The notes under the pieces: model-generated
Told to the model about the DNA's origin: nothing
The model's input: the letters and a program-made list of their open reading frames with translations, nothing else
Database searches by the model: none
Program-made: the position numbers and the translations under genes
Assembly (NCBI GenBank): GCA_964539665.1
Contig: CAZIKB010000003.1
Coordinates: forward strand, 60,062 to 124,061
Source: an uncultured Cytophagia bacterium
GTDB taxonomy: Bacteria; Zhuqueibacterota; Zhuqueibacteria; Oceanimicrobiales; Oceanimicrobiaceae
Reading direction: 5' to 3'
DNA: 64,000 bases
Part shown: positions 1-64,000 of the stretch, piece after piece
Layout of the letters: each line of letters opens with the position of its first letter
How positions within the stretch are numbered: the stretch's first letter is position 1

Positions 1-439
1 GGCGACATCATTAGAAGCACGCGTGCCTTTTCTTGATCATAGATTCGTTGAATTTACGGCTACTTTACCGAGTAAACTGAAATTAAATGGTACGAACACA
101 AAATTTATTTTAAAAGATGCAATGAAGGAATTGTTACCTCCTGAGATTTTAAAAAGAGGTAAAGAGGGATTTAGCATTCCAATTAAAAATTGGTTAAAGA
201 AAGATCTGAAGAACTTAATGCTGGATGTGCTTGATCCACAGAAAATTAAACGGGAAGGTTTTTTTAATCCAGATTACGTGCAGAGACTGACGCAAGAGCA
301 TTTAACCGGTAAAGAGAATCACAGCCATCGATTATGGGCAATTATGGTATTTGGAATTTGGCAGGATATTTATTTAGGCAGGAAAGAAAAAACCCATGAA
401 ACAACCATTAAAACATCTAATGAATTTGTAGAGATTTAG
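1..439 (+). CDS. Asparagine synthetase (AsnB family) C-terminal fragment; 5' end lies outside the window
   Basis: The ORF is open from the window edge. The C-terminal synthetase region resembles that of the ORF at 6013 (RLIEFSATIPPELKIKG there, compared with RFVEFTATLPSKLKLNG here), and it ends in the same HSHRL...LW tail motif. Confidence 0.7.
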   Translation, partial: ATSLEARVPFLDHRFVEFTATLPSKLKLNGTNTKFILKDAMKELLPPEILKRGKEGFSIPIKNWLKKDLKNLMLDVLDPQKIKREGFFNPDYVQRLTQEHLTGKENHSHRLWAIMVFGIWQDIYLGRKEKTHETTIKTSNEFVEI

Positions 440-504
440 ATTGCTCAATCCTGCTAACAACGGCGTAATAAAATATTGGACTTAAAATATAAAAGGATGC
501 ACCT

Positions 505-1311
505 GTGAATCAAATTTTAGAGGAAATTAAAAAACTTGGCATTGATAATCTTGAACCAAAACTTGAAGAAATTCGGGAATACTGGAATGCCCACATTCAT
601 GACCTGGAATTAGCCAAACATCCTGTAGGCACCATTGGTTTTTTTCAAGACCTGGACGAGTATCGATTTGATAAACTACGCTATTTACCAAAAGTAGTCA
701 ATTTCAACGGGTACAAAGACAGGAAGGTATTAGAGGTCGGTTGCGGAGTAGGTATTGATCTGGTAAGATTCGCCAGAGGAGGCGCCATTGTTACTGGCGT
801 GGATTTAGCCGAGAAATCAATTGAATTGGCAAAGCAAAATTTTCAATTGCACGGCCTTGAAGGTCAGCTTAGGCTGGGAAACGGGGAAAATTTAGATTTC
901 CCGGACAACAGCTTCGACGTGGTTTATGCTCACGGTGTGATTCAGTACACTGCAAATGCTCAAAAAATGGTAAACGAATTACAGCGGGTAGTGAAGCCCG
1001 GCGGTGAAATCATCGTTATGGTTTACAACCGCAAATCCTGGCTTAATTTAATGTCGGTAACTTTAGGCGTGGGATTAGAGCATGAAGATGCTCCTGTCTT
1101 GAAAAAGATCACCATTCGGGAGTTGAGGAATTTGCTGCAAGGATTTGCAAAAGTTACAATTATGCCTGAGAGATTCCCTGTAAAATCGAGATTGCATAAA
1201 GGCGCCAAGGCATTGTTCTTCAATGTTTTCTTTGTACCATTATTTAATTTGATTCCAAGATTTATCACGCGCAATACTGGTTGGCATCTAATGGCATTTG
1301 CTAATAAATAA
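505..1311 (+). CDS. Class I SAM-dependent methyltransferase
   Basis: It has the motif I sequence VLEVGCGVGIDL and the acidic motif II sequence VTGVDLAE. Length is 268 aa with a GTG start. The type is Methyltransf_11/25-like. Confidence 0.7.
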   Translation: MNQILEEIKKLGIDNLEPKLEEIREYWNAHIHDLELAKHPVGTIGFFQDLDEYRFDKLRYLPKVVNFNGYKDRKVLEVGCGVGIDLVRFARGGAIVTGVDLAEKSIELAKQNFQLHGLEGQLRLGNGENLDFPDNSFDVVYAHGVIQYTANAQKMVNELQRVVKPGGEIIVMVYNRKSWLNLMSVTLGVGLEHEDAPVLKKITIRELRNLLQGFAKVTIMPERFPVKSRLHKGAKALFFNVFFVPLFNLIPRFITRNTGWHLMAFANK

Positions 1312-1377
1312 ACAGAGTCATAATTAATTATGATTTTATTTAAATATAAATAAGAGAAGCGGAAAATCGTTTAGTAA

Positions 1378-3054
1378 ATGGAAAGGAATCTATCTCAATT
1401 AGGGGGGAAACAGTATGATGTTCTGATAATTGGTGGCGGTATTTACGGTGTTTATGCTGCATGGGATGCAGCTTCAAGAGGTTTATCCGTTGCACTGATT
1501 GATAAAGCCGATTTCGGCGCAGCCACATCATCCAATAGTTTGAAAATCATTCATGGTGGTCTTCGCTATTTACAGCATGCTGATTTCAAACGTATGCGTG
1601 AATCTATCGCGGAACGACGCATACTGATGCGAATTGCTCCCCATCTTGTCCACCCGCTTCCTTGTATCATGCCTACTTACGGTCATGCCATGAAAGGTAA
1701 AGAGGTTATGGCTGTGGCGCTTTTCATGAATGACCTCGTTGGATTTGATCGGAATGGTCTTGCTGATCCTCAAAAACACCTACCACGCGGTCGGGTCATT
1801 TCAAAAAAAGAATGTTTAAAGATAATTCCAGGAATTGATGAAGAAGGCCTGACAGGTGGAGCCATCTGGTATGATTGCCAGGTGAATAATTCCGAACGTA
1901 TGCTGTTGTCTATTCTTCATTCAGCCGTGAAGGCCGATGCAGTAGTGGCTAATTACGTTGAAATGCTGAGTTTTATGAGGGATAAGGAGCGGGTATCAGG
2001 CGTTGTGGCAAAAGATCACATAACAGGTGAGCAAGTAGAAATCCGGGCGAAACTAGTGATCAATAACAGCGGACCCTGGGTTGAAAATATCCTTAGCCAT
2101 TTGAATGGACACTCGATACAACCTGAGATTAAGATGTCAGCAGCGATGAATTTGGTGTTAAAGAGACAAATTATATCTGAATACGCTGCAGGCATTTGGA
2201 GTAAGGCTACATTTAAAGATACGGATGCGTTAATTAGTAAGGGGTCCCGGCTTTTTTTTATTACTCCCTGGCAAAATTATTCAATAATTGGTACAACCCA
2301 TGTTCATTATGAAGGTGATCCGGGTCAATTCAAAATACGTGAACAGGATATTCAATCGTTTGTCAACGAGGTCAATGAGGCGTATCCAGCCGCCAATATA
2401 AAAAGGGAAGATGTCTCATTTTTTTATGGCGGCCTGCTGCCGGCCGATGCAAACCAGCCTGACACGGGAGATGTAAAACTGTTGAAGAGTTACAGGATTA
2501 TTGACCATGAAATTGAAAGTGGCATTAAAGGCTTGCTTTCGGTAGTCAGTGTGAAATATACCACAGCCAGAGATGTTGCGCAAAAAACCGTAGATTATAT
2601 TTTCAATAAATTAAATATTCAATCTCCTGCGTGTCAAACTTCGAGTGTGCCGCTATTTGGCGGTGAAATTGAGTTGTTTGACGATTTTCTAAAAAAAGAA
2701 AAAGCTAAAGCTATGAAGGGATTAAGCGAAGATATAATTGAGCATTTAATTAAGAATTACGGTTCAGAATATAAAAGAATTTTAAATTATACAGATGAAA
2801 ATTCTGATTGGGCTGAAACAGTAAATGATTCGTCAAATGTTTTAAAAGCGGAAATCATTCATACAGTCCGGGAAGAAATGGCGCTAAAGCTTCGTGATGT
2901 TGTCAGGATACGCACAGAACTTGGCAGTGCAGCTTATCCGGGTCTGGAGACTCTTGAAACCTGTGCAGCTTTAATGGCGCATGAATTAGGTTGGGATGCT
3001 AAAAAAATACAAAGTGAAATTGATGAAGCTAAGGCTATTTATGTGCCAGCATAA
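1378..3054 (+). CDS. FAD-dependent oxidoreductase of the glycerol-3-phosphate dehydrogenase (GlpA/GlpD) family
   Basis: The N-terminus DVLIIGGGIYGVYAAWDAASRGLSVALIDKADFGAATSSNSLKIIHGGLRYLQ is the canonical GlpD/GlpA FAD-binding signature. Length is 558 aa. Confidence 0.7.
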   Translation: MERNLSQLGGKQYDVLIIGGGIYGVYAAWDAASRGLSVALIDKADFGAATSSNSLKIIHGGLRYLQHADFKRMRESIAERRILMRIAPHLVHPLPCIMPTYGHAMKGKEVMAVALFMNDLVGFDRNGLADPQKHLPRGRVISKKECLKIIPGIDEEGLTGGAIWYDCQVNNSERMLLSILHSAVKADAVVANYVEMLSFMRDKERVSGVVAKDHITGEQVEIRAKLVINNSGPWVENILSHLNGHSIQPEIKMSAAMNLVLKRQIISEYAAGIWSKATFKDTDALISKGSRLFFITPWQNYSIIGTTHVHYEGDPGQFKIREQDIQSFVNEVNEAYPAANIKREDVSFFYGGLLPADANQPDTGDVKLLKSYRIIDHEIESGIKGLLSVVSVKYTTARDVAQKTVDYIFNKLNIQSPACQTSSVPLFGGEIELFDDFLKKEKAKAMKGLSEDIIEHLIKNYGSEYKRILNYTDENSDWAETVNDSSNVLKAEIIHTVREEMALKLRDVVRIRTELGSAAYPGLETLETCAALMAHELGWDAKKIQSEIDEAKAIYVPA

Positions 3055-3102
3055 TTAATTTGTGATTTAGTTTTTTAATTTTTGCAGGACCGATAATTAC
3101 TT

Positions 3103-4089
3103 ATGGGCAAAGAAGCGTTTGTAACAGGGGCGAACGGTTTTACGGGTAGTCACCTTTGTAAATTATTAATTGAAAAAGGTTACTCGGTAAATGCAATGGT
3201 AAGAAATTCGAGCAAATGTGTAATTTTAGAAGAAATGGGCGCCAAAATTGTTGTAGCCGATTTGTCCGATTCATTTTCGCTCGATGGGATTTTAAAAGAT
3301 ACAGATGTCGTCTATCACATTGCGGCGGCTTACCGACAGGAAGGTATCTCGAAAGAACTTTTTTGGAAGGTAAATGTTGATGGGACTCGCAAATTACTTG
3401 AACAATCTAAAGCAAGCGGTGTTAAACGTTTTGTGCATTGCAGTACAGTTGGTGTGCAGGGTGAAATAGCCAAACCGCCGGCAAAAGAAACTGATCCGTA
3501 TAAACCAGGCGACCATTATCAGGAATCGAAAATGGAGGGGGAGAAAATAGCTCGGGGCTATTTTGAAAAATATGGTATGGAAGGAGTTATTGTTCGTCCG
3601 GTAGGCATTTATGGTCCTGGAGATACACGATTTTTAAAATTGTTTAAGTATATTAATAATGGTAAATTTAGAATGATTGGCTCGGGAGAAGTCCTTTATC
3701 ATTTGACTTTTGTGGAAGATTTAGTTAATGGTATTTCGCTGGCCGGTGAAAAACCGGCAGCTGTCGGGCATATATACACAATCGGTGGCAATGAATATTT
3801 AACTCTTAAGGAGCTTGTTGTGTTAATTGCCGAGGTTCTTGGAAAACCGGCGTCGAGAAAATATTTGCCCTTAAAACCAGTCTACTGGGCTGCAACTGTG
3901 TGCGAAGCCGTCTGCAGGCCATTAGGAATAGAACCGCCATTATATCGCCGCAGGCTTGATTTTTTTACTAAAGACAGAGCATTTGATATTTCGAAAGCTA
4001 AAAATGAATTGGGCTATCTGCCCAAAATGCCCTTAAAGGACGGCCTGGCAATTACCGCGGAATGGTACAAAAAACATGGCCTGATTTGA
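3103..4089 (+). CDS. NAD-dependent epimerase/dehydratase (SDR family)
   Basis: It has a VTGANGFTGSHL Rossmann motif and a YxxxK (YQESK) catalytic dyad. Length is 328 aa. Confidence 0.75.
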   Translation: MGKEAFVTGANGFTGSHLCKLLIEKGYSVNAMVRNSSKCVILEEMGAKIVVADLSDSFSLDGILKDTDVVYHIAAAYRQEGISKELFWKVNVDGTRKLLEQSKASGVKRFVHCSTVGVQGEIAKPPAKETDPYKPGDHYQESKMEGEKIARGYFEKYGMEGVIVRPVGIYGPGDTRFLKLFKYINNGKFRMIGSGEVLYHLTFVEDLVNGISLAGEKPAAVGHIYTIGGNEYLTLKELVVLIAEVLGKPASRKYLPLKPVYWAATVCEAVCRPLGIEPPLYRRRLDFFTKDRAFDISKAKNELGYLPKMPLKDGLAITAEWYKKHGLI

Positions 4090-4113
4090 AATTAAATAAT
4101 TGAGGAAATTGAA

Positions 4114-5124
4114 GTGAAAACTGCTGCTGTAAAAAATGTAGAACCCAATATAGAGGAAGAAGAGCAATCGCAAAAGAGAGATTCTAAAAGCTGGCTTATG
4201 ATGGCGATTAAAATCGTAATCAGCGCTTCGCTCATAATCTTTCTGGTCAATAAAACCAATCTGACAGAAATTTGGCGATCAATGAAATCCGCCAACATGC
4301 TTCTCATCTGGTTGTCGTTTTTACTGCATGGGATTGGCTATTTCTCCAGTTCCTACCGCTGGCGACTGCTGTTACTCGCTCAGGGATATGATGTGTCTGT
4401 TGGTTATTTGGTTCGATCTTATGCAGTTGCCATGTTTTTCAATAATCTTTTACCTTCCACTATCGGAGGAGATGGCTACCGCGCTTATGATACATCCAAA
4501 TGTAATATACCGAAATTAAAAGCATTGGCTATTGTGATCGTCGAAAGATTTTTAGGATTATTTGCTTTAATGGTATTTGCTATGCTGGCGCTGGCTTTGG
4601 CGACTGAACTTACCACGCAAATTGAAAATCTCTGGATCTGGTCGTTTTTAACTTTTTCAGCTATGCTGGTTGCGGTGTGGTTAATATTCTTTCACAGTGG
4701 AAAAGTACCCTGGCTGCGAAAAATTTTGAATATGCCGGGAATGAGTATTGTAAACAAACTGCTCATGAAAATCACAGACTCATTTGCGCCGTTTCGCAGA
4801 AAAACCAAAGCATTGAGTTGGGGTCTGGTTTTATCTCTTGTTTTACAAATAAATGTCATCTTCCATTATTATCTGATTTCTGAAGCCCTGGGTCTGTCAA
4901 TTCCTTTTGTGAAATTTTTGGTCATCATTCCTTTGTCTATCTTCATTCAAATGGTGCCGGTTTCGATTAACGGAATTGGCCTTCGCGAGTCGTTCTATGT
5001 GTTCTTCTTATCAACAATTTATGGCGCGCCAATCGCGGCCGCTCTGGCTTTTTCCTGGATTGCTTACGGGATGATTCTACTTTTAGGCATCTTTGGTGGA
5101 GTGATTTATGCTTTCAGAAAATAA
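4114..5124 (+). CDS. Flippase-like multi-pass membrane protein (UPF0104 / lysyl-phosphatidylglycerol-synthase TM-region family)
   Basis: The protein is 336 aa with about 8 predicted TM helices. The SYRWRLLL and GGDGYRAYD motifs are typical of UPF0104 proteins that pair with GT2 enzymes. It has a GTG start. Confidence 0.5.
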   Translation: MKTAAVKNVEPNIEEEEQSQKRDSKSWLMMAIKIVISASLIIFLVNKTNLTEIWRSMKSANMLLIWLSFLLHGIGYFSSSYRWRLLLLAQGYDVSVGYLVRSYAVAMFFNNLLPSTIGGDGYRAYDTSKCNIPKLKALAIVIVERFLGLFALMVFAMLALALATELTTQIENLWIWSFLTFSAMLVAVWLIFFHSGKVPWLRKILNMPGMSIVNKLLMKITDSFAPFRRKTKALSWGLVLSLVLQINVIFHYYLISEALGLSIPFVKFLVIIPLSIFIQMVPVSINGIGLRESFYVFFLSTIYGAPIAAALAFSWIAYGMILLLGIFGGVIYAFRK

Positions 5125-5181
5125 AGTACTGCAAGCGTCATCGTTTGCGATTTATTACAAAATCTATTTTAGGAGTTATAA

Positions 5182-5979
5182 ATGAGTGAAAATAACAATC
5201 CGAAAATCATGGATACGCAAAAAGAGCTTTTTGATGAAAAAAAGTCAAAAGCCAAGAAATACCAGGAAATTTTTATAGGGGAGCCGGGATTCTTTAAGAT
5301 GGTCAAATATGAGCTAATCATTACTTTGTTTAGCTGGGTTCCTGGTGCAATGGGGATTTTTTTACGCTCTTTTTTTTATCGTTATATTTTAGGTTCAACG
5401 GGGCGAGGAGTTGCGCTCGGAGCAAATATTGCTATTCGGCACCCAGGTAAAATCCACCTCGGAAATAATGTTGTGATAGATGATAATTGTGTTATGGATG
5501 CGAAAGGCGAAAACAACCAGGGAATCAAAATTGAAAATGGCGTTTTTGTTGGACGCGGAACCATACTGACCTGCCATAATGGAGACATTATTCTTGAGGA
5601 TAATGTGAACATCGGCTTCAATTGTGTTATCTCTTCACTCAGCCGCATCGTTATAAAAAAGAACCACCTGATGGCTGCTTTTTGTTATTTGGTCGGAGGC
5701 GATCACGACAGCGATCGCACCGATATTCCGGTTCTGCACCAGGGTCGGTCATCCAAAGGAATCACCATCGATGAAAACGTCTGGCTGGGAGCTGGTGTGG
5801 CTGTGTTGGATGGCGTCACCATCGGGCGTGATAGCATAATTGGTGCGGGCGCAGTTGTAAACAAGGATGTCCAGGAATATGCTATCGCGGCAGGATTGCC
5901 TGCCAAATTTTTGTGGGACCGTCGGAAGGGCAAAGAACATAATGAAATTTTAAAAGGCGAGGCAGTCGAACAGAAATAA
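5182..5979 (+). CDS. Hexapeptide-repeat (LbH) acyltransferase with an N-terminal membrane segment
   Basis: Repeated [LIV]G-x-x-x-x hexapeptides occur (IGRDSIIGAGAVV, LGAGVAVLDGVTIG). This resembles WcaF/NeuD-like polysaccharide O-acetyltransferases. Confidence 0.6.
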   Translation: MSENNNPKIMDTQKELFDEKKSKAKKYQEIFIGEPGFFKMVKYELIITLFSWVPGAMGIFLRSFFYRYILGSTGRGVALGANIAIRHPGKIHLGNNVVIDDNCVMDAKGENNQGIKIENGVFVGRGTILTCHNGDIILEDNVNIGFNCVISSLSRIVIKKNHLMAAFCYLVGGDHDSDRTDIPVLHQGRSSKGITIDENVWLGAGVAVLDGVTIGRDSIIGAGAVVNKDVQEYAIAAGLPAKFLWDRRKGKEHNEILKGEAVEQK

Positions 5980-6012
5980 ATTTTATATATTCGATTAAAT
6001 ACGGAGAAGTAC

Positions 6013-7893
6013 ATGATTTACGGTATTGTTAACCGCTCAAAAGAGCAGAATGTCAGTCAGGGAGGATTGATAAAACTACGGCCAGAACATTTATCAGGTA
6101 AAGCGGTCAATACTTTTATTAACCAGAATGTAGCCTTGGGAATCAGCGAAATAGGAGTTCCAACCATTGATGAACGGGTAGGAATAGCTTTTAGCTCAGA
6201 TAAGCAGATTGCAGTCGCTGCAACCGGGAATATTTTTAGAAGTAATGAAGACGTGTCTGAGAAGTCAAGCGGGACGAGGTCAACAAAGACAGATGTGGCT
6301 AAATTGATTTTAACCTGCTACCAAAAATCAGCGGATAGTGGTTTTAAAAAATTAAATGGTCAATTTGCTGCTGCTATCTGGGATGCCGCCAAAAACAGAT
6401 TTTTACTTGTGCGGGATCATCTGGGTTTTGAACCGCTGTTTTATTACTGGGATGAGAAAACCCTTGTATTTTGCTCGTCCTTGAAAGCCTTGCTGCAATT
6501 TGAGAAAATTAAAGATCAGCTTAATTACCGGGCTATACGAAACTATCTGCTTTTCAATTATAATCCGGGATTAGATACATTTATTCAGAATGTTAAAAAA
6601 GTGCAACCTGGATTTTGCTTGATTTTAGAAAATGAAAAATTAACTCCAAAAAAGTACTGGTTTTTGTCCTACCAAAATCAAAATGGTCGTCAGCTTGAAG
6701 AGTACACAGAAGAGCTTATTTTTTTAACCAAAGATTCTATTAAAATCCGGGCGAATGAAAGCAGCTCTGATCCTGGTGCGTTTCTTAGTGGTGGCATGGA
6801 TTCGAGTTCCGTGGTCGGTCTGCTAAGTGGATTGGTGGATAGACCCGTTCATACTTTTTCATTCAGGTGCCGTGAAAAATCTGTTGACGAGTCATACTAT
6901 GCCAGGGTTATGGCCGAACATTATAAAACTCAACATCATGAGGTTGAATTCACCGCAGATGAACTCATAAACCTTGAGAAAATGACGGACTGGATGGAAG
7001 AGCCGTTATGTGATATCGGTGTGGAACTGGGCTCGTACATTTTAGGAAAAGCCGCTCAAAAGGATGTGCAATATATTCTCACTGGCGATGGTGGAGATGA
7101 ACTCTATGCCGGGCATCCGGTTTATATGGCTGATAAAATTGCCAGACTGTTCGATATTGTTCCCGGCCCTTTGAGATTCGGTATCACAAAAGCTGCGCAG
7201 ATTCTGCCAGACTCCGATAAAAAGAAAAGTTTGCTGGTAAAAACTCGCCGTTTTGCTTACAGCTACAGTTTCCCAGCGGAACTCTTAAGTAACCGCTGGC
7301 GGATTTATTATAATGACCGTGAGCTTGCTAAACTCTGTACACCTGAACTGGTCTCTGGATTCGGCGATTTGAACTCGTATAAAGATATCACAGATCTTTA
7401 TTCTGATGCAGATGGAAATGATTTTCTCAGCAATTCGCTCTATGGCGATTATCAAACGCTTGTGCATTTTCATGTTGATAGATTGCGACTAACCCGCGCG
7501 TTTGGCATCGAAGCGCGATTCCCTCTGCATGATTACCGTCTTATTGAATTTTCGGCTACTATTCCCCCTGAATTGAAAATTAAGGGTTACTCACAGGTTA
7601 AATATATCCAGAAGAAAGCATTAGAAGGAATTCTACCGGATGAAATTGTGCACCGAAAGGACAAAATGGGGCACAATGTGCCCATGAAAAACTGGATGCG
7701 CGATACAACCCAATTTAGAGATTTGCTAAATGATGTTTTATCTGAATCTGCTGTTAAAAACCGCAACTTTTTTAATCCAAAAATAATTCAGGAAATGTTA
7801 GAAGCCCATTTAAAAAAGAGAAAGGACTACTCCCATCGCCTTTACGCCCTCTTGATATTAGAACTTTGGCTGCAGAAAAATCTTGATAATTAA
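6013..7893 (+). CDS. Asparagine synthetase-family amidotransferase that lacks the N-terminal Cys2 nucleophile
   Basis: The 626 aa protein has an SGGMDSS PP-loop and an AsnB synthetase domain. The first ATG follows an in-frame stop with a GGAG RBS, and translation begins MIYGIV instead of MCGI. Confidence 0.8.
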   Translation: MIYGIVNRSKEQNVSQGGLIKLRPEHLSGKAVNTFINQNVALGISEIGVPTIDERVGIAFSSDKQIAVAATGNIFRSNEDVSEKSSGTRSTKTDVAKLILTCYQKSADSGFKKLNGQFAAAIWDAAKNRFLLVRDHLGFEPLFYYWDEKTLVFCSSLKALLQFEKIKDQLNYRAIRNYLLFNYNPGLDTFIQNVKKVQPGFCLILENEKLTPKKYWFLSYQNQNGRQLEEYTEELIFLTKDSIKIRANESSSDPGAFLSGGMDSSSVVGLLSGLVDRPVHTFSFRCREKSVDESYYARVMAEHYKTQHHEVEFTADELINLEKMTDWMEEPLCDIGVELGSYILGKAAQKDVQYILTGDGGDELYAGHPVYMADKIARLFDIVPGPLRFGITKAAQILPDSDKKKSLLVKTRRFAYSYSFPAELLSNRWRIYYNDRELAKLCTPELVSGFGDLNSYKDITDLYSDADGNDFLSNSLYGDYQTLVHFHVDRLRLTRAFGIEARFPLHDYRLIEFSATIPPELKIKGYSQVKYIQKKALEGILPDEIVHRKDKMGHNVPMKNWMRDTTQFRDLLNDVLSESAVKNRNFFNPKIIQEMLEAHLKKRKDYSHRLYALLILELWLQKNLDN

Positions 7894-7908
7894 ATAATTG
7901 AATAAATT

Positions 7909-8514
7909 ATGCCTTTACCGTTTGGACATTCTTTGATGGGATATACCCTGTACGAAACTATGCCCCACAAAGCAAAGGGATTAAATTGGCGAATGTTAAT
8001 GCTATTCATTGTGATAGCAAATTTGCCGGATATTGATTTTCTCCCGGGATTTCTGGGGGGTAATCCAAACATATATCATCATCATTATTTGAGCCATAGT
8101 ATAGGATTTGCAGTGTTCATTGGTGGTATGTTTGCATGGTTTTTTTCTTTTAAGAAGGGTGGAAATTTTCTGTCGTATTTTCTGATATTTACAAGTGTTT
8201 GTTATTCACATATAATAATGGACCTGGTTACAGCCGACACTGGTGAACCTTTTGGTGTGCCGATGTTTTGGCCTTTAACAAAAACATATTATTATTCTCC
8301 TTTTTCTATATTTATGTCGTTACATAAGATTGGATTAAATAAAGAATTCATTCAAAGTTTGTTTGTATTGCACAACCTCTGGGTAGCGCTTTGGGAGATT
8401 GTAATTTTTATGCCAATTTTGACAATAATAACGGTAGTGAAAATGTGTAGAAAATCTCAAAAAAAAAGAGACCGTGTGGGAAATTTAAAGTCAGATATCG
8501 TCTCAACAACATAG
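7909..8514 (+). CDS. Membrane-bound metal-dependent hydrolase-like protein (YdjM/DUF457-like)
   Basis: The 201 aa protein is hydrophobic and has His-rich segments (HHHYLSHSIGF). Confidence 0.35.
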   Translation: MPLPFGHSLMGYTLYETMPHKAKGLNWRMLMLFIVIANLPDIDFLPGFLGGNPNIYHHHYLSHSIGFAVFIGGMFAWFFSFKKGGNFLSYFLIFTSVCYSHIIMDLVTADTGEPFGVPMFWPLTKTYYYSPFSIFMSLHKIGLNKEFIQSLFVLHNLWVALWEIVIFMPILTIITVVKMCRKSQKKRDRVGNLKSDIVSTT

Positions 8515-8581
8515 GCGAAAAAGTGCAAGGTTTTTTGAAACTTTTGAGTAAGAAAACATAATTCAAATATTAGAACAATAT

Positions 8582-9553
8582 ATGAATCAAATTGAATATT
8601 CGGTTGTAGTTCCTGTTATGGATGAAGAAGACAATGTGAAAATTCTTTATAACGGGATAAAAGAAGTACTGCAAAAAATGGGGAAGTCTTATGAAATAAT
8701 ATTCGTCGATGATGGCAGTACTGACCGGACATTTTCCATTATGAAATCGATTAATAATCAGGATCATGATTTTAAAGTAATTAAATTCAGACGTAATTTT
8801 GGTCAATCTGCTGCGATGGCTGCTGGATTCGATCAGGCAAAGGGTAAGATTGTCATTTCCATGGATGGTGATTTGCAGAATGATCCAAAGGATATTCCGG
8901 CCCTGGTTGAAAAGATTCATGAGGGCTATGACATTGTGGCTGGTTGGCGAAAAAACCGAAAAGATAAATTGTTAATTAGAAAAGTCCCTTCAAAGATTGC
9001 AAATAGAATTATACGATATTTAACCGGCGTCCAGTTGCATGACACTGGCTGCTCCCTGAAAGCATATCGGCTGGAGGTGATAAAGAAAATCAGACTTTAT
9101 GGAGAATTGCATCGATTTATTCCGGCGCTGGCTCGCATTGAAGGCGCCCGAATATCTGAAATGATTGTTTCGCATCACCACCGTAAATTTGGTAAATCGA
9201 AATACAACTTGACCCGCACCTTCAAGGTAGTGATGGATTTAACAACTCTGAATCTTTTCATCAAATATTTAAATAATCCAGTTCATTTTTTTGGCATGCT
9301 GGGTTTTGTGTTTAATTTTATCGGAACATTTGCATTATGTATTTGTGGCTATTTATTTTTAAGGGAAGTTTATGATTTGCCCGGATTAAATGTATTTATT
9401 TCTTTTGCGTTTTTATTGATTGCTTCAGGCTGTCAATTTTTCTTCTACGGCCTGATTGCAAACATGGTCGTAAAAACTGGTGAAGATAATAATAATAAAC
9501 TTATGGAGTACTATTCAAAAGCTAATCTTCGTGAAGGTAATAAACTGACATGA
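8582..9553 (+). CDS. GT2 glycosyltransferase, polyprenyl-phosphate sugar synthase-like (DPM1/GtrB/ArnC type)
   Basis: It has VVVPVMDEE, FVDDGSTD and MDGDLQNDP motifs plus C-terminal TM helices. Length is 323 aa. Confidence 0.75.
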   Translation: MNQIEYSVVVPVMDEEDNVKILYNGIKEVLQKMGKSYEIIFVDDGSTDRTFSIMKSINNQDHDFKVIKFRRNFGQSAAMAAGFDQAKGKIVISMDGDLQNDPKDIPALVEKIHEGYDIVAGWRKNRKDKLLIRKVPSKIANRIIRYLTGVQLHDTGCSLKAYRLEVIKKIRLYGELHRFIPALARIEGARISEMIVSHHHRKFGKSKYNLTRTFKVVMDLTTLNLFIKYLNNPVHFFGMLGFVFNFIGTFALCICGYLFLREVYDLPGLNVFISFAFLLIASGCQFFFYGLIANMVVKTGEDNNNKLMEYYSKANLREGNKLT

Positions 9554-9602
9554 TTTTTAAATGTTTAGTCACAAACTCTTAGCTCAATAGTATCAATTTA
9601 AT

Positions 9603-10616
9603 TTGGAAATAAATTCGATGGAAGAACAAATAATTACTCGTAGTACGCCACAAGATGGGGAAAGTGAGCAAGTCATGTTACCTCCAAAAGATAAAACCTC
9701 CATCATTATTACCGTAAAAAACTTTGAATCAGAGATCGGTGAAATAAATCAAACATTGCTCGCGAGTTTAGAAAAATCCAACGATGATTTTGAAGTGATC
9801 TATATCGATGATGGCAGCCTTGATAATACCTGGGAAGCGCTCAAGCAACAGGCTCTGAATGACAGGCGCATTAAATTGATTCGAATGCGCACTTCATTCG
9901 GGGAGTCTGCTGCATTCGAGGCAGGAATCAAACATGCTCAGGGCGACCGGATCGTGTTTTTTGCAACGAGGGTGCGGATCAATCCTGCTCAAATTTCAAA
10001 TTTAGTGGCAAAGTTAAAAGATGATTATGATTTAGTTATGGGTTGGCGGCATCCCCGTCGGGATTCGCTGTTAAATAGAGTTATCTCAAAAACATTTAAT
10101 ATGATGATTAAATGGATTTCTAAGATAACATTGCATGATATAAATAGCGGAGTTTTTGCCACCAGAAAAGAAGTTTTGCAGGATGTCCCAATTTATGGTA
10201 ATTTGAACATTTTCCTGCCAATTTTAGCAACCAGAAAGGGCTACCGGGTAGGGGACGAACAGATCGAACAACTTCCCGGAAAATTTCGGCAGTCGAAATA
10301 TTTCTCCGAATATATTCAAAGGCTTCTGGACATGGTCACTGTAATCTTCCTGACCAATTATTCCAAGAAACCTCTGCACTTCTTAGGCTTCTTTGGTATT
10401 ATTTTTACGATAATTGGTGCAGGAATGAATCTGTACCTGTTTATTTACAGGTTGCTGGAATTTGGCCCGATTGCTGGTCGGCCGCTCCTTCTACTTGGAG
10501 CATTGCTGTTAGTAATTGGCATCCAGATGATTTCAATCGGATTAATAGGCGAAATGATTATTTTTACCCATGCGAAAGAAATCAAAGAATATACAATTGA
10601 AGAAATTTTGGATTAA
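9603..10616 (+). CDS. GT2-like paralog lacking the catalytic DXD motif, probably degenerate
   Basis: It has a YIDDGSLDNT motif and C-terminal TM helices. The position of the DGD/DAD motif reads FFATRVRINP. Confidence 0.6.
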   Translation: MEINSMEEQIITRSTPQDGESEQVMLPPKDKTSIIITVKNFESEIGEINQTLLASLEKSNDDFEVIYIDDGSLDNTWEALKQQALNDRRIKLIRMRTSFGESAAFEAGIKHAQGDRIVFFATRVRINPAQISNLVAKLKDDYDLVMGWRHPRRDSLLNRVISKTFNMMIKWISKITLHDINSGVFATRKEVLQDVPIYGNLNIFLPILATRKGYRVGDEQIEQLPGKFRQSKYFSEYIQRLLDMVTVIFLTNYSKKPLHFLGFFGIIFTIIGAGMNLYLFIYRLLEFGPIAGRPLLLLGALLLVIGIQMISIGLIGEMIIFTHAKEIKEYTIEEILD

Positions 10617-10637
10617 AAAATATACATTGGATTTATT

Positions 10638-11624
10638 ATGAAGCTCATTATTCAAATTCCTTGTTTAAATGAAGAAAAGTCCTTACCTGAGACTTTGAAT
10701 GATTTACCAGATTCCATTGAAGGTGTGGATGAAATCGAAACCTTGATTATTGACGATGGCAGTGAAGACCGGACTATAGAAGTTGCACGCGAGTCAGGGG
10801 TGAATCATATTGTACAACACACAAATAATAAAGGGCTTGCAGAAGCATTTGTGACTGGTATTGACGCCTGCCTTAAACTCGGCGCGGACATTATTGTCAA
10901 TACTGACGGGGACAATCAATATAATGGCCGTAGCATCGTAGATTTGATTGATCCGATTCTAAAACGCAAAGCGGATATGGTTGTGGGAGATCGGCAGGTA
11001 AACGGTATTCCTCATTTTTCGTTTTTTAAAAAACGTTTGCAATCTCTGGGCAGTTGGGTTGTTCAGCATATCTCTGATACGAAGGTTCCCGATACCACCA
11101 GTGGCTTCCGAGCGTTCAGCCGCGAAGCAGCGCTTCGAATGAATGTTATTTCAAGGTTTACCTACACGCTCGAGACTATTATTCAGGCAGGGAAAAGCAA
11201 TGTCGCTATTACGCATGTTCCAGTAGAGACCAATGAGAAACTGCGGGATTCGCGTCTTTTCAAAAGCATACCTAATTATATTAAGCGCTCTGTGGCAACA
11301 ATATTTAGAATTTACACAATGTATGAACCGCTCAAGACATTTTCGATGATTGGAGGTTTTGTTTTTGGCGGCGGTATGCTCTTGTCTTTAAGATATCTAT
11401 ATTTTTATTTTACAACCGGCGGCGGAGGACATATTCAGTCTTTAATCCTTGCCGCTGTGCTCATGTTAATAGGATTTCAGGTGATTATGATTGGGCTCCT
11501 CGCTGATTTAATTCGCGGTAATCGTCGTTTAATTGAAGATACGCAATACCGGGTAAAAAAGATGGAGATAGGACATTTGTACAAAGATGTCAAATTGAAT
11601 GAAAAAAACAGAGAAGAAAGTTAA
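10638..11624 (+). CDS. GT2 glycosyltransferase, polyprenyl-phosphate sugar synthase-like
   Basis: It has IIDDGSEDRT and NTDGDNQY motifs with a C-terminal TM region. Length is 328 aa. Confidence 0.7.
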   Translation: MKLIIQIPCLNEEKSLPETLNDLPDSIEGVDEIETLIIDDGSEDRTIEVARESGVNHIVQHTNNKGLAEAFVTGIDACLKLGADIIVNTDGDNQYNGRSIVDLIDPILKRKADMVVGDRQVNGIPHFSFFKKRLQSLGSWVVQHISDTKVPDTTSGFRAFSREAALRMNVISRFTYTLETIIQAGKSNVAITHVPVETNEKLRDSRLFKSIPNYIKRSVATIFRIYTMYEPLKTFSMIGGFVFGGGMLLSLRYLYFYFTTGGGGHIQSLILAAVLMLIGFQVIMIGLLADLIRGNRRLIEDTQYRVKKMEIGHLYKDVKLNEKNREES

Positions 11625-12672
11625 AATTTGTTATATTGCAGGTCGTGAAGCCAGTTATTCGCGTACAAGAATGATGATTCACGGACTGCAGTCCGTGGGA
11701 TTTGATGTGGTAAAATGTTTGCCGCCGAATAAATCGTTTAAATATTATCCCAATATAATGTGGCAGTTTCTTCGCAAAAAACGTGGCTGCGATTTGGTAA
11801 TCGTTGGCTTTTATGGACAGCTTTTACTGCCCTTCGTCTGGTTGTTCACGACAAAACCTATTTTATTCGATGTGTACATTTCCACTTTCGGGACAATGAT
11901 TGATGATCGGGCTAAAGGACGACGGAATGGTTTCCGGGCCAGACTATACTGGCTGTCAGATTACATTTCTATGAAACTGGCAAATAGAATTATTACTGAG
12001 TCATGCCATCATATAAAACAGTATGCGAAAATGTTTCGGGTTCCGGAAAGTAAATTTAGGCATATTTTTTTAGCAACTGATCCCAATATCATTTATCCAA
12101 AATCGCTGCCGCAACCCAAGGGAAAATTCCTGGTTCATTTCCATGGAGAATATGCACCATTTCATGGCGTCAAATATATTTTCCAGGCGGCTGATATTTT
12201 AAGAAATGAGAATGTGGAATTCCAAATCGTTGGCCGCGGCATTACTCATGAACAGGACATGAAATTTGCAAAAGAGTTGAATCTGCAAAATTGTAAATTT
12301 ATTGAATGGGTGCCTTATGAAGAATTGGCCGACTACATGTCGCGTGCGCATTGCTGCCTGGGATTTTTCGGTGATAATCCCAGAACCATGCGTGTTTTTA
12401 CAAATAAAGTTGTAGAAGCCATTGCAGTCGCAAAGCCATTAATCTCCACAAAAAATGAGCCGGTTCAGGAATTGCTAAAAAATGACGAAAGCGCTTTGCT
12501 GGTTGAAAGAGCTAATCCAGCCCAGATAGCGAAAGCCATTCGTAAATTGCGGGATGACGCTGAATTGCGGCAACGAATCGGCAATGCGGGCCATGAACTG
12601 TTTTTAAAAAATTGTACTTTGGAGGTTTTTTCAAAATATATTAAAAATAATATTGAGGAGATGCTGAATTAA
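11599..12672 (+). CDS. Glycosyltransferase (GT-B fold, GT4-like)
   Basis: It is 357 aa with a Gly-rich N-domain, and its C-domain EWVPYEEL...E-x7-E is consistent with GT4. It overlaps the upstream gene by 26 nt. Confidence 0.55.
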   Translation: MKKTEKKVKICYIAGREASYSRTRMMIHGLQSVGFDVVKCLPPNKSFKYYPNIMWQFLRKKRGCDLVIVGFYGQLLLPFVWLFTTKPILFDVYISTFGTMIDDRAKGRRNGFRARLYWLSDYISMKLANRIITESCHHIKQYAKMFRVPESKFRHIFLATDPNIIYPKSLPQPKGKFLVHFHGEYAPFHGVKYIFQAADILRNENVEFQIVGRGITHEQDMKFAKELNLQNCKFIEWVPYEELADYMSRAHCCLGFFGDNPRTMRVFTNKVVEAIAVAKPLISTKNEPVQELLKNDESALLVERANPAQIAKAIRKLRDDAELRQRIGNAGHELFLKNCTLEVFSKYIKNNIEEMLN

Positions 12673-13691
12673 TGATTGCAGATTTTGATTATTCTTTATT
12701 GAAAGGGAAAAAAGTTCTGATCACCGGCGGTCTTGGATTTATCGGCAGCAGTATCGCTCATCGGTGCGTTGAGTTAGGTGCGAGCGTGATGATTTTAGAC
12801 GCCTGCTTGGAACCTTACGGCTGGAATTTTACTAATATTGAGGAGATTAAAAATAATATCGAATTTATTAAAGGCGATATTCGCGATAGAAATCTGCTGA
12901 TGAAATTAACGCCGAACCAGGATATCATTTTTCACATGGCGGCGCAGGTGGGTCGTGAAATTTCAATTGAGAGCCCGGAATTGGATGTAGAGATCAACTG
13001 TACTGGTACGATTAATCTTCTCGAAGCCTGCCGAAAAAATACGAAAGGTGTTAAAGTAGTCTTCGCTGGTTCTCGGGGGCAAATAGGCGAGCCAGTATAT
13101 TTTCCGGTTGATGAAAACCATCCACAAAATCCTACGGATATTTACGGTATCAATAAAATGGCCGCTGAACAGTATTTATTTCTTTACAGTAAAATAAGTG
13201 AATTCCCGGTTGTATCTCTGAGGCTTAATAATGTCTACGGCCCGAGATGTCAGATGCATGCCAGCTTTTATGGGATTCTTAACTGGTTTATGGCTAATGC
13301 CATGACCGGTAAAGCCATCACTGTTTACGGCGAAGGCAAACAGACCAGAGATTATGTTTATATTGACGATGTTGTGGATGCTTTTATCCGGGTGGCCATT
13401 TCTGAGCAAGCCAATGGTCAGGTCTATTTCGTTGGCTCGGCTGTGGAGACCGTCTTCCTCGAAATGGTGAATGAGATTGTGCGTGCAGTGGGCACAGGCG
13501 AAATAGTACACATCCCGTTTCCTGAGATACGTGATAAAATTGATATAAAAAGATTTGTGGTTACTTATTCGAAAATAAATGCAGCGGTAGGGTGGAAACC
13601 GAATTATGATTTACGAACCGGCGTCAGAAAAACTGTGAATTATTATCGCGGCAGATTGAACGACTATTTGCACCGAGGCGGAGAGAGCTGA
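12672..13691 (+). CDS. NAD-dependent epimerase/dehydratase (UDP-sugar 4-epimerase/decarboxylase-like)
   Basis: It has a VLITGGLGFIGSSIAH motif and a YGINK catalytic motif. Length is 339 aa. Confidence 0.75.
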   Translation: MIADFDYSLLKGKKVLITGGLGFIGSSIAHRCVELGASVMILDACLEPYGWNFTNIEEIKNNIEFIKGDIRDRNLLMKLTPNQDIIFHMAAQVGREISIESPELDVEINCTGTINLLEACRKNTKGVKVVFAGSRGQIGEPVYFPVDENHPQNPTDIYGINKMAAEQYLFLYSKISEFPVVSLRLNNVYGPRCQMHASFYGILNWFMANAMTGKAITVYGEGKQTRDYVYIDDVVDAFIRVAISEQANGQVYFVGSAVETVFLEMVNEIVRAVGTGEIVHIPFPEIRDKIDIKRFVVTYSKINAAVGWKPNYDLRTGVRKTVNYYRGRLNDYLHRGGES

Positions 13692-13692
13692 G

Positions 13693-14682
13693 ATGTCAGA
13701 TCCAGTATCAGTGAAAGATGTAAAAAACATTAATAATCTGAGTGAAAAGCAAAATATAGACCTATCCGTAATAATAGCATGCTTTAATTCCAGTAGAACA
13801 ATCCGGAATGCGCTTGAAGCTATTTCAAATCAGGTAACAAACTACAATTTTGAAATTCTTGTCGTCGATAGCTCCAAAGATGACACTCCTGAGATCGTGG
13901 CTAATGAATTTCCGCACGTCCATCTCTTCAGGTATGAACGTCAGACCTACCCTGGAACGGCACGCAACCTGGGAATAGAGAAAGCACGCGGTACTTATGT
14001 CGTTTTTACCGATTCGGATTGTGTGCCCGATTCTAACTGGGTCGAACAGATTATAAAAACAATCACCAGAGTACAAACAGACGCAGTGGGAGGATGTTTG
14101 ATTAATGGCTATCCAAAGAGTCTTACCGCCTGGGTTAGCCATTTAATTGAATTTAACGAGTGGACAGAAACAACTCCGGCAGGTATTGTGACCAATATCC
14201 CCAGCGCAAATCTGGCTTATAAAAAGGAAACGTTTACACGCTTAAAAGAATACTTCCCTGATTATCTGGGCTCAGAAGATACAATACTCAACTGGAAAAT
14301 GCAAAATAAAGGCGTCAGGATTTATTTCGATCCCAAAATCAGAATTGTCCATTTGAACCGAGTTTCTTTAATAAAACTGTTTCGCCATCAGTATAATTTA
14401 GGCAGGTGGTCAGCCGAAGCAAGACGCAATGTAGATTTGCCAGGGAGTTATTTGGTGAAGTATCGCATCTTGGTATTCGCACTCCCCATCATTCGTTGGG
14501 CCCGGGCGTTAGTCAGGCTGCTTCGTAAAGATATACCGAAATTTTTGCTATTTCTGTTCATCACACCCATTTATTTAGCAACGGCTGTTGCCTGGAGCAT
14601 TGGTTTTGTTTCTAAACAAAAGCTAACATTTTCTATTCAATCGCAGGAAAATTCCAATATTTCCTCAAACACGAGAAGTTAA
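13693..14682 (+). CDS. GT2 glycosyltransferase
   Basis: It has LSVIIACFNS, VVDSSKDDT and FTDSDCVP (DXD) motifs. Length is 329 aa. Confidence 0.7.
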   Translation: MSDPVSVKDVKNINNLSEKQNIDLSVIIACFNSSRTIRNALEAISNQVTNYNFEILVVDSSKDDTPEIVANEFPHVHLFRYERQTYPGTARNLGIEKARGTYVVFTDSDCVPDSNWVEQIIKTITRVQTDAVGGCLINGYPKSLTAWVSHLIEFNEWTETTPAGIVTNIPSANLAYKKETFTRLKEYFPDYLGSEDTILNWKMQNKGVRIYFDPKIRIVHLNRVSLIKLFRHQYNLGRWSAEARRNVDLPGSYLVKYRILVFALPIIRWARALVRLLRKDIPKFLLFLFITPIYLATAVAWSIGFVSKQKLTFSIQSQENSNISSNTRS

Positions 14683-14683
14683 C

Positions 14684-16828
14684 ATGGATGTAAAAAGTCA
14701 AGCTAAAAAAAAGATTTTTGTAACCGGGGGTTCTGGATTTTTAGGTCGAGCAATAATAAGCCATCTTTTAACTGATGGTTTTCAGATCGTTGCACTGGCG
14801 CGGCGTTCGAATGTCCCCGAACATCTGAAGAATCCTGACATTAAATTAGTAGAGGGTGATGTTCGTGATTCCAAAAGTATACAAAAAGCTATGCGGGGCG
14901 TAGATTTCGTTGTCCATGCTGCTGCAACGATGCAAGGTTCCTGGGATGATTTCTATCAAATAAATGTCGAAGCTACCAAAACGCTGCTGGATGCTGCTGT
15001 GAAGCATAAAGTGGAACGATTTATTTATATTAGTTCTGTGAGCGTTTATGCGCACGCCACGATGGAGAACGCTGCAGTGTTTACCGAAGATATGCCGTAC
15101 GAGGGTGACGCGTTCACTAATTTCTACTCCAAATCAAAAATGGAAGCGGAGAAATTAGTCTGGCAGGCTATTAGCGAGAATAAATTATCCAGTGTGATAT
15201 TGCGACCTGGTGCGATTTATGGCCCCGGAGGTAACATATTCCCGGCAACGCTTGGTTTGGGGCTCGGGGTTGACAAAATTATTTTATTCGGCGATTCCAA
15301 AACCGAGCTTCCGTTGAGTTATGTCGAAAATGTAGTTGACGCCATTGTGAAGTCAATTGAACAAAAGGAAGCTGTCGGGGAATGTTTCAATTTAGTTGAA
15401 GACCGGACACTCAGCCGGATAGATTATGCAAATGCCCTGAAATCAGAGGCCAATCCAAATCTGAAAATACTGCGTTTACCGCTCTGGTTCATGAATTTTG
15501 TAAAATTTACTCTGAAAACAGGATTCCGTCTGATAGGTAAAAAAGCGCCGTTGAGCGCATTAAATCTAAAGTTATATTGCTCTTCAATAAAATACTCAAA
15601 TGAAAAATATAAAAGAATTTTTGGTGCGAAACCTTATGTCGACTTTGATGAGAGTATTCATCGAACCATGCAATGGCATAAGAAAAAAAGGACGCCAATT
15701 AGATCTCAGGGACTTCCAGGGGGGGAAGTCCTGCTTTCTACAAAACAAAAACTGAACGTTGGGATCATCGGCTGTGGAAATATTGCTCATGTACATTTAT
15801 TATTTTTGAAGAAGTTCAAGAATGTCGGCAAAATTTACATTGCCGATCCTCAACCAGCTGCTTTGAATGCGATCAGTAAAAAATATAAAGTAGCGAAAGG
15901 CTATAATGACTACCAGGAAATGCTTACTAAAGAACAGATTGATGTGGTTCACATTCTGGCGCCGCCGCAATTTCATGCAGAAATTACCGAGTTTGCTGCA
16001 AAACAGGACTGCCATGTTCTGGTTGAAAAGCCCATGGCTCTGGATTACAGGCAAGCCAAAAAGATGCTGACAGTCGCCCAAAAAAGTAAAATAAAACTAT
16101 GTGTTGTACACAATCATCTTTATGATAAAGTCATGGTCAAAGCCAGGGATATTCTTGCCCAGGGTGTTTTAGGACGCATCACCTATATTGAAAGTTGGTA
16201 TGGAACCCAATTTGGCTCTTTTGCTCCGCCATTCGATCCGCAAAAATATTGGGGTTATTCATTGCCTGGTTCTCTTTACCAAGACTACTTACCCCACGCA
16301 TTATATGTGCTGCTTGACATATTGGGCCGTGGCGAAATCAAAAATATTACGGCTAATTATATCGGCGGCGTGCCTTCCGTTGAAACCGATGAGCTAAAGA
16401 TCATGTTTGAACACGAAAAGAAGGTGGGACTACTTTCCCTGTCTTTGTCGGTGGCGCCGCGTTATCAGTTTATGAATATCTATGGTACGAACGGAACGGT
16501 GAAAATCGACTTCTTAAATAAAGTCGTATTTTTAGACAAGGAGATCGGCGGTGTTCCGAAAACCATAAATCGGGCATTATCAGCTATGAAATATTCGAAG
16601 TTGCTGGGCACGGCCGCTATTCGAAATATCTTTACCATGCACAGGGTACAGCAAAATTTATTTGAAGGCACGGGCAGAATTATTCGGTTGTTTTATCGCA
16701 GCATTTTATTAGATGAGCCCGAACCTGTACCTGCAACCGAAGGCTTACAGGTCATGAACCTTCTGGATCAAATTTGGTCTGAAATTAATACAAAGGAATC
16801 CGCACCTCAGAAAAAAATGCCTGCGTAA
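14684..16828 (+). CDS. Bifunctional fusion of an N-terminal SDR epimerase/dehydratase and a C-terminal Gfo/Idh/MocA oxidoreductase
   Basis: Residues 1-330 carry FVTGGSGFLGRAI and YSKSK motifs. From about residue 345 the sequence reads LNVGIIGCGNIAHVHL...LVEKPMAL, a Gfo/Idh/MocA Rossmann domain with the EKP motif. Total length is 714 aa. Confidence 0.7.
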   Translation: MDVKSQAKKKIFVTGGSGFLGRAIISHLLTDGFQIVALARRSNVPEHLKNPDIKLVEGDVRDSKSIQKAMRGVDFVVHAAATMQGSWDDFYQINVEATKTLLDAAVKHKVERFIYISSVSVYAHATMENAAVFTEDMPYEGDAFTNFYSKSKMEAEKLVWQAISENKLSSVILRPGAIYGPGGNIFPATLGLGLGVDKIILFGDSKTELPLSYVENVVDAIVKSIEQKEAVGECFNLVEDRTLSRIDYANALKSEANPNLKILRLPLWFMNFVKFTLKTGFRLIGKKAPLSALNLKLYCSSIKYSNEKYKRIFGAKPYVDFDESIHRTMQWHKKKRTPIRSQGLPGGEVLLSTKQKLNVGIIGCGNIAHVHLLFLKKFKNVGKIYIADPQPAALNAISKKYKVAKGYNDYQEMLTKEQIDVVHILAPPQFHAEITEFAAKQDCHVLVEKPMALDYRQAKKMLTVAQKSKIKLCVVHNHLYDKVMVKARDILAQGVLGRITYIESWYGTQFGSFAPPFDPQKYWGYSLPGSLYQDYLPHALYVLLDILGRGEIKNITANYIGGVPSVETDELKIMFEHEKKVGLLSLSLSVAPRYQFMNIYGTNGTVKIDFLNKVVFLDKEIGGVPKTINRALSAMKYSKLLGTAAIRNIFTMHRVQQNLFEGTGRIIRLFYRSILLDEPEPVPATEGLQVMNLLDQIWSEINTKESAPQKKMPA

Positions 16829-16892
16829 TTCCTTGCTTAATTAGTAACTGGACAGACGAGCATAAATAAATTTTGAACTTACTATCGTAGCT

Positions 16893-16963
16893 GACTTCCC
16901 GAAATCTCTAAATCGGGAATCCATGTGAGTTGGGCCTGGATTCCCGCTTCAAACATGCGGGAA
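16893..16963 (+). promoter_or_regulatory. Cluster of four alternating TTCCCG / CGGGAA half-sites that can form three mutually exclusive hairpins
   Basis: The possible pairings are TTCCCGA(16897)/TCGGGAA(16913), GGGAATCCA(16915)/TGGATTCCC(16937) and TTCCCGC(16941)/GCGGGAA(16957). The cluster sits in the 343-bp gap between the fusion dehydrogenase gene and the Wzx gene. Confidence 0.35.
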
Positions 16964-17171
16964 AGACTTATTTATAGAAAGAAATGAAAAATTGTCAGGC
17001 TGACAGGATGAAGAGCTCTAAAACTGGATCAGGTAAAATAAAAAACAATTTGATTTCATTCAGGATGAATCTTTCTCATGTCTATGTAAGCTTCTGTTTA
17101 TTAAAAAGATTCTTCCAGAATGACAGTGGCCGTTTTTGTTTTAATATTCCGTGTAAAATCCGTGTCCTTCC

Positions 17172-18608
17172 GTGGTTAAAGGCTGTATGATTTCCCGGGC
17201 GACAATTTTATTGATGACCAGCCAGGTCATCTTTTTATTTTCCGGCTTTCTGATAAATTCTGGATTAGCCCGCATTTTCAAACCAATAGATTATGGCACC
17301 TTTGGACTCGTCATGTCTATTTTGGTGATTGTTGAGTTGTTTGTAATTACAGGCATTCCTGAAGCCATTCAAAAATTTGGCGGGGAACGTCCCGAGGTAA
17401 TGTCGAAGCTAATTTCCAAAACACTTCCCTGGCAAATAGTTTATGCCATAATTGTTTTTCTGATTTTTTGGTTAATTGCCCCCTTGTTGTCCAATATTTT
17501 TGGGGACTCTGAGTTAACATTTTATTTAAGAATAGCTGGAATTGACATAATCATTTATGGTTTGTATAAATATTTTTTGGGAGTGCAAAATGGCCTGCAT
17601 CGATTTTTTCACTACACGATATTAGGCATTACCTATTCTCTGGCAAAGTTAGCTGCCATTCTTGGTTTAGTCTGGTTAGGATTCTCCATATCCGGAGCGC
17701 TGGTTGGCAATATTATCGGCTCAGTGCTTGCCCTGATTTTAGCTTTTATGTTTTCACGGGTTCCTGAATCTGAAGTGGAATTAGAATCGAGATCCTATAC
17801 TTCTTTTGTAATTCAGAATGTGTTTTATTTTGTTGGTTTAAATCTGTTTTTTTCAATTGATCTTTGGTTTGTAAAATATTATATACCAGGAGCCGGGGTA
17901 GGTTTATATGTTTCTGCTTCGGTTTTAGCAAAAGTGACCTATTTGATATCGGTGGCTCTTTCGGCTGTTTTGCTGCCTTCTTTGTCCAGAACCATCAAAT
18001 TGCAACAACAGCAAAGAACCAATGCGCTTATTAAAGACTCGCTACGTTATCTCATGATTTTTTTAGTTTTAATAAATACAGTCATAATTATTAATTCAAC
18101 CGGGATCATCAAGTTGTTTTTTGGTGATGATTACATAGCGGCTGCCTCTGTTTTAAGTATTTTAATAGTAGGCCTGTCTTTCTTTACTATGATGGCAATA
18201 ATCAACACAATCATGATTGCTAACAATCAAATGCGGGCCAGTTTAGTTCTTATATTAGGCCTGCTAATTTTGGATTGCATCTTAAATCGAATATTAGTGC
18301 CTCACTATCAATTGTACGGTGCAGCTATCGCAACAGCAACAGTTGGCTTGCTTGGAACGATTTTAGGCGGATTATATGTTTTTAAAGAATTCAAATCTCT
18401 CATAATATCTTTCTCCTTGGTACGCTTAACAGCCATCACTCTATTTGTCTTTTTTATCGCAAATTTAATGAATCAAATACATATAGATGTGATATTAAAA
18501 TCGGTGCTTTTGGGGAGTATTTTTTTATTTCTATTGTGGCTAACCAGGGAAATAACTTCCGTTGATTTACGTCGATTTAAAGAGTCTCTTGGATTTTCAA
18601 ATACTTAA
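17172..18608 (+). CDS. Polysaccharide biosynthesis protein of the MOP/Wzx flippase family
   Basis: The 478 aa protein has about 12-14 TM helices. It has a GTG start at 17172; the ATG at 17187 may be the true start. Confidence 0.6.
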   Translation: MVKGCMISRATILLMTSQVIFLFSGFLINSGLARIFKPIDYGTFGLVMSILVIVELFVITGIPEAIQKFGGERPEVMSKLISKTLPWQIVYAIIVFLIFWLIAPLLSNIFGDSELTFYLRIAGIDIIIYGLYKYFLGVQNGLHRFFHYTILGITYSLAKLAAILGLVWLGFSISGALVGNIIGSVLALILAFMFSRVPESEVELESRSYTSFVIQNVFYFVGLNLFFSIDLWFVKYYIPGAGVGLYVSASVLAKVTYLISVALSAVLLPSLSRTIKLQQQQRTNALIKDSLRYLMIFLVLINTVIIINSTGIIKLFFGDDYIAAASVLSILIVGLSFFTMMAIINTIMIANNQMRASLVLILGLLILDCILNRILVPHYQLYGAAIATATVGLLGTILGGLYVFKEFKSLIISFSLVRLTAITLFVFFIANLMNQIHIDVILKSVLLGSIFLFLLWLTREITSVDLRRFKESLGFSNT

Positions 18609-18698
18609 CTTGAATTACTCCTGGCATGGCCAGGCAGAAAAAAAATATCAACTTCAAACTAAAATCATTTGAAATAATTGGGTAATTTCATTTAAAAA

Positions 18699-20384
18699 AT
18701 GATTAGTTCTAACTTTAATAATAAACTCGCGAAGAGATTAATTTATTTATGGCTGTTGGGCTGTCTGTGTATTGGTGGATTCCTACGTTTTTATCAATTG
18801 GGCGGTCCAAGTGTTTGGGTTGACGAGTTGAATCACCTTTATGCGGGACAATCATTAATAGAAAACGGCAGCCCGGAGCTCCCTTCCGGACAATTATACG
18901 ATCGCGCATTGATATACTCGAAATTAGTTTCATACTCATTCCAGGTGCTGGGTGTTAATGAATTTAGTTTGCGACTGCCCAGCGCAATAATTGGCCTGTT
19001 ATGTTTAGTTCTAATTTATTTCGTAGCAAAACGTTTTTTTGGAGTAACTCCAGCACTGTTATCTGTATTATTTTTAGCTATTTCGCCGTTTGAGATTGGT
19101 TGGTCACGAATTTCAAGAATGTACACGCTATTCCAGTTTTTATTCCTCCTGGGAATTTATACTTTTTATCTTGGTTTTGAAAGTGAAAACAAAGATACGT
19201 TTTCGAGAGTACAAACGAATATATTAAAGCGGTTCACAGCGGGGGGAATTATTAATTTCATAGAAAGTTGGAATCTCAATCTTATTTGGCTATCAATTTC
19301 AGTCATATTTCTAACGGTATCCTACTTTGTGCATCAGCTCACTGCCTTATTTTTTGTTGGAATTCTGTTTTATTTAGCGCTCATGTTTTTAGTACAATGG
19401 CGTAATGAAAGTTTTTTGCAGGCGCTAAAGGGGAAATATTTCATACTTTTGGTTTTATCGCTGGGCATGACGGGGATTATGATTTTAGTTGTTCCCGGAA
19501 TAATTGCATTTGTGCAATACGCTGTTTTATATTCGCCCAAATGGGCTGCCATGCCTAAATTCCAAAATCCCAAACTTTATCTTGATTTTATTTTTGACCA
19601 ATATAATTTTCCCATGGGAGTGTTGTTTGTATTAGGCATCTACCAGGTGATGAGCAGGTTACATCGATTTGGATATTATATTGTTTCTATTTTCATGGCT
19701 TGTCTGTTACTGTTTACATTTGTTTTTTCTTACCGGCATTTGCAGTATTTGTACAATATTTATCCAATATTAATTATAGTCAGCGCTTACGCATTTTCAA
19801 ATATTGTCAATAGTGAATCAGGAAGAATTAAAACAGCCTGGTTCAAAAAGAGTCGATTAAATGATGTGATTTTTAAGGCGCTCATTGTTTGTTGTTTTTT
19901 AGTCTGGATTCCACTGACTCCATCCTTACGGTTAGCAAGGCGTATTCCATTCTCTAAGGATGGCGGTTTCAATGGCGCTGTTTTTTTGACGGAACATCGA
20001 CAGGCTTGCAATTACATACGAGAAAATTGCAGAAATGATGATCTGATAATATCATCAGACGCATTGGGAACACTTTACTATCTGGAGCGAGTCGATTATG
20101 ATCTTAATTTTGCAGATTTTGATCTTTCAAAAGAAAAAGATTTAAAAAATAATCAGGGAGAATATTTTGATCTTTACTCTGGAAAACCGTTCTTACAAAG
20201 TGTGTCGCAGTTACAAACCTTAATGGAACAATACAACTCTATTTGGCTGGTCTCTGAAGACTATAAATTTTCCCGGGCGCCAGTTTATGTACCGACCCCT
20301 ATTCGGGAATTTGTTTTAGCTAATTTTGAAAAAGTATTCACAACAAAGAATGGTACTATTTTAGTGTTTCATTTTTCCAAATAA
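18699..20384 (+). CDS. GT-C membrane glycosyltransferase (GT39/GT83 PMT/ArnT-like)
   Basis: The 561 aa protein has multiple N-terminal TM helices with a DE motif in the first loop (VWVDELNH) and a large C-terminal soluble domain. Confidence 0.5.
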   Translation: MISSNFNNKLAKRLIYLWLLGCLCIGGFLRFYQLGGPSVWVDELNHLYAGQSLIENGSPELPSGQLYDRALIYSKLVSYSFQVLGVNEFSLRLPSAIIGLLCLVLIYFVAKRFFGVTPALLSVLFLAISPFEIGWSRISRMYTLFQFLFLLGIYTFYLGFESENKDTFSRVQTNILKRFTAGGIINFIESWNLNLIWLSISVIFLTVSYFVHQLTALFFVGILFYLALMFLVQWRNESFLQALKGKYFILLVLSLGMTGIMILVVPGIIAFVQYAVLYSPKWAAMPKFQNPKLYLDFIFDQYNFPMGVLFVLGIYQVMSRLHRFGYYIVSIFMACLLLFTFVFSYRHLQYLYNIYPILIIVSAYAFSNIVNSESGRIKTAWFKKSRLNDVIFKALIVCCFLVWIPLTPSLRLARRIPFSKDGGFNGAVFLTEHRQACNYIRENCRNDDLIISSDALGTLYYLERVDYDLNFADFDLSKEKDLKNNQGEYFDLYSGKPFLQSVSQLQTLMEQYNSIWLVSEDYKFSRAPVYVPTPIREFVLANFEKVFTTKNGTILVFHFSK

Positions 20385-20435
20385 TTAACTATATTTTTGT
20401 ATTAATTTATTGAAAAATAATGGTCAGGTAAAAAA

Positions 20436-21548
20436 TTGAGCGAATCGAAATTGAAAATTGCAATTATGGGTATTCGGGGTATTCCTGCAAATTATGGCGG
20501 CTTTGAAACTTTCGCGGAACAACTTGCTCCCCTATTAGTTCAACGCGGGCATGATGTTACGGTTTATGGGCGCTCCAATTGTATTAAATATGAAAATCAG
20601 TATTATAAGGGAGTGCGATTGGTCATCCTGCCGACTATTTCCCATAAATATCTTGATACGGTTGCTCACACATTATTCTGTGCCATCCATGCCTTAAAAG
20701 AACGATTTGATGTGATTTTAATGTGTAACAGTGCAAATGCCTACTGTGCATTCATACCGCGCCTTGTTGGCACGCCGGTAGCGCTCAATGTCGACGGCCT
20801 GGAATGGAAACGCTCAAAATGGAATAAACTCGGACAATGGTTCTACCTCATTTCTGAAAGGCTGGCCACATTTACAGCGACAGAATTGGTTTCCGACGCC
20901 CGTGAAATCGAAAAATATTATCAGGATAAATTTAACAAATCTTCGACATTTATTCCTTATGGCGCTCCCACAGATAAAGTCGAGTCCCTGGAGGTTTTAA
21001 AGCAATTCGATTTACAGCCTCAACAGTATGTGCTTTATGTCAGCAGATTGGAACCGGAAAATAATGCACACCTGGTCGTAAAAGCTTTTGAAAATGTTAA
21101 AACGGATTTGAAATGTGTGATAGTAGGCGACGCGCCTTATAATGGGGAGTATATTCAAAATTTAAAAAAGACCAAGGATCCGCGGATCATTTTTACAGGC
21201 TATGTGTTTGGTAAAGGTTATCGGGAATTGCAGTCAAATGCCTATTTTTATGTACAGGGAACAGAAGTAGGCGGAACTCATCCGGCTCTGCTCGAGGGTA
21301 TGGGACACGGCAATTGTGTCTTAGCCAATGATGTTCCGGAACATCGGGAGGTTTTAGGAGATTCAGGAGTATATTTCAGCTCCAGGGAAAATGGCGGGCT
21401 TTCTGAAAAAATGCAGTACCTCCTTGATCATCCTGAATTAGTGAATGAATATGGTCAAAAAGCAGTTTCGAGAATTAAGAAATATTATTCATGGGATAAA
21501 GTCACAGAGGAGTATGAGAACTTATTTTATCAATTATCAAAGAAATAA
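20436..21548 (+). CDS. GT4 glycosyltransferase with an N-terminal DUF1972-type domain
   Basis: The N-terminus KIAIMGIRGIPANYGGFETF is characteristic of DUF1972-GT4 proteins. Length is 370 aa with a TTG start. Confidence 0.7.
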   Translation: MSESKLKIAIMGIRGIPANYGGFETFAEQLAPLLVQRGHDVTVYGRSNCIKYENQYYKGVRLVILPTISHKYLDTVAHTLFCAIHALKERFDVILMCNSANAYCAFIPRLVGTPVALNVDGLEWKRSKWNKLGQWFYLISERLATFTATELVSDAREIEKYYQDKFNKSSTFIPYGAPTDKVESLEVLKQFDLQPQQYVLYVSRLEPENNAHLVVKAFENVKTDLKCVIVGDAPYNGEYIQNLKKTKDPRIIFTGYVFGKGYRELQSNAYFYVQGTEVGGTHPALLEGMGHGNCVLANDVPEHREVLGDSGVYFSSRENGGLSEKMQYLLDHPELVNEYGQKAVSRIKKYYSWDKVTEEYENLFYQLSKK

Positions 21549-21551
21549 ATT

Positions 21552-22610
21552 ATGATTTCTAAATTAGTTTTAGAAGATGGTTCGGTATATACTGGTGAGG
21601 CTTTTGGCGATCTCAAATCTGTGGCGGGCGAAGTCGTGTTCAACACTGGAATGGTGGGATACCCTGAGTGCATGACAGATCCTTCCTATGAAGGTCAAAT
21701 TCTTATTTTCACCTATCCGCTTATCGGCAACTATGGTGTTCCATCTGCTCAGGGTGGAAATGGTTTGTTGGAACAAAATTTTGAATCAGATAGAATCCAT
21801 ATTGCCGGTTTGGTTGTGTCTGAACATTCCAGAGATTTTAGCCACTGGAAAGGCCAATCAAATTTAGACACCTGGCTTAAGTCAAATCAAGTCCCGGGGA
21901 TAAGCGGCATAGACAGCCGTTTATTGACTCAAAAGTTGCGAGAAAAAGGCTCAATGCTGGGTAAGTTGGTTACTCACCATCATGATGTTGATTTTAAAGA
22001 TCCAAATCTGGAAAATTTAGTGGCGAGAGTTTCTCCAAATAAACCCATTGAATATGGCAATGGTAGTAAGAGAGTGCTGGTTGTCCATTGTGGATGTAAA
22101 TTAAATATCATCCGCTGCCTTTTAAAAAGAAATGTTTCTGTTTTAGCAGTGCCATGGGATTGGGAAATCGGCAAAGAACAGTTTGATGGAGTGGTAATTT
22201 CTAATGGACCTGGCGATCCAAAGATGTGTGATGTTACCATAAGAAACATCCGGAAATTATTTGATCGAGACCTGCCAGTTTTCGGTATCTGTTTAGGTAA
22301 TCAGATTCTTGCTTTAGCTGCAGGGGCGGATACATATAAGCTAAAATATGGACACAGAAGCCAGAATCAACCCTGTATACTTGTAGGAAGTAAACGTTGT
22401 TATATTACTTCGCAGAATCATGGCTATGCGGTTGATGAAAAGTCTTTGACAGCAGATTGGGAACCCTGGTTTTTTAACGCCAATGATGGCACTAATGAAG
22501 GCATCCGAAATCGCACCAAGCCGTTTTTTGGAGTACAATTTCATCCAGAGGCTTCACCCGGCCCTCTCGATACCAGTTATCTTTTTGATGAATATATAAA
22601 ATTGTTATAA
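21552..22610 (+). CDS. carA: Carbamoyl-phosphate synthase small subunit (glutamine amidotransferase)
   Basis: It has the CarA N-domain and a class-I GATase domain with GICLGNQ and HPE motifs. Length is 352 aa. Confidence 0.85.
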   Translation: MISKLVLEDGSVYTGEAFGDLKSVAGEVVFNTGMVGYPECMTDPSYEGQILIFTYPLIGNYGVPSAQGGNGLLEQNFESDRIHIAGLVVSEHSRDFSHWKGQSNLDTWLKSNQVPGISGIDSRLLTQKLREKGSMLGKLVTHHHDVDFKDPNLENLVARVSPNKPIEYGNGSKRVLVVHCGCKLNIIRCLLKRNVSVLAVPWDWEIGKEQFDGVVISNGPGDPKMCDVTIRNIRKLFDRDLPVFGICLGNQILALAAGADTYKLKYGHRSQNQPCILVGSKRCYITSQNHGYAVDEKSLTADWEPWFFNANDGTNEGIRNRTKPFFGVQFHPEASPGPLDTSYLFDEYIKLL

Positions 22611-22611
22611 T

Positions 22612-25600
22612 ATGGAAAATCTCCCCAAAAAAGTTATCGTATTAGGAAGCTCTGCGCTCAAAATTGGTGAAGCTGGAGAATTCGATTATTCTGGCAGCCA
22701 GGCTATTAAAGCTTTAAAGGAAACCGGAATCCAAACCGTTTTGGTGAATCCAAATATTGCTACAATTCAAACCTCGGAACATTTAGCAGATCAGGTGTAC
22801 TTTTTACCTGTGAATGCATATTTTACTGAGAAGATTATTGAGAAAGAAAAACCAGATGGGATTTTGCTTGCTTTCGGTGGTCAAACAGCGCTCAACTGTG
22901 GGCTTGAATTGTCAAAGAATGGCGTATTTGAAAAGCATAATCTAAGAATATTAGGTAGTCCTCTGAAAGCCATTCAAGAAACAGAAGATCGTGGTCTATT
23001 TGTAAAACGCTTACGGGAAATTGAAGTTGATGTACCTCGAAGCGTGGCGGTTAATTCTACTGAGGAAGCTTTAGCAACGGCTCGAAAAATCGGCTACCCT
23101 GTGATGATTCGAATTGCTTTTGCTTTGGGCGGGCTTGGTTCAGGGATTTGTGTCTCTGAAAACGAGATCAGGGAATTGGCGGATAAGGCTTTTTCATTTA
23201 CCAACCAGATACTTATTGAGGAATACCTGCAGGGCTGGAAAGAAGTCGAATACGAAGTTGTTCGTGATGTTTATAATAATTGCATCACTGTTTGTAATAT
23301 GGAGAATTTTGATCCCTTGGGCATACATACTGGCGAAAGTATTGTAGTTGCACCGAGCCAAACCTTGAATAACCATGAATATCATCGACTCCGTGAAATC
23401 TCTATTCGGGTTGTTCGACACATTGGAATTGTCGGAGAATGTAATGTGCAGTTTGCATTAAATCCTCTGACCGGGGATTACCAGGTCATAGAAGTGAATG
23501 CACGTTTGTCACGAAGCTCTGCCCTGGCCTCAAAAGCAACGGGCTATCCATTGGCATTCATTGCAGCAAAACTGGCCTTAGGATTTGGTTTGACTGATTT
23601 AAAGAATTCGATTACCCAAACAACCATGGCCTGTTTTGAACCAGCTTTAGATTATGTTGTGGTGAAAATTCCTCGCTGGGATTTAAAGAAGTTTCACCGG
23701 GTTTCCACAAGGATTGGCTCTGGCATGAAATCTGTGGGCGAAGTCATGGCCATCGGGCGGTCGTTTGAAGAGGCATTGCAAAAAGCTTTAAGAATGCTGG
23801 ACATTGGGGTTTCAGGTCTGACCGGTAATGACCATCTGGAATTTGAAGATGTGAAAACCGAATTAACTCATCCCACGGACGAGCGCATTTTCGCGATTGT
23901 AAGTGCGTTCAAAGCGGGTATCTCAATTGAAGAAGTCCATAAATTAACCAACATTGACAACTGGTTTCTTTATAAGATCCAACATATACTTCAAGTTGAG
24001 AAGTTGCTTAATGGATATAAAAGTGGTATTTGTCCAAGAGGCACATTATTAGAGGCTAAACGCGCTGGCTTTTCTGATTGTCAGATTGCAAAAAATTTAG
24101 ATTGCCATGATGACGATGTTCGGCGTATGCGCAAGAATTATGGTATCAAGCCTTGCGTGAAACAAATCGACACCCTGGCTGCTGAATATCCGGCACAAAC
24201 AAATTATCTCTACCTAACCTACAATGGCGAGTCTGATGATATCGATTTTCAAATAACAAATTCTGTGATTGTACTGGGTTCCGGAGTGTACCGAATCGGC
24301 AGCTCTGTCGAGTTTGATTGGTGCTGCGTTAACGCAGTTATGACTTTAAGAGAACTGGGCTACAAAACCATTCTTATAAATTATAATCCGGAAACTGTAA
24401 GTACGGACTATGATGAATGTGACCGATTGTATTTTGATGAACTTAGCTTTGAAACCATTTTTGATATTTATGAAAAAGAAAAACCACATGGAGTGATCAT
24501 TTCCATGGGAGGGCAAATTCCAAACAATTTAGCCATGAAATTTCATCAGGCAGGCATGAATGTTTTGGGAACGACCTCTCAAAATATTGATAATGCAGAG
24601 GACCGACACAAATTTTCAACTTTATTAGATACGCTAAAAATTGATCAGCCTGAATGGAACGAACTGGTTTCGACAGAGGAGGCAAAAGCGTTTGCCAAAA
24701 AAGTTAATTACCCGGTATTGGTTCGTCCTTCTTATGTTTTAAGCGGCGCTGCTATGGGAGTGGCCTCGACTGATGTGGAGCTTACCAAGCTGTTAGAAAG
24801 AGCCGCGGAAATTTCCTCTGAATTTCCTGTCGTTATCAGTAAATTTTTGGAGAACGCCAAAGAAATTGAATTTGATGGAGTGGCTCAAAAAGGTGAGTTA
24901 ATTGTTTATGCAATTTCAGAACATGTGGAGAACGCCGGGGTGCATTCCGGCGATGCTACATTGGTTTTACCGCCTCAAAGAACTTACATCGAAACCATTC
25001 GACAGGTGCGCAGCATTTCCAGAAAAATAGCCCAGGCTCTGCAAATAACCGGCCCGTTTAATATGCAATTCATCGCTAAAAATAACGATGTGAAAGTAAT
25101 AGAATGCAATTTAAGAGCTTCACGAAGTTTTCCTTTCGTTTCAAAGGTTGTTAAGGTTAATTTTATTGATATCGCCACTCGTGTTCTTTTAGGTGAAATC
25201 GTGCCTAAAAGTGATAAATCATTTATGGAGCTCGAATATGTTGGAGTTAAAGCTCCGCATTTTTCCTTTACCCGTCTACAGGGTGCGGATCCTACCCTGG
25301 GCGTTGAAATGGCCTCAACAGGCGAAGTAGGCTGCCTGGGAGATGACTTTGAAGAAGCGTTTCTTAAAGCGTTAATTTCAGTTGGATTTAAATTACCTGT
25401 CCGTTCAATTTTAATTTCGACTGGTCCCCTTGAAAACAAAGCCGAATTTATTTCCAGCGCAAAAATACTCATGGATTTAGGTGTAAGAATATATTCCACT
25501 AAAGGAACTTCAGAATTTATGAAGCAATACGGAATAGACACCGATATTCTATATTGGCCTCTGGAGAAAAAGAGCCCGAATGTTTTAGAATATTTAAGTA

Positions 25601-25806
25601 ATAATAAAATTGATTTGGTAATTAATATTCCAAAAAATTATCAGGAAGAAGAACTGACTAACGATTATATCATTCGTCGCCATGCAGTAGATTATGGCAT
25701 TCCATTGATTACTAATTTGCAGCTTGCCAGACGATTCGTTGAGGCTATGTCAAGAAAAGCGCCATCTGAATTACAAATCAAAAGTTGGGGGGATTACGAG
25801 TTATGA
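22612..25806 (+). CDS. carB: Carbamoyl-phosphate synthase large subunit
   Basis: The 1064 aa protein has duplicated ATP-grasp halves, an oligomerisation domain and an MGS-like domain. It begins 1 nt after the carA stop. Confidence 0.9.
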   Translation: MENLPKKVIVLGSSALKIGEAGEFDYSGSQAIKALKETGIQTVLVNPNIATIQTSEHLADQVYFLPVNAYFTEKIIEKEKPDGILLAFGGQTALNCGLELSKNGVFEKHNLRILGSPLKAIQETEDRGLFVKRLREIEVDVPRSVAVNSTEEALATARKIGYPVMIRIAFALGGLGSGICVSENEIRELADKAFSFTNQILIEEYLQGWKEVEYEVVRDVYNNCITVCNMENFDPLGIHTGESIVVAPSQTLNNHEYHRLREISIRVVRHIGIVGECNVQFALNPLTGDYQVIEVNARLSRSSALASKATGYPLAFIAAKLALGFGLTDLKNSITQTTMACFEPALDYVVVKIPRWDLKKFHRVSTRIGSGMKSVGEVMAIGRSFEEALQKALRMLDIGVSGLTGNDHLEFEDVKTELTHPTDERIFAIVSAFKAGISIEEVHKLTNIDNWFLYKIQHILQVEKLLNGYKSGICPRGTLLEAKRAGFSDCQIAKNLDCHDDDVRRMRKNYGIKPCVKQIDTLAAEYPAQTNYLYLTYNGESDDIDFQITNSVIVLGSGVYRIGSSVEFDWCCVNAVMTLRELGYKTILINYNPETVSTDYDECDRLYFDELSFETIFDIYEKEKPHGVIISMGGQIPNNLAMKFHQAGMNVLGTTSQNIDNAEDRHKFSTLLDTLKIDQPEWNELVSTEEAKAFAKKVNYPVLVRPSYVLSGAAMGVASTDVELTKLLERAAEISSEFPVVISKFLENAKEIEFDGVAQKGELIVYAISEHVENAGVHSGDATLVLPPQRTYIETIRQVRSISRKIAQALQITGPFNMQFIAKNNDVKVIECNLRASRSFPFVSKVVKVNFIDIATRVLLGEIVPKSDKSFMELEYVGVKAPHFSFTRLQGADPTLGVEMASTGEVGCLGDDFEEAFLKALISVGFKLPVRSILISTGPLENKAEFISSAKILMDLGVRIYSTKGTSEFMKQYGIDTDILYWPLEKKSPNVLEYLSNNKIDLVINIPKNYQEEELTNDYIIRRHAVDYGIPLITNLQLARRFVEAMSRKAPSELQIKSWGDYEL

Positions 25807-27620
25807 ACATATTAGGTATATCTTGTTTTTATCATGACAGCGCCGCCTGTTTAGTGCAGGATGGTGAAATTGTTGCCGCAGCACAGGAAGAAAGGTTTAC
25901 CCGTAAAAAGCATGATCAGGAGTTTCCCCAAAATGCCATTAATTTTTGTCTGGATTATGCAAAAATCGATGTCAAGGATTTAGATTTTGTAGCTTTCTAT
26001 GATAAACCTTTCTTGAAATTCGAGCGAATATTAGAGACCTATCTTGCCTTTACTCCAAAAGGAATTACGTCATTTTTAATGGCCATCCAATTATGGATTA
26101 AGCGAAAGCTCTGGATCCCTGACTTAATTCGCAAAGAACTTGGGTATGATGGGAAAATAATTTATCCGGAACATCATGAATCACATGCTGCGTCGGCATT
26201 TTTCCCCTCTCCATATCAAGAGGCTGCGTTTATAACCATGGACGGCGTCGGCGAATGGACCACCACATCTTACGGTGTTGGCAAAGACAATAAAGTAAGT
26301 ATTCTTGCTGATTTACAATTCCCGCATTCATTAGGATTGTTGTATTCGGCATTCACATACTTTACTGGATTTAGGGTCAATTCAGGGGAATATAAAGTAA
26401 TGGGTTTGGCTCCCTATGGAGAACCAAAGTATGTCCAGGCTATTCGGGACAATTTAATCGATATTAAAGAAGACGGTTCCTATAAAATGAACATGGAATA
26501 TTTCGATTACTGTTCCGGATTAAAGATGACAAATGGCAAGTTTGATAAAATATTTGGCGGACCGCCAAGAAAGCGAGAGTCGAAACTGGCGCAGCGAGAG
26601 ATGGACCTGGCGCGTTCGGTGCAGGAAATTACTGAAGAAATTATGCTTAAAACTGCGCGTCATGTTCATGACGAAACCGGGCAGAAGTATTTGTGCCTGG
26701 CTGGCGGGGTGGCCCTCAATTGTGTTGGCAACGGAAGAATTCTACGAGAAGGTCCATTTGAGGATATCTGGATTCAGCCCGCCGCTGGAGACGCCGGGGG
26801 GGCTCTGGGAGCTGCACTGTTTACCTGGCACCAATATTTAGACAATAATCGACAAAGCAATGGCAGAGATGAGTTACAAAAAGGATCGTATTTAGGCCCT
26901 GAATATAGCGATAATGACATCCAAAGCTTTTTAGACGAACATAAAATACCCTATCAAAAAATAAACTCTGAAGAGTTACCCACAATAATCGCTGATGTAA
27001 TTATTAATGAAAAAGTTGTCGGCTGGTTTCAAGGCAGGATGGAGTTTGGTCCGAGAGCGCTCGGCAGCCGTTCAATTATTGGCGATGCACGTTCGTCTGA
27101 GATGCAAAAAGTTATGAATCTTAAAATCAAATTCAGAGAAAGTTTCAGGCCATTTGCTCCATCGGTTTTAGAAGAGCGGGTGTCCGATTATTTTGAGATT
27201 GACAGAGCAAGCCCATATATGCTTTTGGTTGCGCCTGTAAATAAAAATATACGGCGCAACATGACCGAAGAAGAACAAAATTTATTTGGCATTGATAAAC
27301 TTAATATAGCCCGTTCAGAAATACCGGCCATTACGCACGTTGATTATTCGGCGCGAATTCAGACTGTTGATTGTCGTACCAATCCACTTTATCATAAACT
27401 GATTTCAGCAGTGGAGTCTAAAACTGGATGTCCTGTTATCATCAATACCTCTTTTAATGTGCGTGGCGAACCCATCGTGTGTACACCTTTAGACGCCTAT
27501 AAATGTTTTATGCGCACAGAAATGGATTATCTTTGTATGGGTAATTTTCTTTTGGATAAAAAACAACAGCCAGAGTTTCATGATGATATTAACTGGCAAG
27601 AAAAATATGAGTTAGATTAA
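25785..27620 (+). CDS. NodU/CmcH-family carbamoyltransferase
   Basis: The probable true start is the ATG at 25803, which overlaps the carB stop as ATGA. The protein begins MNILGISCFYHDSAA, has a Kae1/HypF-like N-domain and a carbamoyltransferase C-domain, and is 611 aa long. Confidence 0.85.
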   Translation: MGGLRVMNILGISCFYHDSAACLVQDGEIVAAAQEERFTRKKHDQEFPQNAINFCLDYAKIDVKDLDFVAFYDKPFLKFERILETYLAFTPKGITSFLMAIQLWIKRKLWIPDLIRKELGYDGKIIYPEHHESHAASAFFPSPYQEAAFITMDGVGEWTTTSYGVGKDNKVSILADLQFPHSLGLLYSAFTYFTGFRVNSGEYKVMGLAPYGEPKYVQAIRDNLIDIKEDGSYKMNMEYFDYCSGLKMTNGKFDKIFGGPPRKRESKLAQREMDLARSVQEITEEIMLKTARHVHDETGQKYLCLAGGVALNCVGNGRILREGPFEDIWIQPAAGDAGGALGAALFTWHQYLDNNRQSNGRDELQKGSYLGPEYSDNDIQSFLDEHKIPYQKINSEELPTIIADVIINEKVVGWFQGRMEFGPRALGSRSIIGDARSSEMQKVMNLKIKFRESFRPFAPSVLEERVSDYFEIDRASPYMLLVAPVNKNIRRNMTEEEQNLFGIDKLNIARSEIPAITHVDYSARIQTVDCRTNPLYHKLISAVESKTGCPVIINTSFNVRGEPIVCTPLDAYKCFMRTEMDYLCMGNFLLDKKQQPEFHDDINWQEKYELD

Positions 27621-27621
27621 T

Positions 27622-28059
27622 ATGAATTTAATCGATGACATAAAGTTTGAAATAACAAAGTTAAAAGAAGATAAGAGCACCTTAAGAAAATTTGCAATTA
27701 CCATAGCATCCGCACTTTGCATTATAGGTGCTTTAGTATTCTTTCTTGGAAGCAGGGCAGAGACCGCATTCTGGTTATGGGGATTTGGATCATCCATTTT
27801 AATATTAGGTATCACGGTTCCCAATGTCTTAAAGCCATTTCACCTATTGTGGATGACATTGGCCTTTGTTTTAGGTTGGTTTGTATCACGCTTAATTCTA
27901 AGCATAGTTTTTTATTTAGTGATGACACCCATCGGATTAGTAATGAAAATCATCGGAAAAGATCTGATAAATCAAAAGCTTGAAAAGAATAATTTATCTT
28001 ACTGGATAAAACGTGACCCGGTAAATAGGAATCCTGAAAGTTATGAAAAATTATTCTAA
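27622..28059 (+). CDS. SxtJ-like small membrane protein
   Basis: The 145 aa protein has 3-4 TM segments and lies immediately downstream of the carbamoyltransferase. Confidence 0.45.
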   Translation: MNLIDDIKFEITKLKEDKSTLRKFAITIASALCIIGALVFFLGSRAETAFWLWGFGSSILILGITVPNVLKPFHLLWMTLAFVLGWFVSRLILSIVFYLVMTPIGLVMKIIGKDLINQKLEKNNLSYWIKRDPVNRNPESYEKLF

Positions 28060-28068
28060 GAGGTTGAC

Positions 28069-28227
28069 ATGAGCAAAATCTCAATAATAAAAGAATTTAG
28101 TCAATTTCTTATTTATAGAAAAAAATGGTGGTTAACTCCAATTGTAATTGTATTATTGCTGCTTGGTGCTTTAATCATTTTGACTGAAGGCAGTGCATTG
28201 GCACCGTTCATTTACACCTTATTTTAG
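28069..28227 (+). CDS. DUF5989/SxtK-like small membrane protein (52 aa); absent from the ORF track because it is under 60 aa
   Basis: Translation is MSKISIIKEFSQFLIYRKKWWLTPIVIVLLLLGALIILTEGSALAPFIYTLF, which matches the RKKWW...APFIYTLF family signature. Confidence 0.55.
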   Translation: MSKISIIKEFSQFLIYRKKWWLTPIVIVLLLLGALIILTEGSALAPFIYTLF

Positions 28228-28380
28228 TTGAAGAGATTGATTCAACATTATGACAGTCAACAAGATTTATAAAGATGTGTAAGCTTTTTAAGGATACGAA
28301 AAGCAGGTGTATTTAAATCAATTAGTCACAAGCAAGAATAAACTCGCCTCTTCATCCACCCACCCGAAAGGAACGCGCCA

Positions 28381-29628
28381 ATGAAAGTTCTCATGATAGA
28401 TAAGTATTTTTTTATTAAAGGTGGCGCAGAACGTTATTTCTTTGAATTGAAGGATATATTAGAGGATAAAGGACATAAAGTGATCCCGTTTTCCATGAAG
28501 CATCCCGACAACTTTGAAACTCCTTATGAAAAATATTTTGTGAATAACATAGACTATGAATTCACTTCAGTCTTTAAAAAAGCGCTCGCTTTTCCACAGA
28601 TTACTGCGCGCATGCTTTATTCATTCCATGCGAAAAATCGACTAGAGAAATTGTTGTCAGACGAAAGGCCAGATATTGCCCACCTTCATATGATTGATCA
28701 TCAGTTGTCTCCATCGATATTACATACGCTTAAAAAGCATAAAATCCCTGTAATACAGACTATTCATCAGTATAAACTTGTATGTCCAAACTATCGTCTG
28801 TATAACCCCACGACAAATAAAATTTGTGAAAAATGCCTGGATGGAAATCTGTTTCATCCAATTATTGAAAAATGTCATAAGAATTCGCAATTGGCCAGCG
28901 CTTTAATTGCGATAGAAAGTTATTTTCATCGATTTATCCGTATTTATGAAAAGAACATTGACATATTTCATACGCCAAGTCGATTCATGGGGGATAAACT
29001 TAAATGCGCCAATATTGGCAATGGAAAAATTCGACATCTTTTTTATTCTTTGAATTTAGATAATTATCAACCCCATATCGAGTTCGATGATTATATCGTC
29101 TATTTTGGGAGATTAGCAATTGAAAAAGGTGTCCTGACGCTTCTCAAAGCTATGCAAAAGCTCAGTCATGTAAAATTGCGGGTTGTTGGTGACGGCCCGG
29201 AACGTAAAACATTGGAAGAGTATGCAAATCTTAATAATTTATCTAATGTTGTTTTTGTTGGTAATAAAGACGGTGACGAATTAAAGTCGATAATTCAAAA
29301 TAGTAAGTTCGTGATTATACCATCAGAATGGTATGATAACTCGCCTCTGGTCATTTATGAAGCATTTGCTTACGGTAAACCTGTTATTGGGGCCCGGATG
29401 GGTGGAATTCCAGAGTTAATTGATCATAAAATAAACGGATTCCATTATGAAGCTGGAAATGATGAAGAATTAGCTGAACACATCAAATATCTCTCTAGCC
29501 AACCATATCTTATTGCTGAATTTGGTAATCAAGCTCGAGCAAAAGCGGAAAGAGAATTTGAACCGGAACATCATTACAAGCAAATGTATGCCTGGTATGA
29601 AGAATTACTTGTTGGTAATGAAAAATAA
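28381..29628 (+). CDS. GT4 glycosyltransferase
   Basis: It is 415 aa with a GT-B fold and the C-domain sequence EWYDNSPLVIYEAFAYGKPVIG. Confidence 0.7.
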   Translation: MKVLMIDKYFFIKGGAERYFFELKDILEDKGHKVIPFSMKHPDNFETPYEKYFVNNIDYEFTSVFKKALAFPQITARMLYSFHAKNRLEKLLSDERPDIAHLHMIDHQLSPSILHTLKKHKIPVIQTIHQYKLVCPNYRLYNPTTNKICEKCLDGNLFHPIIEKCHKNSQLASALIAIESYFHRFIRIYEKNIDIFHTPSRFMGDKLKCANIGNGKIRHLFYSLNLDNYQPHIEFDDYIVYFGRLAIEKGVLTLLKAMQKLSHVKLRVVGDGPERKTLEEYANLNNLSNVVFVGNKDGDELKSIIQNSKFVIIPSEWYDNSPLVIYEAFAYGKPVIGARMGGIPELIDHKINGFHYEAGNDEELAEHIKYLSSQPYLIAEFGNQARAKAEREFEPEHHYKQMYAWYEELLVGNEK

Positions 29629-30785
29629 CCTGTGCAAATCAATCGATTTACATGTTAGGGGTCGCTCAAAAATATAGTTGCTTTCTCGGATTCAAATATC
29701 GCGATAGTAAAATTTCTAATTACAAAAATGCTAAGTGCATAGAGCCGAGGGCAAAGCCGCAAGTTTCACTCTGCGCCACGCGAAAGGTAATGTAATTGCG
29801 TTCAACATGATATTACAATTTATCTACATCACATACGGAATAATGCCGCTGGCTCTTCAACTGTACAGGATCATTTAGTTATATGATGCTAATCTTATAA
29901 ACTTTCCATTTGTTGTAATTACTAAGCTTACTGTTGAGGCTGTCAAAAAAGTTTTCGTTTTCAGCTAACTTCATGCTGAATCCCGAAGGTTTTGAAGTAA
30001 ATTGGGCACTGTTTCAAGCCTTTTGTTGCATTTAAAAGTTGAATTTAGATATCGAATCAAACCTTCGGGAGGTTAGGTTGACGCCAATGCGAAGTGAATT
30101 CAGGAAAGCATATTGATAATTAGTGACTTAGGTGTCTTTCTGATCCGCTCATGATGAAGCCAAATTAATTTATCAACAATCTCGTTAGGCGTATATTGTT
30201 AGTTGACCAATATGTTTTATTCTAAATATTCAACTGCTGCGAACTTAAAGCTAATTTGGCGCAGCATTTGCAACAGTGCTGGTGATTTATTTTGCATTCG
30301 CTTGTAACCTTACTTCATTGTATGCTTTTTAAAAGTTACTTTATTTTTGACCGGTATTATGAAACACATCCTGAACCAGTCGATTCGGTTATTTAAGTTG
30401 TTAATAGTTGAATTTATAAAGTTTAGGATAATACTACAGAGTGTACCTGTGAATTAAAGATATACTATATTTATTGATAGTAAATAATTTTGAAATGCAA
30501 TAAATAATAAGTATTATACAGCATATTATGAGTAAATTGCTCAATATACAACACATGTACATTATTGAAACACTGATCAATTGTCGGGACGTGTTTCAAA
30601 GCTAATTTATTATTAACAAGAAATAATTTATAAGGTGATTTAACACAATATTATTTAGAAAGTAACACCATTGCCGATATATTTCATGAGAAGCGTTCTG
30701 GGTCACATATAAAACAGGTAAATCCTCTACCTTTGCAGAGTGCATTATTTCCAACTGGGCTGAAGATAAAAATACAAAATTTGAA

Positions 30786-32477
30786 ATGCTTCAATTAAAT
30801 AAATATCTAAATTTGAAAAAAAATAATAAAAATAAATCAGTGCAATTAGTGCTTTTTATTACAGTCGTGGGTATAATCTTTCGATTATTTCTAATGCGCT
30901 ATAGATTTGCTGTTGGATTTGATGAAGTTAATTATTTAAAACTTGGAGTGAGCGGTCACTTGAACGGATTATCCGATATTCTACATACTTACTGGTCACC
31001 GCTTCTACCGATGCTAATTTCATTCTCGAGTGGAATTTTTGATAATTATGAATTTGCTGGTCGTATTATATCAATTTTAGCCGGAACATTATTAGTAATT
31101 CCGGTTTATAGCCTGGGCAAATATGTTTATGATGAGAAAATCGGACTGATTGCGGCTGGATTTGTTGCTATTTATCCACCATTGGCTTTTCAAGCAACGA
31201 ATGTCAAGACAGAACCTGTTTATATGCTTTTCGCAATCATTGCAATTATTTTTGGCCTGCGAATGTTAAATCGAGAATCAAAGGGATTTGCCTTTCTTGC
31301 CGGATTATTTTCAGGTTTAGCTTATCTTACCCATCCCCAGGGTATGGGCTTTTGTATTGTGATTGCGTTTTGGATTTTATTTAGTACCTTGTTCAGGCTC
31401 TATGCATTTCGATTTCGACGAATGATTGTGCTGTTCGCTATTTTGAGTTTTGGTTTTATCATTATTGCTGCTCCTTATTTAATTTATTTGAAAAAGGCAA
31501 CCGGAGGCTGGACTTTAAGCGCCAAAGGCGCTGCAAATCAGCAAATGGAGGCTCACGTGAGTGAAGAAGGGCAAGATGCGTTTCGAGCGCTGGATGCAAG
31601 TAACAAAAACGTGCTCTTCGATCAAATTTTTCATAAAGGTGATTTCTTGGATGCAACCAATGATGGAACGGATCCTGTGACAGTAGTCAGGCTCGGCCCG
31701 CTCTTTTTCAAGTATATTGAGAACCTGGCAAACATGTTAAAAGGTACAATTCCGGAATTTTTTACTACCCTGCCGATGATTCTTTTGGGAATCGGTTTGT
31801 TTGGAGAAAGATGGCAATCCCAACAAGGCAAAATCATCCTGTATCTTGTAAGCTTCATTGTGTTTTTTTGGTTAATATTAATTCCATTGTTTCATCTCAA
31901 TTTAAGGTACCTTTCACCACTCTGGCCGCTCTGTGCAATATGGATTGCAAAAGGCGCCAGCCACATATATGGTTGGTTAGCATCTTATATGCCGTTGGTA
32001 AACTTTTCGAAGAGATTTGATAACAAATTAAATTCTAATACTGTTGCAGTGGTTATTATTCTTGCAGTTTTTTTTAGTTTGACTTTTCTGCCGGAATTGG
32101 GACGTGTTATATCAAGACGTTCAGATACGAGAGAATACTGGGGTGATGCTGTAGATCAAAAAAAAGCAGGCCTTTGGATAAAAGAAAAAATGCCTGGAGA
32201 TAAGTCAATTATGAGTTATAATCATGCGGTAAGTTTTTATGCCGGCAGCTATGATATTAGCCAATCTATTGAAATTCCTGATAATGGGATAGAACGCATT
32301 TTGAAATACGCAAAGTATAGAAAAGTAAATTTACTTGTTCTAAATGAAAGATATAAAATAGTTTTTCCCAGAATCAATTATTTATTAAGTTCTGAAAATG
32401 TCCCGGATGGACTTGAATTAGTTTATCAGGATATGGATCGTTCAGGACTAAAAACCGTGATATATAAAATATTGTAA
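30786..32477 (+). CDS. GT-C membrane glycosyltransferase (PMT/ArnT-like, second copy)
   Basis: The 563 aa protein has a DE motif in its first loop (GFDEVNYL), more than 10 TM helices and a C-terminal soluble domain. Confidence 0.5.
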   Translation: MLQLNKYLNLKKNNKNKSVQLVLFITVVGIIFRLFLMRYRFAVGFDEVNYLKLGVSGHLNGLSDILHTYWSPLLPMLISFSSGIFDNYEFAGRIISILAGTLLVIPVYSLGKYVYDEKIGLIAAGFVAIYPPLAFQATNVKTEPVYMLFAIIAIIFGLRMLNRESKGFAFLAGLFSGLAYLTHPQGMGFCIVIAFWILFSTLFRLYAFRFRRMIVLFAILSFGFIIIAAPYLIYLKKATGGWTLSAKGAANQQMEAHVSEEGQDAFRALDASNKNVLFDQIFHKGDFLDATNDGTDPVTVVRLGPLFFKYIENLANMLKGTIPEFFTTLPMILLGIGLFGERWQSQQGKIILYLVSFIVFFWLILIPLFHLNLRYLSPLWPLCAIWIAKGASHIYGWLASYMPLVNFSKRFDNKLNSNTVAVVIILAVFFSLTFLPELGRVISRRSDTREYWGDAVDQKKAGLWIKEKMPGDKSIMSYNHAVSFYAGSYDISQSIEIPDNGIERILKYAKYRKVNLLVLNERYKIVFPRINYLLSSENVPDGLELVYQDMDRSGLKTVIYKIL

Positions 32478-32484
32478 ATTAAAA

Positions 32485-33882
32485 ATGACAGGTTTAATAT
32501 TTAATTCAGAAATTGTTTATTTTGGGCTCGTAGTGGTCATTTTTACCCTGGGATTTATAATGTTCTCTAATCACGCTTATTTTCTTTTGGCGGCAGGCAC
32601 AATATCAGCGGCCTTTCAGGGTGGTCTGTGGATTCCGTCATTCAATACAGATTTCTATTTGAGCTTTATTATCTTCAGCATTCTTTTAGTCTATTCCTAT
32701 GTAAATCCTAAAAGCAATAATGGAATACGGTATAATAACAAAGTTATGATCTTTGCCTGGCTTGGTGTATTTCTTTTTTCGATATTTGCCATCACAAAGG
32801 CACTGGATGTAAGCAAGGCACGCCAGGCAATTATCTTGTTTTCTATCGATTTAGTGATATTTTTTGCAATATGGCGAACTGTTCGAACTCCCAAGGATGT
32901 TCAATTTTTTATTGCCTGCCTAATAGCAGCTTTAATTGTTCAGAGTATGATTGGTATGCTGCAATACAAAATCCCACTTTTTAAAATTGGCATTATTGAT
33001 CAGGTTCTGGCAGAGGGTAAAACAAAATGGTACCGCGCTAAAGGTACGTTTTATCATCCCAATGGATTTGGAATGTATATAATGATTATGCTGCCCATTG
33101 CGTACCGTGGCTTAATTAACGCATACATGCAAAAAAATATAAAGTGGCGTTTTTATTGTATCGTGGGATTGACATTTGGAATTGTTGCGCTGCTGGCCTC
33201 ATTTAATCGTGGTTCCTGGGCGGGTTTATTTGTTGGATTCTTTATAATGTGTATGGTAGATTTTTTTCGTCGAAAGAAAAAAATTACCAAAGTACTTTCA
33301 AATTTAATTGTTGCTGCCTTTATCTTTGGTACCATAATTTCGATTAAATTTGCCCCGGTTGTGTTAGAACGAATATATGGGGCCGATGCTGATGAACAAG
33401 TTGAAAACAGATCTTCTCAGATGGTTGAGGCAACTGAATTGATTAAGCAAAATCCATTTATAGGAGTAGGGTATGGCAATGATCTATTTTATGCCGCACA
33501 GATATTTGTGCATAACCTTTATTTATTGATCGCTGCTGAAGCTGGCATTCCTGGATTGATCTTTTTCTTATGGTTTTTGATTGAATTATTTAGGGAAACC
33601 TGGAGGACAAGCGGATCGCAAATTATCTATTGTGCTAATTACTCTCGTGGTTTTATCGCATCACTAATAGGTTTTTGTATTTCTTCCTGGGTAGGTCCCG
33701 ATTTTTGGATACATTATGGAGTTCAATCATATTTCTGGCTTTTAGTTAGTCTTGTGTTTGTTGTAGGGCGGTTAGATCGAAATTTAATATATAAACAAAA
33801 AATGATGCAAAAGCGACAAAGAGAGACGGTTGCACACAATAACATACCAGTTTTGATGAGTACAAGCGGATATCCTAAATAA
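32485..33882 (+). CDS. O-antigen ligase/polymerase-like membrane protein (Wzy_C domain)
   Basis: The 465 aa protein has 10-12 TM helices and a large periplasmic loop with SFNRGSWAG and H...R motifs typical of WaaL/Wzy. Confidence 0.55.
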   Translation: MTGLIFNSEIVYFGLVVVIFTLGFIMFSNHAYFLLAAGTISAAFQGGLWIPSFNTDFYLSFIIFSILLVYSYVNPKSNNGIRYNNKVMIFAWLGVFLFSIFAITKALDVSKARQAIILFSIDLVIFFAIWRTVRTPKDVQFFIACLIAALIVQSMIGMLQYKIPLFKIGIIDQVLAEGKTKWYRAKGTFYHPNGFGMYIMIMLPIAYRGLINAYMQKNIKWRFYCIVGLTFGIVALLASFNRGSWAGLFVGFFIMCMVDFFRRKKKITKVLSNLIVAAFIFGTIISIKFAPVVLERIYGADADEQVENRSSQMVEATELIKQNPFIGVGYGNDLFYAAQIFVHNLYLLIAAEAGIPGLIFFLWFLIELFRETWRTSGSQIIYCANYSRGFIASLIGFCISSWVGPDFWIHYGVQSYFWLLVSLVFVVGRLDRNLIYKQKMMQKRQRETVAHNNIPVLMSTSGYPK

Positions 33883-33946
33883 GTGGATTTTGTGCAATGC
33901 GTTATTCTCAAATTTATTTTCACATTTTTAGACGGTTAATACACGA

Positions 33947-35746
33947 ATGAAGGAGTACAGTATGGCAATTCTCTCTTTTAGTAATGAGCATGAAGCTGGT
34001 GCGGCAATTATCAGGCATGGTAAAATTGTTGCCGCGATTAATGAGGAACGACTTACCCGGGTAAAAAATCAAGATGGATTCCCAAATCTATCAATTGCTT
34101 ACGTACTTCAGAAATCTAACTTGCGACCAAATGATATTAATCATGTTATTATACCTGAAATTAGTAAAATACGCGATATTTTTACGAATGTTCTTGTGCA
34201 ATATCCACTAAATGTATTCTATAAATCACCTGGAATGCAGTGCAGTTTTACAGATTATCTACGTCAATTACTATTATCAGGTTATATTTTAGTTAGAACC
34301 TATGCGCGAGTTCTACTTGACCATCGAAGAGATGAAAAACTGCTGCGAAAGATGTTCCCGAGGGCTGAATTTCACCGATTGAACCATCATCTATCTCATG
34401 CCGCTTCAACTTTTTTCACCAGTGGTTTTGAAAAAGCAATGATTATTACAGCCGATTATTGGGGAGACTTTACAACAACTATGGTTTCAATTGGCGAAGG
34501 TAAGAAAATTCGTCCTGTGGAACAAAGCTATTATCCGCATTCGTTAGGACATTACTACGCCAGTTTAACTAATTGGCTTGGCTTTCGTCCGAACCGGCAT
34601 GAAGGTAAAATCCTTGGTCTGGCAGCAATGGGCGATCCTGAATCTCCGGTTTATGATATGATCAAGGATTTATTGATTTGTGATGGACTTAAAATAAAAG
34701 CGCCCTTCATGATTGGTAAAATGTGGCATAAAAATGTTCGATGGTTCAAGAACTGTTTAATGCGCCAAATGGTTGATAATTATTCACGTGAAGATATATC
34801 TGCTGCATTCCAGCGCAGGTTTGAGGAAGTATTTGTTGAATTGGTTAAAAATGCGGTGAAGCAGTTTGGTCTGAAAAATATAGCATTAGCTGGTGGTGCG
34901 TTTGCAAATGTTAAGCTTAACCAAAATATTTTAGAAGTTGACGGAATAGAAAATATTTATATTTATCCGAACATGAGCGATGGCGGTATTTCTCAAGGCG
35001 CAGCATTATACTATGATATTCAATCAAATGGCAGTATGCCGTCGTTACTGACTAATGTTTATTTCGGTCCAAGTTATACCGACGATCAAATCGAGGCGGA
35101 GCTCAAGGAAAGGAATATAAAATATCACAGACATGAAAACATCGAAAAAGAAATAGCTAAATTAATTGCTGAAAGCAATGTGGTGGCACGATTCGCCGGG
35201 GCTATGGAACTCGGTCCACGAGCATTAGGCAATCGTTCCATTCTATACTCCGCGACGGATCCGAAAGTTAATAAATGGCTCAATGCCCGATTGAAGCGAA
35301 CTGAATTTATGCCATTTGCACCCGTGACCCTCGAAGAATATGCTGATAAATGCTACAAAAATTTCAATGGCGCTAAAATAGCATCCAAGTTTATGGTGAT
35401 TACCTTTGACTGCACCGATTTTATGAAAGAAAAATCTCCGGCAACAGTTCATGTGGATGGCACAGCAAGACCGCAAGTTATAAATGAAAAAGACAATCCT
35501 AGCTATTATAATATTCTAAAAGAGTATCATAAACTTACCGGCATTCCAACCCTGGTGAATACCAGTTTTAATATGCACGAAGAACCGATAGTATGTACTC
35601 CTCAGGATGCAATTCGCTCATTTTTACAGGGTACTCTGGATTACCTGGCAATTGGAAATTTCTTAGTGAAAAATAAGGATAAGGAATCACCTGAGAAAGG
35701 ACATGTTGATGAATTAAAGGAAGTCCCTTTCAAAGAATTAGTCTGA
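33947..35746 (+). CDS. NodU/CmcH-family carbamoyltransferase (second copy)
   Basis: It begins MAILSFSNEHEAGAAIIRHGKIV, has the same two-domain architecture as the ORF at 25803, and is 599 aa long. Confidence 0.85.
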   Translation: MKEYSMAILSFSNEHEAGAAIIRHGKIVAAINEERLTRVKNQDGFPNLSIAYVLQKSNLRPNDINHVIIPEISKIRDIFTNVLVQYPLNVFYKSPGMQCSFTDYLRQLLLSGYILVRTYARVLLDHRRDEKLLRKMFPRAEFHRLNHHLSHAASTFFTSGFEKAMIITADYWGDFTTTMVSIGEGKKIRPVEQSYYPHSLGHYYASLTNWLGFRPNRHEGKILGLAAMGDPESPVYDMIKDLLICDGLKIKAPFMIGKMWHKNVRWFKNCLMRQMVDNYSREDISAAFQRRFEEVFVELVKNAVKQFGLKNIALAGGAFANVKLNQNILEVDGIENIYIYPNMSDGGISQGAALYYDIQSNGSMPSLLTNVYFGPSYTDDQIEAELKERNIKYHRHENIEKEIAKLIAESNVVARFAGAMELGPRALGNRSILYSATDPKVNKWLNARLKRTEFMPFAPVTLEEYADKCYKNFNGAKIASKFMVITFDCTDFMKEKSPATVHVDGTARPQVINEKDNPSYYNILKEYHKLTGIPTLVNTSFNMHEEPIVCTPQDAIRSFLQGTLDYLAIGNFLVKNKDKESPEKGHVDELKEVPFKELV

Positions 35747-35761
35747 GAGATTTCGATTCGA

Positions 35762-37219
35762 TTGTGTGACTTTATTATGAGCCGAGAGAACAAGTTTTTT
35801 AAAAATACACTCGCAATTTCGTTAGCACATGGACTGCAACCTTTTCTTTCTTTAGTATTATCGCTGGCAATAGCTCGACTGCTGGGCAAGGAAAGTTTTG
35901 GAGTCTATGCAACTATATTTTATTTGATTGCGATTTTCGAGATGATAAGTTCTTTAGGGGTGAAAACGGTTTTAACTCGCGAAGTAGCAAAAGATAAATC
36001 ATCTGCTTCAAATTACATCACAAGCAGTGTCATAGTTACGTTCGCGTTATCCATACTGGCCATTATTTTACTACATATTACTGTTCGGTCTATCAAGTAT
36101 GATGATATAATTTTGCAACCAGTTTACATCCTGGCCTGGTCTCTGATTGCTTCTGGAATTGCAGATTCTTTAGAAGGAATACTGCAAGGTTTGGAGAAAA
36201 TTCAAGCCATCGCGAGCGCCTGGATGATTGAGCAGATACTACGTGTGGCCGTAAGTCTCTTTATTATCTACAATGGATATGGCATAATTGAATTGGCGCT
36301 GGTTTATGCTGTGATACGCTATGTTTACCCTGTGCTTCTTTATTGGATGTTAATGAGGACGACAAAAAAAATAAGGTGGCAGCCGGACTTAAATTTAGTA
36401 AAAAAATTATTTTCAGCAACAAGAGTTTTTGGCCCAATAATGATTTTTGTTTCTGTATACTGGCGAATAGATTCTATTATATTAGCTAAGGTTTTAGATC
36501 TTAAGGATGTAGGCATTTATAATGCCGGCAATAAACTTTTTTGGTTTTTTATTATTCTGGTACGAAGTTTCTTTGCATCTTTTTATCCACTTGTTTCTGA
36601 TATATTTGCTAATCGAGCTTCACGGTTTGAAATTGTATGCAAGAAATCTATATTCTATTTATTGGCCTTACTGGTACCGATTGCTGTATCTATTACACTG
36701 TTTTCCGAACAAATTATAACAACATTGTGGGGCCAACAATACATTGGAGCGGGCACTGTTTTACAAATATTAATTTGGTGTACATTGCCATACGCTGTGT
36801 CCAAAGTGTTCGCGTATGCCTTTATCTCGAGCAATTTGCAGCGTTTTGATCTTTGGGTAAACATTATAGGGGTGGCTTTTAAAGTTACAATATTTACAAT
36901 AATGATAAATTTATATGGAGTTGTAGGTGGAGCCTGGGCAAATTTGATTGGCATGTTTTTTGTAGTGGTGATACAGTTGCCATTTGTTATGAATTATTTA
37001 TTTAAGTTTGAACTCAGTTCTATGTTAATGCCTTGTGTAAAACTTTTAATTGCTGTTTTTTCGATGTTTGTAATAGGAAAATTGTTCCCACATGTTAATT
37101 TCATTTTGATGGGAGTCGTAATAAATGTTATTTATTTTGCAACTTTATTTCTAATAAAAGTATTCAATGATGAAGATAAGTTACTTTTTCGTAAGTTATT
37201 ACATCTTAGCAGGACATAG
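35762..37219 (+). CDS. MOP/Wzx-family polysaccharide flippase (second copy)
   Basis: The 485 aa protein has about 14 TM helices. Confidence 0.6.
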   Translation: MCDFIMSRENKFFKNTLAISLAHGLQPFLSLVLSLAIARLLGKESFGVYATIFYLIAIFEMISSLGVKTVLTREVAKDKSSASNYITSSVIVTFALSILAIILLHITVRSIKYDDIILQPVYILAWSLIASGIADSLEGILQGLEKIQAIASAWMIEQILRVAVSLFIIYNGYGIIELALVYAVIRYVYPVLLYWMLMRTTKKIRWQPDLNLVKKLFSATRVFGPIMIFVSVYWRIDSIILAKVLDLKDVGIYNAGNKLFWFFIILVRSFFASFYPLVSDIFANRASRFEIVCKKSIFYLLALLVPIAVSITLFSEQIITTLWGQQYIGAGTVLQILIWCTLPYAVSKVFAYAFISSNLQRFDLWVNIIGVAFKVTIFTIMINLYGVVGGAWANLIGMFFVVVIQLPFVMNYLFKFELSSMLMPCVKLLIAVFSMFVIGKLFPHVNFILMGVVINVIYFATLFLIKVFNDEDKLLFRKLLHLSRT

Positions 37220-37248
37220 TAAATAAATATTGCAGGCAGGGAACGTAA

Positions 37249-38628
37249 ATGTCTTTTAAAAAACCAAATATAATTTTAATTATGATAGATTGCGGGCGGG
37301 CTGATCATTTTTCTATTTATAATGATAGTAAAAATACGACTCCAAATTTAAAAAAAATAGCTGCGGAAAGCATGGTTTACAATAATGCTATCTCACCTGC
37401 CGGTTGGACCTTGCCAACCCATTCATCAATATTTACTGGTGTTTATCCCTCGCAACACGGCGCCCACAATGAAAATCATCAACTCTCAAATGAATACCCA
37501 ACGCTTGCAGAATTGCTTGTTGAACAAGGGTACAAGACTTTTGGAATCTGTACTATAGATTGGCTAAGTCAGGCTACCGGAGTAATTAGAGGATTCCAGG
37601 AATTTGATAACTTACATTTTAGTAAGTCAAAATTAATATTGAAAAGAATGTTACAATACCCCATAATTGGCGGGAAGGACTGCTGGGGATATGAAACCAA
37701 CAGAAAAGCGAAAAAATGGCTAAAACAAAATGATTCAGGCAATCCATTTTTTATGTATCTCCATTATAATGAATTGCATCTGCCTTACAACATACCTGAA
37801 AAAATATTGAAGAATTTTTTACCGGAAGATGTGACGGTTGCTAAGGCATTAAAAATTAATCAAGATGCCAAAAAATATTATGCCGGTATTGCAAAAATGA
37901 GTGCAGAGGATTTTAAAATACATAAAGCATTGTATGACGCCGGATTGAAATACACTGACGATTTAATAGGGCAATTGATTGATTTCTTAAGAAAGCAAGA
38001 TATTCTTGATAACACAATTCTTGTCATCACAAGTGACCACGGTGAAAGCTTAGGCGAACACGGACATTTTGACCATTATTACGTCCTTTATGAATCCCTG
38101 CTCCATGTGCCTTTAATGGTTAGATATTTCCCTGTTTTTGGCTCGGGAAAGTCAGATGCGCTTGTGCAAACTATTGATCTATATCCAACTTTATTACAAT
38201 TAGCCGGTGTACCAATTGAAAAATATGAACATCACGCTGCGTTAACCCTTCCCCCGGTTGGAAAAAATAAAGGGCGAGAATATGCGTATGCTGAACGCTT
38301 TCAGGATTTAAAAGGTTTAAAGGAAAGCTTCAAAAATCATGATTTATCACATTTGGAAAAATATGAGCAGGAACGTCTGACTGTTATTAGAGGCGAGCGA
38401 TATAAGCTTATTTATTCTATGCAAGGTCGTCATGAATTGTTCGATTTACACAATGATCCCCGCGAAGAAGAAAATATATTATTAAAAGAACCGGGAATAG
38501 CAGAAATCATGATGGATAAACTAAAAGAGTGGCAATCATCATTTCCATTAAAACAAACAGAAGGAGAAGAAGCATATTTTGATAAAGAGGCTGTTGAACG
38601 TCTAAAAGCATTGGGATATCTTGGTTAA
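37249..38628 (+). CDS. Sulfatase-family (alkaline phosphatase superfamily) protein with Thr at the nucleophile position and a C-terminal ...ERLKALGYLG tail
   Basis: It has a metal-binding IDCGRADH motif, a nucleophile region AGWTLPTHSSIFTGVYP (T-x-P-T-H instead of C-x-P-S-R) and a SDHGESLGEHGH motif. The C-terminus reads VERLKALGYLG. Confidence 0.65.
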   Translation: MSFKKPNIILIMIDCGRADHFSIYNDSKNTTPNLKKIAAESMVYNNAISPAGWTLPTHSSIFTGVYPSQHGAHNENHQLSNEYPTLAELLVEQGYKTFGICTIDWLSQATGVIRGFQEFDNLHFSKSKLILKRMLQYPIIGGKDCWGYETNRKAKKWLKQNDSGNPFFMYLHYNELHLPYNIPEKILKNFLPEDVTVAKALKINQDAKKYYAGIAKMSAEDFKIHKALYDAGLKYTDDLIGQLIDFLRKQDILDNTILVITSDHGESLGEHGHFDHYYVLYESLLHVPLMVRYFPVFGSGKSDALVQTIDLYPTLLQLAGVPIEKYEHHAALTLPPVGKNKGREYAYAERFQDLKGLKESFKNHDLSHLEKYEQERLTVIRGERYKLIYSMQGRHELFDLHNDPREEENILLKEPGIAEIMMDKLKEWQSSFPLKQTEGEEAYFDKEAVERLKALGYLG

Positions 38629-38684
38629 TTAATTATTACTTATCGACTAATCGATCCATGTATTAAAATTTAGCGAAGGTTAAA

Positions 38685-40538
38685 ATGTTTAATTACAATT
38701 CTGATAAAGTTAAATTACCTTATACATTTGCTAAAATGTGCAAAATTAAGGTACAATATTGTTTGGCGATAATGCCATTGTTTATTTTGTTTAATACGTC
38801 TTTTGCTCAAAGCCCGAAGCACAACTATCCTTTAATTGGATGGCAGACTTTTGGTGGAGCGGTCGATGATTTCTATGCTCGATTTGATCTTTTAGTAACA
38901 AAATCTTCAAGTAATGGTTTTGTAAAAAGATTAAAAGGCATAAATCCTGATATGTTAATCGTCTCGACTACAGACTGGAATACCGGGCGAGACATTGATA
39001 ACATGCCAGAGGAATGGTGGTTACGTGATTCAAATGGAAACGTGAAAATAATTTATGGCGGCTTTAAAATGGCGAACCTATCCGATCTTTGCCCAAAAGC
39101 TACACGGGGTGCATTTAGTGGGATGACCTATTCTGAGTATTTGCCTGTATTTTTGTCTAGTAGAATAGATTTAACCTATTTTGATGGAGTCGGTACTAAT
39201 GGCGTCTGGGGAAAGGATGGAATGGAATGGAATTGGAATCGTAATGAATGGTCTGATATTGACATTGATAATAACGGTGTCAATGATCATGATGAACACT
39301 CAAAAGATTGGTTCTTGACTCATTGGCAAGGTGGATTAGATGTCCTCATGTCAAAATTGCGTCAAATGATTGGACCGAATAAACTCCTACTGATAAATAG
39401 CGGGACCTCGCACTCCTGGGGCTGGGAGGAGTCCAATGGCATTATTGATGAAAAATTAACATCGTACTCTGACACTAAATTTAATTTAAATTATTATAAA
39501 GCCATTAAAAATGTGTCACAAAAACCTTTCATTACAGTTGCAGACGGTTTACCTTTTTATGGTAATCCAAATGTGCCGGATGAATCAAAAAATGATTATA
39601 TTGGTATGCGTTTTGGACTTGTAACCTGTATGTTTAATGATATATATTTCAGTTTTCAGAATATCCGGGCCAATGAACATTACTGGAGTTATTGGTATGA
39701 TGAATTTGATGTTAATCTCGGCAAACCAATTGGCCGCCCTTCTAAAATAAGAGAAGGACTTTGGGTGCGATTTTTTGATAACGGTGTTGCAATAGCGAGT
39801 ACAGATGGCTATTCTCAGGTTGTAACTGATTCTGATTTAAAAGGATTCTCTGAATATAGCGGACCTTATTATAGGTTCCTGGGAAGCCAAAATCCATCTT
39901 TCAACAACGGTCAAATATTCGATAGAGTAGAACTTGATGGACACATTCAGAGCTCAAGTAGAATTTTTGGTGATGGCATTTTATTGTTAAAAGAGCCAAC
40001 AGTTGTTGTTGCTGATATTATCATTGATAACAGTGATGCCGGTACTTCCCCATCAAGTTCTAAGGCTAAATTGAAAAATGGTTTTGTTCTTCAAACAGAC
40101 TGTAAATCTGGCTATGATTTTTACAAGTTACGCTGCTCAAGCTGGCAGGAAGTATACGGCTATGCCTATGCCCCGTCAGGAAACGGCGAAGCAATTTATC
40201 GCCCCAATATCGGCGTGGCGGGCGAGTATGAAGTATTCGAGTGGCATGGTAAAATGGATGGCGTTAATATGGCCACAAATGCAGTGTACAATATACTGCA
40301 TTCGAATGGACAGGATAGCAAACGAGTTAATCAATCTAATAACACCGGCCACTGGAATAGCCTGGGAGTTTATCAATTCAGAAAGGGCAGCGACCTTAAT
40401 GTGACAATAAAGGCACAAGGCGCGGATGGTTATGTAATGGCAGACGCTATTAAGTTTGTTAATCTTAGTTCAAAAGTAGAGCCTCCAGCGAATCTGTTGC
40501 CTCCGATTGGTGTTCGTGTGCAACAAAATAATAACTAA
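38685..40538 (+). CDS. Secreted glycoside-hydrolase-like protein with a C-terminal beta-sandwich (carbohydrate-binding-like) domain
   Basis: The protein is 617 aa with a signal peptide (MPLFILFNTSFAQS). The C-terminal domain contains ADAIKFV. Confidence 0.35.
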   Translation: MFNYNSDKVKLPYTFAKMCKIKVQYCLAIMPLFILFNTSFAQSPKHNYPLIGWQTFGGAVDDFYARFDLLVTKSSSNGFVKRLKGINPDMLIVSTTDWNTGRDIDNMPEEWWLRDSNGNVKIIYGGFKMANLSDLCPKATRGAFSGMTYSEYLPVFLSSRIDLTYFDGVGTNGVWGKDGMEWNWNRNEWSDIDIDNNGVNDHDEHSKDWFLTHWQGGLDVLMSKLRQMIGPNKLLLINSGTSHSWGWEESNGIIDEKLTSYSDTKFNLNYYKAIKNVSQKPFITVADGLPFYGNPNVPDESKNDYIGMRFGLVTCMFNDIYFSFQNIRANEHYWSYWYDEFDVNLGKPIGRPSKIREGLWVRFFDNGVAIASTDGYSQVVTDSDLKGFSEYSGPYYRFLGSQNPSFNNGQIFDRVELDGHIQSSSRIFGDGILLLKEPTVVVADIIIDNSDAGTSPSSSKAKLKNGFVLQTDCKSGYDFYKLRCSSWQEVYGYAYAPSGNGEAIYRPNIGVAGEYEVFEWHGKMDGVNMATNAVYNILHSNGQDSKRVNQSNNTGHWNSLGVYQFRKGSDLNVTIKAQGADGYVMADAIKFVNLSSKVEPPANLLPPIGVRVQQNNN

Positions 40539-41766
40539 TACCTCAAAAGGCAGAGCAATCAATTTGGTAATTAGCTACTTCAGTTATGCCTGGGATATAA
40601 ACGGTATTTCAGCCGGTGCGGCCATTAAAGCAAAAGAGTTTATCAACGCGATCGAAAAACACGGTCATACCGTCCATCTTGAATGGCGCATGCAACAACC
40701 AGGAAATGAACCGGATATTTCCACCAAAATTAAAGAAAGAATTAAACCATATTTGCAGAAGTATCTGCGTGAATCTCGTGTGCTGTTAAGTAATTTGGGA
40801 CACCTGAAAAATGAACACAAGATTCTTAAACAGCAAAAACCTGATATTTTTTTTCCACGTCTTGAATACGGAAATATCTCTTGTTTTTTACTATCTAAAT
40901 GGTTGAATATTCCAACAGTTGTAGAGGTTGATTGTCCGCCAACTCATGAATGGGAAACATTTTATGCTCAGGATGCACTAAAATTTGGTGATTTGTCGTT
41001 AAAATTGGAAATAGTAACTTTGAAGCAGGCTGATGCTGTTATAGTTCAATCTAATCAGTTGATGAGTTACTATGAGTCGCTGGGCGTGTCAAAAGAGAAA
41101 ATATATGTGATTCCGAATGCGGCTGATATAAAAAAATTTCAACCGCGTGAGAAGTATGAGTCTGTTGTTTCTGAATATAAGTTGCAGGATAAAATAGTAA
41201 TTGGTTGGATAGGCGCCGGCTATGCCTGGACCGGCATTGATGTTGTCATAGATATGGCTAAAAAATTAATGCGAAATTACCCTTCAGTGCGATTTTTAAT
41301 GGTAGGCAGTAAACACAATATGGACGTTTTTCAGACACATTTTAATTCCAAAGATTTTGAGGACAGAGTAATTTTACCTGGCTTTGTACCGCATGAAAAA
41401 ATGCCTGATTATCTTTCATGTATGGATATTGTGTTGGCGCCGTATCCAAAACTTGACTTTTTCTACGCATCATCCATGAAACTTTTTGAATATATGGCAG
41501 CCGGAAAAGCAATTGTAGCTACCCGCATCGGTCAGATGGCAGAGGTAATTCAGGATGGAATAAATGGATTCTTATTTGAGCCTGATTTGTCCAGTGAGTT
41601 GTATGAAAAGGTGGAATTATTAGTCACATCCGAAGCGCTGCGTAAGAAGATATCTCAAAATGCACGGTACGATGCTGAACGAAAGTGGAATTGGGACCAA
41701 GTCGGAAATAAAATGATTCAGGTATTTGAAGAGGTTTTAACTAAGCGAAATGCACATCGCTGTTGA
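40507..41766 (+). CDS. GT4 glycosyltransferase
   Basis: It has a TTG start that overlaps the upstream gene, so the true start is uncertain. The C-domain has FVPHEKMPDYL...FEYMAAGKAIVAT and an E-x7-E motif. Length is 419 aa. Confidence 0.65.
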   Translation: MVFVCNKIITNTSKGRAINLVISYFSYAWDINGISAGAAIKAKEFINAIEKHGHTVHLEWRMQQPGNEPDISTKIKERIKPYLQKYLRESRVLLSNLGHLKNEHKILKQQKPDIFFPRLEYGNISCFLLSKWLNIPTVVEVDCPPTHEWETFYAQDALKFGDLSLKLEIVTLKQADAVIVQSNQLMSYYESLGVSKEKIYVIPNAADIKKFQPREKYESVVSEYKLQDKIVIGWIGAGYAWTGIDVVIDMAKKLMRNYPSVRFLMVGSKHNMDVFQTHFNSKDFEDRVILPGFVPHEKMPDYLSCMDIVLAPYPKLDFFYASSMKLFEYMAAGKAIVATRIGQMAEVIQDGINGFLFEPDLSSELYEKVELLVTSEALRKKISQNARYDAERKWNWDQVGNKMIQVFEEVLTKRNAHRC

Positions 41767-41922
41767 AGAAGTAACCTTCCGATGGTTTATTAATATATAA
41801 ATTCCTGTATGTTGAGTTTAATTGATTTACACACTACATACAGTAAGTCAATAATCCTTCTGAAGGTTTTCAGCACTTAATCAACAAAGTCATGCACGTT
41901 TGAAAATTACCAGTAAAATTCT

Positions 41923-43731
41923 ATGATTAAAAAAATATTAATCTTTGTAGCAGTTACAAGTATCCTTTTAGCCGTGGTTTTATGGTTTGGTCAAAGACCT
42001 ATTTTAGAGTGGGTCAAAAAGAATCCGGATCTTTATAGGGTACTTCAAAAGGGAAATGCGAAATTTAAATCAATCACGAATCAAACTAATAGCTTGGGCG
42101 ATTTAAATAAAAATGAAAGCATGACTGAAGCACATTTGGTGATAGACTACAATAAGTCACTCGGCCAATTTAACAAATTTTGGCGTGGATTTGGAATAGA
42201 TTCTTTTAATAATGGAATTTTGTTACCGTTCAATTATGAATTTTTAAAAACAGCCGGCCAATCAAAGGATGACAGTCAACTTTTCACTCACGTTAATGTC
42301 AAAGGAATATTTGCTGACCCTCCAAATAACAAAGTCAATGATATTGGAGGTCATGTCTACAAAGAAAATGCCGATGGAAAAGTAGAATATAATTGGAAAA
42401 TTGTTGACAAAGTTTTTGATAGTATATTAGAAAACAATTTAAAACCAGTGATTTCTTTAAGCTACATGCCCGAGGACCTGGCTTCAAATGTGAATAAAAA
42501 AAATCCATGGAATCATGCTGTAGTTTCACCGCCAACAGACTACAATAAGTGGCGGGACCTGGTTTATGCCACGATTGAACATTTACAGGATAGGTACGGT
42601 ACGGATGAGATAAAGGATTGGTATTTTGAAGTTTGGAACGAACCAGACATGCCTCAATTTTTTTGGAAAAAACATCCTGATCGCAAACGATATCCCAAAA
42701 GAGGGGATAATTTAGAATATTTTAAACTGTATGATTATACTATCGATGGTGCCATTGACGCCGAACCTGATTTACAAATTGGCGGGCCTGCAATAGCCGG
42801 TGATATTTTTTTATTTATTAATGAATGGTTTTCGCATTGCCTGAATGCAAAAAATTACAAAACCGGCAAAACAGGTACAAGGATTGATTTTTTATCACGC
42901 CATTGTTACGGTAATATTGAAAATAGAATTTTACCCGGTATTATGCAATTTGTGGGTAAGTCTAAAGAAAACGGTCTGGAGATTTTTAATAGATCAAAAT
43001 TTCTGATTTCTGAAGCAGGGCCGAGTACCGTGCCTAAAAAATGGCTAAATACTCGCTATGTCGCTGCCTGGATTGTAAAATTGATTGACGGTATTTGTTA
43101 TCTGGGCGACCAGAAAGGGGAAGACTATATTCCTGATTTGCTGTTATTCTGGACAAAACCGATCCCAGCGAATTTTGATACCCATTTTGGTTTGATGACT
43201 GCTCTGGGTAATAAATGGCACCCATCATCAAACGCGTTGATTAAAAGACCCGCATTCAACGCTTTTGATTCTTTAAATAAAATGGGACCGGTTAGATTGG
43301 TAGTAGAAGGTACACAATTTGGCGACCCAATTCATGCTTTGGCAGCAAAAAGTCAAAACGAGTCAGTTCAGATATTATTATATCATTTAAGGGAAGATGA
43401 TTATTTTAATGAAAACTCACGCAACTACCCGGCTTATTTAAAAATAAATAATTTACCCGAAGGGAAATACAGATCTGATATGTATGTAATTGATGAATCC
43501 CGCAGCAACGGCTTTACACTTTGGAAGAGCCTTGGCAGACCAGCTAAGCCAGGCAAAGCACAATTGCGACAACTACAACAAAACGATGATTTAGAGCTGG
43601 TCGAAACCAAATTTGAATCCATCAATAATGAAAGAAAATATGAAAAATTGATTAATTTGCAAAATAATAGTGTAGCTTTATTAATTTTATCAAAGGTCAA
43701 TTCTGTTGGTAACCTTAATGCAGCAAATTAA
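41923..43731 (+). CDS. Membrane-anchored GH39-like glycoside hydrolase (PslG-like)
   Basis: It has an N-terminal TM anchor, and the WYFEVWNEPD motif is the GH39/GH-A catalytic acid-base NEP signature. Length is 602 aa. Confidence 0.6.
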   Translation: MIKKILIFVAVTSILLAVVLWFGQRPILEWVKKNPDLYRVLQKGNAKFKSITNQTNSLGDLNKNESMTEAHLVIDYNKSLGQFNKFWRGFGIDSFNNGILLPFNYEFLKTAGQSKDDSQLFTHVNVKGIFADPPNNKVNDIGGHVYKENADGKVEYNWKIVDKVFDSILENNLKPVISLSYMPEDLASNVNKKNPWNHAVVSPPTDYNKWRDLVYATIEHLQDRYGTDEIKDWYFEVWNEPDMPQFFWKKHPDRKRYPKRGDNLEYFKLYDYTIDGAIDAEPDLQIGGPAIAGDIFLFINEWFSHCLNAKNYKTGKTGTRIDFLSRHCYGNIENRILPGIMQFVGKSKENGLEIFNRSKFLISEAGPSTVPKKWLNTRYVAAWIVKLIDGICYLGDQKGEDYIPDLLLFWTKPIPANFDTHFGLMTALGNKWHPSSNALIKRPAFNAFDSLNKMGPVRLVVEGTQFGDPIHALAAKSQNESVQILLYHLREDDYFNENSRNYPAYLKINNLPEGKYRSDMYVIDESRSNGFTLWKSLGRPAKPGKAQLRQLQQNDDLELVETKFESINNERKYEKLINLQNNSVALLILSKVNSVGNLNAAN

Positions 43732-43767
43732 GTTCAATAATTTGAATATTTAAAAGGAGATAACATA

Positions 43768-45645
43768 TTGAATTCAAATTATTCCAAACAAAATAGCGTA
43801 ATTCATCAAATTAAGATTAGCTTTTTGGGGGGACTTTTGACCGGTATAATTATCGGTGGCTCTCTGGCAATTTATAACACCTGGTTTTTAAATTACTATA
43901 TTCAGAAAGGGCTAACTCATTTTGTCATTGAAATATTCAGTGAATATATCATTCAAGCCACTTTGGCTGCAACTTTGATCTTTTTATTTTTATTACCTTT
44001 TGTGGCTTTTTTTAGTCAAACCATTTCAGAAATTAGGGCCATTCGTCTGGCAAGATTCACATTAATGCTGGTCGGAATAATCTGGGTAATTGGCGGCTAT
44101 CAAATAAACAAATCTATCTGGTTCCCACCGATAGCTTCTGCGAAAGGCATTTTAGGAAACATGTTTTACAGTTTCATCTGTCTGGGATTGGCTTTTCTTT
44201 TATACAAAATAATGATGGCATTTCGTTTAAAACTGCCTTTGCCATTTGCTGGATTATTGCATAAATTATACAATGGCAAATTATTGAGTGCAATTGCGTC
44301 AATTTTTATTGTTGCGAATGGATGTACCATTTATCATCTCGCAAACCATAAACCTAATAGTCCCAATGTTGTAATTCTTTCGATTGATACGTTACGTGCT
44401 GATCATCTTGGTTGTTATGGTTATGAAAGGAATACGAGCCCAACTATTGATAAATTAGCCAGCGAGGGCGTTCAATTCTCTAATTGTTATGCTCAACGTG
44501 GTCTAACCTGGCCGTCACTAACATCAATAATGACTGCCATGTATCCGAAAACTCATGGAGTCAGACGCAATCAGGTTCCGCTTGACGGCAAAAATATTAC
44601 CATCGCCGAAATTCTTAAAAATGAAGGGTACAAGACCGGTGCATTTCTTGCAAATTATTATTTTTCACCAAATCGTGGTTTCGACACCAAAATGGGTGGT
44701 GAAATTGGCGATCTGGATTATGCCATCACGGGGCAAGCTTTAGGTTGGCTGAATGGGATTAATCCTCAGGAAGACAATTTTTTCTTGTGGATTCACTATA
44801 AAAATCCTCATTTACCTTATGAACCGCCTGAACCGTTTACAAATATGTTTGACTCAACTTATACCGGCCAGTACGATGGTTCAAGGAAGTCAGTCAATTC
44901 GATTTATGTGAATAAAACAGAACTCGAAGAAAGAGATCTTGACCACATTGTTGCACTTTATGATGCTGAGATAAGATCTACAGACAGCTATATTGAACTT
45001 ATCCTGCAAAAGCTCAAAGCCATGAATGTGTATGATAATACAATTATTGTCTTCATCTCTGACCATGGTGAAGAGCTTTATGAGCGTAATTATTATTTTG
45101 ATCATGCTTGCTCAATCTACGATGGTGTTTTGCGAATTCCTTTGGTCATAAAATATTCGGATGTTATTCCGGCTGGGAAAATAATGGAAAATCAGATTGA
45201 AAGTATTGATATCACCCCAACCATCCTCAATATTTTAAAAGTTCCTTTACGTGATGAATTTGAAGGTCGCAGTATATTTGGAATGATATTAGATGATTCT
45301 TCTGATGTATGGTTTCCTTCTTTTGCTGACCGCTCAATTGTCATAAATTCCATTCGAACACCGCAGTGGAAATATATTTATAATCCGGAAGATTACCATG
45401 CAGTGTGTGTAACTGGCGCCGTAGAGGATGATGGAGAAGGTTATGATGTTGAAATTGAAGAACTTTATAATATACAAACCGATCCGTCTGAGCAAGTAAA
45501 TCTGGCTGAGCAATTTCCGAATATTGCTAAAGAATTACGCGCAGAGATCATAAACTGGCTCAATACCAACAAGAAAGTACATAAAGAATATACACTGTCC
45601 AAAGAAGCAGAAAAAAGACTGCGTGCCCTGGGATACGTCAAATGA
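43768..45645 (+). CDS. Polytopic membrane protein with a sulfatase-family (LtaS/EptA-like) domain, Thr nucleophile and a C-terminal ...KRLRALGYVK tail
   Basis: It has about 5 N-terminal TM helices. The sulfatase domain has a VVILSIDTLRADH motif, a nucleophile region GLTWPSLTSIMTAMYP (T-W-P-S-L instead of C-x-P-S-R) and an ISDHGEEL motif. Length is 625 aa with a TTG start. Confidence 0.65.
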   Translation: MNSNYSKQNSVIHQIKISFLGGLLTGIIIGGSLAIYNTWFLNYYIQKGLTHFVIEIFSEYIIQATLAATLIFLFLLPFVAFFSQTISEIRAIRLARFTLMLVGIIWVIGGYQINKSIWFPPIASAKGILGNMFYSFICLGLAFLLYKIMMAFRLKLPLPFAGLLHKLYNGKLLSAIASIFIVANGCTIYHLANHKPNSPNVVILSIDTLRADHLGCYGYERNTSPTIDKLASEGVQFSNCYAQRGLTWPSLTSIMTAMYPKTHGVRRNQVPLDGKNITIAEILKNEGYKTGAFLANYYFSPNRGFDTKMGGEIGDLDYAITGQALGWLNGINPQEDNFFLWIHYKNPHLPYEPPEPFTNMFDSTYTGQYDGSRKSVNSIYVNKTELEERDLDHIVALYDAEIRSTDSYIELILQKLKAMNVYDNTIIVFISDHGEELYERNYYFDHACSIYDGVLRIPLVIKYSDVIPAGKIMENQIESIDITPTILNILKVPLRDEFEGRSIFGMILDDSSDVWFPSFADRSIVINSIRTPQWKYIYNPEDYHAVCVTGAVEDDGEGYDVEIEELYNIQTDPSEQVNLAEQFPNIAKELRAEIINWLNTNKKVHKEYTLSKEAEKRLRALGYVK

Positions 45646-45854
45646 AATCCTTATCCGAATTATCTCAGCATCGAGCATAAAATTGTCATACCGAATCCGT
45701 TTTAGCGAGTGAGTAATCTGAGTTCTTACAAGATTTAGCTTTGTAGTAGTGTTTGAACCGGAAATAAATGGATAACCTGCAATAATGGACTAAAGATAGT
45801 ATTATAATTTGTTGACCTTACTATATCCAAAATTTAAGTGAAGGATGATTTGAG

Positions 45855-47513
45855 ATGAACAAAACAAATCATAGAGGAATTTTATTCTTTTTGAAGATAG
45901 GTATAATATCCGGTTTAATGTATGGCTTAATTTTAGGCTTGGTGAGATTATTAAGTCATGACGCTGTAAGAGCCTACTATTCAGCAAATTTTACAGATGT
46001 CCTGTTTTCATATACACAGGATTTTCTTAATCAAACCGTCATAATAACTTTGCTCGTATTTATTGTAATTGAAATGACTTTCTATTTTTTAAACAAATTA
46101 TTTGCAACCGCAGATAATAAGATAGTAAAATATTCAAGAATGATCGCGATTAATGGATTTTTCTTTTTATTAATTTTCTATTATTTAAATATTCAACACT
46201 GGTTTCCATCGATGTTGTCTAATAGCGCTTTATTGTACTACATAATTATTCTCGCGGGCAATGCTTTATTACTGTTATTATTCAATCGAATCAGAAACAA
46301 AATAGTTGTTCATGATTCTTTTAAATCCATTAAATTGCCAGTAATTACTGTTATCGTTTTATTATTGTTTAGCAATGTATTTAGTTATTTTCAAAAGAGT
46401 AAATTAAAAGCTGAAACACCGATAAATGTCATAATGATTGTGATTGATGCCCTGCGCGCCGGGCAGTTAGGTTGTTACGGATATGATCTGCCTACAACTC
46501 CGAACATCGATGCATTTGCTCAAGAAAGCCTTAGATTCACGAGCAGCTTTTCACCGAGCAACCATACTAAACCTTCCACAGCATCGCTTTTTACTTCGCT
46601 CTATCCTTCGCAACATAACGTTATTCTAGGAAATAGGTCAAATAATTCCGGGGAGTATTTCTCAGATGTTTTAGATGAATCATTCAAAACGATTGCAGAA
46701 TATTTGTATGAAGCAGATTATAACACGGCCGGGTTTCTAAACCAGGGTCAATTGCGTAAATATTTGGGATTTGCACAGGGATTTATCTATTATAATTCCC
46801 GGTTAGGAAGGGCGCCGCAAATTAATCGTGAATTTTTGCGTTGGCTGCCCATGAATAAACATAGAAAATTTTTTGCATACATACATTATTTGGATGTACA
46901 CGGCCCTTATGATCCGCCTGAGAAATATCGAAAAATATTTAATGTGAATGAGCTGACCAGCGAAATTCCGGAGCGTGCTAAAAATTGGCGAAAATTTAAA
47001 AAAGACTTTGAGAGCGGTGCTTTAGAATTTACGCCTGAGGACCTGGAAAATTTGAAAGCGCTTTACAATGCTGAACTTAAATCCGTTGATGATCAGCTTG
47101 GAATACTTTTTCAGGAATTGAAAAGGCAAGGAGTATATGAAAACAGTCTAATCATAATCACGGCTGACCACGGTGAGTCGTTTGTTGAACATGGCGAAAT
47201 AGATCATGGCTCCACTTTGTTCGATGAAGTTTTACGCGTACCTTTAATAATCCATTATCCTAACCAGGAAAAAACCGGCGTAGTAGATGCAAATGTGCAA
47301 ACTCTTGATTTACTGCCGACCATTTTAGATTATTTAAATATTACGCCTTCAAAAGACTTGATGGGACAAAGTATTTTAAAGTATTCAAATGGCAGCATTG
47401 AGCACGATGAATATCCTATTTTCTGTGAAAGAAATAATCTGGTCTCATTGATCTTTGGTAAAGATAAATATATTTTTGATAAAATAGCCAGACGGGGGAA
47501 CTCTATAACTTAG
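45855..47513 (+). CDS. Membrane-anchored sulfatase-family protein (third copy); the reading frame is interrupted at a GGGGG run and the ORF continues to 47691 in another frame
   Basis: It has a VIMIVIDALRAG motif, a nucleophile region NHTKPSTASLFTSLYP (Thr, no CxPxR) and an ITADHGESF motif. The annotated frame stops at 47513 after ...ARRGNSIT. The +2 frame from the G-run encodes GELYNLEIDPGERN...IEKLKSLGYIK*, ending at 47691. Confidence 0.55.
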   Translation: MNKTNHRGILFFLKIGIISGLMYGLILGLVRLLSHDAVRAYYSANFTDVLFSYTQDFLNQTVIITLLVFIVIEMTFYFLNKLFATADNKIVKYSRMIAINGFFFLLIFYYLNIQHWFPSMLSNSALLYYIIILAGNALLLLLFNRIRNKIVVHDSFKSIKLPVITVIVLLLFSNVFSYFQKSKLKAETPINVIMIVIDALRAGQLGCYGYDLPTTPNIDAFAQESLRFTSSFSPSNHTKPSTASLFTSLYPSQHNVILGNRSNNSGEYFSDVLDESFKTIAEYLYEADYNTAGFLNQGQLRKYLGFAQGFIYYNSRLGRAPQINREFLRWLPMNKHRKFFAYIHYLDVHGPYDPPEKYRKIFNVNELTSEIPERAKNWRKFKKDFESGALEFTPEDLENLKALYNAELKSVDDQLGILFQELKRQGVYENSLIIITADHGESFVEHGEIDHGSTLFDEVLRVPLIIHYPNQEKTGVVDANVQTLDLLPTILDYLNITPSKDLMGQSILKYSNGSIEHDEYPIFCERNNLVSLIFGKDKYIFDKIARRGNSIT

Positions 47514-47833
47514 AAATAGATCCGGGAGAGCGGAATAAAATTAATTCCCGGAATAGTGAATTAGAGCAGAAAATGAAAGCTATGGTTTTAGAATGGAGTG
47601 AGGCCATGAAACTCGTTAGTAAAAAGTCAGAAGGTACTAAATTAGATAAAGAAACCATCGAAAAACTTAAAAGTCTGGGATATATCAAATAAGACTGTTG
47701 AATTAAGGTCAAGTGCCATCTAATATTCTCAGTCGGGCGAATTCCATGGTTGGAAAAACGCATTCACTTCATTATTAGCCACGTGGCAGAGTGATTCCAA
47801 ATCAACGTACACTTCAGAATAAACCTAAATGAA

Positions 47834-47962
47834 TTGTCAAATTATGATTATAAGCTGTCATTTGGTTGTCATTAAGTCATCTGTTGTCATTGATTTAATG
47901 ACCTAATGACCATGAATGACATTGTGACTGAAACAGTAGTTCAGGTATACTGTTTGTCATTG
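47834..47962. promoter_or_regulatory. Dense array of TTGTCAT(T) / AATGAC repeats (at least 8 copies in both orientations within about 130 bp) upstream of the sulfation module
   Basis: Copies were read directly: ttgtcaa 47834, ctgtcatt 47856, ttgtcatt 47866, ttgtcatt 47884, aatgacc 47898 and 47905, aatgacatt 47915 and ttgtcatt 47954. Confidence 0.4.
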
Positions 47963-48290
47963 AATATTGCAATGATAATCAGTAATCATTCCACTATAAT
48001 TGTTGCTCCCTTAATATTTTCCTCAGAAGTTAATATATCAGGCATTAAGCAAAAAATTATGAGAAGCTTTTGTTATACATTGTTTCATACTGTAACACAA
48101 AAAAATGTTGATCCGTTTTAAGACAATTATTTTTATGCCGATATTAATTTTGTAGTCGGTCTTTTTAAGTAAGTTCGTATTAATAAAGCACTAAATGTTT
48201 ATAATTTACATTGGTATAAATTTTGCTAAAGTATTGCGACTGACTTCAAAAATGTTCATTATACGTGATATTAAGACGTGAGGAAAATAT

Positions 48291-48590
48291 ATGTCGGAAC
48301 AGAACCGAAAAAGAGTAATTGGTAAGGCAATTACTTATAGAGGACTTGGCACATTAGTTACTATATCAGTAATATATATTTTCACTGGAAAATTGGCGCT
48401 TTCATTTGGTGTCGGACTTGTTGAGGTCGTTGCTAAAATGCTTTTTTATTACCTGCATGAACGACTTTGGGAGAAAATATCATGGGGTAAAGATAAACAT
48501 CCTCTTGCTGGAATCCCTGTTAAAAAGGAGCTTGAACCTGAAGACAAAGTATTGCTTGAAGAGAGATTAAAAGAGCTTGGATATTTATAA
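48291..48590 (+). CDS. DUF2061-family small membrane protein with a C-terminal ...EERLKELGYL tail
   Basis: It has the RVIGKAITYRGLGT...YYLHERLW motif (DUF2061). Length is 99 aa, with an AGGAAA RBS. Confidence 0.6.
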   Translation: MSEQNRKRVIGKAITYRGLGTLVTISVIYIFTGKLALSFGVGLVEVVAKMLFYYLHERLWEKISWGKDKHPLAGIPVKKELEPEDKVLLEERLKELGYL

Positions 48591-48611
48591 AAATCGAATT
48601 ATTGGGAGCAA

Positions 48612-50795
48612 ATGATGAATCGAAAATACTCGTTAATTACTTTACTCATTTTATTGGTATTCTTAATTATCGATGCACAGCCTGCTTTTGCATATATCGG
48701 CCCCGGCGCCGGTTTTGCATTTTTAACTTCATTTGCAATGCTATTTGCCAGTTTCTTTATGGCTTTTTTTACATTGCTAACCTGGCCTTTCCGGGTTTTT
48801 TTACGGTTTTTCAAAAGAAGAAAAGCTTTAGCCAGAGCTAAAACAGATCGGGTTGTGATTCTGGGCCTTGACGGTCTTGACCCAACTATCACAGAACGCA
48901 TGCTACAGGAAGGTAAATTACCAAATTTGAAAAAACTTAAAGAGCAAGGTTCTTACAAACATTTACAGACCACTTATCCAGCTCTCTCGCCAGTTGCCTG
49001 GTCAGCCTTTGCAACTGGAGTTAATCCTGGTCGACATAACATTTTTGATTTTCTTTCACGCAATCGATTCAACTATTTACCCGAATTATCCTCTTCAAAA
49101 GTTGGGTCTCCAAATCGAAAAATATCCCTGGGAAAATTCGAAATCCCGCTTGGCAAACCGATTGTTCGATTATTACGTCGCAGCAAAAGCTTCTGGACAA
49201 TATTGGGAGAGAACGGTATTTTCAGTCATGTACTTCGTGTACCAATCACTTTCCCACCTGAAAAATTTAACGGAGCGTTACTTTCAGCGATGTGTACTCC
49301 GGACCTCTGGGGAACGCAAGGCACTTTTTCCTACTTCACGACTGATACAACTAATAAAAAATTTAAAGAGGGAGGAGAGACTGCAGTTGTGAAATGGGTA
49401 GGCGATAGAATTGAGGGATTTATTAAAGGCCCTGAGAACTCCATTACTAAAAAGCATGAGTCGATGAAGCTCCCTTTTGAAGTAAAGATTTTGAGTGATG
49501 ACGAAATAGAACTGATAATAGAAAAAAAGAAATACAACCTAAAAAAGAAAAAATACACCGATTGGATTGAATTGAAATTTAAAGCCGGAATGGGGATCAA
49601 AGTACATGGTATTGCACGATTTTACCTGCTTGAAACCAATCCAGTTTTTAGATTGTATATGACGCCCATCAATATCGATCCGGAAAAGCCAGCGCTGCCA
49701 ATTTCTTACCCTTATTTCTATTCCGTTTATCTTTCTAAGTTATTCGGGAAATTCGCGACATTGGGTTTAGCGGAAGATACCTGGGCTTTGAACGAGGGCG
49801 TTCTTGATGAGGAAGCTTTTTTAGAGCAGGCATATCTAATTCATGAAGAACGTGAAAAACAATTTTTTCATACTTTAAGCAAAACCAGAAAAGGTTTGTG
49901 TTCAGTGGTATTTGATGCCAGTGATCGAATTCAGCACATGTTTTTCCGAACGCTTGAAGATGACCATCCTGCCAACCGAGGCAAAGAAACTGAAAAATAT
50001 AAAAATGTTATTGCCGATATGTATGAGCAAATGGATGACCTCGTTGGTAGAACCATGGCTAAAATAAATAAAGATGAGGTTTTTATTGTGCTCTCTGATC
50101 ATGGTTTTAAATCATTCAGACGCGGTATAAACCTGAATTCCTGGTTAAAAGCTAATGGTTATCTAAAGCTGAAAGACGGTAGGGAAGAGAGTGGGGAATT
50201 TTTTCAGGGTGTTGATTGGGAAAATACAAAAGCCTATGCATTCGGACTGACGGGTATTTACATCAATGTTAAAGGCCGGGAAAAGAACGGCATTGTCGCA
50301 CCAGGTGAAGAATTAAAAACACTCAAAGATGAGTTGATTGCTAAACTTTCCGGGATGTTAGATCCTGAAACCGGGGAAGTTGCCATTATCGAGATGTTTG
50401 ATAATAGTGAAATTTACAAGGGACCTTATACTAACAATGGACCCGACTTGATTAGTGGCTACAATAGCGGCTATCGAATTTCATGGAATGGCGCAACCGG
50501 GAATGTCAATGAGCAAATTTTTGAAGACAACGTTAAAGCCTGGAGCGGCGATCATTGTGTTGACCCGAGGCTTGTCCCCGGGGTGATTTTTAGCAACCAA
50601 AAAATTATGGCCGCTAAACCAGGTTTGATGGATATAGCGCCAACAGTTCTTGAATTATTTGGAATAACTAAACCAGGCTATATGGAAGGCCAGGATATCT
50701 TAAGTAGTGAACCAGAAGAGACAGCAAAAGATGAAGATATTCCCACCATAGTGCCAACAGTAAAAAAAACGGAGGTGGCTTCGGTCAATGAATAA
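48612..50795 (+). CDS. Membrane-anchored alkaline-phosphatase-superfamily protein (type I phosphodiesterase/nucleotide pyrophosphatase-like)
   Basis: It has two N-terminal hydrophobic segments followed by a KRRK cluster. Motifs include LGLDGLDP, a nucleophile region ALSPVAWSAFATGVNPGRHNIFDF and a later LSDHGF. Length is 727 aa. Confidence 0.6.
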   Translation: MMNRKYSLITLLILLVFLIIDAQPAFAYIGPGAGFAFLTSFAMLFASFFMAFFTLLTWPFRVFLRFFKRRKALARAKTDRVVILGLDGLDPTITERMLQEGKLPNLKKLKEQGSYKHLQTTYPALSPVAWSAFATGVNPGRHNIFDFLSRNRFNYLPELSSSKVGSPNRKISLGKFEIPLGKPIVRLLRRSKSFWTILGENGIFSHVLRVPITFPPEKFNGALLSAMCTPDLWGTQGTFSYFTTDTTNKKFKEGGETAVVKWVGDRIEGFIKGPENSITKKHESMKLPFEVKILSDDEIELIIEKKKYNLKKKKYTDWIELKFKAGMGIKVHGIARFYLLETNPVFRLYMTPINIDPEKPALPISYPYFYSVYLSKLFGKFATLGLAEDTWALNEGVLDEEAFLEQAYLIHEEREKQFFHTLSKTRKGLCSVVFDASDRIQHMFFRTLEDDHPANRGKETEKYKNVIADMYEQMDDLVGRTMAKINKDEVFIVLSDHGFKSFRRGINLNSWLKANGYLKLKDGREESGEFFQGVDWENTKAYAFGLTGIYINVKGREKNGIVAPGEELKTLKDELIAKLSGMLDPETGEVAIIEMFDNSEIYKGPYTNNGPDLISGYNSGYRISWNGATGNVNEQIFEDNVKAWSGDHCVDPRLVPGVIFSNQKIMAAKPGLMDIAPTVLELFGITKPGYMEGQDILSSEPEETAKDEDIPTIVPTVKKTEVASVNE

Positions 50796-52782
50796 GATTA
50801 AAGTTGTATTTGGTATAATAGCTATCCTATTTTTAGTGTCATTGATTAGCTTATCTGTTTTCTGGGGATGCAAAAAAAGCAATGCAAGCGCAATTGAAAA
50901 AAAAGTGATTGTTATTGGCTTTGATGGTATGGATCCAAGACTTTTGTCAAAATATATGAGTGAGGATCGACTTCCAAATTTTACTAAATTAGCTGAAACG
51001 GGCGATTATAAACCGCTTGGTACAAGTATTCCTCCACAGAGTCCGGTTGCCTGGTCAAATTTCATAACAGGTATGAATCCTGGCGGACATGGCATATTTG
51101 ATTTCCTTCATCGTGATCCAAATACAATGCTGCCACTCTCATCTACATCAAAAACGGAAGAGTCTGGCAAATCAATAAAGATCGGCAAATGGGTAATTCC
51201 ATTATCGGGAGGGAAAGTAGTGAATCTACGTAAAGGGCAGGCCTTCTGGGAGAAACTTGAAGATTCAGGCGTCCCAACGACAATTTTCAAAATACCATCA
51301 AATTTTCCACCGGTAAAAACAGACGGCAAAGCTTTGAGTGGTATGGGTACTCCTGATTTACAGGGTACATTTGGTACGTTTTCTTATTATACGGACGACC
51401 CTCCGCCAAATCGCGACGATATTTCCGGCGGTGTGGTTTATCCCGTCAAAATACTAAACAATGAAGTAGAAGCTCAATTAACAGGTCCAGCAAATACATT
51501 TTTAGAAGATGCCCCGAATGCTACTATTCCGTTTAAAGTGTGGAGTGATCCCGAAAATCCTGTAGTAAAAATATCAGTGCAGGATCACCAGATTTTGTTG
51601 AAAGAGAAAGAGTGGAGTGACTGGATTCAGGTGAAATTTGATATTATTCCTGTTCTGGAATCTGTAACTGGCATCTGTAGATTCTATCTGAAAGAAGTAC
51701 GACCGCATTTCAAATTATATGTTACTCCGATAAACATTGATCCTTCAAATCCAGCATTACCCATTTCAACACCTGATGATTATGCAAAAGAACTGTACGA
51801 CCACTGCGGATACTTTTATACGCAAGGCATGCCTGAGGATACAAAAGCGTTGTCCTGGAATGTATTTGATCATGATGATTTCCTGAAACAAGGCTTGAAT
51901 GTACTTGATGAACGATTACGTCTTTTCAATTATGTGTTTGACACGTTTGAGCAAGGTCTGCTGTTTTTTTATTTTTCAACTACCGATTTAAATGGACACA
52001 TGTATTATAATATGATTGATCCTGAACATCCGGGGTATGATGCAAAACAAGCGCAAAAATATGGTGACGTTATGAGTAAGTTATACGAAAGCGCTGATAA
52101 AGCAGTTGGCCACGTACTCGAGCGAATAGATGAAAACACTACACTTATAGTCATGTCAGATCATGGATTTGCACCGTTCAGACGCGCTGTGCATTTAAAT
52201 ACCTGGCTAAAAAATGAAGGATACATTACTTTAATTGATGAATCAAAGCAAGCCGAAAATGAATACTTTCAGAATGTCAATTGGAGCCGAACGCAAGCTT
52301 ATGGATTAGGTTTCAATGGGCTTTATGTAAATTTAAGAGGTCGGGAATCTTATGGTTTTGTTGCTCGACGGGAAAAGAAAGCCCTTTTGAATGAAATTTC
52401 CGAGAAGCTTTTAGCTCTACGCGATCCCAAAGATAATACAAGAATTATCGAACGGGTTTATCTGGCTGAAGAAATTTATTCTGAGCAATATTTAGAAAAT
52501 GCACCTGATCTCATTGTCGGTTACAACCGTGGATACAGAGCTTCATGGGAAACGACAATTGGTAACTTTCCACTGGAATGGATTTCGGACAATATGGATC
52601 CCTGGAGCGGTGATCATTGTATGGCAGCAGAGCTTGTACCTGGTGTAATTTTATCAAATAAAAAAATAGACGCTCAAAATCCTAAACTTTATGATATGGC
52701 CCCTACAATTCTTAACGAATTTAACGTTGAAAAGAGTGACGACATGGTGGGGCAAGTGATATTCAACAACATAGTAAATTAA
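50788..52782 (+). CDS. Alkaline-phosphatase-superfamily PDE/NPP-like protein (paralog 2)
   Basis: It has IGFDGMDP, PQSPVAWSNFITGMNPGGHGIFDF and MSDHGF motifs, with an N-terminal TM or lipobox-like FWGC. Length is 664 aa, and it overlaps the upstream gene by 8 nt. Confidence 0.6.
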   Translation: MNKIKVVFGIIAILFLVSLISLSVFWGCKKSNASAIEKKVIVIGFDGMDPRLLSKYMSEDRLPNFTKLAETGDYKPLGTSIPPQSPVAWSNFITGMNPGGHGIFDFLHRDPNTMLPLSSTSKTEESGKSIKIGKWVIPLSGGKVVNLRKGQAFWEKLEDSGVPTTIFKIPSNFPPVKTDGKALSGMGTPDLQGTFGTFSYYTDDPPPNRDDISGGVVYPVKILNNEVEAQLTGPANTFLEDAPNATIPFKVWSDPENPVVKISVQDHQILLKEKEWSDWIQVKFDIIPVLESVTGICRFYLKEVRPHFKLYVTPINIDPSNPALPISTPDDYAKELYDHCGYFYTQGMPEDTKALSWNVFDHDDFLKQGLNVLDERLRLFNYVFDTFEQGLLFFYFSTTDLNGHMYYNMIDPEHPGYDAKQAQKYGDVMSKLYESADKAVGHVLERIDENTTLIVMSDHGFAPFRRAVHLNTWLKNEGYITLIDESKQAENEYFQNVNWSRTQAYGLGFNGLYVNLRGRESYGFVARREKKALLNEISEKLLALRDPKDNTRIIERVYLAEEIYSEQYLENAPDLIVGYNRGYRASWETTIGNFPLEWISDNMDPWSGDHCMAAELVPGVILSNKKIDAQNPKLYDMAPTILNEFNVEKSDDMVGQVIFNNIVN

Positions 52783-52795
52783 AAAGGAGTTTTAT

Positions 52796-52987
52796 ATGTT
52801 AGGTCCCAAAATTAAATTAGAAAAAGAATTATATGATCGAATTAAAAAATTTTCTGAAATCGCTGGTTATTCTTCTGTTGAAGAATTTGTAACTCATGTG
52901 CTGGAAAAAGAACTGTCGACAATAGATGACTCTGAATCAGAAGAAGAAGTGAAAAAACGATTACAGGGATTGGGATATTTGTCTTAA
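52796..52987 (+). CDS. Small protein (63 aa) with a ribbon-helix-helix-like N-terminus, an acidic linker and a C-terminal ...KKRLQGLGYLS tail
   Basis: It has a strong AGGAG RBS. The N-terminal sequence KIKLEKELYDRIKKFSEIAGYSSVEEFVTHVLEKEL resembles CopG/Arc RHH proteins. Confidence 0.45.
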   Translation: MLGPKIKLEKELYDRIKKFSEIAGYSSVEEFVTHVLEKELSTIDDSESEEEVKKRLQGLGYLS

Positions 52988-53038
52988 AATATTTCATAAT
53001 TCCAATAATACCATAAATCCACGGAGTTAGTATAAAAT

Positions 53039-53869
53039 ATGTTGAATATATTGAACTATTTTTTTAATATAATTTTTAATGTTATATTTTTTCCATTTAA
53101 AAATATGGATCCGATCTGGGGCATGTTAGTGGTTTCGTTTGTTACAGGGATTGTGATGTTATTTGTTTTTAAGGCAACTTCCGATCAGATTGGTATTAAA
53201 AAAGCAAAAAATTTGGTAAAGGGCCATTTCCTGGCCATTCGACTCTATCGGGACGATATCACACTTATGTTTGTTACCATGAAAAATATTATCATGAGTA
53301 ACCTGCTTTACATGAAAAAATCTTTTCGCCCCATGCTTTTTCTAATAATTCCTGTGGGTGTCATTTTAATTCACCTTGGCACCAGGTATGAATTCCGGCC
53401 ATTCAAAGTTGGGGAGACAATTATTGTTTCCATACGTCTGGATGACAAAATTCAGGATCTGAATCTCAACAATGTTGTTTTTGAACTTCCAGATGGTTTA
53501 ACCTCCGACATGCCGCCCGTTCGAATTCAGCAATTACGGGAAATTAACTGGCGTATCAAAGCTGAAAAGCCAGGCATCTATGATCTGATTTTTAAATACA
53601 ACAACAGTAATGTAACAAAGCGACTTGAAGTCAGAGATTCATTGATACCGCTTTCGAAAGAAATTGCCCAGAACAGTTTATCTGTGACTCTAATGAATCC
53701 CGGGGAATCGAGTTTGCCCGGATCTTCATTCGCTTCTCACATTGCAATCGGTTACCCCAAAAGAGATTTCAAATTCTTAGGATTCAGTTTCCATTGGTTA
53801 ATTGCTTTCTTTGTTTTTAGTCTAATTGCGGCATTTTCATTTAAAGGCGTGCTTGGCGTTGAAGTTTAG
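53039..53869 (+). CDS. Hypothetical membrane protein
   Basis: The 276 aa protein has 3-4 predicted TM segments at the N- and C-termini and a central soluble region. Confidence 0.35.
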   Translation: MLNILNYFFNIIFNVIFFPFKNMDPIWGMLVVSFVTGIVMLFVFKATSDQIGIKKAKNLVKGHFLAIRLYRDDITLMFVTMKNIIMSNLLYMKKSFRPMLFLIIPVGVILIHLGTRYEFRPFKVGETIIVSIRLDDKIQDLNLNNVVFELPDGLTSDMPPVRIQQLREINWRIKAEKPGIYDLIFKYNNSNVTKRLEVRDSLIPLSKEIAQNSLSVTLMNPGESSLPGSSFASHIAIGYPKRDFKFLGFSFHWLIAFFVFSLIAAFSFKGVLGVEV

Positions 53870-53938
53870 GAGATAATTATTTTAAAAAAACAATTTGCAT
53901 GTGATAGAAATCTTTTTTAATATGCCGGTTAAAAAGCG

Positions 53939-54775
53939 ATGAGTTATAAATTTTTATCTACTAAAACAAGTCAGGAACATGATTTAGACCAGTGGCAAAA
54001 TCGTAGCCTCGAAGGTGAAATAAAAAGTTTTGAAGGCCGTACATTAGTTCGTATTTTTAATAAATATTTAAACGGAAAAGAAGCGAAAATCCTTGAAGGA
54101 GGTTGCGGATTTGGTGCTTGGTGTGAGTGGTTCCAAAAACAGGGTTATCAAATATTAGGTATTGAATACGATAATAATATAGTAAAAAGAGCCAAAAAAT
54201 ATAAGCCAGATGTAGCCGTTGAATTAGGCGATATCACCGAAATAAAGTACCCGTCCGATAGCTTTGACGCTTATGTATCATTGGGAGTGATTGAACATTT
54301 TGAACATGGTCCAGAGTCTGCCCTGAGAGAAGCCCATCGAATTCTTAAACCAGATGGCATAGCCTTTGTAACTACGCCTTATTTAACAGTAATCCGAAGG
54401 TTTGTTGCTCATCCGGTTCGCAGCTTGTATTTTTTAATTCGAGAGTTTCGTGGAAAATCAAATTATTTTTGGGAATATCGGTTTACAAAAAATGAATTAC
54501 GTTCTTTTCTTGAGAATACTGGCTTTGAAATTATACATGCGGATATCGACGATTATGAGCATAGGATTAAGAATCGCCACATAGGTCTGTGGGCGGATTG
54601 GTTTTTTTTAAGAAGAAAAAATGGTGCAATCTGGGAGTTAAATGGTTTAGGAAAATTTGTGCTCAGAGTTGTCAATCTTTTTCCTGATTCCTGGTACTGC
54701 TCGGGTTTGCATCTGGTTGCAAGGGCAAAAAAGAACGATATCACTGAAAATAGTGAAATTACTAAATCCAAATAA
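53939..54775 (+). CDS. Class I SAM-dependent methyltransferase
   Basis: It has [11 protein letters not shown] (motif I), ILGIEYD and LKPDGIAFV motifs. Length is 278 aa. Confidence 0.7.
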
Positions 54776-54798
54776 TTATAAAATATGAAAGGAATTAC

Positions 54799-57435
54799 AT
54801 GGAATTAATCGCACCTCACGGTGGCAAACTTGTTGATCAGGTTTTACGTGGCGAAGAACGTGAAGCAGCTTTGAACAAAGCTAAGCATCTAAAAAAAATT
54901 GCAATCAACGCAACAGCAATTTCTGATGTAGAACTCATTGCAGTTGGTGCATTCAGCCCATTAACGGGATTTATGAAACAGGCTGATTATGAAAATGTAG
55001 TTACGAATATACGTTTAGCAAATGGCGTGGTCTGGTCGATACCAATAACTTTGTCAGTTACCAGTGAAATTGCTGATGAAGTTAAAATTGACGAAGAAAT
55101 TGTATTAACCAATGATGCCGGATTGCAATTAGCATTATTAAAAGTTGAGGAAAAGTTTACTTACGATAAAACCCGGGAAGCGGAATTTGTATATAAAACA
55201 ACCGAAGAAGCCCATCCTGGCGTTGCCCGGCTTTACAAGCAGGATGATGTGTTATTAGGTGGTGAGATTAGGCTAATCAATCGGGTGCCGGATCAACCAT
55301 TTCCGGATTTTCGACACGATCCTGTTCAGAGTCGGCGTATGTTTGCCAGTCGCGGTTGGAAAAAAATTGTAGGATTTCAAACTCGCAATCCAATACATCG
55401 TGCGCATGAATACATACAGAAATGTGCATTGGAAATTGTCGATGGTTTATTTTTACATCCATTAGTTGGGGAGACTAAAAAGGATGATATTCCCGCGGAT
55501 ATTCGCATGCAAAGTTATGAGAGCCTGCTGCGAGATTATTATCCGCCAAACCGTACACTTTTAGGGGTATATCCGGCCGCCATGCGCTATGCCGGTCCAA
55601 GAGAGGCTATTTTTCATGCGATTGCGCGAAAGAATTATGGCTGCAGCCATTTTATAGTCGGTCGAGACCATGCCGGGGTTGGTAATTATTATGGAACGTA
55701 TGATGCTCAAAAAATATTCGATGATTTCAAAAAGGAAGAAATAGATATCACACCTTTATTTTTTGATCATACATTTTATTGCAAAAAATGCGGTGCTATT
55801 GTTTCTGACAAAACCTGTCCGCATGATCAATCTGAGCGTTTGATATTAAGTGGCACTCAGGTTCGTGAAATGCTCACTCGCGGGGAAGCGCCACCACCAG
55901 AATTAACCCGCCCGGAAGTGGCGAGTATACTGATCGAAGGTTATCGCAAAGAAGGCAAATCAGTTCAACCAGAAAAAAAACCGGAAGCCAAAAGAGCACC
56001 AGCTAAATCCGAACCAAAGGCAGCGGTTGCAAGGGCGTCTAAAAATGGCAAGCGGAAAGTATTTGTCATCGGCCTTGATTGTGCCACACCCGAATTGATT
56101 TTTGACCAGTACAAATCGGAGCTTCCAAACTTTCGGAAATTAATGGAAAGCGGTCTTTACGGAGAATTAGAAAGCAGCATTCCGCCAATTACCGTTCCAG
56201 CCTGGTCGTCCATGATGAGCAGTAAAGATCCGGGGCAGTTGGGCTTTTACGACTTTCGTAATCGTGCAGATTACTCCTATGAAAGCATGTATATTGCCTC
56301 ATCCAGGTCAGTAAAAACGGATCGGGTCTGGGATATTCTCTCTCGTTCAGGAAAACAGGTATCGGTTGTGGGAGTGCCTCAAACCTATCCTATCCAGCCC
56401 GTTAAAGGAAACATGATTTCTTGCTTTCTGACTCCTTCTACTGAAAGCCAGTACACCTATCCTGAAGAACTTAAATCTGAAATCCAGGAGTTGGTGGGAG
56501 ACTACATGATTGATGTGCCTAATTTTAGAACCGAGAACAAGGATTTGCTTTTGCGGCAAATTTATGAAATGACCGAAAAGCGTTTTCGGCTTGTTCGCTA
56601 TCTAATGCGGAAAAAACCGTGGGACTTTTTTATGTTTGTCGAAATGGGTACAGATCGCATTCATCACGGATTCTGGAAGTATATGGATACCGGCCATAAA
56701 AAATATGAACCCGGTAATCCTTATGAAAACTCAATAAAGGAATATTATAAATATCTGGATCGGGAAATCGGCGAGGTACTTGATAACCTTGACGACGATA
56801 CATCCGTTTTGGTGGTTTCAGACCATGGCGCCAAAAAAATGGATGGCGGTATATGCATTAATGAATGGCTCATTGAAAATGGCTATCTTATTTTAAAAGA
56901 GAAACCGGCTTCACTTATGCCACTGGAGAAAGCAGAAATAGACTGGCCCAAAACGAAAGCATGGGGCGCTGGCGGATATTTTGGCCGAATTTTTCTTAAT
57001 GTCCGCGGCCGCGAACCTGAAGGCGCGGTTGCACCTGAAGAGTATGAAACCATTCGGAATGAATTGATTCATAAGCTGGAAAATATAAAGGACGAAAAAG
57101 GCCAGCCATTAACTACCAGAGTTATAAAGCCAAATGAGGTTTATAAGGAAGTAAACAATATTCCTCCGGATTTAATGGTCTATTTTGGTGATTTGAATTG
57201 GCGGTCGGTTGGCAGTGTCGGATTAAATCGAATACACACTTTTGATAAAGAGCTGGGACCTGATGATGCTAACCATTCTCAGCACGGTATTTTTGTCATG
57301 CATGATCCACAAAATCCTGCAAATGGCAAGAGAATTCACGGCATGCAATTGGTTGATGTTGCGCCAACTATTTTAGATTTATTTGGTGACGAAATTCCAA
57401 ATGATATGATCGGTAAAGTTATCAGGAACAAATAA
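54799..57435 (+). CDS. sat: Fusion protein: N-terminal sulfate adenylyltransferase (ATP sulfurylase) and C-terminal alkaline-phosphatase-superfamily PDE/NPP-like domain
   Basis: Residues 1-390 carry the [13 protein letters not shown] and [15 protein letters not shown]-sulfurylase signatures. A Lys/Pro/Ala-rich linker follows. Residues from about 420 have [17 protein letters not shown] and VSDHGAKK motifs homologous to the ORFs at 48612, 50788 and 58183. Total length is 878 aa. Confidence 0.75.
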
Positions 57436-57451
57436 GGCGTTAGAGGAAACA

Positions 57452-57492
57452 CGCTGAGGATATTTGCCACACACTTCCAGGGTGTGTGGCAA
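57452..57492 (+). terminator. Perfect 13-bp stem hairpin (ATTTGCCACACAC / GTGTGTGGCAAAT, 7-nt loop) followed by an AT-rich TTTTAAATT tract; intrinsic terminator or attenuator between the sat fusion and cysC
   Basis: The inverted repeat was read directly at 57452-57484. It starts 17 nt after the stop at 57435. Confidence 0.5.
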
Positions 57493-57559
57493 ATCCAATT
57501 TTAAATTAAAATCAATTAATTAGTTGTAATGATATAAATTTTATGGAGGTTTCAATTTT

Positions 57560-58183
57560 ATGAAGACATCTAAAAAAGCATGTACAATTTGGTTCACGGG
57601 TTTACCTTCCTCTGGAAAATCTACTTTGGCGGAGATGCTGGAAAAGGAGTTAAAAAACCGCGGAGAAAGGGTCGAAATTTTAGATGGCGATGTAGTCCGT
57701 ACGAATTTAAGCAAAGGCTTGACCTTTAGTAAGGAAGATCGGGACATCAATATCCGGAGAATAGGATTTGTTTGTCATTTGTTGACAAGAAATGGTGTGT
57801 TCGCAATTTCTGCAGCAATATCTCCTTATAGAAATATACGAGATGAAAACCGTGCACTCATAGGCAACTTTGTCGAGGTTTTTGTTGATTGTCCACTGGA
57901 TGAATGTATTAAAAGAGATGTAAAAGGTCTTTATAAAAAAGCATTGGCCGGCGAAATAAAGGAATTTACCGGCGTTTCTGATCCTTATGAAGAACCTCTC
58001 AAACCTGAAATTGTGATTGACGCCCACGGAGAAGAACCCAAAGATAGCCTTCAAAAAATACTGGCGAGATTAGTAGAATTAGGTTACTTATCCAATAACG
58101 GTCTTGATACATCTGACAAAGCATATTCTGATGAAGAAGAAGAGGTAGTGAGAAAGCGGCTGAGTGATCTGGGCTATATTTAA
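57560..58183 (+). CDS. cysC: Adenylylsulfate (APS) kinase with a roughly 50-aa C-terminal extension carrying two LGY[IL] tail motifs
   Basis: It has the P-loop [14 protein letters not shown] and the APS-kinase core. The extension reads ...[40 protein letters not shown]. Confidence 0.85.
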
Positions 58184-59529
58184 TGTTAAATATTTTTAAG
58201 AAAAATAAGGGATCAAAAGTATTTGTTCTGTCTATCGACGGTGTTCCCTTTTCATTTATGCAGGAAAACATAGAAAAGGGTCATTTTCCTAACTTCAAAC
58301 GTTTTTTGAATATGGGTGATTTTAAAAGGATGAATTCAGTGCAACCGGTGATATCATCGGTTGCCTGGTCCTCTTTTATGACAGGCAAGAATCCGGCTAA
58401 GCATAATATTTATGGATTTGTGGATCAAATGCCGGGTTCAAATAATGTATATATTCCTACTTCGCTCAACATGACCAGTAAAACCATTTGGGATATCATG
58501 AGTGAGGCTGGGAAAAAAGTGTTTGTGATGAATGTTCCTGTAACCTATCCACCACGCGCGGTAAATGGAATTATGATTGGCTGTTTCCTTTGCACTCAAA
58601 TTGAGAAAATAGCTTCCCCGCCTGCTATTTCTGCTGAATTAAAAAATATGGGCTATAAGATTGATGCAGACGCCTGGATCGCCCGTGAAAATTTAGACAA
58701 ATTCCTGGAGGAAGTAAATACTACCCTGGAAAAGCGAACCGAGGCTATGTTTCATTTTTTGGCAAAGGAAGATTGGGATTATTTTCACACCCACATCATG
58801 GAAACAGACCGGATAAATCACTTTTTATGGGAGCACATGGAACTCGATGAGCCGAAATATGCTAAAGCTTTTTTCCAATTTTATAAAAGGTTGGATGATA
58901 TTTTAGGTGAAGTTGAACAAAAAATCGGCGAAGACGCGGAATTTATAGTTCTGTCTGATCACGGTTTTTGTACTATTAAGAAAGAAATCTATCTCAATAA
59001 TTATTTGGAAGAAGCCGGTATATTGAAATTTAATAACTCTCAGCCGGAAAGTATCGCGGACATGCATGAAGATTCCACGGCCTACAGCTTGATTCCAGGC
59101 AGGGTATTTGTGAATCTAAATGGGCGCGAGCCGAACGGTTCGATATCGCCGGGGAATTATGAAAAGACCCGGGAAAAACTCACTGAGACGCTTCTTAATT
59201 TAAAGGAAAAAGACACCGGCGAATTTATTATCAAGGAAGTTATCAGGCGCGAAAATATCTACGAAGGTCAAAATATTGGCTCCGCAGCGGACTTAATTGC
59301 TGTTCCACATGATGGTTATGACTTGAAAGGGAACGTGAATAAAGAAGTGTTTGGTGAAAAGGGGGCGCTGGTCGGAATGCATACATTCGAAGATTCACTT
59401 TTATTTGTTCGAAATAAATCTTTGTTAAAACAGAATAATCAATTTTGGATCGGAGATTTGGCTCCAACTATTTTAAATATGATGAATATACCCATCCCAA
59501 ACGATATGGATGGAGTGGCATTAGTTTGA
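58183..59529 (+). CDS. Alkaline-phosphatase-superfamily PDE/NPP-like protein (soluble paralog)
   Basis: Its ATG overlaps the cysC stop by 1 nt. It has LSIDGVP, PVISSVAWSSFMTGKNPAKHNIYGF and LSDHGF motifs. Length is 448 aa. Confidence 0.6.
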   Translation: MLNIFKKNKGSKVFVLSIDGVPFSFMQENIEKGHFPNFKRFLNMGDFKRMNSVQPVISSVAWSSFMTGKNPAKHNIYGFVDQMPGSNNVYIPTSLNMTSKTIWDIMSEAGKKVFVMNVPVTYPPRAVNGIMIGCFLCTQIEKIASPPAISAELKNMGYKIDADAWIARENLDKFLEEVNTTLEKRTEAMFHFLAKEDWDYFHTHIMETDRINHFLWEHMELDEPKYAKAFFQFYKRLDDILGEVEQKIGEDAEFIVLSDHGFCTIKKEIYLNNYLEEAGILKFNNSQPESIADMHEDSTAYSLIPGRVFVNLNGREPNGSISPGNYEKTREKLTETLLNLKEKDTGEFIIKEVIRRENIYEGQNIGSAADLIAVPHDGYDLKGNVNKEVFGEKGALVGMHTFEDSLLFVRNKSLLKQNNQFWIGDLAPTILNMMNIPIPNDMDGVALV

Positions 59530-59536
59530 GTAATCT

Positions 59537-60682
59537 TTGCAGGAAAAAATGACCCAGAAATCACAAATCAATGTTCTTCAGGTTGTAGAGGGACTCAATT
59601 TAGGCGGGGCTGAAATTAAGCTTTTGGAGCTCATCGCCAACATGGATCGCAGCAGATTTAGAACGGTTGTGTGTAGTCTTGGAATGGGTGAAAGAATTAA
59701 AGAAAAAGTAACAGAATTAGATGTTAAATTTGTTAGTCTCGCGAGGAAAAGACGATTTGATCCAATGTTGATATGGAAAGTGGCCAAATTGATTCGTCAG
59801 GAAAATATTGATGTCGTGATGACTACGCTTTTTTATGCTGATGTTGTTGGCGCTTTTGCCCGGCTCTTCAGCCCGACTAAAGCTGTATTCTCCTGGGAAA
59901 CCATATCTGCTCCGGAATGGCTGCTAAAACACAGGCTTTTTGCTTATCGCTTTGCCATGCGATATTGCGATAATATCATTTCAGTTTCACAAGCAACGGC
60001 AAATTGGCTGGTCGAAAAACGCGGTGTCTCAAATGATAAAATAATAGTCATACCGTACGGCGTTAACCTTGATTTGTATCGACAGGGAAAAAATCATGAG
60101 TTGAAACAGAGTTTAGGAATTCATCCTGATACATTTGTAGCTGGGGTAGTGGCGCGACTCCATCCTCAGAAAGGGCACAAATATTTAATTGAGGCGGCTA
60201 AAACAATTGTCCAAAAACATGCAAATATTAAATTTGTATTTGCTGGCGATGGAGAATTAAGAAGTGAATTAGAAAGCCTGGTGCAATCCGCGAATCTTCA
60301 GGATTATTTTCTGTTCTTAGGCTTCAGAAATGATGTGAAAGAACTATTAGGGACGTTTGATGCTTTTGTGCTTCCCTCTTTGTACGAGGGGCTGCCAAAT
60401 GTTATTTTGGAAGCAATGGCAACCGGCCTTCCTGTTGTTGCGACTGCAGTTGATGGCACAGTCGAATTAATTGAAGATGGTGAAACCGGGTTTCTTGTAC
60501 CGCCGAAAGATCCACAGGCTTTAGTGGAAAAAATCTATCAACTAATTCAAGACAAAGACCGAATCTGTAGATTTGGCAAACAAGGGCGTAAACGAGTTGA
60601 GTTAAAATATTCTCTACAGATGCAGGTGAGCAATTTCCAGAATCTATATGAAAAATATGTTTTTAATGGAATTAAAAAATAA
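59537..60682 (+). CDS. GT4 glycosyltransferase
   Basis: It has a GGAE N-motif and the C-domain sequence LPSLYEGLPNVILEAMATGLPVVAT with E-x7-E. Length is 381 aa. Confidence 0.75.
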   Translation: MQEKMTQKSQINVLQVVEGLNLGGAEIKLLELIANMDRSRFRTVVCSLGMGERIKEKVTELDVKFVSLARKRRFDPMLIWKVAKLIRQENIDVVMTTLFYADVVGAFARLFSPTKAVFSWETISAPEWLLKHRLFAYRFAMRYCDNIISVSQATANWLVEKRGVSNDKIIVIPYGVNLDLYRQGKNHELKQSLGIHPDTFVAGVVARLHPQKGHKYLIEAAKTIVQKHANIKFVFAGDGELRSELESLVQSANLQDYFLFLGFRNDVKELLGTFDAFVLPSLYEGLPNVILEAMATGLPVVATAVDGTVELIEDGETGFLVPPKDPQALVEKIYQLIQDKDRICRFGKQGRKRVELKYSLQMQVSNFQNLYEKYVFNGIKK

Positions 60683-60720
60683 ACTGTTACGAATATAAAT
60701 AAAAAATTGATGTATTAAAT

Positions 60721-60752
60721 GGGCGCGATATTTATGGCGCCTTTTTTATTTC
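60721..60752 (+). terminator. Rho-independent terminator candidate (GGCGC stem, 10-nt loop, GCGCC, then TTTTTTATTT)
   Basis: A GC-rich hairpin plus T-tract lies about 40 nt after the stop at 60682, and a 590-bp intergenic gap follows. Confidence 0.5.
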
Positions 60753-61275
60753 ATAGAAATTTATCAAATTAATGCTAACCTGAAAGATATCACAAGCCAC
60801 GCGATTGTTTTATTTGGAAGAAAGGCTATCGCAATCGAGACGATTGTGTGGCTACAACCGAGCGCTTCCTGAATGCCTGCATGAAACTGACCTTTTTACA
60901 AAAGGTTAGTTTCTTTTTTAACTAAACACACACAAACCTTTTTCAAGAAGGTCTGCGTTTCCTTATAGTAATATGTTTAACAATGAAACAATTGTACAAA
61001 ATAAATACATGGAAAATCAGAAAAATTAATTCATTTGATAAAATCATATTTTAAAATTTAGATAATACTTTATAAATTAAGGAGTTGAAAATAGCACAAA
61101 ATAATGCCACTCTGGCATAAATATTGCCATTTTTCTTTGGAATAAAAATAAATTCAATATAAGGTAGTTAGTTCCTGTTTTTTAAAAATTGAATTAAGTT
61201 AGTGCTTTAATTTCCGATACTTAACATATCACAAGCATTTAAAAAGTGTTGCTATTTTGGGTTGGATAAGATACT

Positions 61276-62013
61276 ATGAAAAACGGATTTAAGGTAGCGA
61301 TTTTAGTTCCGGCATTGAACGAAGCGGATACTATCGAAAATGTTATAAAAGGGATAAAAAAAAACAATCCTGACTTTGACGTTGTTGTAATTGATGATGG
61401 CTCAACCGATAAAACAGCCGAACTGGCTGAACGTGCAGGAGCTGCCGTTCTTTCGCTTACTGTAAATTTAGGTTATGGTGCAGCCCTTCAAACGGGGTAT
61501 AAATATGCATTATTGAATGGATATGATTACACTGTGCAAATTGATGGGGACGGCCAGCACGACCCTAAATATATTAATAATTTAATCGAAACGGTGCAAA
61601 ATGGCACTGATGTAGCCATTGGCTCGAGATTTCTTGATAACCTTGGTAATTACAATCATCCAACCCTTCGCCAGATTGGAATGATGTTTTTCCGATTTTT
61701 AATTTATCTGTTTATCAATCAAAAAATATCAGATCCAACTTCAGGCTTTCAAGCCTTGAATAAAAATGTTATTTCCTATTTCGCGAAGAGCAAACAGTAT
61801 CCTTCGGATTTTCCGGATGCAGATATCATTATCCTGCTGCATTATGCCGGATTTCGAATTTCTGAGGTTCCGGTTGTCATGTTTAGAAACGAAACTGGCA
61901 AATCTATGCATAGTGGATTCAAGCCAATCTATTATATTATTAAAATGCTATTATCCATTTATGCAGTTCTTTTTGGCAACCAAAAACTTACATATACTAA
62001 AAATGCCACTTAA
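61276..62013 (+). CDS. GT2 polyprenyl-phosphate sugar synthase (GtrB/DPM1-like)
   Basis: It has VAILVPALNE, VIDDGSTDKT and QIDGDGQHDP motifs. Length is 245 aa. Confidence 0.75.
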   Translation: MKNGFKVAILVPALNEADTIENVIKGIKKNNPDFDVVVIDDGSTDKTAELAERAGAAVLSLTVNLGYGAALQTGYKYALLNGYDYTVQIDGDGQHDPKYINNLIETVQNGTDVAIGSRFLDNLGNYNHPTLRQIGMMFFRFLIYLFINQKISDPTSGFQALNKNVISYFAKSKQYPSDFPDADIIILLHYAGFRISEVPVVMFRNETGKSMHSGFKPIYYIIKMLLSIYAVLFGNQKLTYTKNAT

Positions 62014-62389
62014 AGCACAAATTATAATAATCGTTTTAAGTTTATCTCTTTTTCTTTTTGTTTTAAATTTAATTCGAAAACGACAACTAAATATTGAGCA
62101 TTCTATCCTGTGGTTAGTGGTAAGTGTGACGATTTTAATTGCTTCAATCTGGCATAATTTAGCGGACCAGGTTGCATTATTTTTAGGCATTGAATATCCT
62201 CCAGCTTTATTTTTATCCGTTGCTATTTTCTTTTCTCTCGCAATACTTATGCACTTTTCAATTGAACTTTCAAAATTAAAAGATCAAAACAAAACTTTAA
62301 TACAGGAACTGGCAATTTACAAGAACTTAATTAAAAAACTTGAAAAAAAGATAACGGAAGTTGATGAGAGTCTTAACAGTAACCCATGA
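62003..62389 (+). CDS. DUF2304-family small membrane protein (partner of GtrB-like GT2)
   Basis: Read manually from the ATG at 62003, it begins MPLKAQIIIIVLSLSLFLFVLNLIRKRQLNIEHSILW... and has 2-3 TM segments plus a C-terminal coiled segment. The ORF-track call at 61766 is an in-frame upstream extension. Confidence 0.5.
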   Translation: MPLKAQIIIIVLSLSLFLFVLNLIRKRQLNIEHSILWLVVSVTILIASIWHNLADQVALFLGIEYPPALFLSVAIFFSLAILMHFSIELSKLKDQNKTLIQELAIYKNLIKKLEKKITEVDESLNSNP

Positions 62390-63401
62390 TAAAGAGCAAA
62401 TTTGGGATAATTTTGCATTAAATCATCCTGATGCAACCATGTATCATTTGTTTGGGTGGAAAAATGTCTTTGAATCTGTATTTGGATATAAGCCATTTTA
62501 CCTGATGGCTGTGAACTCAATGGATGAGCCTGAGGGTATCCTCCCCATGTTTAGCATGATGGACATGTTTCGTCGCAAATATTTAATTTCTAATCCTTTT
62601 TCCAATTTTGCAGGCATCTGCGCTAATTGCCGGGAAGCGGAGGAAAGTCTGTTAAATAAAGCAATCGAAATAGCTGCAAATTCAGGGGCACGTTACGTGG
62701 AGCTGAGGCAGTTGAATAAAAAGATATCGTCTGACCTGCCGACTAAAGAATCCTTTGTAACATTAATGCTAAACCTCCCTTCAAACTCAGAATTTGTTTG
62801 GGATTCCATTTCTTCAAGAAATAGAAATAAAATTAGAAAAGCTGAAAAAAATGGTTTGGAAGTGGATTTTGGAATGCAATTTCTGAATCAATTTTATGCC
62901 ATTTACGCAAGAAATATGAAGTTCTTAGGCACGCCTGTTTTTCCCTTGCAAATGTTTGAAGCGGTTGCGAAAATTTTCGCTGATCGGGTAGAACTGCTTG
63001 TTTTAAAAAAGAATAGCGAGCCAGTTTCCGGAATGTTTCTATTTAAGTTCAAAAAAGTTATATCCGAACCCTGGGTGGCTTCTTTAAGAATATTAAATAA
63101 AATTTATGTTAATAATTATTTGTATTGGCAGGCAATTAAATATGCGTGTAACCAGGAGTTTATTGTATTTGATTTTGGGCGTTCAACGGTTGATACTGGG
63201 ACTTATGATTTTAAAAAACAATGGGGCGCTGAACCTGTTCCGCTGCAATATCAATATTATTTAAACAAGGCCAGGGAAATTCCTGTAGTAGATGCCATTA
63301 ATAATAAGTATCAAAAGATAATTGATATTTGGAAGAAATTACCGCTTGGACTTACAAATTTTGTGGGACCCAAAGTGGTACAATATTTGCCTGAACTTTG
63401 A
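62361..63401 (+). CDS. FemAB-family/GNAT-fold acyl or aminoacyl transferase (as found in exosortase/PEP-CTERM EPS loci)
   Basis: The 346 aa protein has a two-lobed architecture with YHLFGW and ARNMKFLGTPVFP motifs. Confidence 0.45.
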   Translation: MMRVLTVTHDKEQIWDNFALNHPDATMYHLFGWKNVFESVFGYKPFYLMAVNSMDEPEGILPMFSMMDMFRRKYLISNPFSNFAGICANCREAEESLLNKAIEIAANSGARYVELRQLNKKISSDLPTKESFVTLMLNLPSNSEFVWDSISSRNRNKIRKAEKNGLEVDFGMQFLNQFYAIYARNMKFLGTPVFPLQMFEAVAKIFADRVELLVLKKNSEPVSGMFLFKFKKVISEPWVASLRILNKIYVNNYLYWQAIKYACNQEFIVFDFGRSTVDTGTYDFKKQWGAEPVPLQYQYYLNKAREIPVVDAINNKYQKIIDIWKKLPLGLTNFVGPKVVQYLPEL

Positions 63402-63418
63402 CAGGGAAAGAATATCAA

Positions 63419-64000
63419 ATGATGAATTTATTAACATTTGACATTGAAGATTGGTACCATCCGAATCTTGTATCTCATGATTCTATGGACATCTCAAAAT
63501 ATGAAGATAGGGTTGTAGAACCTACATTAAGAATAATCAATATGTTAGCTGAAACTAATAATAAGGCTACTTTTTTTGTTTTGGGTGAAGTTGCAATGAA
63601 ATTTCCAGAACTCATTCAGGAAATTGTTAAAAAAGGTCATGAAGTGGGTTCACACGGGTACCGCCATAATTTGATCTATAATTATACAAAATACCAATTT
63701 GAAACAGATATTAATAAGTCAGTTAAACTACTTGAGAATACCATTAATCAAAAAATCCTGGGGTATCGCGCTCCTTCATGGTCATTAAATGAAAAAACAC
63801 CCTGGGTGTGGGAAGTTCTCAACGCATTTGGTTTCGAATATGATTCAAGTATGTATCCCTACAAAACTTTCTTGTTTGGCAACAACAATTCACCAAGGTT
63901 TGAATATGATATCGAACTACAAAATGGCAGTAAGATTAAAGAAATTCCTCCCTCAGCAGCAGAGATAATGAAAAAACGAGTGCCATTTGCCGGCGGATTT
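63419..64000 (+). CDS. Polysaccharide deacetylase family protein (carbohydrate esterase 4-like), 3' end outside the window
   Basis: It begins MMNLLTFDIEDWYHP, has an ATFFVLGEVA...GHEVGSHGYRH motif, and is open to the window end. Confidence 0.6.
   Translation, partial: MMNLLTFDIEDWYHPNLVSHDSMDISKYEDRVVEPTLRIINMLAETNNKATFFVLGEVAMKFPELIQEIVKKGHEVGSHGYRHNLIYNYTKYQFETDINKSVKLLENTINQKILGYRAPSWSLNEKTPWVWEVLNAFGFEYDSSMYPYKTFLFGNNNSPRFEYDIELQNGSKIKEIPPSAAEIMKKRVPFAGGF

Follow-up and report, generated by a model that had tools for sequence, protein, structure and literature searches.

A single-base frameshift separates a sulfatase-fold gene from its conserved C-terminus in the polysaccharide locus of an uncultured bacterium: most likely a recent mutation or an assembly error

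Gene 3 belongs to a very large gene cluster for exopolysaccharide biosynthesis in an uncultured, KSB1-related bacterium. Its ORF ends early, and the missing part of the protein is encoded in a neighbouring frame. The locus therefore raises the question of whether the organism lost a base, the assembly dropped one, or the break is itself a regulatory device. A preliminary description of this DNA proposed a sequencing error, a pseudogenising mutation or slipped-strand phase variation; the first two survive the analysis reported here, whereas phase variation is disfavoured. At a probability of roughly 55%, we regard gene 3 as carrying a recent, real inactivating mutation, and thus as a young pseudogene whose paralogue family varies in membership between relatives. 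Coordinates refer to the window, that is, the whole analysed stretch of 64,000 nucleotides.

The gene 3 ORF occupies positions 45855 to 47513 of the forward strand and encodes 552 amino acids. As translated, its C-terminal end reads ...GKDKYIFDKIARRGNSIT, with the terminus KIARRGNSIT (DKIARRGNSIT* with one further residue) and a premature TAG at 47511–47513 (+) that arises from the change of frame. The alternative frame, which is reached by a one-base insertion, is preceded by TGA and TAA stops at 47477–47482, opens at 47483, and continues to a TAA at 47690–47692. Its translation is NSQTGELYNLEIDPGERNKINS...ETIEKLKSLGYIK, with the terminus IEKLKSLGYIK. This displaced C-terminal segment (47483–47692, +; 69 codons plus TAA) encodes NSQTGELYNLEIDPGE...KLKSLGYIK*, and the C-terminus that gene 3 lacks reads GELYNLEIDPGE...KLKSLGYIK* in the neighbouring frame. 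Both frames are open together across 47483–47513, and insertion of one G yields a single ORF of 612 amino acids. The preliminary description had the ORF ending in KIARRGNSIT* at 47513 and had one extra G restoring about 612 amino acids, and the sequence confirms it on both counts. The reading-frame break in the gene 3 sequence is real. In a search of 5.8 billion proteins, the truncated protein is represented by one copy only, P0001 (531 amino acids, 100% identical to the gene 3 ORF), which shares the stop and starts at M22, later than 45855. The start at 45855 is backed by conservation N-terminal to M22 in the homologue alignment.

The displaced tail aligns end to end with the final 68 residues (547–614) of P0017, a homologue of 614 amino acids, at 51% identity (E=1e-18), and it also matches the end of the neighbouring paralogue, gene 2 (E=9e-11). 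These matches bear out the earlier proposal that the other frame encodes a displaced C-terminus ending in IEKLKSLGYIK*. The Pfam SGSH_C match, which covers restored residues 445–577 (47187–47584, +; 1.6e-10) and marks the C-terminal sulfatase subdomain cut by the frameshift, crosses the junction uninterrupted. Tail homology and a domain match that spans the junction together identify the tail as a genuine C-terminus and not a chance ORF. When the restored protein is aligned with 18 unsplit homologues of 604–633 amino acids, no gap appears around the junction. In that alignment, the homologue consensus at the junction is xGELYDLxxDPxE and the conserved C-terminus is LKSLGYIR. LGY-x forms the end of the protein in 111 of 120 homologues, which indicates that the missing end is important to the family. 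After P0001, the closest matches among the 5.8 billion proteins are full-length homologues encoded by single ORFs, with lengths of 604–633 amino acids and identities of 41–48%.

The position of the missing base can be bounded from residues that flank the break. The upstream frame reads the invariant K538 and I540, and the downstream frame reads E549-L550-Y551. Because eight residues separate I540 from E549 in all orthologues, exactly one base is missing, and it is missing within 47481–47498. The frame is restored by any one-base insertion between 47483 and 47498. Candidate sites were scored by testing all four bases as single insertions at every position and evaluating the stop-free products with a hidden Markov model (HMM) of 18 orthologues. 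The best product (827.0 bits) restores an A5 run from the AAAA at 47481–47484 (+) and reads DKNSQTGELY, whereas restoration of G6 from the GGGGG at 47494–47498 (+) gives DKIARRGELY, a valid and gapless product with 823.1 bits. An HMM of 119 homologues ranks the two alike (735.3 versus 732.2 bits). Thr is the commonest residue directly before GELY among homologues, and in BLAST the tail alignment takes in QTG, which lies upstream of the G run. Codon usage is neutral between the sites, with a difference of 0.6 bit. The A4 run is thus slightly favoured over the G5 run as the candidate site, but an advantage of 3–4 bits, in a part of the sequence that varies, does not decide between them. The preliminary description had located the frameshift in a G5 homopolymer at about 47493–47497. 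The one-base break and the run itself hold good, but the run lies one base further right, the bounds extend beyond it to 47481, and A5 scores 3–4 bits higher. As an observation on run length, an ancestral G6, being longer, would be the more mutable starting point.

The preliminary description took a split shared by orthologues in relatives as the sign of a fixed pseudogene. All 18 homologues are single ORFs, and so is the orthologue at a syntenic locus (L001; JAJDAD010000013), the one found by a genome scan, in a metagenome-assembled genome (MAG) of candidate division KSB1; that scan gave its best match, at 46% identity, to a KSB1 MAG. The L001 orthologue is intact, with 616 amino acids, and its junction codons are TAT GGC GAG CTC TAC, so that the G run is absent. 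Shared flanking genes at this locus are 51–73% identical to those in the window, except for the GH39 and GHL15 genes (34–35%).

The degree of decay in gene 3 bears on the age of the event. Fifteen of the 20 strongly conserved tail columns are kept, and the tail has no internal stops. Identity to homologues, expressed relative to identity among the homologues, is 0.80 in the tail, compared with 0.88 in the catalytic and 0.77 in the N-terminal domain. The tail has therefore diverged no more than the rest of gene 3, which points to a recent event, if the lesion is real. Gene 3 is 53% identical to its KSB1 orthologue over the catalytic part, and the intact gene 2 is 51% identical to its own orthologue; since gene 3 is not the more diverged of the two, this comparison carries no independent signal of decay. 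There is one weak hint that constraint on gene 3 had relaxed earlier. Within the homologue set, gene 3 is the most divergent sequence, and no other member has as many changes of its own (15) in columns that are otherwise invariant. One of these turns RxDHLG into RAGQLG, replacing a strongly conserved Asp-His pair whose Asp occurs in 100 of 113 homologues.

So well preserved a tail is equally what a faulty consensus would leave behind. According to the alternative of an assembly or consensus error, the organism would carry an intact gene for 612 amino acids, and one base of A5 or G6 would have been dropped during sequencing, assembly or polishing. The tail is in register and perfectly preserved, both candidate sites are homopolymers, and the sequence comes from one unreplicated metagenome contig. 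Isolated indels can occur in MAG consensus sequences from mixed populations. The rest of the window argues the other way. Among about 44 ORFs, gene 3 alone is broken. When the other ORFs of at least 145 amino acids were scanned with Pfam, they gave full-length domain matches, none truncated, apart from the ORF at 53039–53869, which had no match. With the A4/G5 site left out, the ORFs contain 209 homopolymers (G/C of at least 5 nt, A/T of at least 6 nt), and none of them breaks a frame. In-ORF runs of at least 7 nt number 62 and those of at least 8 nt number 17; they include two G7, two A9, ten A8 and five T8 tracts. Because these long homopolymers are all in frame, the assembly does not seem prone to homopolymer errors, and a systematic artefact is unlikely. 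Moreover, sequencing platforms miscount longer runs more often, so a failure confined to A4 or G5 would be unexpected. An isolated consensus error is accordingly a possibility to which we give odds well short of even.

Searches for further copies of the region covered metagenome, genome and protein collections and gave no second copy of the locus. Exact matching to metagenome contigs, with the length of the G run left variable, gave no match, protein-guided searching of metagenomes yielded distant relatives only (at most 52% identity over about 30 residues), and the three source-contig proteins that were checked in protein clusters are all singletons. Indirectly, the intact frames at the other 209 runs favour a base that is truly absent from the organism's own DNA, as we infer. 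For a bacterial genome, one disrupted gene in some 44 is an ordinary pseudogene load. Gene 3 resembles known frameshift pseudogenes at short homopolymers in its one-base loss, in the homology of both halves to full-length orthologues and in the presence of paralogues at the locus. Against that background, gene 3 has nothing distinctive, except that the run may be either A4 or G5 and that the lesion in the organism is putative.

The surroundings of gene 3 invite the idea of slipped-strand phase variation, in which reversible, high-frequency switching of run length would turn a polysaccharide-modifying enzyme on and off. Gene 3 lies within a surface-polysaccharide cluster, and its break falls at or near a poly-G tract. 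Poly-G switches are known in genes for capsule and lipooligosaccharide (LOS) modification, for example in Campylobacter and Neisseria. As in the capsule and LOS genes of Campylobacter jejuni and the lgt genes of Neisseria, a gene in a surface-polysaccharide locus carries a G tract whose length sets the frame. However, those tracts typically have at least 8 G, and the tract in gene 3 has merely 5 G (or 4 A), whereas contingency tracts usually measure 7–8 nt or longer. The locus is not enriched for such tracts either: GGGGGG occurs 9 times in the window, against 15.3 +/- 4.5 expected from dinucleotide-preserving shuffles, and the G6 and G7 tracts of neighbouring genes are all in frame. In addition, the orthologue reads GGC GAG and has no tract, the homologue profiles slightly prefer the A run as the site, which could place the break outside the G run altogether, and the metagenome contigs yielded no length variant. 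These observations speak against the phase variation put forward in the preliminary description, and we consider it quite improbable.

Programmed recoding is a second way in which the split gene could still give a full-length protein, either by a -1 slip of tRNA-Gly on G_GGG (47495–47498) or by transcriptional slippage. The site has one suitable feature: a P-site tRNA-Gly on GGG (47496–47498) can re-pair perfectly one base back, after which GAA would be decoded to yield exactly ...RRGELYNL.... Yet the sequence A CGG GGG AAC contains no X XXY YYZ heptamer and would permit re-pairing of a single tRNA only. The downstream RNA has no unusual degree of structure (z-score -1.13), and its sole hairpin starts 22 nt past the site, whereas a stimulatory structure would lie 5–9 nt downstream. 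No Shine–Dalgarno-like sequence is visible upstream, and scanning the window for Rfam families and tRNAs returned no matches. The split arrangement is not conserved, as each of the 18 close homologues is encoded by one uninterrupted ORF and no such run occurs in the orthologue. Efficient transcriptional slippage needs runs of about 9, and G5 is far below that length. Recoding is thus very improbable, even by comparison with phase variation. Taken together, there is a slim chance that the break is still live, by reversible switching of the run or by a low-efficiency -1 ribosome slip on G_GGG. Should that be so, this KSB1-related bacterium would be tuning the amount of one Thr-type sulfatase-fold modifying enzyme whose target is an exopolysaccharide, probably a sulfated and carbamoylated one. 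A regulatory switch is disfavoured for gene 3, and an ordinary recent mutation or a single assembly error is most likely.

What a recent mutation would have cost the protein depends on its architecture. Gene 3 encodes a membrane-anchored enzyme of the alkaline-phosphatase superfamily, in which five transmembrane segments precede a catalytic domain of arylsulfatase fold with Thr in place of formylglycine. The predicted N-terminal membrane domain covers about residues 1–185 (45855–46409, +), where the Kyte–Doolittle scale marks five hydrophobic segments (9–27, 61–79, 96–114, 125–143 and 161–179) and an AlphaFold2 model of the restored protein places long helices up to residue 185, with medium confidence (pLDDT 68.8). 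The Pfam Sulfatase domain PF00884 matches residues 191–496 (3.7e-47). Solved S1 sulfatases are the best matches by far (E=7e-52), and the top Foldseek matches agree.

The fold does not, however, bring with it the sulfatase active site. In a profile alignment to the structures 7oz8 and 4upi, the position of the formylglycine Cys/Ser is taken by Thr238, encoded by an ACT codon at 46566–46568 (+) within the motif H-T-K-P-S-T. At this site, gene 3 has T-K-P-S-T, 7oz8 has S-T-P-A-R and 4upi has A-G-P-S-R, so that the Arg is missing; in the gene 3 family, the position of the CxPxR arginine holds Thr or Ile. T238 is invariant in the 18-homologue alignment, and (W/H/Y)-T-K-P-S is present in every homologue in which a pattern search located the site. 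SulfAtlas takes [CS]-x-P-x-R as the signature of the family and holds that PF00884 proteins with Thr cannot count as functional sulfatases (PMC5066984). With Thr at the nucleophile position and the CxPxR Arg absent, the predicted gene 3 product is no true formylglycine sulfatase. The preliminary description had taken the LYDL..DP motif as canonical for sulfatases; as a feature of the fold, which aligns to LFDLxxDP of solved sulfatases, the motif stands, but as a label for the enzyme, sulfatase does not, given the Thr and the missing Arg.

Comparison with characterized groups suggests what the enzyme may be instead. With S1 sulfatases (SulfAtlas; 7oz8, 3ed4, 4upi), gene 3 shares the PF00884 core, an SGSH_C-type subdomain with LYDLxxDP and the DHG metal-site motif. 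It differs from them in having Thr where they have a Cys/Ser nucleophile and Thr or Ile for the Arg of [CS]-x-P-x-R, as well as in its N-terminal five-helix membrane domain and extra LKxLGY tail. Phosphotransferases of the LtaS, EptA (MCR-1) and OpgB types appear similar in another respect, with about five N-terminal transmembrane helices, an alkaline-phosphatase fold and, judging from alignment, Thr at the nucleophile position. Their sequence similarity to gene 3 is nonetheless weak and partial, and the C-terminal subdomain of gene 3 is of the arylsulfatase type. NCBIfam scores likewise fall far below the curated cut-offs for LtaS (28 versus 970 bits), MCR-12 (22 versus 1200) and YejM (45 versus 825). 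The putative enzyme therefore looks most like a Thr-nucleophile transferase or hydrolase that would act on phospho- or sulfo-esters of a polymer.

A mutation at this site would have the following consequence. Loss of a single base within 47481–47498, from an ancestral A5 or G6, would put translation out of frame after residue 543–548, and after a few wrong residues the ribosome would meet the stop at 47511–47513. The truncated product would be without its last ~65 residues, that is, the strand with ELYxLxxDPxE, the next helix and the LKxLGY(I/V/L) end. In the structural model, the lost part is predicted to comprise strand 547–552 (GELYNL), the fourth of a four-strand sheet, and helices 568–588 and 599–607. 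Such a product would probably be inactive or unstable.

For annotation, the database protein of 531 amino acids (552 from the earlier start) is truncated; its entry should carry a frameshift flag, and the protein is unsuitable as a representative of its family. The sulfatase label, in turn, misleads for the whole gene 3 family, which has Thr in place of the formylglycine motif. A one-base frameshift in gene 3 is an ordinary event and matters mainly for such annotation. If the lesion is real, the biology would be unremarkable: a set of polysaccharide-modifying paralogues, variable in membership, would recently have lost one of its genes.

Two further members of that set lie upstream. Gene 2 (43768–45645, +) is an intact paralogue of 625 amino acids that is about 28% identical to gene 3 and, by Pfam and alignment, shares its architecture and LGY tail, and gene 1 (37249–38628, +) is an intact, soluble paralogue of 459 amino acids whose nucleophile position is occupied by Thr and which also has an LGY tail. 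Where the window has two membrane sulfatase-like genes, L001 has four in tandem; paralogue content thus shifts between relatives, and gain or loss of members is normal.

The window as a whole is 91% coding, with all genes on the forward strand, and forms one polysaccharide supercluster of glycosyltransferases, Wzx, Wzy, GT-C enzymes, epimerases, dehydratases and methyltransferases. The supercluster also holds carbamoyl-phosphate synthase with two carbamoyltransferases, GH39 and GHL15 hydrolases, ATP sulfurylase with APS kinase, and seven genes of the alkaline-phosphatase superfamily. A general link between the family and genes for PAPS synthesis was considered and rejected, since the two adjoin in only 1–2 of 80 loci. 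A promoter and terminator scan around gene 3 gave background levels. The overlapping ORFs at 61276–62013 and 61766–62389 were considered as a possible second frameshift, which was rejected as well: the pair consists of a GT2 gene and, after it, a DUF2304 gene, whose domain begins at residue 84 of the longer ORF.

The three sulfatase-like proteins encoded in the window (37249-38628, 43768-45645 and 45855-47692) belong to a broad, uncharacterised family whose members (homologues P0002-P0120) are annotated as 'sulfatase' or 'arylsulfatase A-like'. In this family, the position of the formylglycine residue is occupied by Thr, within the motif W/H-T-K-P-S, and the functions implied by the database names are probably incorrect. 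Members of this Thr-type family are spread across Acidobacteriota, Planctomycetota, KSB1, Omnitrophota and other phyla, and 111 of the 120 top matches carry an LGY tail at the C-terminus.

Within the locus itself, the tail, (K/R)L(K/R/S)xLGY(I/L/V), is common to the C-termini of five proteins: the three sulfatase-like proteins (38601-38628, 45618-45645 and 47665-47692), a DUF2061 membrane protein (48561-48590) and an APS kinase (58154-58183). One possibility is that these proteins use the tail in common for docking or capping. Solved APS kinases have a comparable motif, L..(G/K)(Y/F)(I/L), as their natural C-terminus, and the window enzyme has a motif of this type at residues 170-178. The window enzyme then continues for roughly 29 additional residues, with the motif repeated at the extreme C-terminus. 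Both copies are thus present in the window APS kinase, whereas the orthologue in the KSB1 relative (syntenic locus L001, from a candidate division KSB1 MAG) lacks the second.

The APS kinase gene lies after an ATP sulfurylase fusion gene, and together these PAPS-synthesis genes occupy 54799-58183 within the polysaccharide cluster. The fusion product, of 878 aa, combines ATP sulfurylase (PUA_2 and PF01747) with a C-terminal phosphodiesterase-like PF01663 domain; in contrast, the ATP sulfurylase of the KSB1 relative is unfused and 386 aa long. The window ORFs scanned gave no match to a canonical sulfotransferase Pfam family. Speculatively, the seven alkaline-phosphatase-superfamily genes of the window are candidates for the PAPS-using enzyme.

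The two loci also differ in paralogue content. Four membrane sulfatase-like genes (682, 623, 714 and 616 aa) stand in tandem at 3828-11791 of L001, but in the window, at 43768-47692, just two of these have orthologues, the second and the fourth. An additional soluble paralogue is located apart from this pair. For gene 3, the frameshifted member of the pair, the database copy of the truncated protein (P0001, 531 aa) begins at Met22, corresponding to window position 45918, rather than at the ATG at 45855. Residues before Met22, such as L21, are kept across homologues, and the ATG at 45855 is consistent with homologue lengths. Between the restored gene 3 stop and the DUF2061 gene lies a gap of 600 nt (47693-48290), in which the sole ORF encodes 71 aa (47906-48121); this gap has no Rfam match, and a scan of its + strand found no terminator-like sites.

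A stretch of 1.16 kb (29629-30785) has a GT4 gene on one side and a GT-C (PMT_2) gene on the other. It contains no + strand ORF of at least 50 aa and no Rfam or tRNA matches, and the lowest GC of the window (~31%) is found at 30001-31000. This stretch may mark the boundary between two operons or sub-clusters. At 21552-27620, the genes for both carbamoyl-phosphate synthase subunits, small and large, precede a NodU/CmcH-type carbamoyltransferase gene and one for an SxtJ-like small membrane protein; a second carbamoyltransferase gene is present further along the window, at 33947-35746. The carbamoyl-phosphate synthase and two carbamoyltransferase genes therefore suggest a polymer with O-carbamoylated sugars.

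Follow-up and report, generated by a model that had tools for sequence, protein, structure and literature searches.

The 64-kb stretch of DNA analysed here, referred to below as the window, is a long run of polysaccharide synthesis and modification genes that all point in one direction and encode glycosyltransferases, flippases, membrane-anchored sulfatase-family and phosphodiesterase-family proteins, a carbamoyltransferase, an ATP-sulfurylase fusion and an APS kinase. Inside this run, a gap (47693-48290) separates a sulfatase-family gene from a series composed of DUF2061, phosphodiesterase-family genes, a methyltransferase, the ATP-sulfurylase fusion, the APS kinase and a glycosyltransferase. 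One phosphodiesterase-family gene, coding for a 727-aa protein (P727, 48612-50795), has relatives about 70-80% identical at the protein level in MAGs, and those with close relatives are mostly labelled Caldithrix, Calditrichaceae or candidate division KSB1, which indicates a Calditrichota-like source. The features of the gap and its surroundings are collected in Table 1.

The original prediction described the gene before the gap as frameshifted, and comparison with a homologue from L003 bears this out: the tblastn alignment of the homologue passes from frame 2 to frame 1, with the change at 47494-47498, and the last ~65 codons are read in another frame, up to the TAA at 47690-47692. As the shift falls in a G5 homopolymer, it may reflect either a true pseudogene or a homopolymer assembly or sequencing error. 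It was also correctly anticipated that the gap holds no credible ORF, since it contains just one frame of 71 aa, which starts inside the mobile element described below and is not conserved in L025, the closest relative found (DUF2061 86% identical). No real homologue of this ORF was found among 1.84 billion representative proteins and it has no Pfam match, its protein matches being the ORF itself and long repetitive proteins that match weakly and in several stretches; a hidden gene was rejected on these grounds. In relatives, a heparinase-like gene of ~860 aa precedes the promoter block discussed below, and tblastn finds no trace of it in the window, so the gap is not a remnant of that gene.

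Some observations concern the sulfation genes themselves. The fusion is an 878-aa protein (54799-57435) in which PUA_2 and ATP-sulfurylase domains are joined to an alkaline-phosphatase-superfamily (Phosphodiest) domain, and it is also present in L027. Because no Pfam sulfotransferase domain was found among the 40 ORFs scanned, though sulfate-activation genes are present, Phosphodiest/Sulfatase-family proteins may carry out sulfate transfer. DUF2061 genes lie repeatedly between sulfate-activation or sulfatase/phosphodiesterase-family genes (L027 5164-7744; L026 4390-8235), and in L027 the DUF2061 gene comes after the APS kinase; this recurring neighbourhood hints at a role in the sulfation pathway for DUF2061, a small membrane protein.

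Table 1. Positions of the features in and around the gap, numbered from the first letter of the window
Feature	Position	Strand	Remarks
Sulfatase-family (PF00884) gene	45855-47692	+	Pfam match; frameshifted at G-run 47494-47498
Spacer	47693-47786	.	without match in relatives, in the loci and collections searched
MITE-like non-autonomous element	47787-47997	+	body ~47790-47993, ~205 bp
CAG and CTAT flanking the element	47787-47789; 47994-47997		possible remnants of target duplication
Left terminal inverted repeat	47790-47805	+	AGTGATTCCAAATCAA; family consensus GTGATTCCTAAWTAA
Degenerate motif copies	47834; 47924		TTGTCAA; GTGAC
Core palindromic array	47856-47929	.	four forward (T)GTCATT, then four reverse AATGAC/GTGAC
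Exact GTCAT cores	47857, 47868, 47876, 47886	+	
Exact GTCAT cores	47898, 47906, 47916	-	
Exact GTCAT core	47956	+	32 bp on from the fourth reverse copy
71-aa ORF	47906-48121	+	gene in public annotations; not a credible gene
Right terminal inverted repeat, degenerate	47975-47993	-	ATAATCAGTAATC+ATTCCA; family TTAWTTAGGAATC+N6
17-bp dyad TGTTTCA-TAC-TGTAACA	48081-48097	.	candidate upstream activator (enhancer-binding protein) site
Conserved box TGATCCGTTTTAAGACA	48109-48125	+	near-invariant columns, 15-sequence alignment
Conserved box TGCCGATATTAATTTT (TGCCGATAWTA box)	48136-48151	+	near-invariant columns, 15-sequence alignment
Predicted sigma-54-type promoter	48212-48227	+	TGGTATAAATTTTGCT; -24 GG 48213-48214, -12 GC 48225-48226
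Conserved box GCGACTGAC	48236-48244	+	at predicted transcription start; overlaps TTGCGA
Ribosome-binding site GAGGA	48280-48284	+	before DUF2061 gene
DUF2061 gene	48291-48590	+	Pfam match; first gene of co-directional run ending at 60682
GGGCGCG...CGCC-T6 hairpin	~60720-60755		after run ending at 60682; read directly from sequence
Terminator-like site	60883-60913		after run ending at 60682
Second dyad TGTTTAACAATGAAACA	60974-60990	+	132 bp upstream of TGGCATAAATATTGCC
Second GG-N10-GC (-24/-12) element TGGCATAAATATTGCC	61113-61128	+	before GT2 gene at 61276

The GTCAT/ATGAC array and the element around it

The repeat array is real and non-random. Eight exact GTCAT/ATGAC cores fall within 104 bp (47857-47960) where ~0.18 would be expected from the background of 111 GTCAT in 64 kb (Poisson probability of at least eight cores, 2e-11), and no other cluster of at least five cores per 120 bp occurs in the 64-kb window. 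The window-wide count is at chance (111 versus 113 in shuffles) and the enrichment is therefore purely local; the suspicion that the motif might be scattered at background density applies to the overall count, but not to the cluster, which is unique in the window. At least eight TTGTCAT/ATGAC copies in both orientations had been predicted and are indeed present. They had been placed in the first 130 bp of the gap with a phasing of ~10 bp; instead the array starts ~140 bp into the gap and its spacing alternates between 8 and 10-12 bp, the start-to-start distances in the core being 11, 8 and 10, then 12, and then 8, 10 and 8 bp. The core is an imperfect palindrome, in which the fourth reverse copy is the degenerate GTGAC, and its predicted fold has z = -4.9 as DNA.

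Copies of the same arrangement were found elsewhere. A scan of metagenome contigs with the pattern GTCAT-N3-GTCAT-N5-GTCAT-N7-ATGAC-N3-ATGAC (25 specified bases) returned 8 other contigs, the number expected by chance being estimated as far below 1. Three of the eight (L032=L033 and L035, the latter equal to L052) align with the window over ~215 bp, 47783-47997, and further copies were recovered by profile in L038, L053/L056 and L054/L055; the nhmmer profile matches window positions 47783-47996 with E = 5e-58, the window copy being among the three sequences from which the profile was built. Homologous copies of the element occupy four other, unrelated intergenic sites on Caldithrix/KSB1 contigs, the taxonomy (Caldithrix sp., KSB1) being taken from the protein names given by the sources. 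All copies are ~205-229 bp long and lack coding capacity. The well-preserved ones are bounded by GTGATTCCTAAWTAA ... TTAWTTAGGAATCAC, and the terminal inverted repeat, GATTCCTAAWTAA, is found at both ends in L032/L033 and L035; both termini are also visible in the L054 alignment. In the alignments the window copy has an intact left inverted repeat and a decayed right one, which also explains a Fur-box look-alike at 47970-47992.

All eight motifs keep their order and spacing in the full-length copies, as compared in four of them. Termini are the best-conserved part of typical MITEs, whereas here the centre is better kept, with a mean pairwise identity among copies of 82% in the core and 49-55% in the arms. 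As complementarity is not maintained in the stretches that separate the motifs, constraint seems to act on the motif and not simply on base pairing. The insertion contexts are mutually unrelated, with one copy located between convergent genes. In one copy, 43 bp of the array are missing. L054/L055 carry two copies separated by 1.3 kb, L033 has one copy and a variant with the same termini, and the window has a single copy in 64 kb.

Three comparisons of filled and empty sites in sister strains reveal clean insertions of ~180-215 bp with duplicated CYAR (YTAR-like) flanks. The first is a 213-bp insert in L033, flanked by CTAG ... CTAA and placed between PMT-like and GT2 genes that overlap by 8 bp in L038 and L045, where the empty site reads GAG-CCAG-AACC. 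The second, with the same flanks, lies between genes for a C25 peptidase and a thioredoxin in L054 and L055 (empty in L050 and L051, TTCG-CTAA-TTAT). The third occupies L052 and L053 with flanks CCAG ... CTAG, the empty site GGC-CTAG-TACCG being found both in L050 and in a paralogous segment inside L052. The sequences around the inserts are 87-93% identical between L033 and L038 and 90-99% between L052 and L050. Because every empty site has one CYAR tetranucleotide and every filled site two, a 3-4-bp duplication of a YTAR-type target is indicated; its length is either 3 or 4 bp, as a single base distinguishes the left from the right tetranucleotide at each filled site. The flanking duplication of the window copy is degenerate and too decayed to score.

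Two other differences were noticed in these loci. L052/L053 have a Uma2-family gene that L050 lacks (L052 701-2057 versus L050 10447-10635); in L052, a ~190-bp segment from the 3' end of the RND-pump gene is duplicated so that it stands on both sides of the Uma2-family gene, and the MITE interrupts one of the duplicates. At one intergenic site of two sister strains (L033 5040-5250 versus L038 650-880), different inserts share the termini GATTCCTAATTAAC ... TTATTT-GAA-C: the L038 insert is a GTCATT-core element, and that of L033 has another internal hairpin, GTGTTCAGGTG...CACCTGAACAC. The inserts may belong to sub-families with common termini, or one may have replaced the other at an insertion hot spot.

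The element resembles bacterial MITEs such as BrickBuilt of Porphyromonas gingivalis, a MITE with internal repeats (PMC4596501; review PMC10969869), in being ~200 bp long, non-coding and intergenic, with inverted-repeat ends and an interior built of repeats, and in occurring at multiple sites with strain-variable presence and a limited host range. It differs in that its interior is a palindrome of eight 6-7-bp motifs and not a tandem 23-nt minisatellite, in its conserved centre, and in a copy number that appears low in the available sequence. Insertion sequences of the IS5 group use and duplicate YTAR targets (PMC10359306); similarly, the empty sites are CTAA, CTAG or CCAG, and the filled sites lie between two such tetranucleotides. 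Unlike the IS5 group, the element was found without a transposase gene and its duplication may be of 3 bp. The MITE-like element of Calditrichota/KSB1 genomes would thus insert at CTAG/CTAA-like targets with duplication of 3-4 bp. As it has no coding capacity, it would be moved by a transposase encoded elsewhere, for which the YTAR-type target suggests an IS5-like enzyme; neither a transposase nor an autonomous partner element was found, the search for a partner covering viral contigs and plasmids, and the gap has no meaningful similarity to plasmids, phages or viral contigs. The window copy, with its decayed right end, is probably immobile. REP and REPIN sequences are inverted doublets of palindromic units of ~25-35 nt that lack target duplication and are accompanied by a RAYT gene; here target duplication is present, the units are motifs of 6-7 bp and a limited search found no RAYT gene, so this class was set aside.

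What the array might do

The original prediction likened the array to a multi-site operator for a dimeric regulator, and in this reading the regulator would govern the sulfation genes by cooperative binding. Such an operator might well consist of eight short motifs in either orientation, spaced 8-12 bp apart and located ~350 bp upstream of the first gene, and the stronger conservation of the core, compared with the remainder of the element, is consistent with some form of protein binding. However, the array is missing from the upstream regions of all orthologous DUF2061/P727 genes examined, none of which has even four GTCAT in 120 bp (22 related loci). L003 has a matching gene order (GH39, sulfatase, sulfatase, DUF2061, P727), with just ~50 bp between sulfatase and DUF2061, and in L025 the sequence upstream of ~48079 is unrelated and part of a different gene. 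Furthermore, the identical layout recurs at unrelated loci, including the one between convergent genes, sister strains vary in carrying it, and the conserved regulatory block begins only at 48081. Because the array lies inside a mobile element elsewhere and is absent upstream of the orthologues, we do not regard it as the operator of this operon, a reading that is very improbable.

More improbable still is a cluster of Pho boxes, that is, PhoB-type sites placing the phosphodiesterase-family genes under phosphate control. The E. coli Pho box has two 7-bp CTGTCAT repeats 11 bp apart, which replace the -35 element of a sigma-70 promoter. The stretch CTGTCATttggTTGTCAT (47855-47873) fits this format and the genes downstream are members of the alkaline-phosphatase superfamily, but the 11-bp spacing is confined to the first pair, the others being 8, 10 or 12 bp and half of the motifs inverted, and there is no adjacent -10 element. 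The array also travels in a mobile element beside unrelated genes and is absent in the orthologues, so that spacing and context are both wrong for a Pho box.

Saprospiraceae-like contigs and another contig set (L031/L034, L029/L030/L036) contain much larger palindromes, in which some eight GTCATT units precede some eight AATGAC units. In L031 (5656-5854) and L034 (12699-12888) they lie between convergent genes, and this one locus differs in unit number between the two samples. GTCATT arrays in other taxa are not independent evidence, because they were found by searching for GTCAT. We found nothing specific on GTCATT arrays or heptamer repeats in the literature.

A secondary, co-opted role of the insert would be that of a transcribed hairpin, which stabilises RNA or insulates from sulfatase read-through, leaving the downstream genes dependent on a promoter of their own. 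The RNA fold predicted for the palindrome is strong (-36.6 kcal/mol, z = -3.1), and other copies are found at gene 3' ends and between convergent genes, where the Saprospiraceae-like arrays also lie. Nevertheless, a U-tract is absent and no terminator was called in 47400-48400, conservation concerns the motif and not the pairing between spacers, and in L033 the genes on either side of the element run in one direction and still need to be expressed, all of which makes this role unlikely. Two related candidates were rejected as well: no intrinsic terminator was called in the gap, and the sole Rfam match is a plant miRNA model with 24.8 bits against a gathering score of 65.

Arrays of short heptads are known to be bound by ribbon-helix-helix proteins, as with omega of pSM19035 and the ParR/ParG centromeres. 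The present array is similar in its many contiguous short motifs, direct and inverted, at sub-helical-turn spacing; however, those arrays adjoin plasmid partition or copy-control genes, whereas this one lies in a chromosomal element bounded by terminal inverted repeats. It is conceivable, though we doubt it, that the eight-motif GTCATT palindrome is a true multi-site module for a host protein (a regulator or a nucleoid-associated protein), spread by the MITE through Calditrichota genomes and placed near promoters such as the sigma-54 enhancer described below. Conservation of the core over the termini, and the Saprospiraceae-like palindromes, could in that case reflect a common binding protein across Bacteroidota and Calditrichota. 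As the core is the best-kept part of the MITE-like element, it most likely serves the element's own biology, and would be a binding array for the transposase or a host factor, or a hairpin needed for mobility.

The conserved block upstream of the DUF2061 gene

Similarity of the gap to its relatives is limited to ~48079-48249. When 15 upstream regions were aligned, from genomes whose proteins are only ~75% identical, GGTA and TTGC were the only invariant, ungapped runs in all 15, with the geometry GG-N10-GC, and the only other invariant position was the CC of the TGCCGAT box. The consensus of sigma-54 promoters is TGGCAC-N5-TTGCW, with a dyad upstream activator site ~100-150 bp upstream; transcription starts ~12 nt downstream of the GC and is activator-dependent by nature. 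The window element, TGGTATAAATTTTGC (48212-48226), fits TGGYAY-N5-TTGC and, compared with the consensus, has the AT-rich variant TGGTAT. Matches to GG-N10-GC are not above chance in the window alone (3 found versus 1.9 expected).

The centre of the dyad is 124 bp upstream of the -24 GG, and the pattern TGTTTCA-N3-TGNAACA is kept in 12 of the 15 aligned sequences (the window and 11 relatives). In the relatives it lies 5-15 bp past the stop codon of the heparinase-like gene that is absent from the window. Its form, TGT-N11-ACA, is one base longer than the NifA-type site, TGT-N10-ACA. The two boxes that follow it (48109-48151) are perhaps extra activator or architectural-protein sites, and the box at the predicted start is conserved as GCGACTGA. 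From the usual sigma-54 geometry, the start is placed at ~48237. In its GG-N10-GC spacing, its match to TGGYAY...TTGC and the placing of a 17-bp dyad 124-132 bp further upstream, this anatomy is like that of sigma-54/NtrC-family enhancer promoters, and we infer that 48081-48244 is an activator-dependent sigma-54 promoter for the genes at 48291-60682. Neither rpoN nor an activator gene (a Sigma54_activat domain or a GAFTGA motif) was found in the window or in any fetched locus, and a search of the literature on Caldithrix sigma-54 gave nothing specific.

It had been proposed that the genes are transcribed from a promoter formed by TTGCGA (48234-48239) and CATTAT (48257-48262). Both hexamers are present, but CATTAT lies in a variable stretch and is not conserved, and TTGCGA overlaps the conserved box just downstream of the -12 element; sigma-70-like matches in this region are at chance level (8 found versus 5.7 expected). 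We also considered that TGGTATAAATTTTGC might be a Bacteroidota-style sigma-A promoter (-7 TAnnTTTG), or that the block might be a conserved leader RNA, and we judge it improbable that either is the case. The former draws on the relationship of Calditrichota to Bacteroidota and on TA..TTTG-like letters in the element, but the spacing is TA-N3-TTTG and not N2, and the invariant GG 10 bp upstream of the GC is left unexplained. Against the latter, RNAalifold gives no conserved structure in the block and 0 covarying pairs, and Rfam gives no match. With the sigma-54-type reading preferred, the proposal that the sulfation genes are separately and conditionally controlled is plausible, although through this promoter and its upstream dyad and not through the array.

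A 23-nt inverted repeat (48014-48036 and 48268-48290, 83% complementary) surrounds the block; it has no conserved counterpart in L025. The ribosome-binding site of DUF2061 falls in the downstream arm, and the upstream arm, TTTTCCTC, precedes the predicted sigma-54 start, so that the repeat could mask the ribosome-binding site in read-through transcripts only; its significance is marginal by a rough estimate.

The dyad pattern occurs at two loci only in the window, 48081 and 60974 (0.09 expected), each of them intergenic and 124-132 bp upstream of a GG-N10-GC element. The second pair lies ahead of GT2/DUF2304 genes, after the terminator-like hairpins and before the next gene block, so that sigma-54-like anatomy is seen twice in one polysaccharide gene cluster. 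The second pair is probably under the same regulator as the first, as judged from the shared motifs, which suggests one enhancer-binding regulator for at least two units of the cluster. Some look-alikes were also recorded. The third GG-N10-GC match of the window, at 63377, lacks a dyad. A stretch of 1.16 kb (29629-30785) without an ORF of at least 90 aa contains TGAAACA...TGTTTCA half-sites (~30568-30598) and a TGCCGATAT box (30672) like the boxes of the promoter block; by eye, no GG-N10-GC was seen after that box in this stretch.

Interpretation of the gap

Homology of the copies, insertion polymorphism among sister strains and conservation of the promoter block are observed. We hold with good confidence the joint view that the array is the core of a MITE-like element and that the control region of the downstream genes is the sigma-54-type promoter block at 48081-48244. 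The element would have inserted ~85 bp upstream of the enhancer dyad, with the array as a passenger, and downstream transcription would proceed from near 48237, dependent on an activator ATPase encoded outside the window. Both the element and the promoter are of well-known kinds, in a poorly studied phylum; as far as our searches show, the MITE family is undescribed.

Under this interpretation, annotation of the array as an operator would mistake the remnant of a mobile element for a regulatory site, and the likely point of control of an operon for sulfated-exopolysaccharide modification shifts to a conserved sigma-54-type promoter and its enhancer site. The MITE family may be useful as a strain-level marker, and it may illustrate how the strongest constraint on such an element can fall on the centre and not on the ends. 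For the uncultured Calditrichota/KSB1 lineage, the promoter block offers a testable handle on how polysaccharide sulfation is switched on.

Follow-up and report, generated by a model that had tools for sequence, protein, structure and literature searches.

ATP sulfurylase and APS kinase recurrently paired with phosphodiesterase-like proteins: a candidate sulfate-transfer module in an exopolysaccharide locus

The region described here is best explained as an activated-sulfate module within a large locus for exopolysaccharide biosynthesis. It encodes intact enzymes for both activation steps, an ATP sulfurylase (sat) yielding APS and an APS kinase (cysC) yielding PAPS. Each is joined to members of an uncharacterised, NPP-like branch of the alkaline-phosphatase (AP) superfamily, sat by fusion and cysC by translational coupling, an association that recurs across phyla. 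Our best reading, to which we give a probability of about 0.4, is that this NPP-like family comprises PAPS- or APS-linked transferases of a new class, with glycan intermediates as the targets of sulfation. The pairing of sat and cysC with phosphodiesterase-like proteins in many bacterial phyla may signal a novel type of sulfate-transferring enzyme, for which the family is a candidate. All genes of this region discussed below lie on the + strand.

The 878-aa ORF at 54799-57435 joins a complete ATP sulfurylase to an NPP-like AP-superfamily domain via a disordered linker. The sat part (residues 1-390; 54799-55968) contains a PUA_2 domain (residues 4-162, Pfam E 1e-56) and the catalytic ATP-sulfurylase domain (residues 170-380, Pfam E 1e-97), keeps the GRDHAG motif and scores 457 bits against TIGR00339 (cutoff 323); the fusion reaches 584 bits against the NCBIfam sulfate adenylyltransferase model NF003166 (cutoff 387). 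The linker (residues about 391-420; 55969-56058) is rich in Lys, Pro and Ala, and pLDDT falls below 50 at residues 388-416 of the full-length model. The C-terminal domain, APfus (residues 421-878; 56059-57435), carries the active-site residues of the superfamily, matches PF01663 Phosphodiest over residues 421-810 (Pfam E 3e-48; 165 bits, cutoff 23) and was modelled by AF2 with a pLDDT of 95. The full-length AF2 model (pTM 0.61), with its disordered linker, shows no defined interface between the sat and AP parts, which counts against the transferase reading. The Pfam and NCBIfam matches bear out the preliminary description, which had read this ORF as an ATP sulfurylase fused to a type-I phosphodiesterase/NPP-like domain. 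An assembly artefact as the source of the fusion was rejected, since the same architecture occurs in more than 120 protein clusters at 60-78% identity. A SAM-dependent methyltransferase gene (Pfam; 53939-54775) lies directly upstream.

The fusion and cysC are separated by a 124-nt gap, in which we read a near-perfect hairpin on the + strand (GCCACACAC...GTGTGTGGC; 57463-57494) that is not among the elements listed by a scan for terminator-like structures. The 207-aa APS kinase (57560-58183; PF01583, Pfam E 1e-61; NCBIfam NF002059, 268 bits, cutoff 244) has a C-terminal extension of roughly 30 aa. The sequence TAATG (58181-58185) contains both the cysC stop codon and, overlapping it, the start of the next gene, in keeping with the translational coupling proposed earlier for this pair. 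The coupled gene encodes AP448 (58183-59529; 448 aa; PF01663, Pfam E 1.5e-43), a stand-alone cytoplasmic paralog of APfus with a Ser nucleophile. The order cysC then AP448 is kept in other loci, including L081-L084, L066, L068 and L073. The last gene of the sub-operon encodes a GT4 glycosyltransferase (59537-60682), and a strong terminator-like hairpin follows at 60883-60913.

Two further paralogs lie upstream, AP727 (48612-50795; 727 aa; PF01663, Pfam E 4.5e-28) and AP664 (50788-52782; 664 aa; PF01663, Pfam E 9e-41), whose genes overlap by 8 nt. The three stand-alone proteins named in the preliminary description thus all pass PF01663, and they share 31-32% identity with APfus. AP727 and AP664 share a large insertion, well over 100 residues long, and have N-terminal hydrophobic segments, as expected from the membrane anchoring that had been ascribed to two of the paralogs; no such segments were found in the fusion or AP448. 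In AP727, two hydrophobic segments are followed by nine Lys/Arg residues, so that the positive-inside rule predicts a cytoplasmic catalytic domain; the membrane side of AP664, with one segment, is ambiguous. The neighbouring genes encode a small DUF2061 membrane protein (Pfam; 48291-48590), also present between sat or APfus and cysC in two other loci (L012, L081), a 63-aa conserved protein (52796-52987) and TM276, a 276-aa membrane protein (53039-53869). The 63-aa protein has a pattern that looks like ribbon-helix-helix (RHH), with Pfam RHH_1 matches that were sub-threshold and confined to homologs, and its gene lies between AP664-like and TM276-like genes in six other loci. TM276 has no Pfam match, its homologs are named DUF106 family by JGI, and it is conserved beside AP727 and AP664 homologs.

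The metal ligands and nucleophile of AP/NPP enzymes are kept in all four proteins of the window (the whole 64-kb stretch analysed), corresponding in the fusion to D427, T465, D619, H623, D675, H676 and H826; the nucleophile is Thr in the fusion and Ser in the paralogs. The nucleophile and metal motifs noted earlier, [ST]-x-[VP]-A-W-S and SDHG, are real and invariant, and the catalytic residues are intact and invariant in the fusions (60) and diverse family members (54) compared. The two-metal site is complete, and both fold and ligands agree with those of NPP. However, TFPNH of NPP is replaced by TVPAW, Asn111 of NPP by an invariant Phe (F486 in the fusion), and conservation of the nucleotide-contacting motif is lost. 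Homologs of APfus are named "predicted AlkP superfamily phosphohydrolase/phosphomutase" by JGI, and our literature search found no function linked to the family.

Three Thr-type PF00884 proteins that were absent from the preliminary description also lie in the locus, and they are equally good candidates for sulfuryl transfer as the PF01663-like proteins. The "sulfatase-like" protein at 37249-38628 (Pfam) is cytoplasmic, with the motif GWTLPTH and a Thr where sulfatases have the Cys/Ser of C-x-P-x-R. The other two (Pfam; 43768-45645 and 45855-47692) are multi-TM proteins with the Thr nucleophile motifs LTWPSLT and HTKPSTA, respectively. The ORF starting at 45855 stops at 47513, while the sulfatase-type C-terminus goes on in another frame (47483-47692), which likely reflects a frameshift at or near a run of five G (47494-47498).

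An unexpected extra of the analysis was a shared C-terminal tail, ...EEExxΦxxRLxxLGY[ILV], found in many phyla on cysC, "AP-big" paralogs, PF00884-like proteins, DUF2061 and the small RHH-like protein. In the window it ends the cysC extension, the DUF2061 and 63-aa proteins and the PF00884-like proteins at 37249 and 43768, as well as the out-of-frame C-terminus of the 45855 gene. Its presence on both cysC and AP-superfamily proteins points to one system tied to PAPS synthesis.

The sat~AP architecture is not unique to this genome, a possibility that had been raised: its >120 clusters, with glycan genes as neighbours, agree with the expected recurrence of such fusions beside polysaccharide loci. 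In 45 of 80 species-representative loci with APfus orthologs, at least one of sat and cysC lies no more than 10 kb away, and 36 loci have both, whereas the chance expectation for such an association would be well under 1%. About half (35/80) have neither gene within 10 kb, and the same holds for 19 of the 30 loci whose two flanks each reach 8 kb or more, which speaks against the transferase reading. The 45 associated loci span at least eight phyla and at least four gene orders (sat~AP fused; sat|AP|cysC; AP-cysC-sat in Ktedonobacteraceae; a sat/cysC fusion followed by AP in Verrucomicrobiota), and this variety argues for selection and not for shared ancestry of one operon. In Actinomycetota the operon order is sat-AP-cysC-PHP. 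This PHP protein matches 3',5'-nucleoside bisphosphate phosphatase best (E 6e-53, with a score that does not reach the curated cutoff), and the PAP-phosphatase-like assignment leaves AP as the sole unassigned enzyme of a complete sulfation cassette. In a Syntrophobacterales genome two AP types flank cysC with no other related-looking gene. The surrounding genes belong to glycan biosynthesis (GT2, GT4, epimerases, UDP-Glc dehydrogenase, aminotransferases, Wzx, Wzy). Taken across gene orders, phyla and, in some cases, PHP partners, the neighbourhood of sat and cysC gives strong support for a functional link between the family and activated sulfate.

Canonical sulfotransferases were sought in the window and in related loci. 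A Pfam scan of every ORF of at least 150 aa and several smaller ones found no sulfotransferase family in the 64-kb window, and a regular expression for the PAPS-binding loop had no match there, as the preliminary description had stated for P-loop sulfotransferases. According to a 2024 review, polysaccharide sulfotransferases have the PAPS-binding fold as their hallmark. In related loci, sulfotransferases were not among the families matched by at least three of the 150 nearest neighbour ORFs, and none lay within 10 kb in L081-L083 or L085-L088. Exceptions were a Sulfotransfer_3/1 gene 7 kb away in L084 and one possible P-loop candidate in L050, and divergent sulfotransferases could hide among unannotated ORFs.

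If the family consists of transferases, its members would consume activated sulfate on the cytoplasmic face, as soluble or membrane-tethered enzymes, and would pass the sulfuryl group of PAPS, or of APS for the sat-fused domain, to sugars or lipid-linked glycan intermediates. The route would likely be ping-pong, via a covalent sulfo-Thr/Ser enzyme, with separate paralogs serving separate acceptor positions. The leftover PAP would be cleared by the PHP-type phosphatase in Actinomycetota, and in the present lineage may be cleared by AP448, which occupies the same slot after cysC. Paralog expansion in glycan loci, together with membrane tethers, is typical of tailoring transferases and not of housekeeping hydrolases. 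Either the PF01663-like or the Thr-type PF00884-like proteins could carry out the sulfuryl transfer. The earlier interpretation of the domains as APS/PAPS-handling enzymes therefore stands in part: the link to activated sulfate is strong and the sulfotransferase role is a candidate, facing a rival that needs no new chemistry.

That main rival, which we consider rather unlikely, holds that these are accessory hydrolases of the PAPS pathway. The sat-fused domain would be a pyrophosphatase pulling the unfavourable ATP-sulfurylase reaction and AP448 a PAP phosphatase, or one of these roles would be filled, with the true sulfotransferase encoded elsewhere or being another protein of the locus. Hydrolysis of PPi or PAP is ordinary phosphoryl transfer for a two-metal Ser/Thr site, and AP/NPP promiscuity studies show that such sites perform phosphoryl transfer far better than sulfuryl transfer; moreover, we know of no AP-superfamily sulfotransferase dependent on PAPS or APS. 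The domain is fused to sat, which releases PPi as its co-product, and not to cysC, as this rival predicts; by Rosetta-stone logic this points to APS or PPi instead of PAPS. Some eukaryotic PAPS synthases combine sat with a pyrophosphatase. AP448 fills the slot of the Actinomycetota PHP gene, the two being largely mutually exclusive; no CysQ, PHP or NrnA-type gene was recognised in the window by the Pfam scan; minimal loci hold the fusion and cysC only, beside sulfur-trafficking genes without glycan genes; and the L084 sulfotransferase also fits. However, the fused-type AP and PHP co-occur in Actinomycetota, so that AP is not the PAP phosphatase there, and APfus orthologs also occur in glycan loci that have neither sat nor cysC within 10 kb but do have GT2, GHMP kinase, PF00884-like and "AP-big" genes beside them. 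Hydrolysis of PPi or PAP hardly explains why a locus should hold as many as four paralogs, some of them membrane-anchored and bearing the large insertion, and replacement of the phosphoryl-contacting Asn by Phe is odd for a phosphate-optimised enzyme.

It is improbable that the proteins are instead phosphoryl-group enzymes of glycan or sugar-phosphate metabolism unrelated to sulfur (phosphoglycerol, phosphoethanolamine or phosphosugar transferases, sugar-phosphate phosphatases, phosphomutases), with sat and cysC merely co-located and the same polymer sulfated by something else. The JGI name agrees with such a role, as do the HddA-like GHMP kinase and GmhA-like SIS isomerase beside orthologs in Ktedonobacteraceae and Verrucomicrobiota, since that heptose-phosphate pathway requires a phosphatase. 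A periplasmic location, as in LtaS and EptA, is possible for AP664 and the multi-TM PF00884-like proteins, and it would be incompatible with use of PAPS, which is not available there. Co-location nevertheless leaves unexplained the sat fusion, the cysC coupling, the glycan-free AP-cysC-AP cassette and the tail that joins cysC to other AP-superfamily proteins, and GHMP kinase neighbours (15/80) are less frequent than sat/cysC (45/80). Still more improbable, by a wide measure, is a phosphodiesterase with a regulatory, futile-cycle or adenylyl-transfer role: by attack at the phosphorus of APS or PAPS it would set sulfate free, and either limit the activated-sulfate pool or pass AMP to a sugar phosphate to give an ADP-sugar. 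Nucleotide anhydrides are cleaved by NPP-type enzymes through a nucleotidyl-Thr intermediate, and mammalian NPPs are reported to hydrolyse PAPS; the NPP-like fold and ligands, and heptose-pathway neighbours lacking an obvious nucleotidyltransferase in some loci, would suit this activity. Yet fusing an APS producer to an APS destroyer would be wasteful, the motif by which NPP contacts the nucleotide is not conserved and, fold aside, the context gives no support.

Among the closest known systems are the NPPs (Xanthomonas NPP, ENPP1-7; PF01663), from which the family differs by TVPAW and Phe in place of TFPNH and Asn111. PhnA (phosphonoacetate hydrolase) keeps the Asn (GICGN) and works in phosphonate catabolism, a context unrelated to sat/cysC loci; its model TIGR02335 gave 15-30 bits against a cutoff of 408 (NCBIfam). 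LtaS, EptA/MCR-1 and OpgB are AP-superfamily group transferases with a Thr nucleophile, but they belong to the PF00884 branch and move phospho-alcohol groups from phospholipid donors by periplasmic domains, whereas the APfus family falls in the PF01663 branch, is for the most part cytoplasmic and has a link to PAPS synthesis. Formylglycine (S1) sulfatases have a C/S-x-P-x-R motif that is absent here, Thr being the nucleophile in PF01663-like and PF00884-like proteins. Bifunctional PAPS synthases (sat-cysC in Aquifex and Thiobacillus; sat-pyrophosphatase in eukaryotes) likewise join sat to a handler of one of its products, and the sat/cysC fusions upstream of AP in verrucomicrobial relatives resemble them; the partner here, in contrast, is an NPP-like domain and neither cysC nor a family-I/II pyrophosphatase. 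Canonical PAPS-dependent sulfotransferases use the P-loop-like PAPS-binding fold (PF00685, PF03567, PF13469), absent from the window and not recurrent in related loci. The Cobetia and Vibrio capsule loci (cysDN/cysC/cysQ) nonetheless share the same logic, in which PAPS synthesis, a PAP phosphatase and a sulfate-transferring enzyme are combined in one glycan locus.

All genes in the window lie on the forward strand and jointly form one very large glycan biosynthesis locus. In Pfam terms, the locus encodes GT2 and GT4 glycosyltransferases, sugar-nucleotide epimerases/dehydratases, an asparagine-synthase-like amidotransferase, two Wzx-type flippases, one Wzy-type polymerase, PMT_2-type membrane glycosyltransferases, GH39 and GHL15 hydrolases, a FemAB-like acyltransferase, CarA, CarB, and two carbamoyltransferases. 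The carbamoylation genes (carA, carB, the two carbamoyltransferase genes, and a gene for an SxtJ-like small protein) are located at 21552-27620, 33947-35746, and 27622-28059. Because the locus has its own carbamoyl-phosphate synthase and two carbamoyltransferases, its polymer is suggested to be carbamoylated as well.

The 878-aa ORF at 54799-57435 (+) consists of PUA_2 and ATP-sulfurylase domains, a Lys/Pro/Ala-rich linker, and a PF01663 domain (E 3e-48). The preliminary description had read it as a complete ATP sulfurylase (sat) joined to a type-I phosphodiesterase/NPP-like domain of the alkaline-phosphatase (AP) superfamily, and the Pfam and NCBIfam matches agree. The sat part is complete, with 584 bits against NF003166 (cutoff 387) and 457 bits against TIGR00339 (cutoff 323), and its catalytic motifs, QTRNPxHRxH and GRDHAG, are present in the translation and invariant across 60 fusions. 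The APS kinase gene cysC (57560-58183) follows after a 124-nt gap. Its product exceeds the NCBIfam cutoffs (NF002059, 268 vs 244; TIGR00455, 222 vs 139) and carries the P-loop; residues 5-178 match the Synechocystis APS kinase 5cb6 (E 1e-61), and residues 179-207 form an extra tail. Both sat and cysC are intact in sequence. The gap between the fusion and cysC contains a near-perfect hairpin (57463-57494) with a 9-bp stem, GCCACACAC...GTGTGTGGC, which is absent from the terminator-like list of a promoter/terminator scan; over the window, that scan stayed at background level.

Three stand-alone paralogs of the fused domain, already located at 48612, 50788, and 58183 in the preliminary description, all lie above the PF01663 cutoff of 23 bits: AP727 (48612-50795) scores 99, AP664 (50788-52782) 141, and AP448 (58183-59529) 150, compared with 165 for the fusion. 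The four are 31-32% identical to each other. The TAA stop of cysC overlaps the ATG of the 448-aa AP448, which upholds the proposed translational coupling of this paralog to APS kinase. AP727 and AP664 overlap each other by 8 nt and have in common a large insertion of well over 100 residues. The membrane anchoring claimed for two paralogs corresponds to N-terminal hydrophobic segments in AP727 and AP664; the fusion and AP448 lack both a signal and a TM segment. In AP727, nine Lys/Arg residues come after a hydrophobic hairpin, which would put its catalytic domain at the membrane on the cytoplasmic side, following the positive-inside rule, and the predicted membrane side of the AP664 catalytic domain is ambiguous.

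Residues D427, T465, D619, H623, D675, H676, and H826 of the fused domain are invariant in 60 fusions and 54 diverse relatives. The two-metal ligands are conserved in all four paralogs, with Thr as the nucleophile in the fusion and Ser in the others, and the Ser/Thr nucleophile motif described before recurs in all four as an invariant x-[TS]-x-[PV]-A-W-S. In profile alignments, T465 aligns with T90 of Xac NPP and with the PhnA Thr mutated in PDB entry 3t02. The motif TVPAW in the AP family replaces the NPP motif TFPNH and, at the N111-equivalent position 21 residues downstream, the invariant F486 stands opposite N111 of Xac NPP in the HMM alignment (GFYDF here vs GIVHN). In Xac NPP, N111 contacts the transferred phosphoryl group. 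The fused domain thus has neither the phosphoryl-contacting Asn nor the T-F/Y-P-N-H motif by which NPPs are recognized.

The AlphaFold model of the AP domain (71 sequences, pLDDT 95, pTM 0.93) shows the alpha/beta core of the AP superfamily with a fold closest to NPPs, and solved structures match it at 12-16% identity. The nearest are ENPP6 (score 30.4), Xanthomonas NPP (30.2), ENPP4 (29.9), and ENPP7 (29.7), followed by phosphonoacetate hydrolase (26.5), the PafA/PhoK phosphatases (about 25), formylglycine sulfatases (about 23), and LtaS and EptA/MCR-1 (17-20). The remote-homology search that the preliminary description had proposed for this domain leads to the ENPPs and Xanthomonas NPP. A single-sequence phmmer search of the AP domain against the PDB gave no match, and a profile was required for alignment. 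In the full-length AF2 model of the fusion, the sat catalytic domain is poor; the model gives no interdomain geometry and is silent on channeling. No NCBIfam model claims the AP family, and JGI labels its homologs "predicted AlkP superfamily phosphohydrolase/phosphomutase". Since the metal ligands and the nucleophile are kept and TFPNH and the Asn are replaced, the fused domain is predicted to be a catalytically competent, uncharacterised, atypical NPP-like enzyme. It belongs to the AP superfamily and to Pfam PF01663, minus one defining NPP active-site feature. PF00884 also matches the fusion, but marginally, with 26.7 bits and beneath the PF01663 match. We rejected an assignment of the AP proteins to the formylglycine (S1) sulfatases, whose C/S-x-P-x-R motif is absent; the fused domain has T-V-P-A-W.

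The PUA_2 + ATP-sulfurylase + Phosphodiest architecture recurs: more than 120 protein clusters, at 60-78% identity and in part labelled as Anaerolineae, have it, which rules out a frameshift or assembly artefact as the source of the fusion. Fusions of sat and AP do recur near polysaccharide loci, a point that the preliminary description had left to be checked: by precomputed Pfam annotation, some fusion contigs are of EPS type, with GTs, methyltransferases, a flippase, Wzy, and a TauE-family transporter, and others hold the fusion and cysC alone. In one locus (L085), a TauE/SafE-family anion transporter gene (12713-13456) is located between the sat-AP fusion and cysC; the encoded transporter may import sulfate for the module.

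Scanning one genome per species yielded 569 relatives, and the best 80, which are 51-65% identical to the fused domain, were used for locus analysis. These best 80 come from Chloroflexota (Anaerolineae, Ktedonobacteraceae, Roseiflexaceae, and Dehalococcoidia), Verrucomicrobiota, Actinomycetota (Gaiellales and others), Acidobacteriota, Calditrichaceae, Thermodesulfobacteriota, Dadabacteria, Eisenbacteria, Hydrogenedentota, Nitrospiraceae, and Armatimonadota. Among their loci, sat is present in 40/80, cysC in 41/80, either in 45/80, and both in 36/80; four are true in-frame fusions, and sat lies directly upstream of the AP gene in about 19 more. Where at least 8 kb is available on each flank, 11 of 30 loci have sat or cysC. 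Chance adjacency of an AP ortholog with sat/cysC would be well under 1%. In many lineages, AP-family proteins are tightly tied to PAPS synthesis at the genetic level; they occur in glycan loci and have multiplied there.

The gene order of the window type, sat-AP (fused or separate)-cysC-AP448 with or without AP727-AP664-small ORF-TM276, is also found in Eisenbacteria and unclassified MAGs. Actinomycetota have sat-AP-cysC-PHP, Ktedonobacteraceae have Ino1 / AP-cysC-sat-GHMP kinase-SIS, and Verrucomicrobiota have sat/cysC fusion-AP-GHMP kinase-(AP)-acyltransferase-GT. Further loci show AP-PF00884-like-AP727-AP664-TM276, or AP-PF00884-like, with neither sat nor cysC within reach. Homologs of AP448 form an AP-cysC-AP sandwich in a Syntrophobacterales chromosome, without glycan genes or a nearby sat, and likewise in Zixibacteria and one further metagenome contig. 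In Ktedonobacteraceae (L003-L016) and Verrucomicrobiota (L024-L041), genes for an HddA-like GHMP kinase and a GmhA-like SIS isomerase accompany the AP ortholog, joined in Ktedonobacteraceae by one for inositol-3-phosphate synthase. Owing to these linkages, the loci of both groups hint at a product with heptose or inositol, sulfated or phosphorylated.

In sat-AP-cysC operons of Actinomycetota, a PHP-domain gene directly follows cysC (L063 12069-12953; also L070, L075, L077, L078, and L079). The best family of its product is the 3',5'-nucleoside bisphosphate (PAP) phosphatase, at E 6e-53 and under the curated cutoff. Such PHP-type neighbours were found only in Actinomycetota loci and occupy the slot that AP448 has in other phyla. 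With the PHP protein alongside, a role of the fused-type AP as PAP phosphatase in Actinomycetota was ruled out.

Six window proteins end in a shared tail, composed of an acidic run, then [KR]-L-x-x-L-G-Y-[ILV], and then at most one further residue. The copies, all on the + strand, are located at 38530-38625, 45547-45642, 47594-47689, 48492-48587, 52889-52984, and 58085-58180. The carriers are CysC, a DUF2061 protein (48291-48590), a 63-aa protein (52796-52987), and three PF00884-like proteins, the third of which has its tail in another frame, past a probable frameshift at or near the G5 run 47494-47498. These six are the tail-bearing ones among 214 window reading frames of at least 60 codons between stops, and they lie between 37 and 58 kb. 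In 86 related loci (L001-L086), the tail ends 75 of 12,851 ORF frames, compared with about 3 expected from a rough composition estimate. Nearly all 75 are CysC (about 30 loci in many phyla), larger-type AP paralogs, PF00884-like proteins, some AP448-like proteins, DUF2061 proteins, or the small protein encoded between AP664-like and TM276-like genes. Among close homologs, it was found in 0/120 fusions, 0/120 AP448 homologs, and 0/74 homologs of the membrane protein TM276. APS kinases natively end in a helix that looks like this tail, such as ...KLVDLKYIE in Synechocystis and ...KLEHEGYL in Thiobacillus, and the window CysC has a native helix copy followed by a second, appended copy. We read the shared tail as evidence that the tail-bearing proteins belong to one system with CysC, in which the tail is perhaps a docking helix. 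By crude topology, the tail of the multi-TM PF00884-like proteins would be periplasmic, whereas CysC is cytoplasmic. A low-powered search of the tail profile against 1.84 billion representatives gave 29 matches; those with multiple copies are PG_binding_1-type repeats (V..LQ.RL..LGY), probably unrelated to the tail.

The unannotated 63-aa protein, encoded on the + strand, is conserved, with homologs at L029 8375-8614, L035 17943-18167, L039 17336-17542, L066 11531-11722, L068 5819-6025, and L073 about 17470-17665. It shows a ribbon-helix-helix-like pattern with sub-threshold Pfam RHH_1 matches (E 0.01-0.05) in homologs from other loci only, the sole notable match of the window copy being DUF7557 (E 0.004), and it may be a regulator of the module. 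TM276, a 276-aa membrane protein (53039-53869), has no Pfam match, and JGI assigns homologs of it to the DUF106 family. Of its 74 homologs, the one in candidate division KSB1 is closest (67% identity), and in six loci from several phyla the homologs adjoin the AP727/AP664 pair without exception. Judged by the best named matches, the source organism of the window appears to be akin to candidate division KSB1. The DUF2061 small membrane protein recurs in cassettes of distant lineages (L012 3426-3713; L081 9099-9350), between sat and the AP gene in an Anaerolineae MAG and between the AP gene and cysC in Syntrophobacterales.

The three PF00884-like proteins, all encoded on the + strand, have the nucleophile motifs T-L-P-T-H (37249-38628, cytoplasmic), T-W-P-S-L (43768-45645, about 5 TM), and T-K-P-S-T (45855-47692, with a stop at 47513, about 5 TM). 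Thr thus occupies the formylglycine-forming Cys/Ser position, and the GKxxH sulfate-binding signature is, by eye, apparently missing. With a Thr nucleophile, no C/S-x-P-x-R motif, and no apparent GKxxH, they were rejected as sulfatases. Their homologs adjoin the AP ortholog in Gaiellales and other loci, and the three are alternative candidates for a transferase. In the third gene, which stops at 47513, a sulfatase-type C-terminus (ELYNLEIDPGE...) and the tail continue in another frame to 47692; the probable frameshift is either a homopolymer sequencing error or real.

The window was searched for canonical sulfotransferases by a Pfam scan of all ORFs of at least 150 aa and several smaller ones, and in addition by a PSB-loop regular expression. 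Neither gave a match: no PF00685, PF03567, PF13469, or Stf0-type protein was found in the 64 kb, the AP paralogs included, and the PSB-loop pattern was likewise empty, as the preliminary description had noted for the P-loop type. In the related loci, the pattern matched one of 996 ORFs, a candidate in L050. Among the 150 neighbour ORFs closest to AP in sat/cysC-bearing loci, no sulfotransferase family has at least three member matches in Pfam; the dominant families are epimerases/dehydratases, GHMP kinase, inositol-phosphate synthase, PHP, SIS, UDP-Glc dehydrogenase, GTs, aminotransferases, and methyltransferases. One of eight Pfam-annotated neighbourhoods has a Sulfotransfer_3/1 gene (PF13469/PF00685; L084 18056-19126, -), the only canonical one seen near any cassette. 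It is separated from the AP-cysC-AP genes by 7 kb, is encoded on the other strand, and follows a gene for an unrelated secreted protein. Across the window and the related loci scanned, classical sulfotransferases are therefore no regular part of the cassette, though one may still be present, for instance beyond the 64 kb.

In our best model, to which we assign a probability of about 0.4, the AP-family proteins consume activated sulfate as transferases. The Thr/Ser nucleophile would attack the sulfur of PAPS, or of APS in the sat-fused domain, PAP or AMP would depart from the metal site, and at the cytoplasmic face the sulfo-enzyme would then donate its sulfuryl group to a hydroxyl on a sugar or a lipid-linked repeat unit. 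The paralogs would represent different acceptor specificities, with the large insertion as an acceptor-binding cap, and removal of PAP would fall to the PHP protein or to an analogue, for which AP448 is a candidate. Both the missing Asn and the TVPAW motif would fit a changed electrophile, without proving it. In the main rival, which we regard as less likely, the fused domain would act as a pyrophosphatase and AP448 as a PAP phosphatase. That reading is conservative in its chemistry and accounts for the fusion to sat as well as the equivalence of the AP448 and PHP slots, but leaves unexplained the orthologs in glycan loci without sat or cysC, the co-occurrence with PHP, and the expansion of membrane-anchored paralogs. 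The AP proteins have no Pfam/NCBIfam match to PAP phosphatase (CysQ/PF00459, PHP Cv1693 type, NrnA) or inorganic pyrophosphatase families; either activity is possible by analogy. As PPi or PAP hydrolases, they would be non-orthologous replacements of pyrophosphatase or CysQ, dedicated to sulfation. It is improbable that they are phospho-group transferases, phosphatases, or mutases of glycan/heptose-phosphate metabolism, and very improbable that they act as an APS/PAPS phosphodiesterase or adenylyl transferase.

Beyond the transferase model, we tentatively consider that this widespread NPP-like branch of the AP superfamily, possibly with the Thr-type PF00884-like proteins, constitutes an unrecognised sulfotransferase class, assembled with sat and cysC via the ...RLxxLGY[ILV] tail. 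Sulfate would pass from APS/PAPS onto the Thr/Ser nucleophile and then to glycan or lipid-linked intermediates. Members that appear to be periplasmic may receive an activated sulfate carrier that is passed through the membrane. Such a class would account for sulfated glycans in many bacteria without canonical sulfotransferases in their glycan loci.

No paper in the literature collection searched ties the AP family to sulfation or any function. Haloferax volcanii Agl7 (HVO_2046) may conceivably belong to the AP superfamily. Papers on this protein confirm its need in the sulfation of dolichol-phosphate-linked hexose and name no protein family. What is new about this PAPS-supply module of a glycan locus is the partner family fused to it, and the breadth and tightness of the AP-sat/cysC association would surprise a specialist. 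An AP-fold sulfotransferase would be categorically new enzymology, a prospect that we hold to be possible rather than probable. If the family does transfer sulfate, Chloroflexota, Verrucomicrobiota, Actinomycetota, Acidobacteriota, KSB1/Calditrichota-like, and other mostly uncultured phyla have a hidden capacity for sulfation, and new biocatalysts for sulfated polysaccharide production would become available. Whether the AP proteins are sulfotransferases or PPi/PAP hydrolases, loci for sulfated glycans can readily be marked by the sat-AP-cysC(-AP/PHP) cassette.

To our knowledge, a single PAPS-binding fold serves every known case of PAPS-dependent sulfation, from heparan sulfate to Nod factors. 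In a 2024 review, this fold is named as the hallmark of polysaccharide sulfotransferases, and genome mining for sulfated glycans depends on it. The fused domain belongs to none of the known sulfotransferase, sulfatase, PAP-phosphatase, or pyrophosphatase families. Canonical sulfotransferases have a P-loop-like PAPS-binding fold with a 5'-PSB loop and a 3'-PB motif, whereas the AP proteins have an AP-type fold; if they are sulfotransferases, they therefore stand outside the known families and would represent a second, structurally unrelated solution with covalent catalysis.
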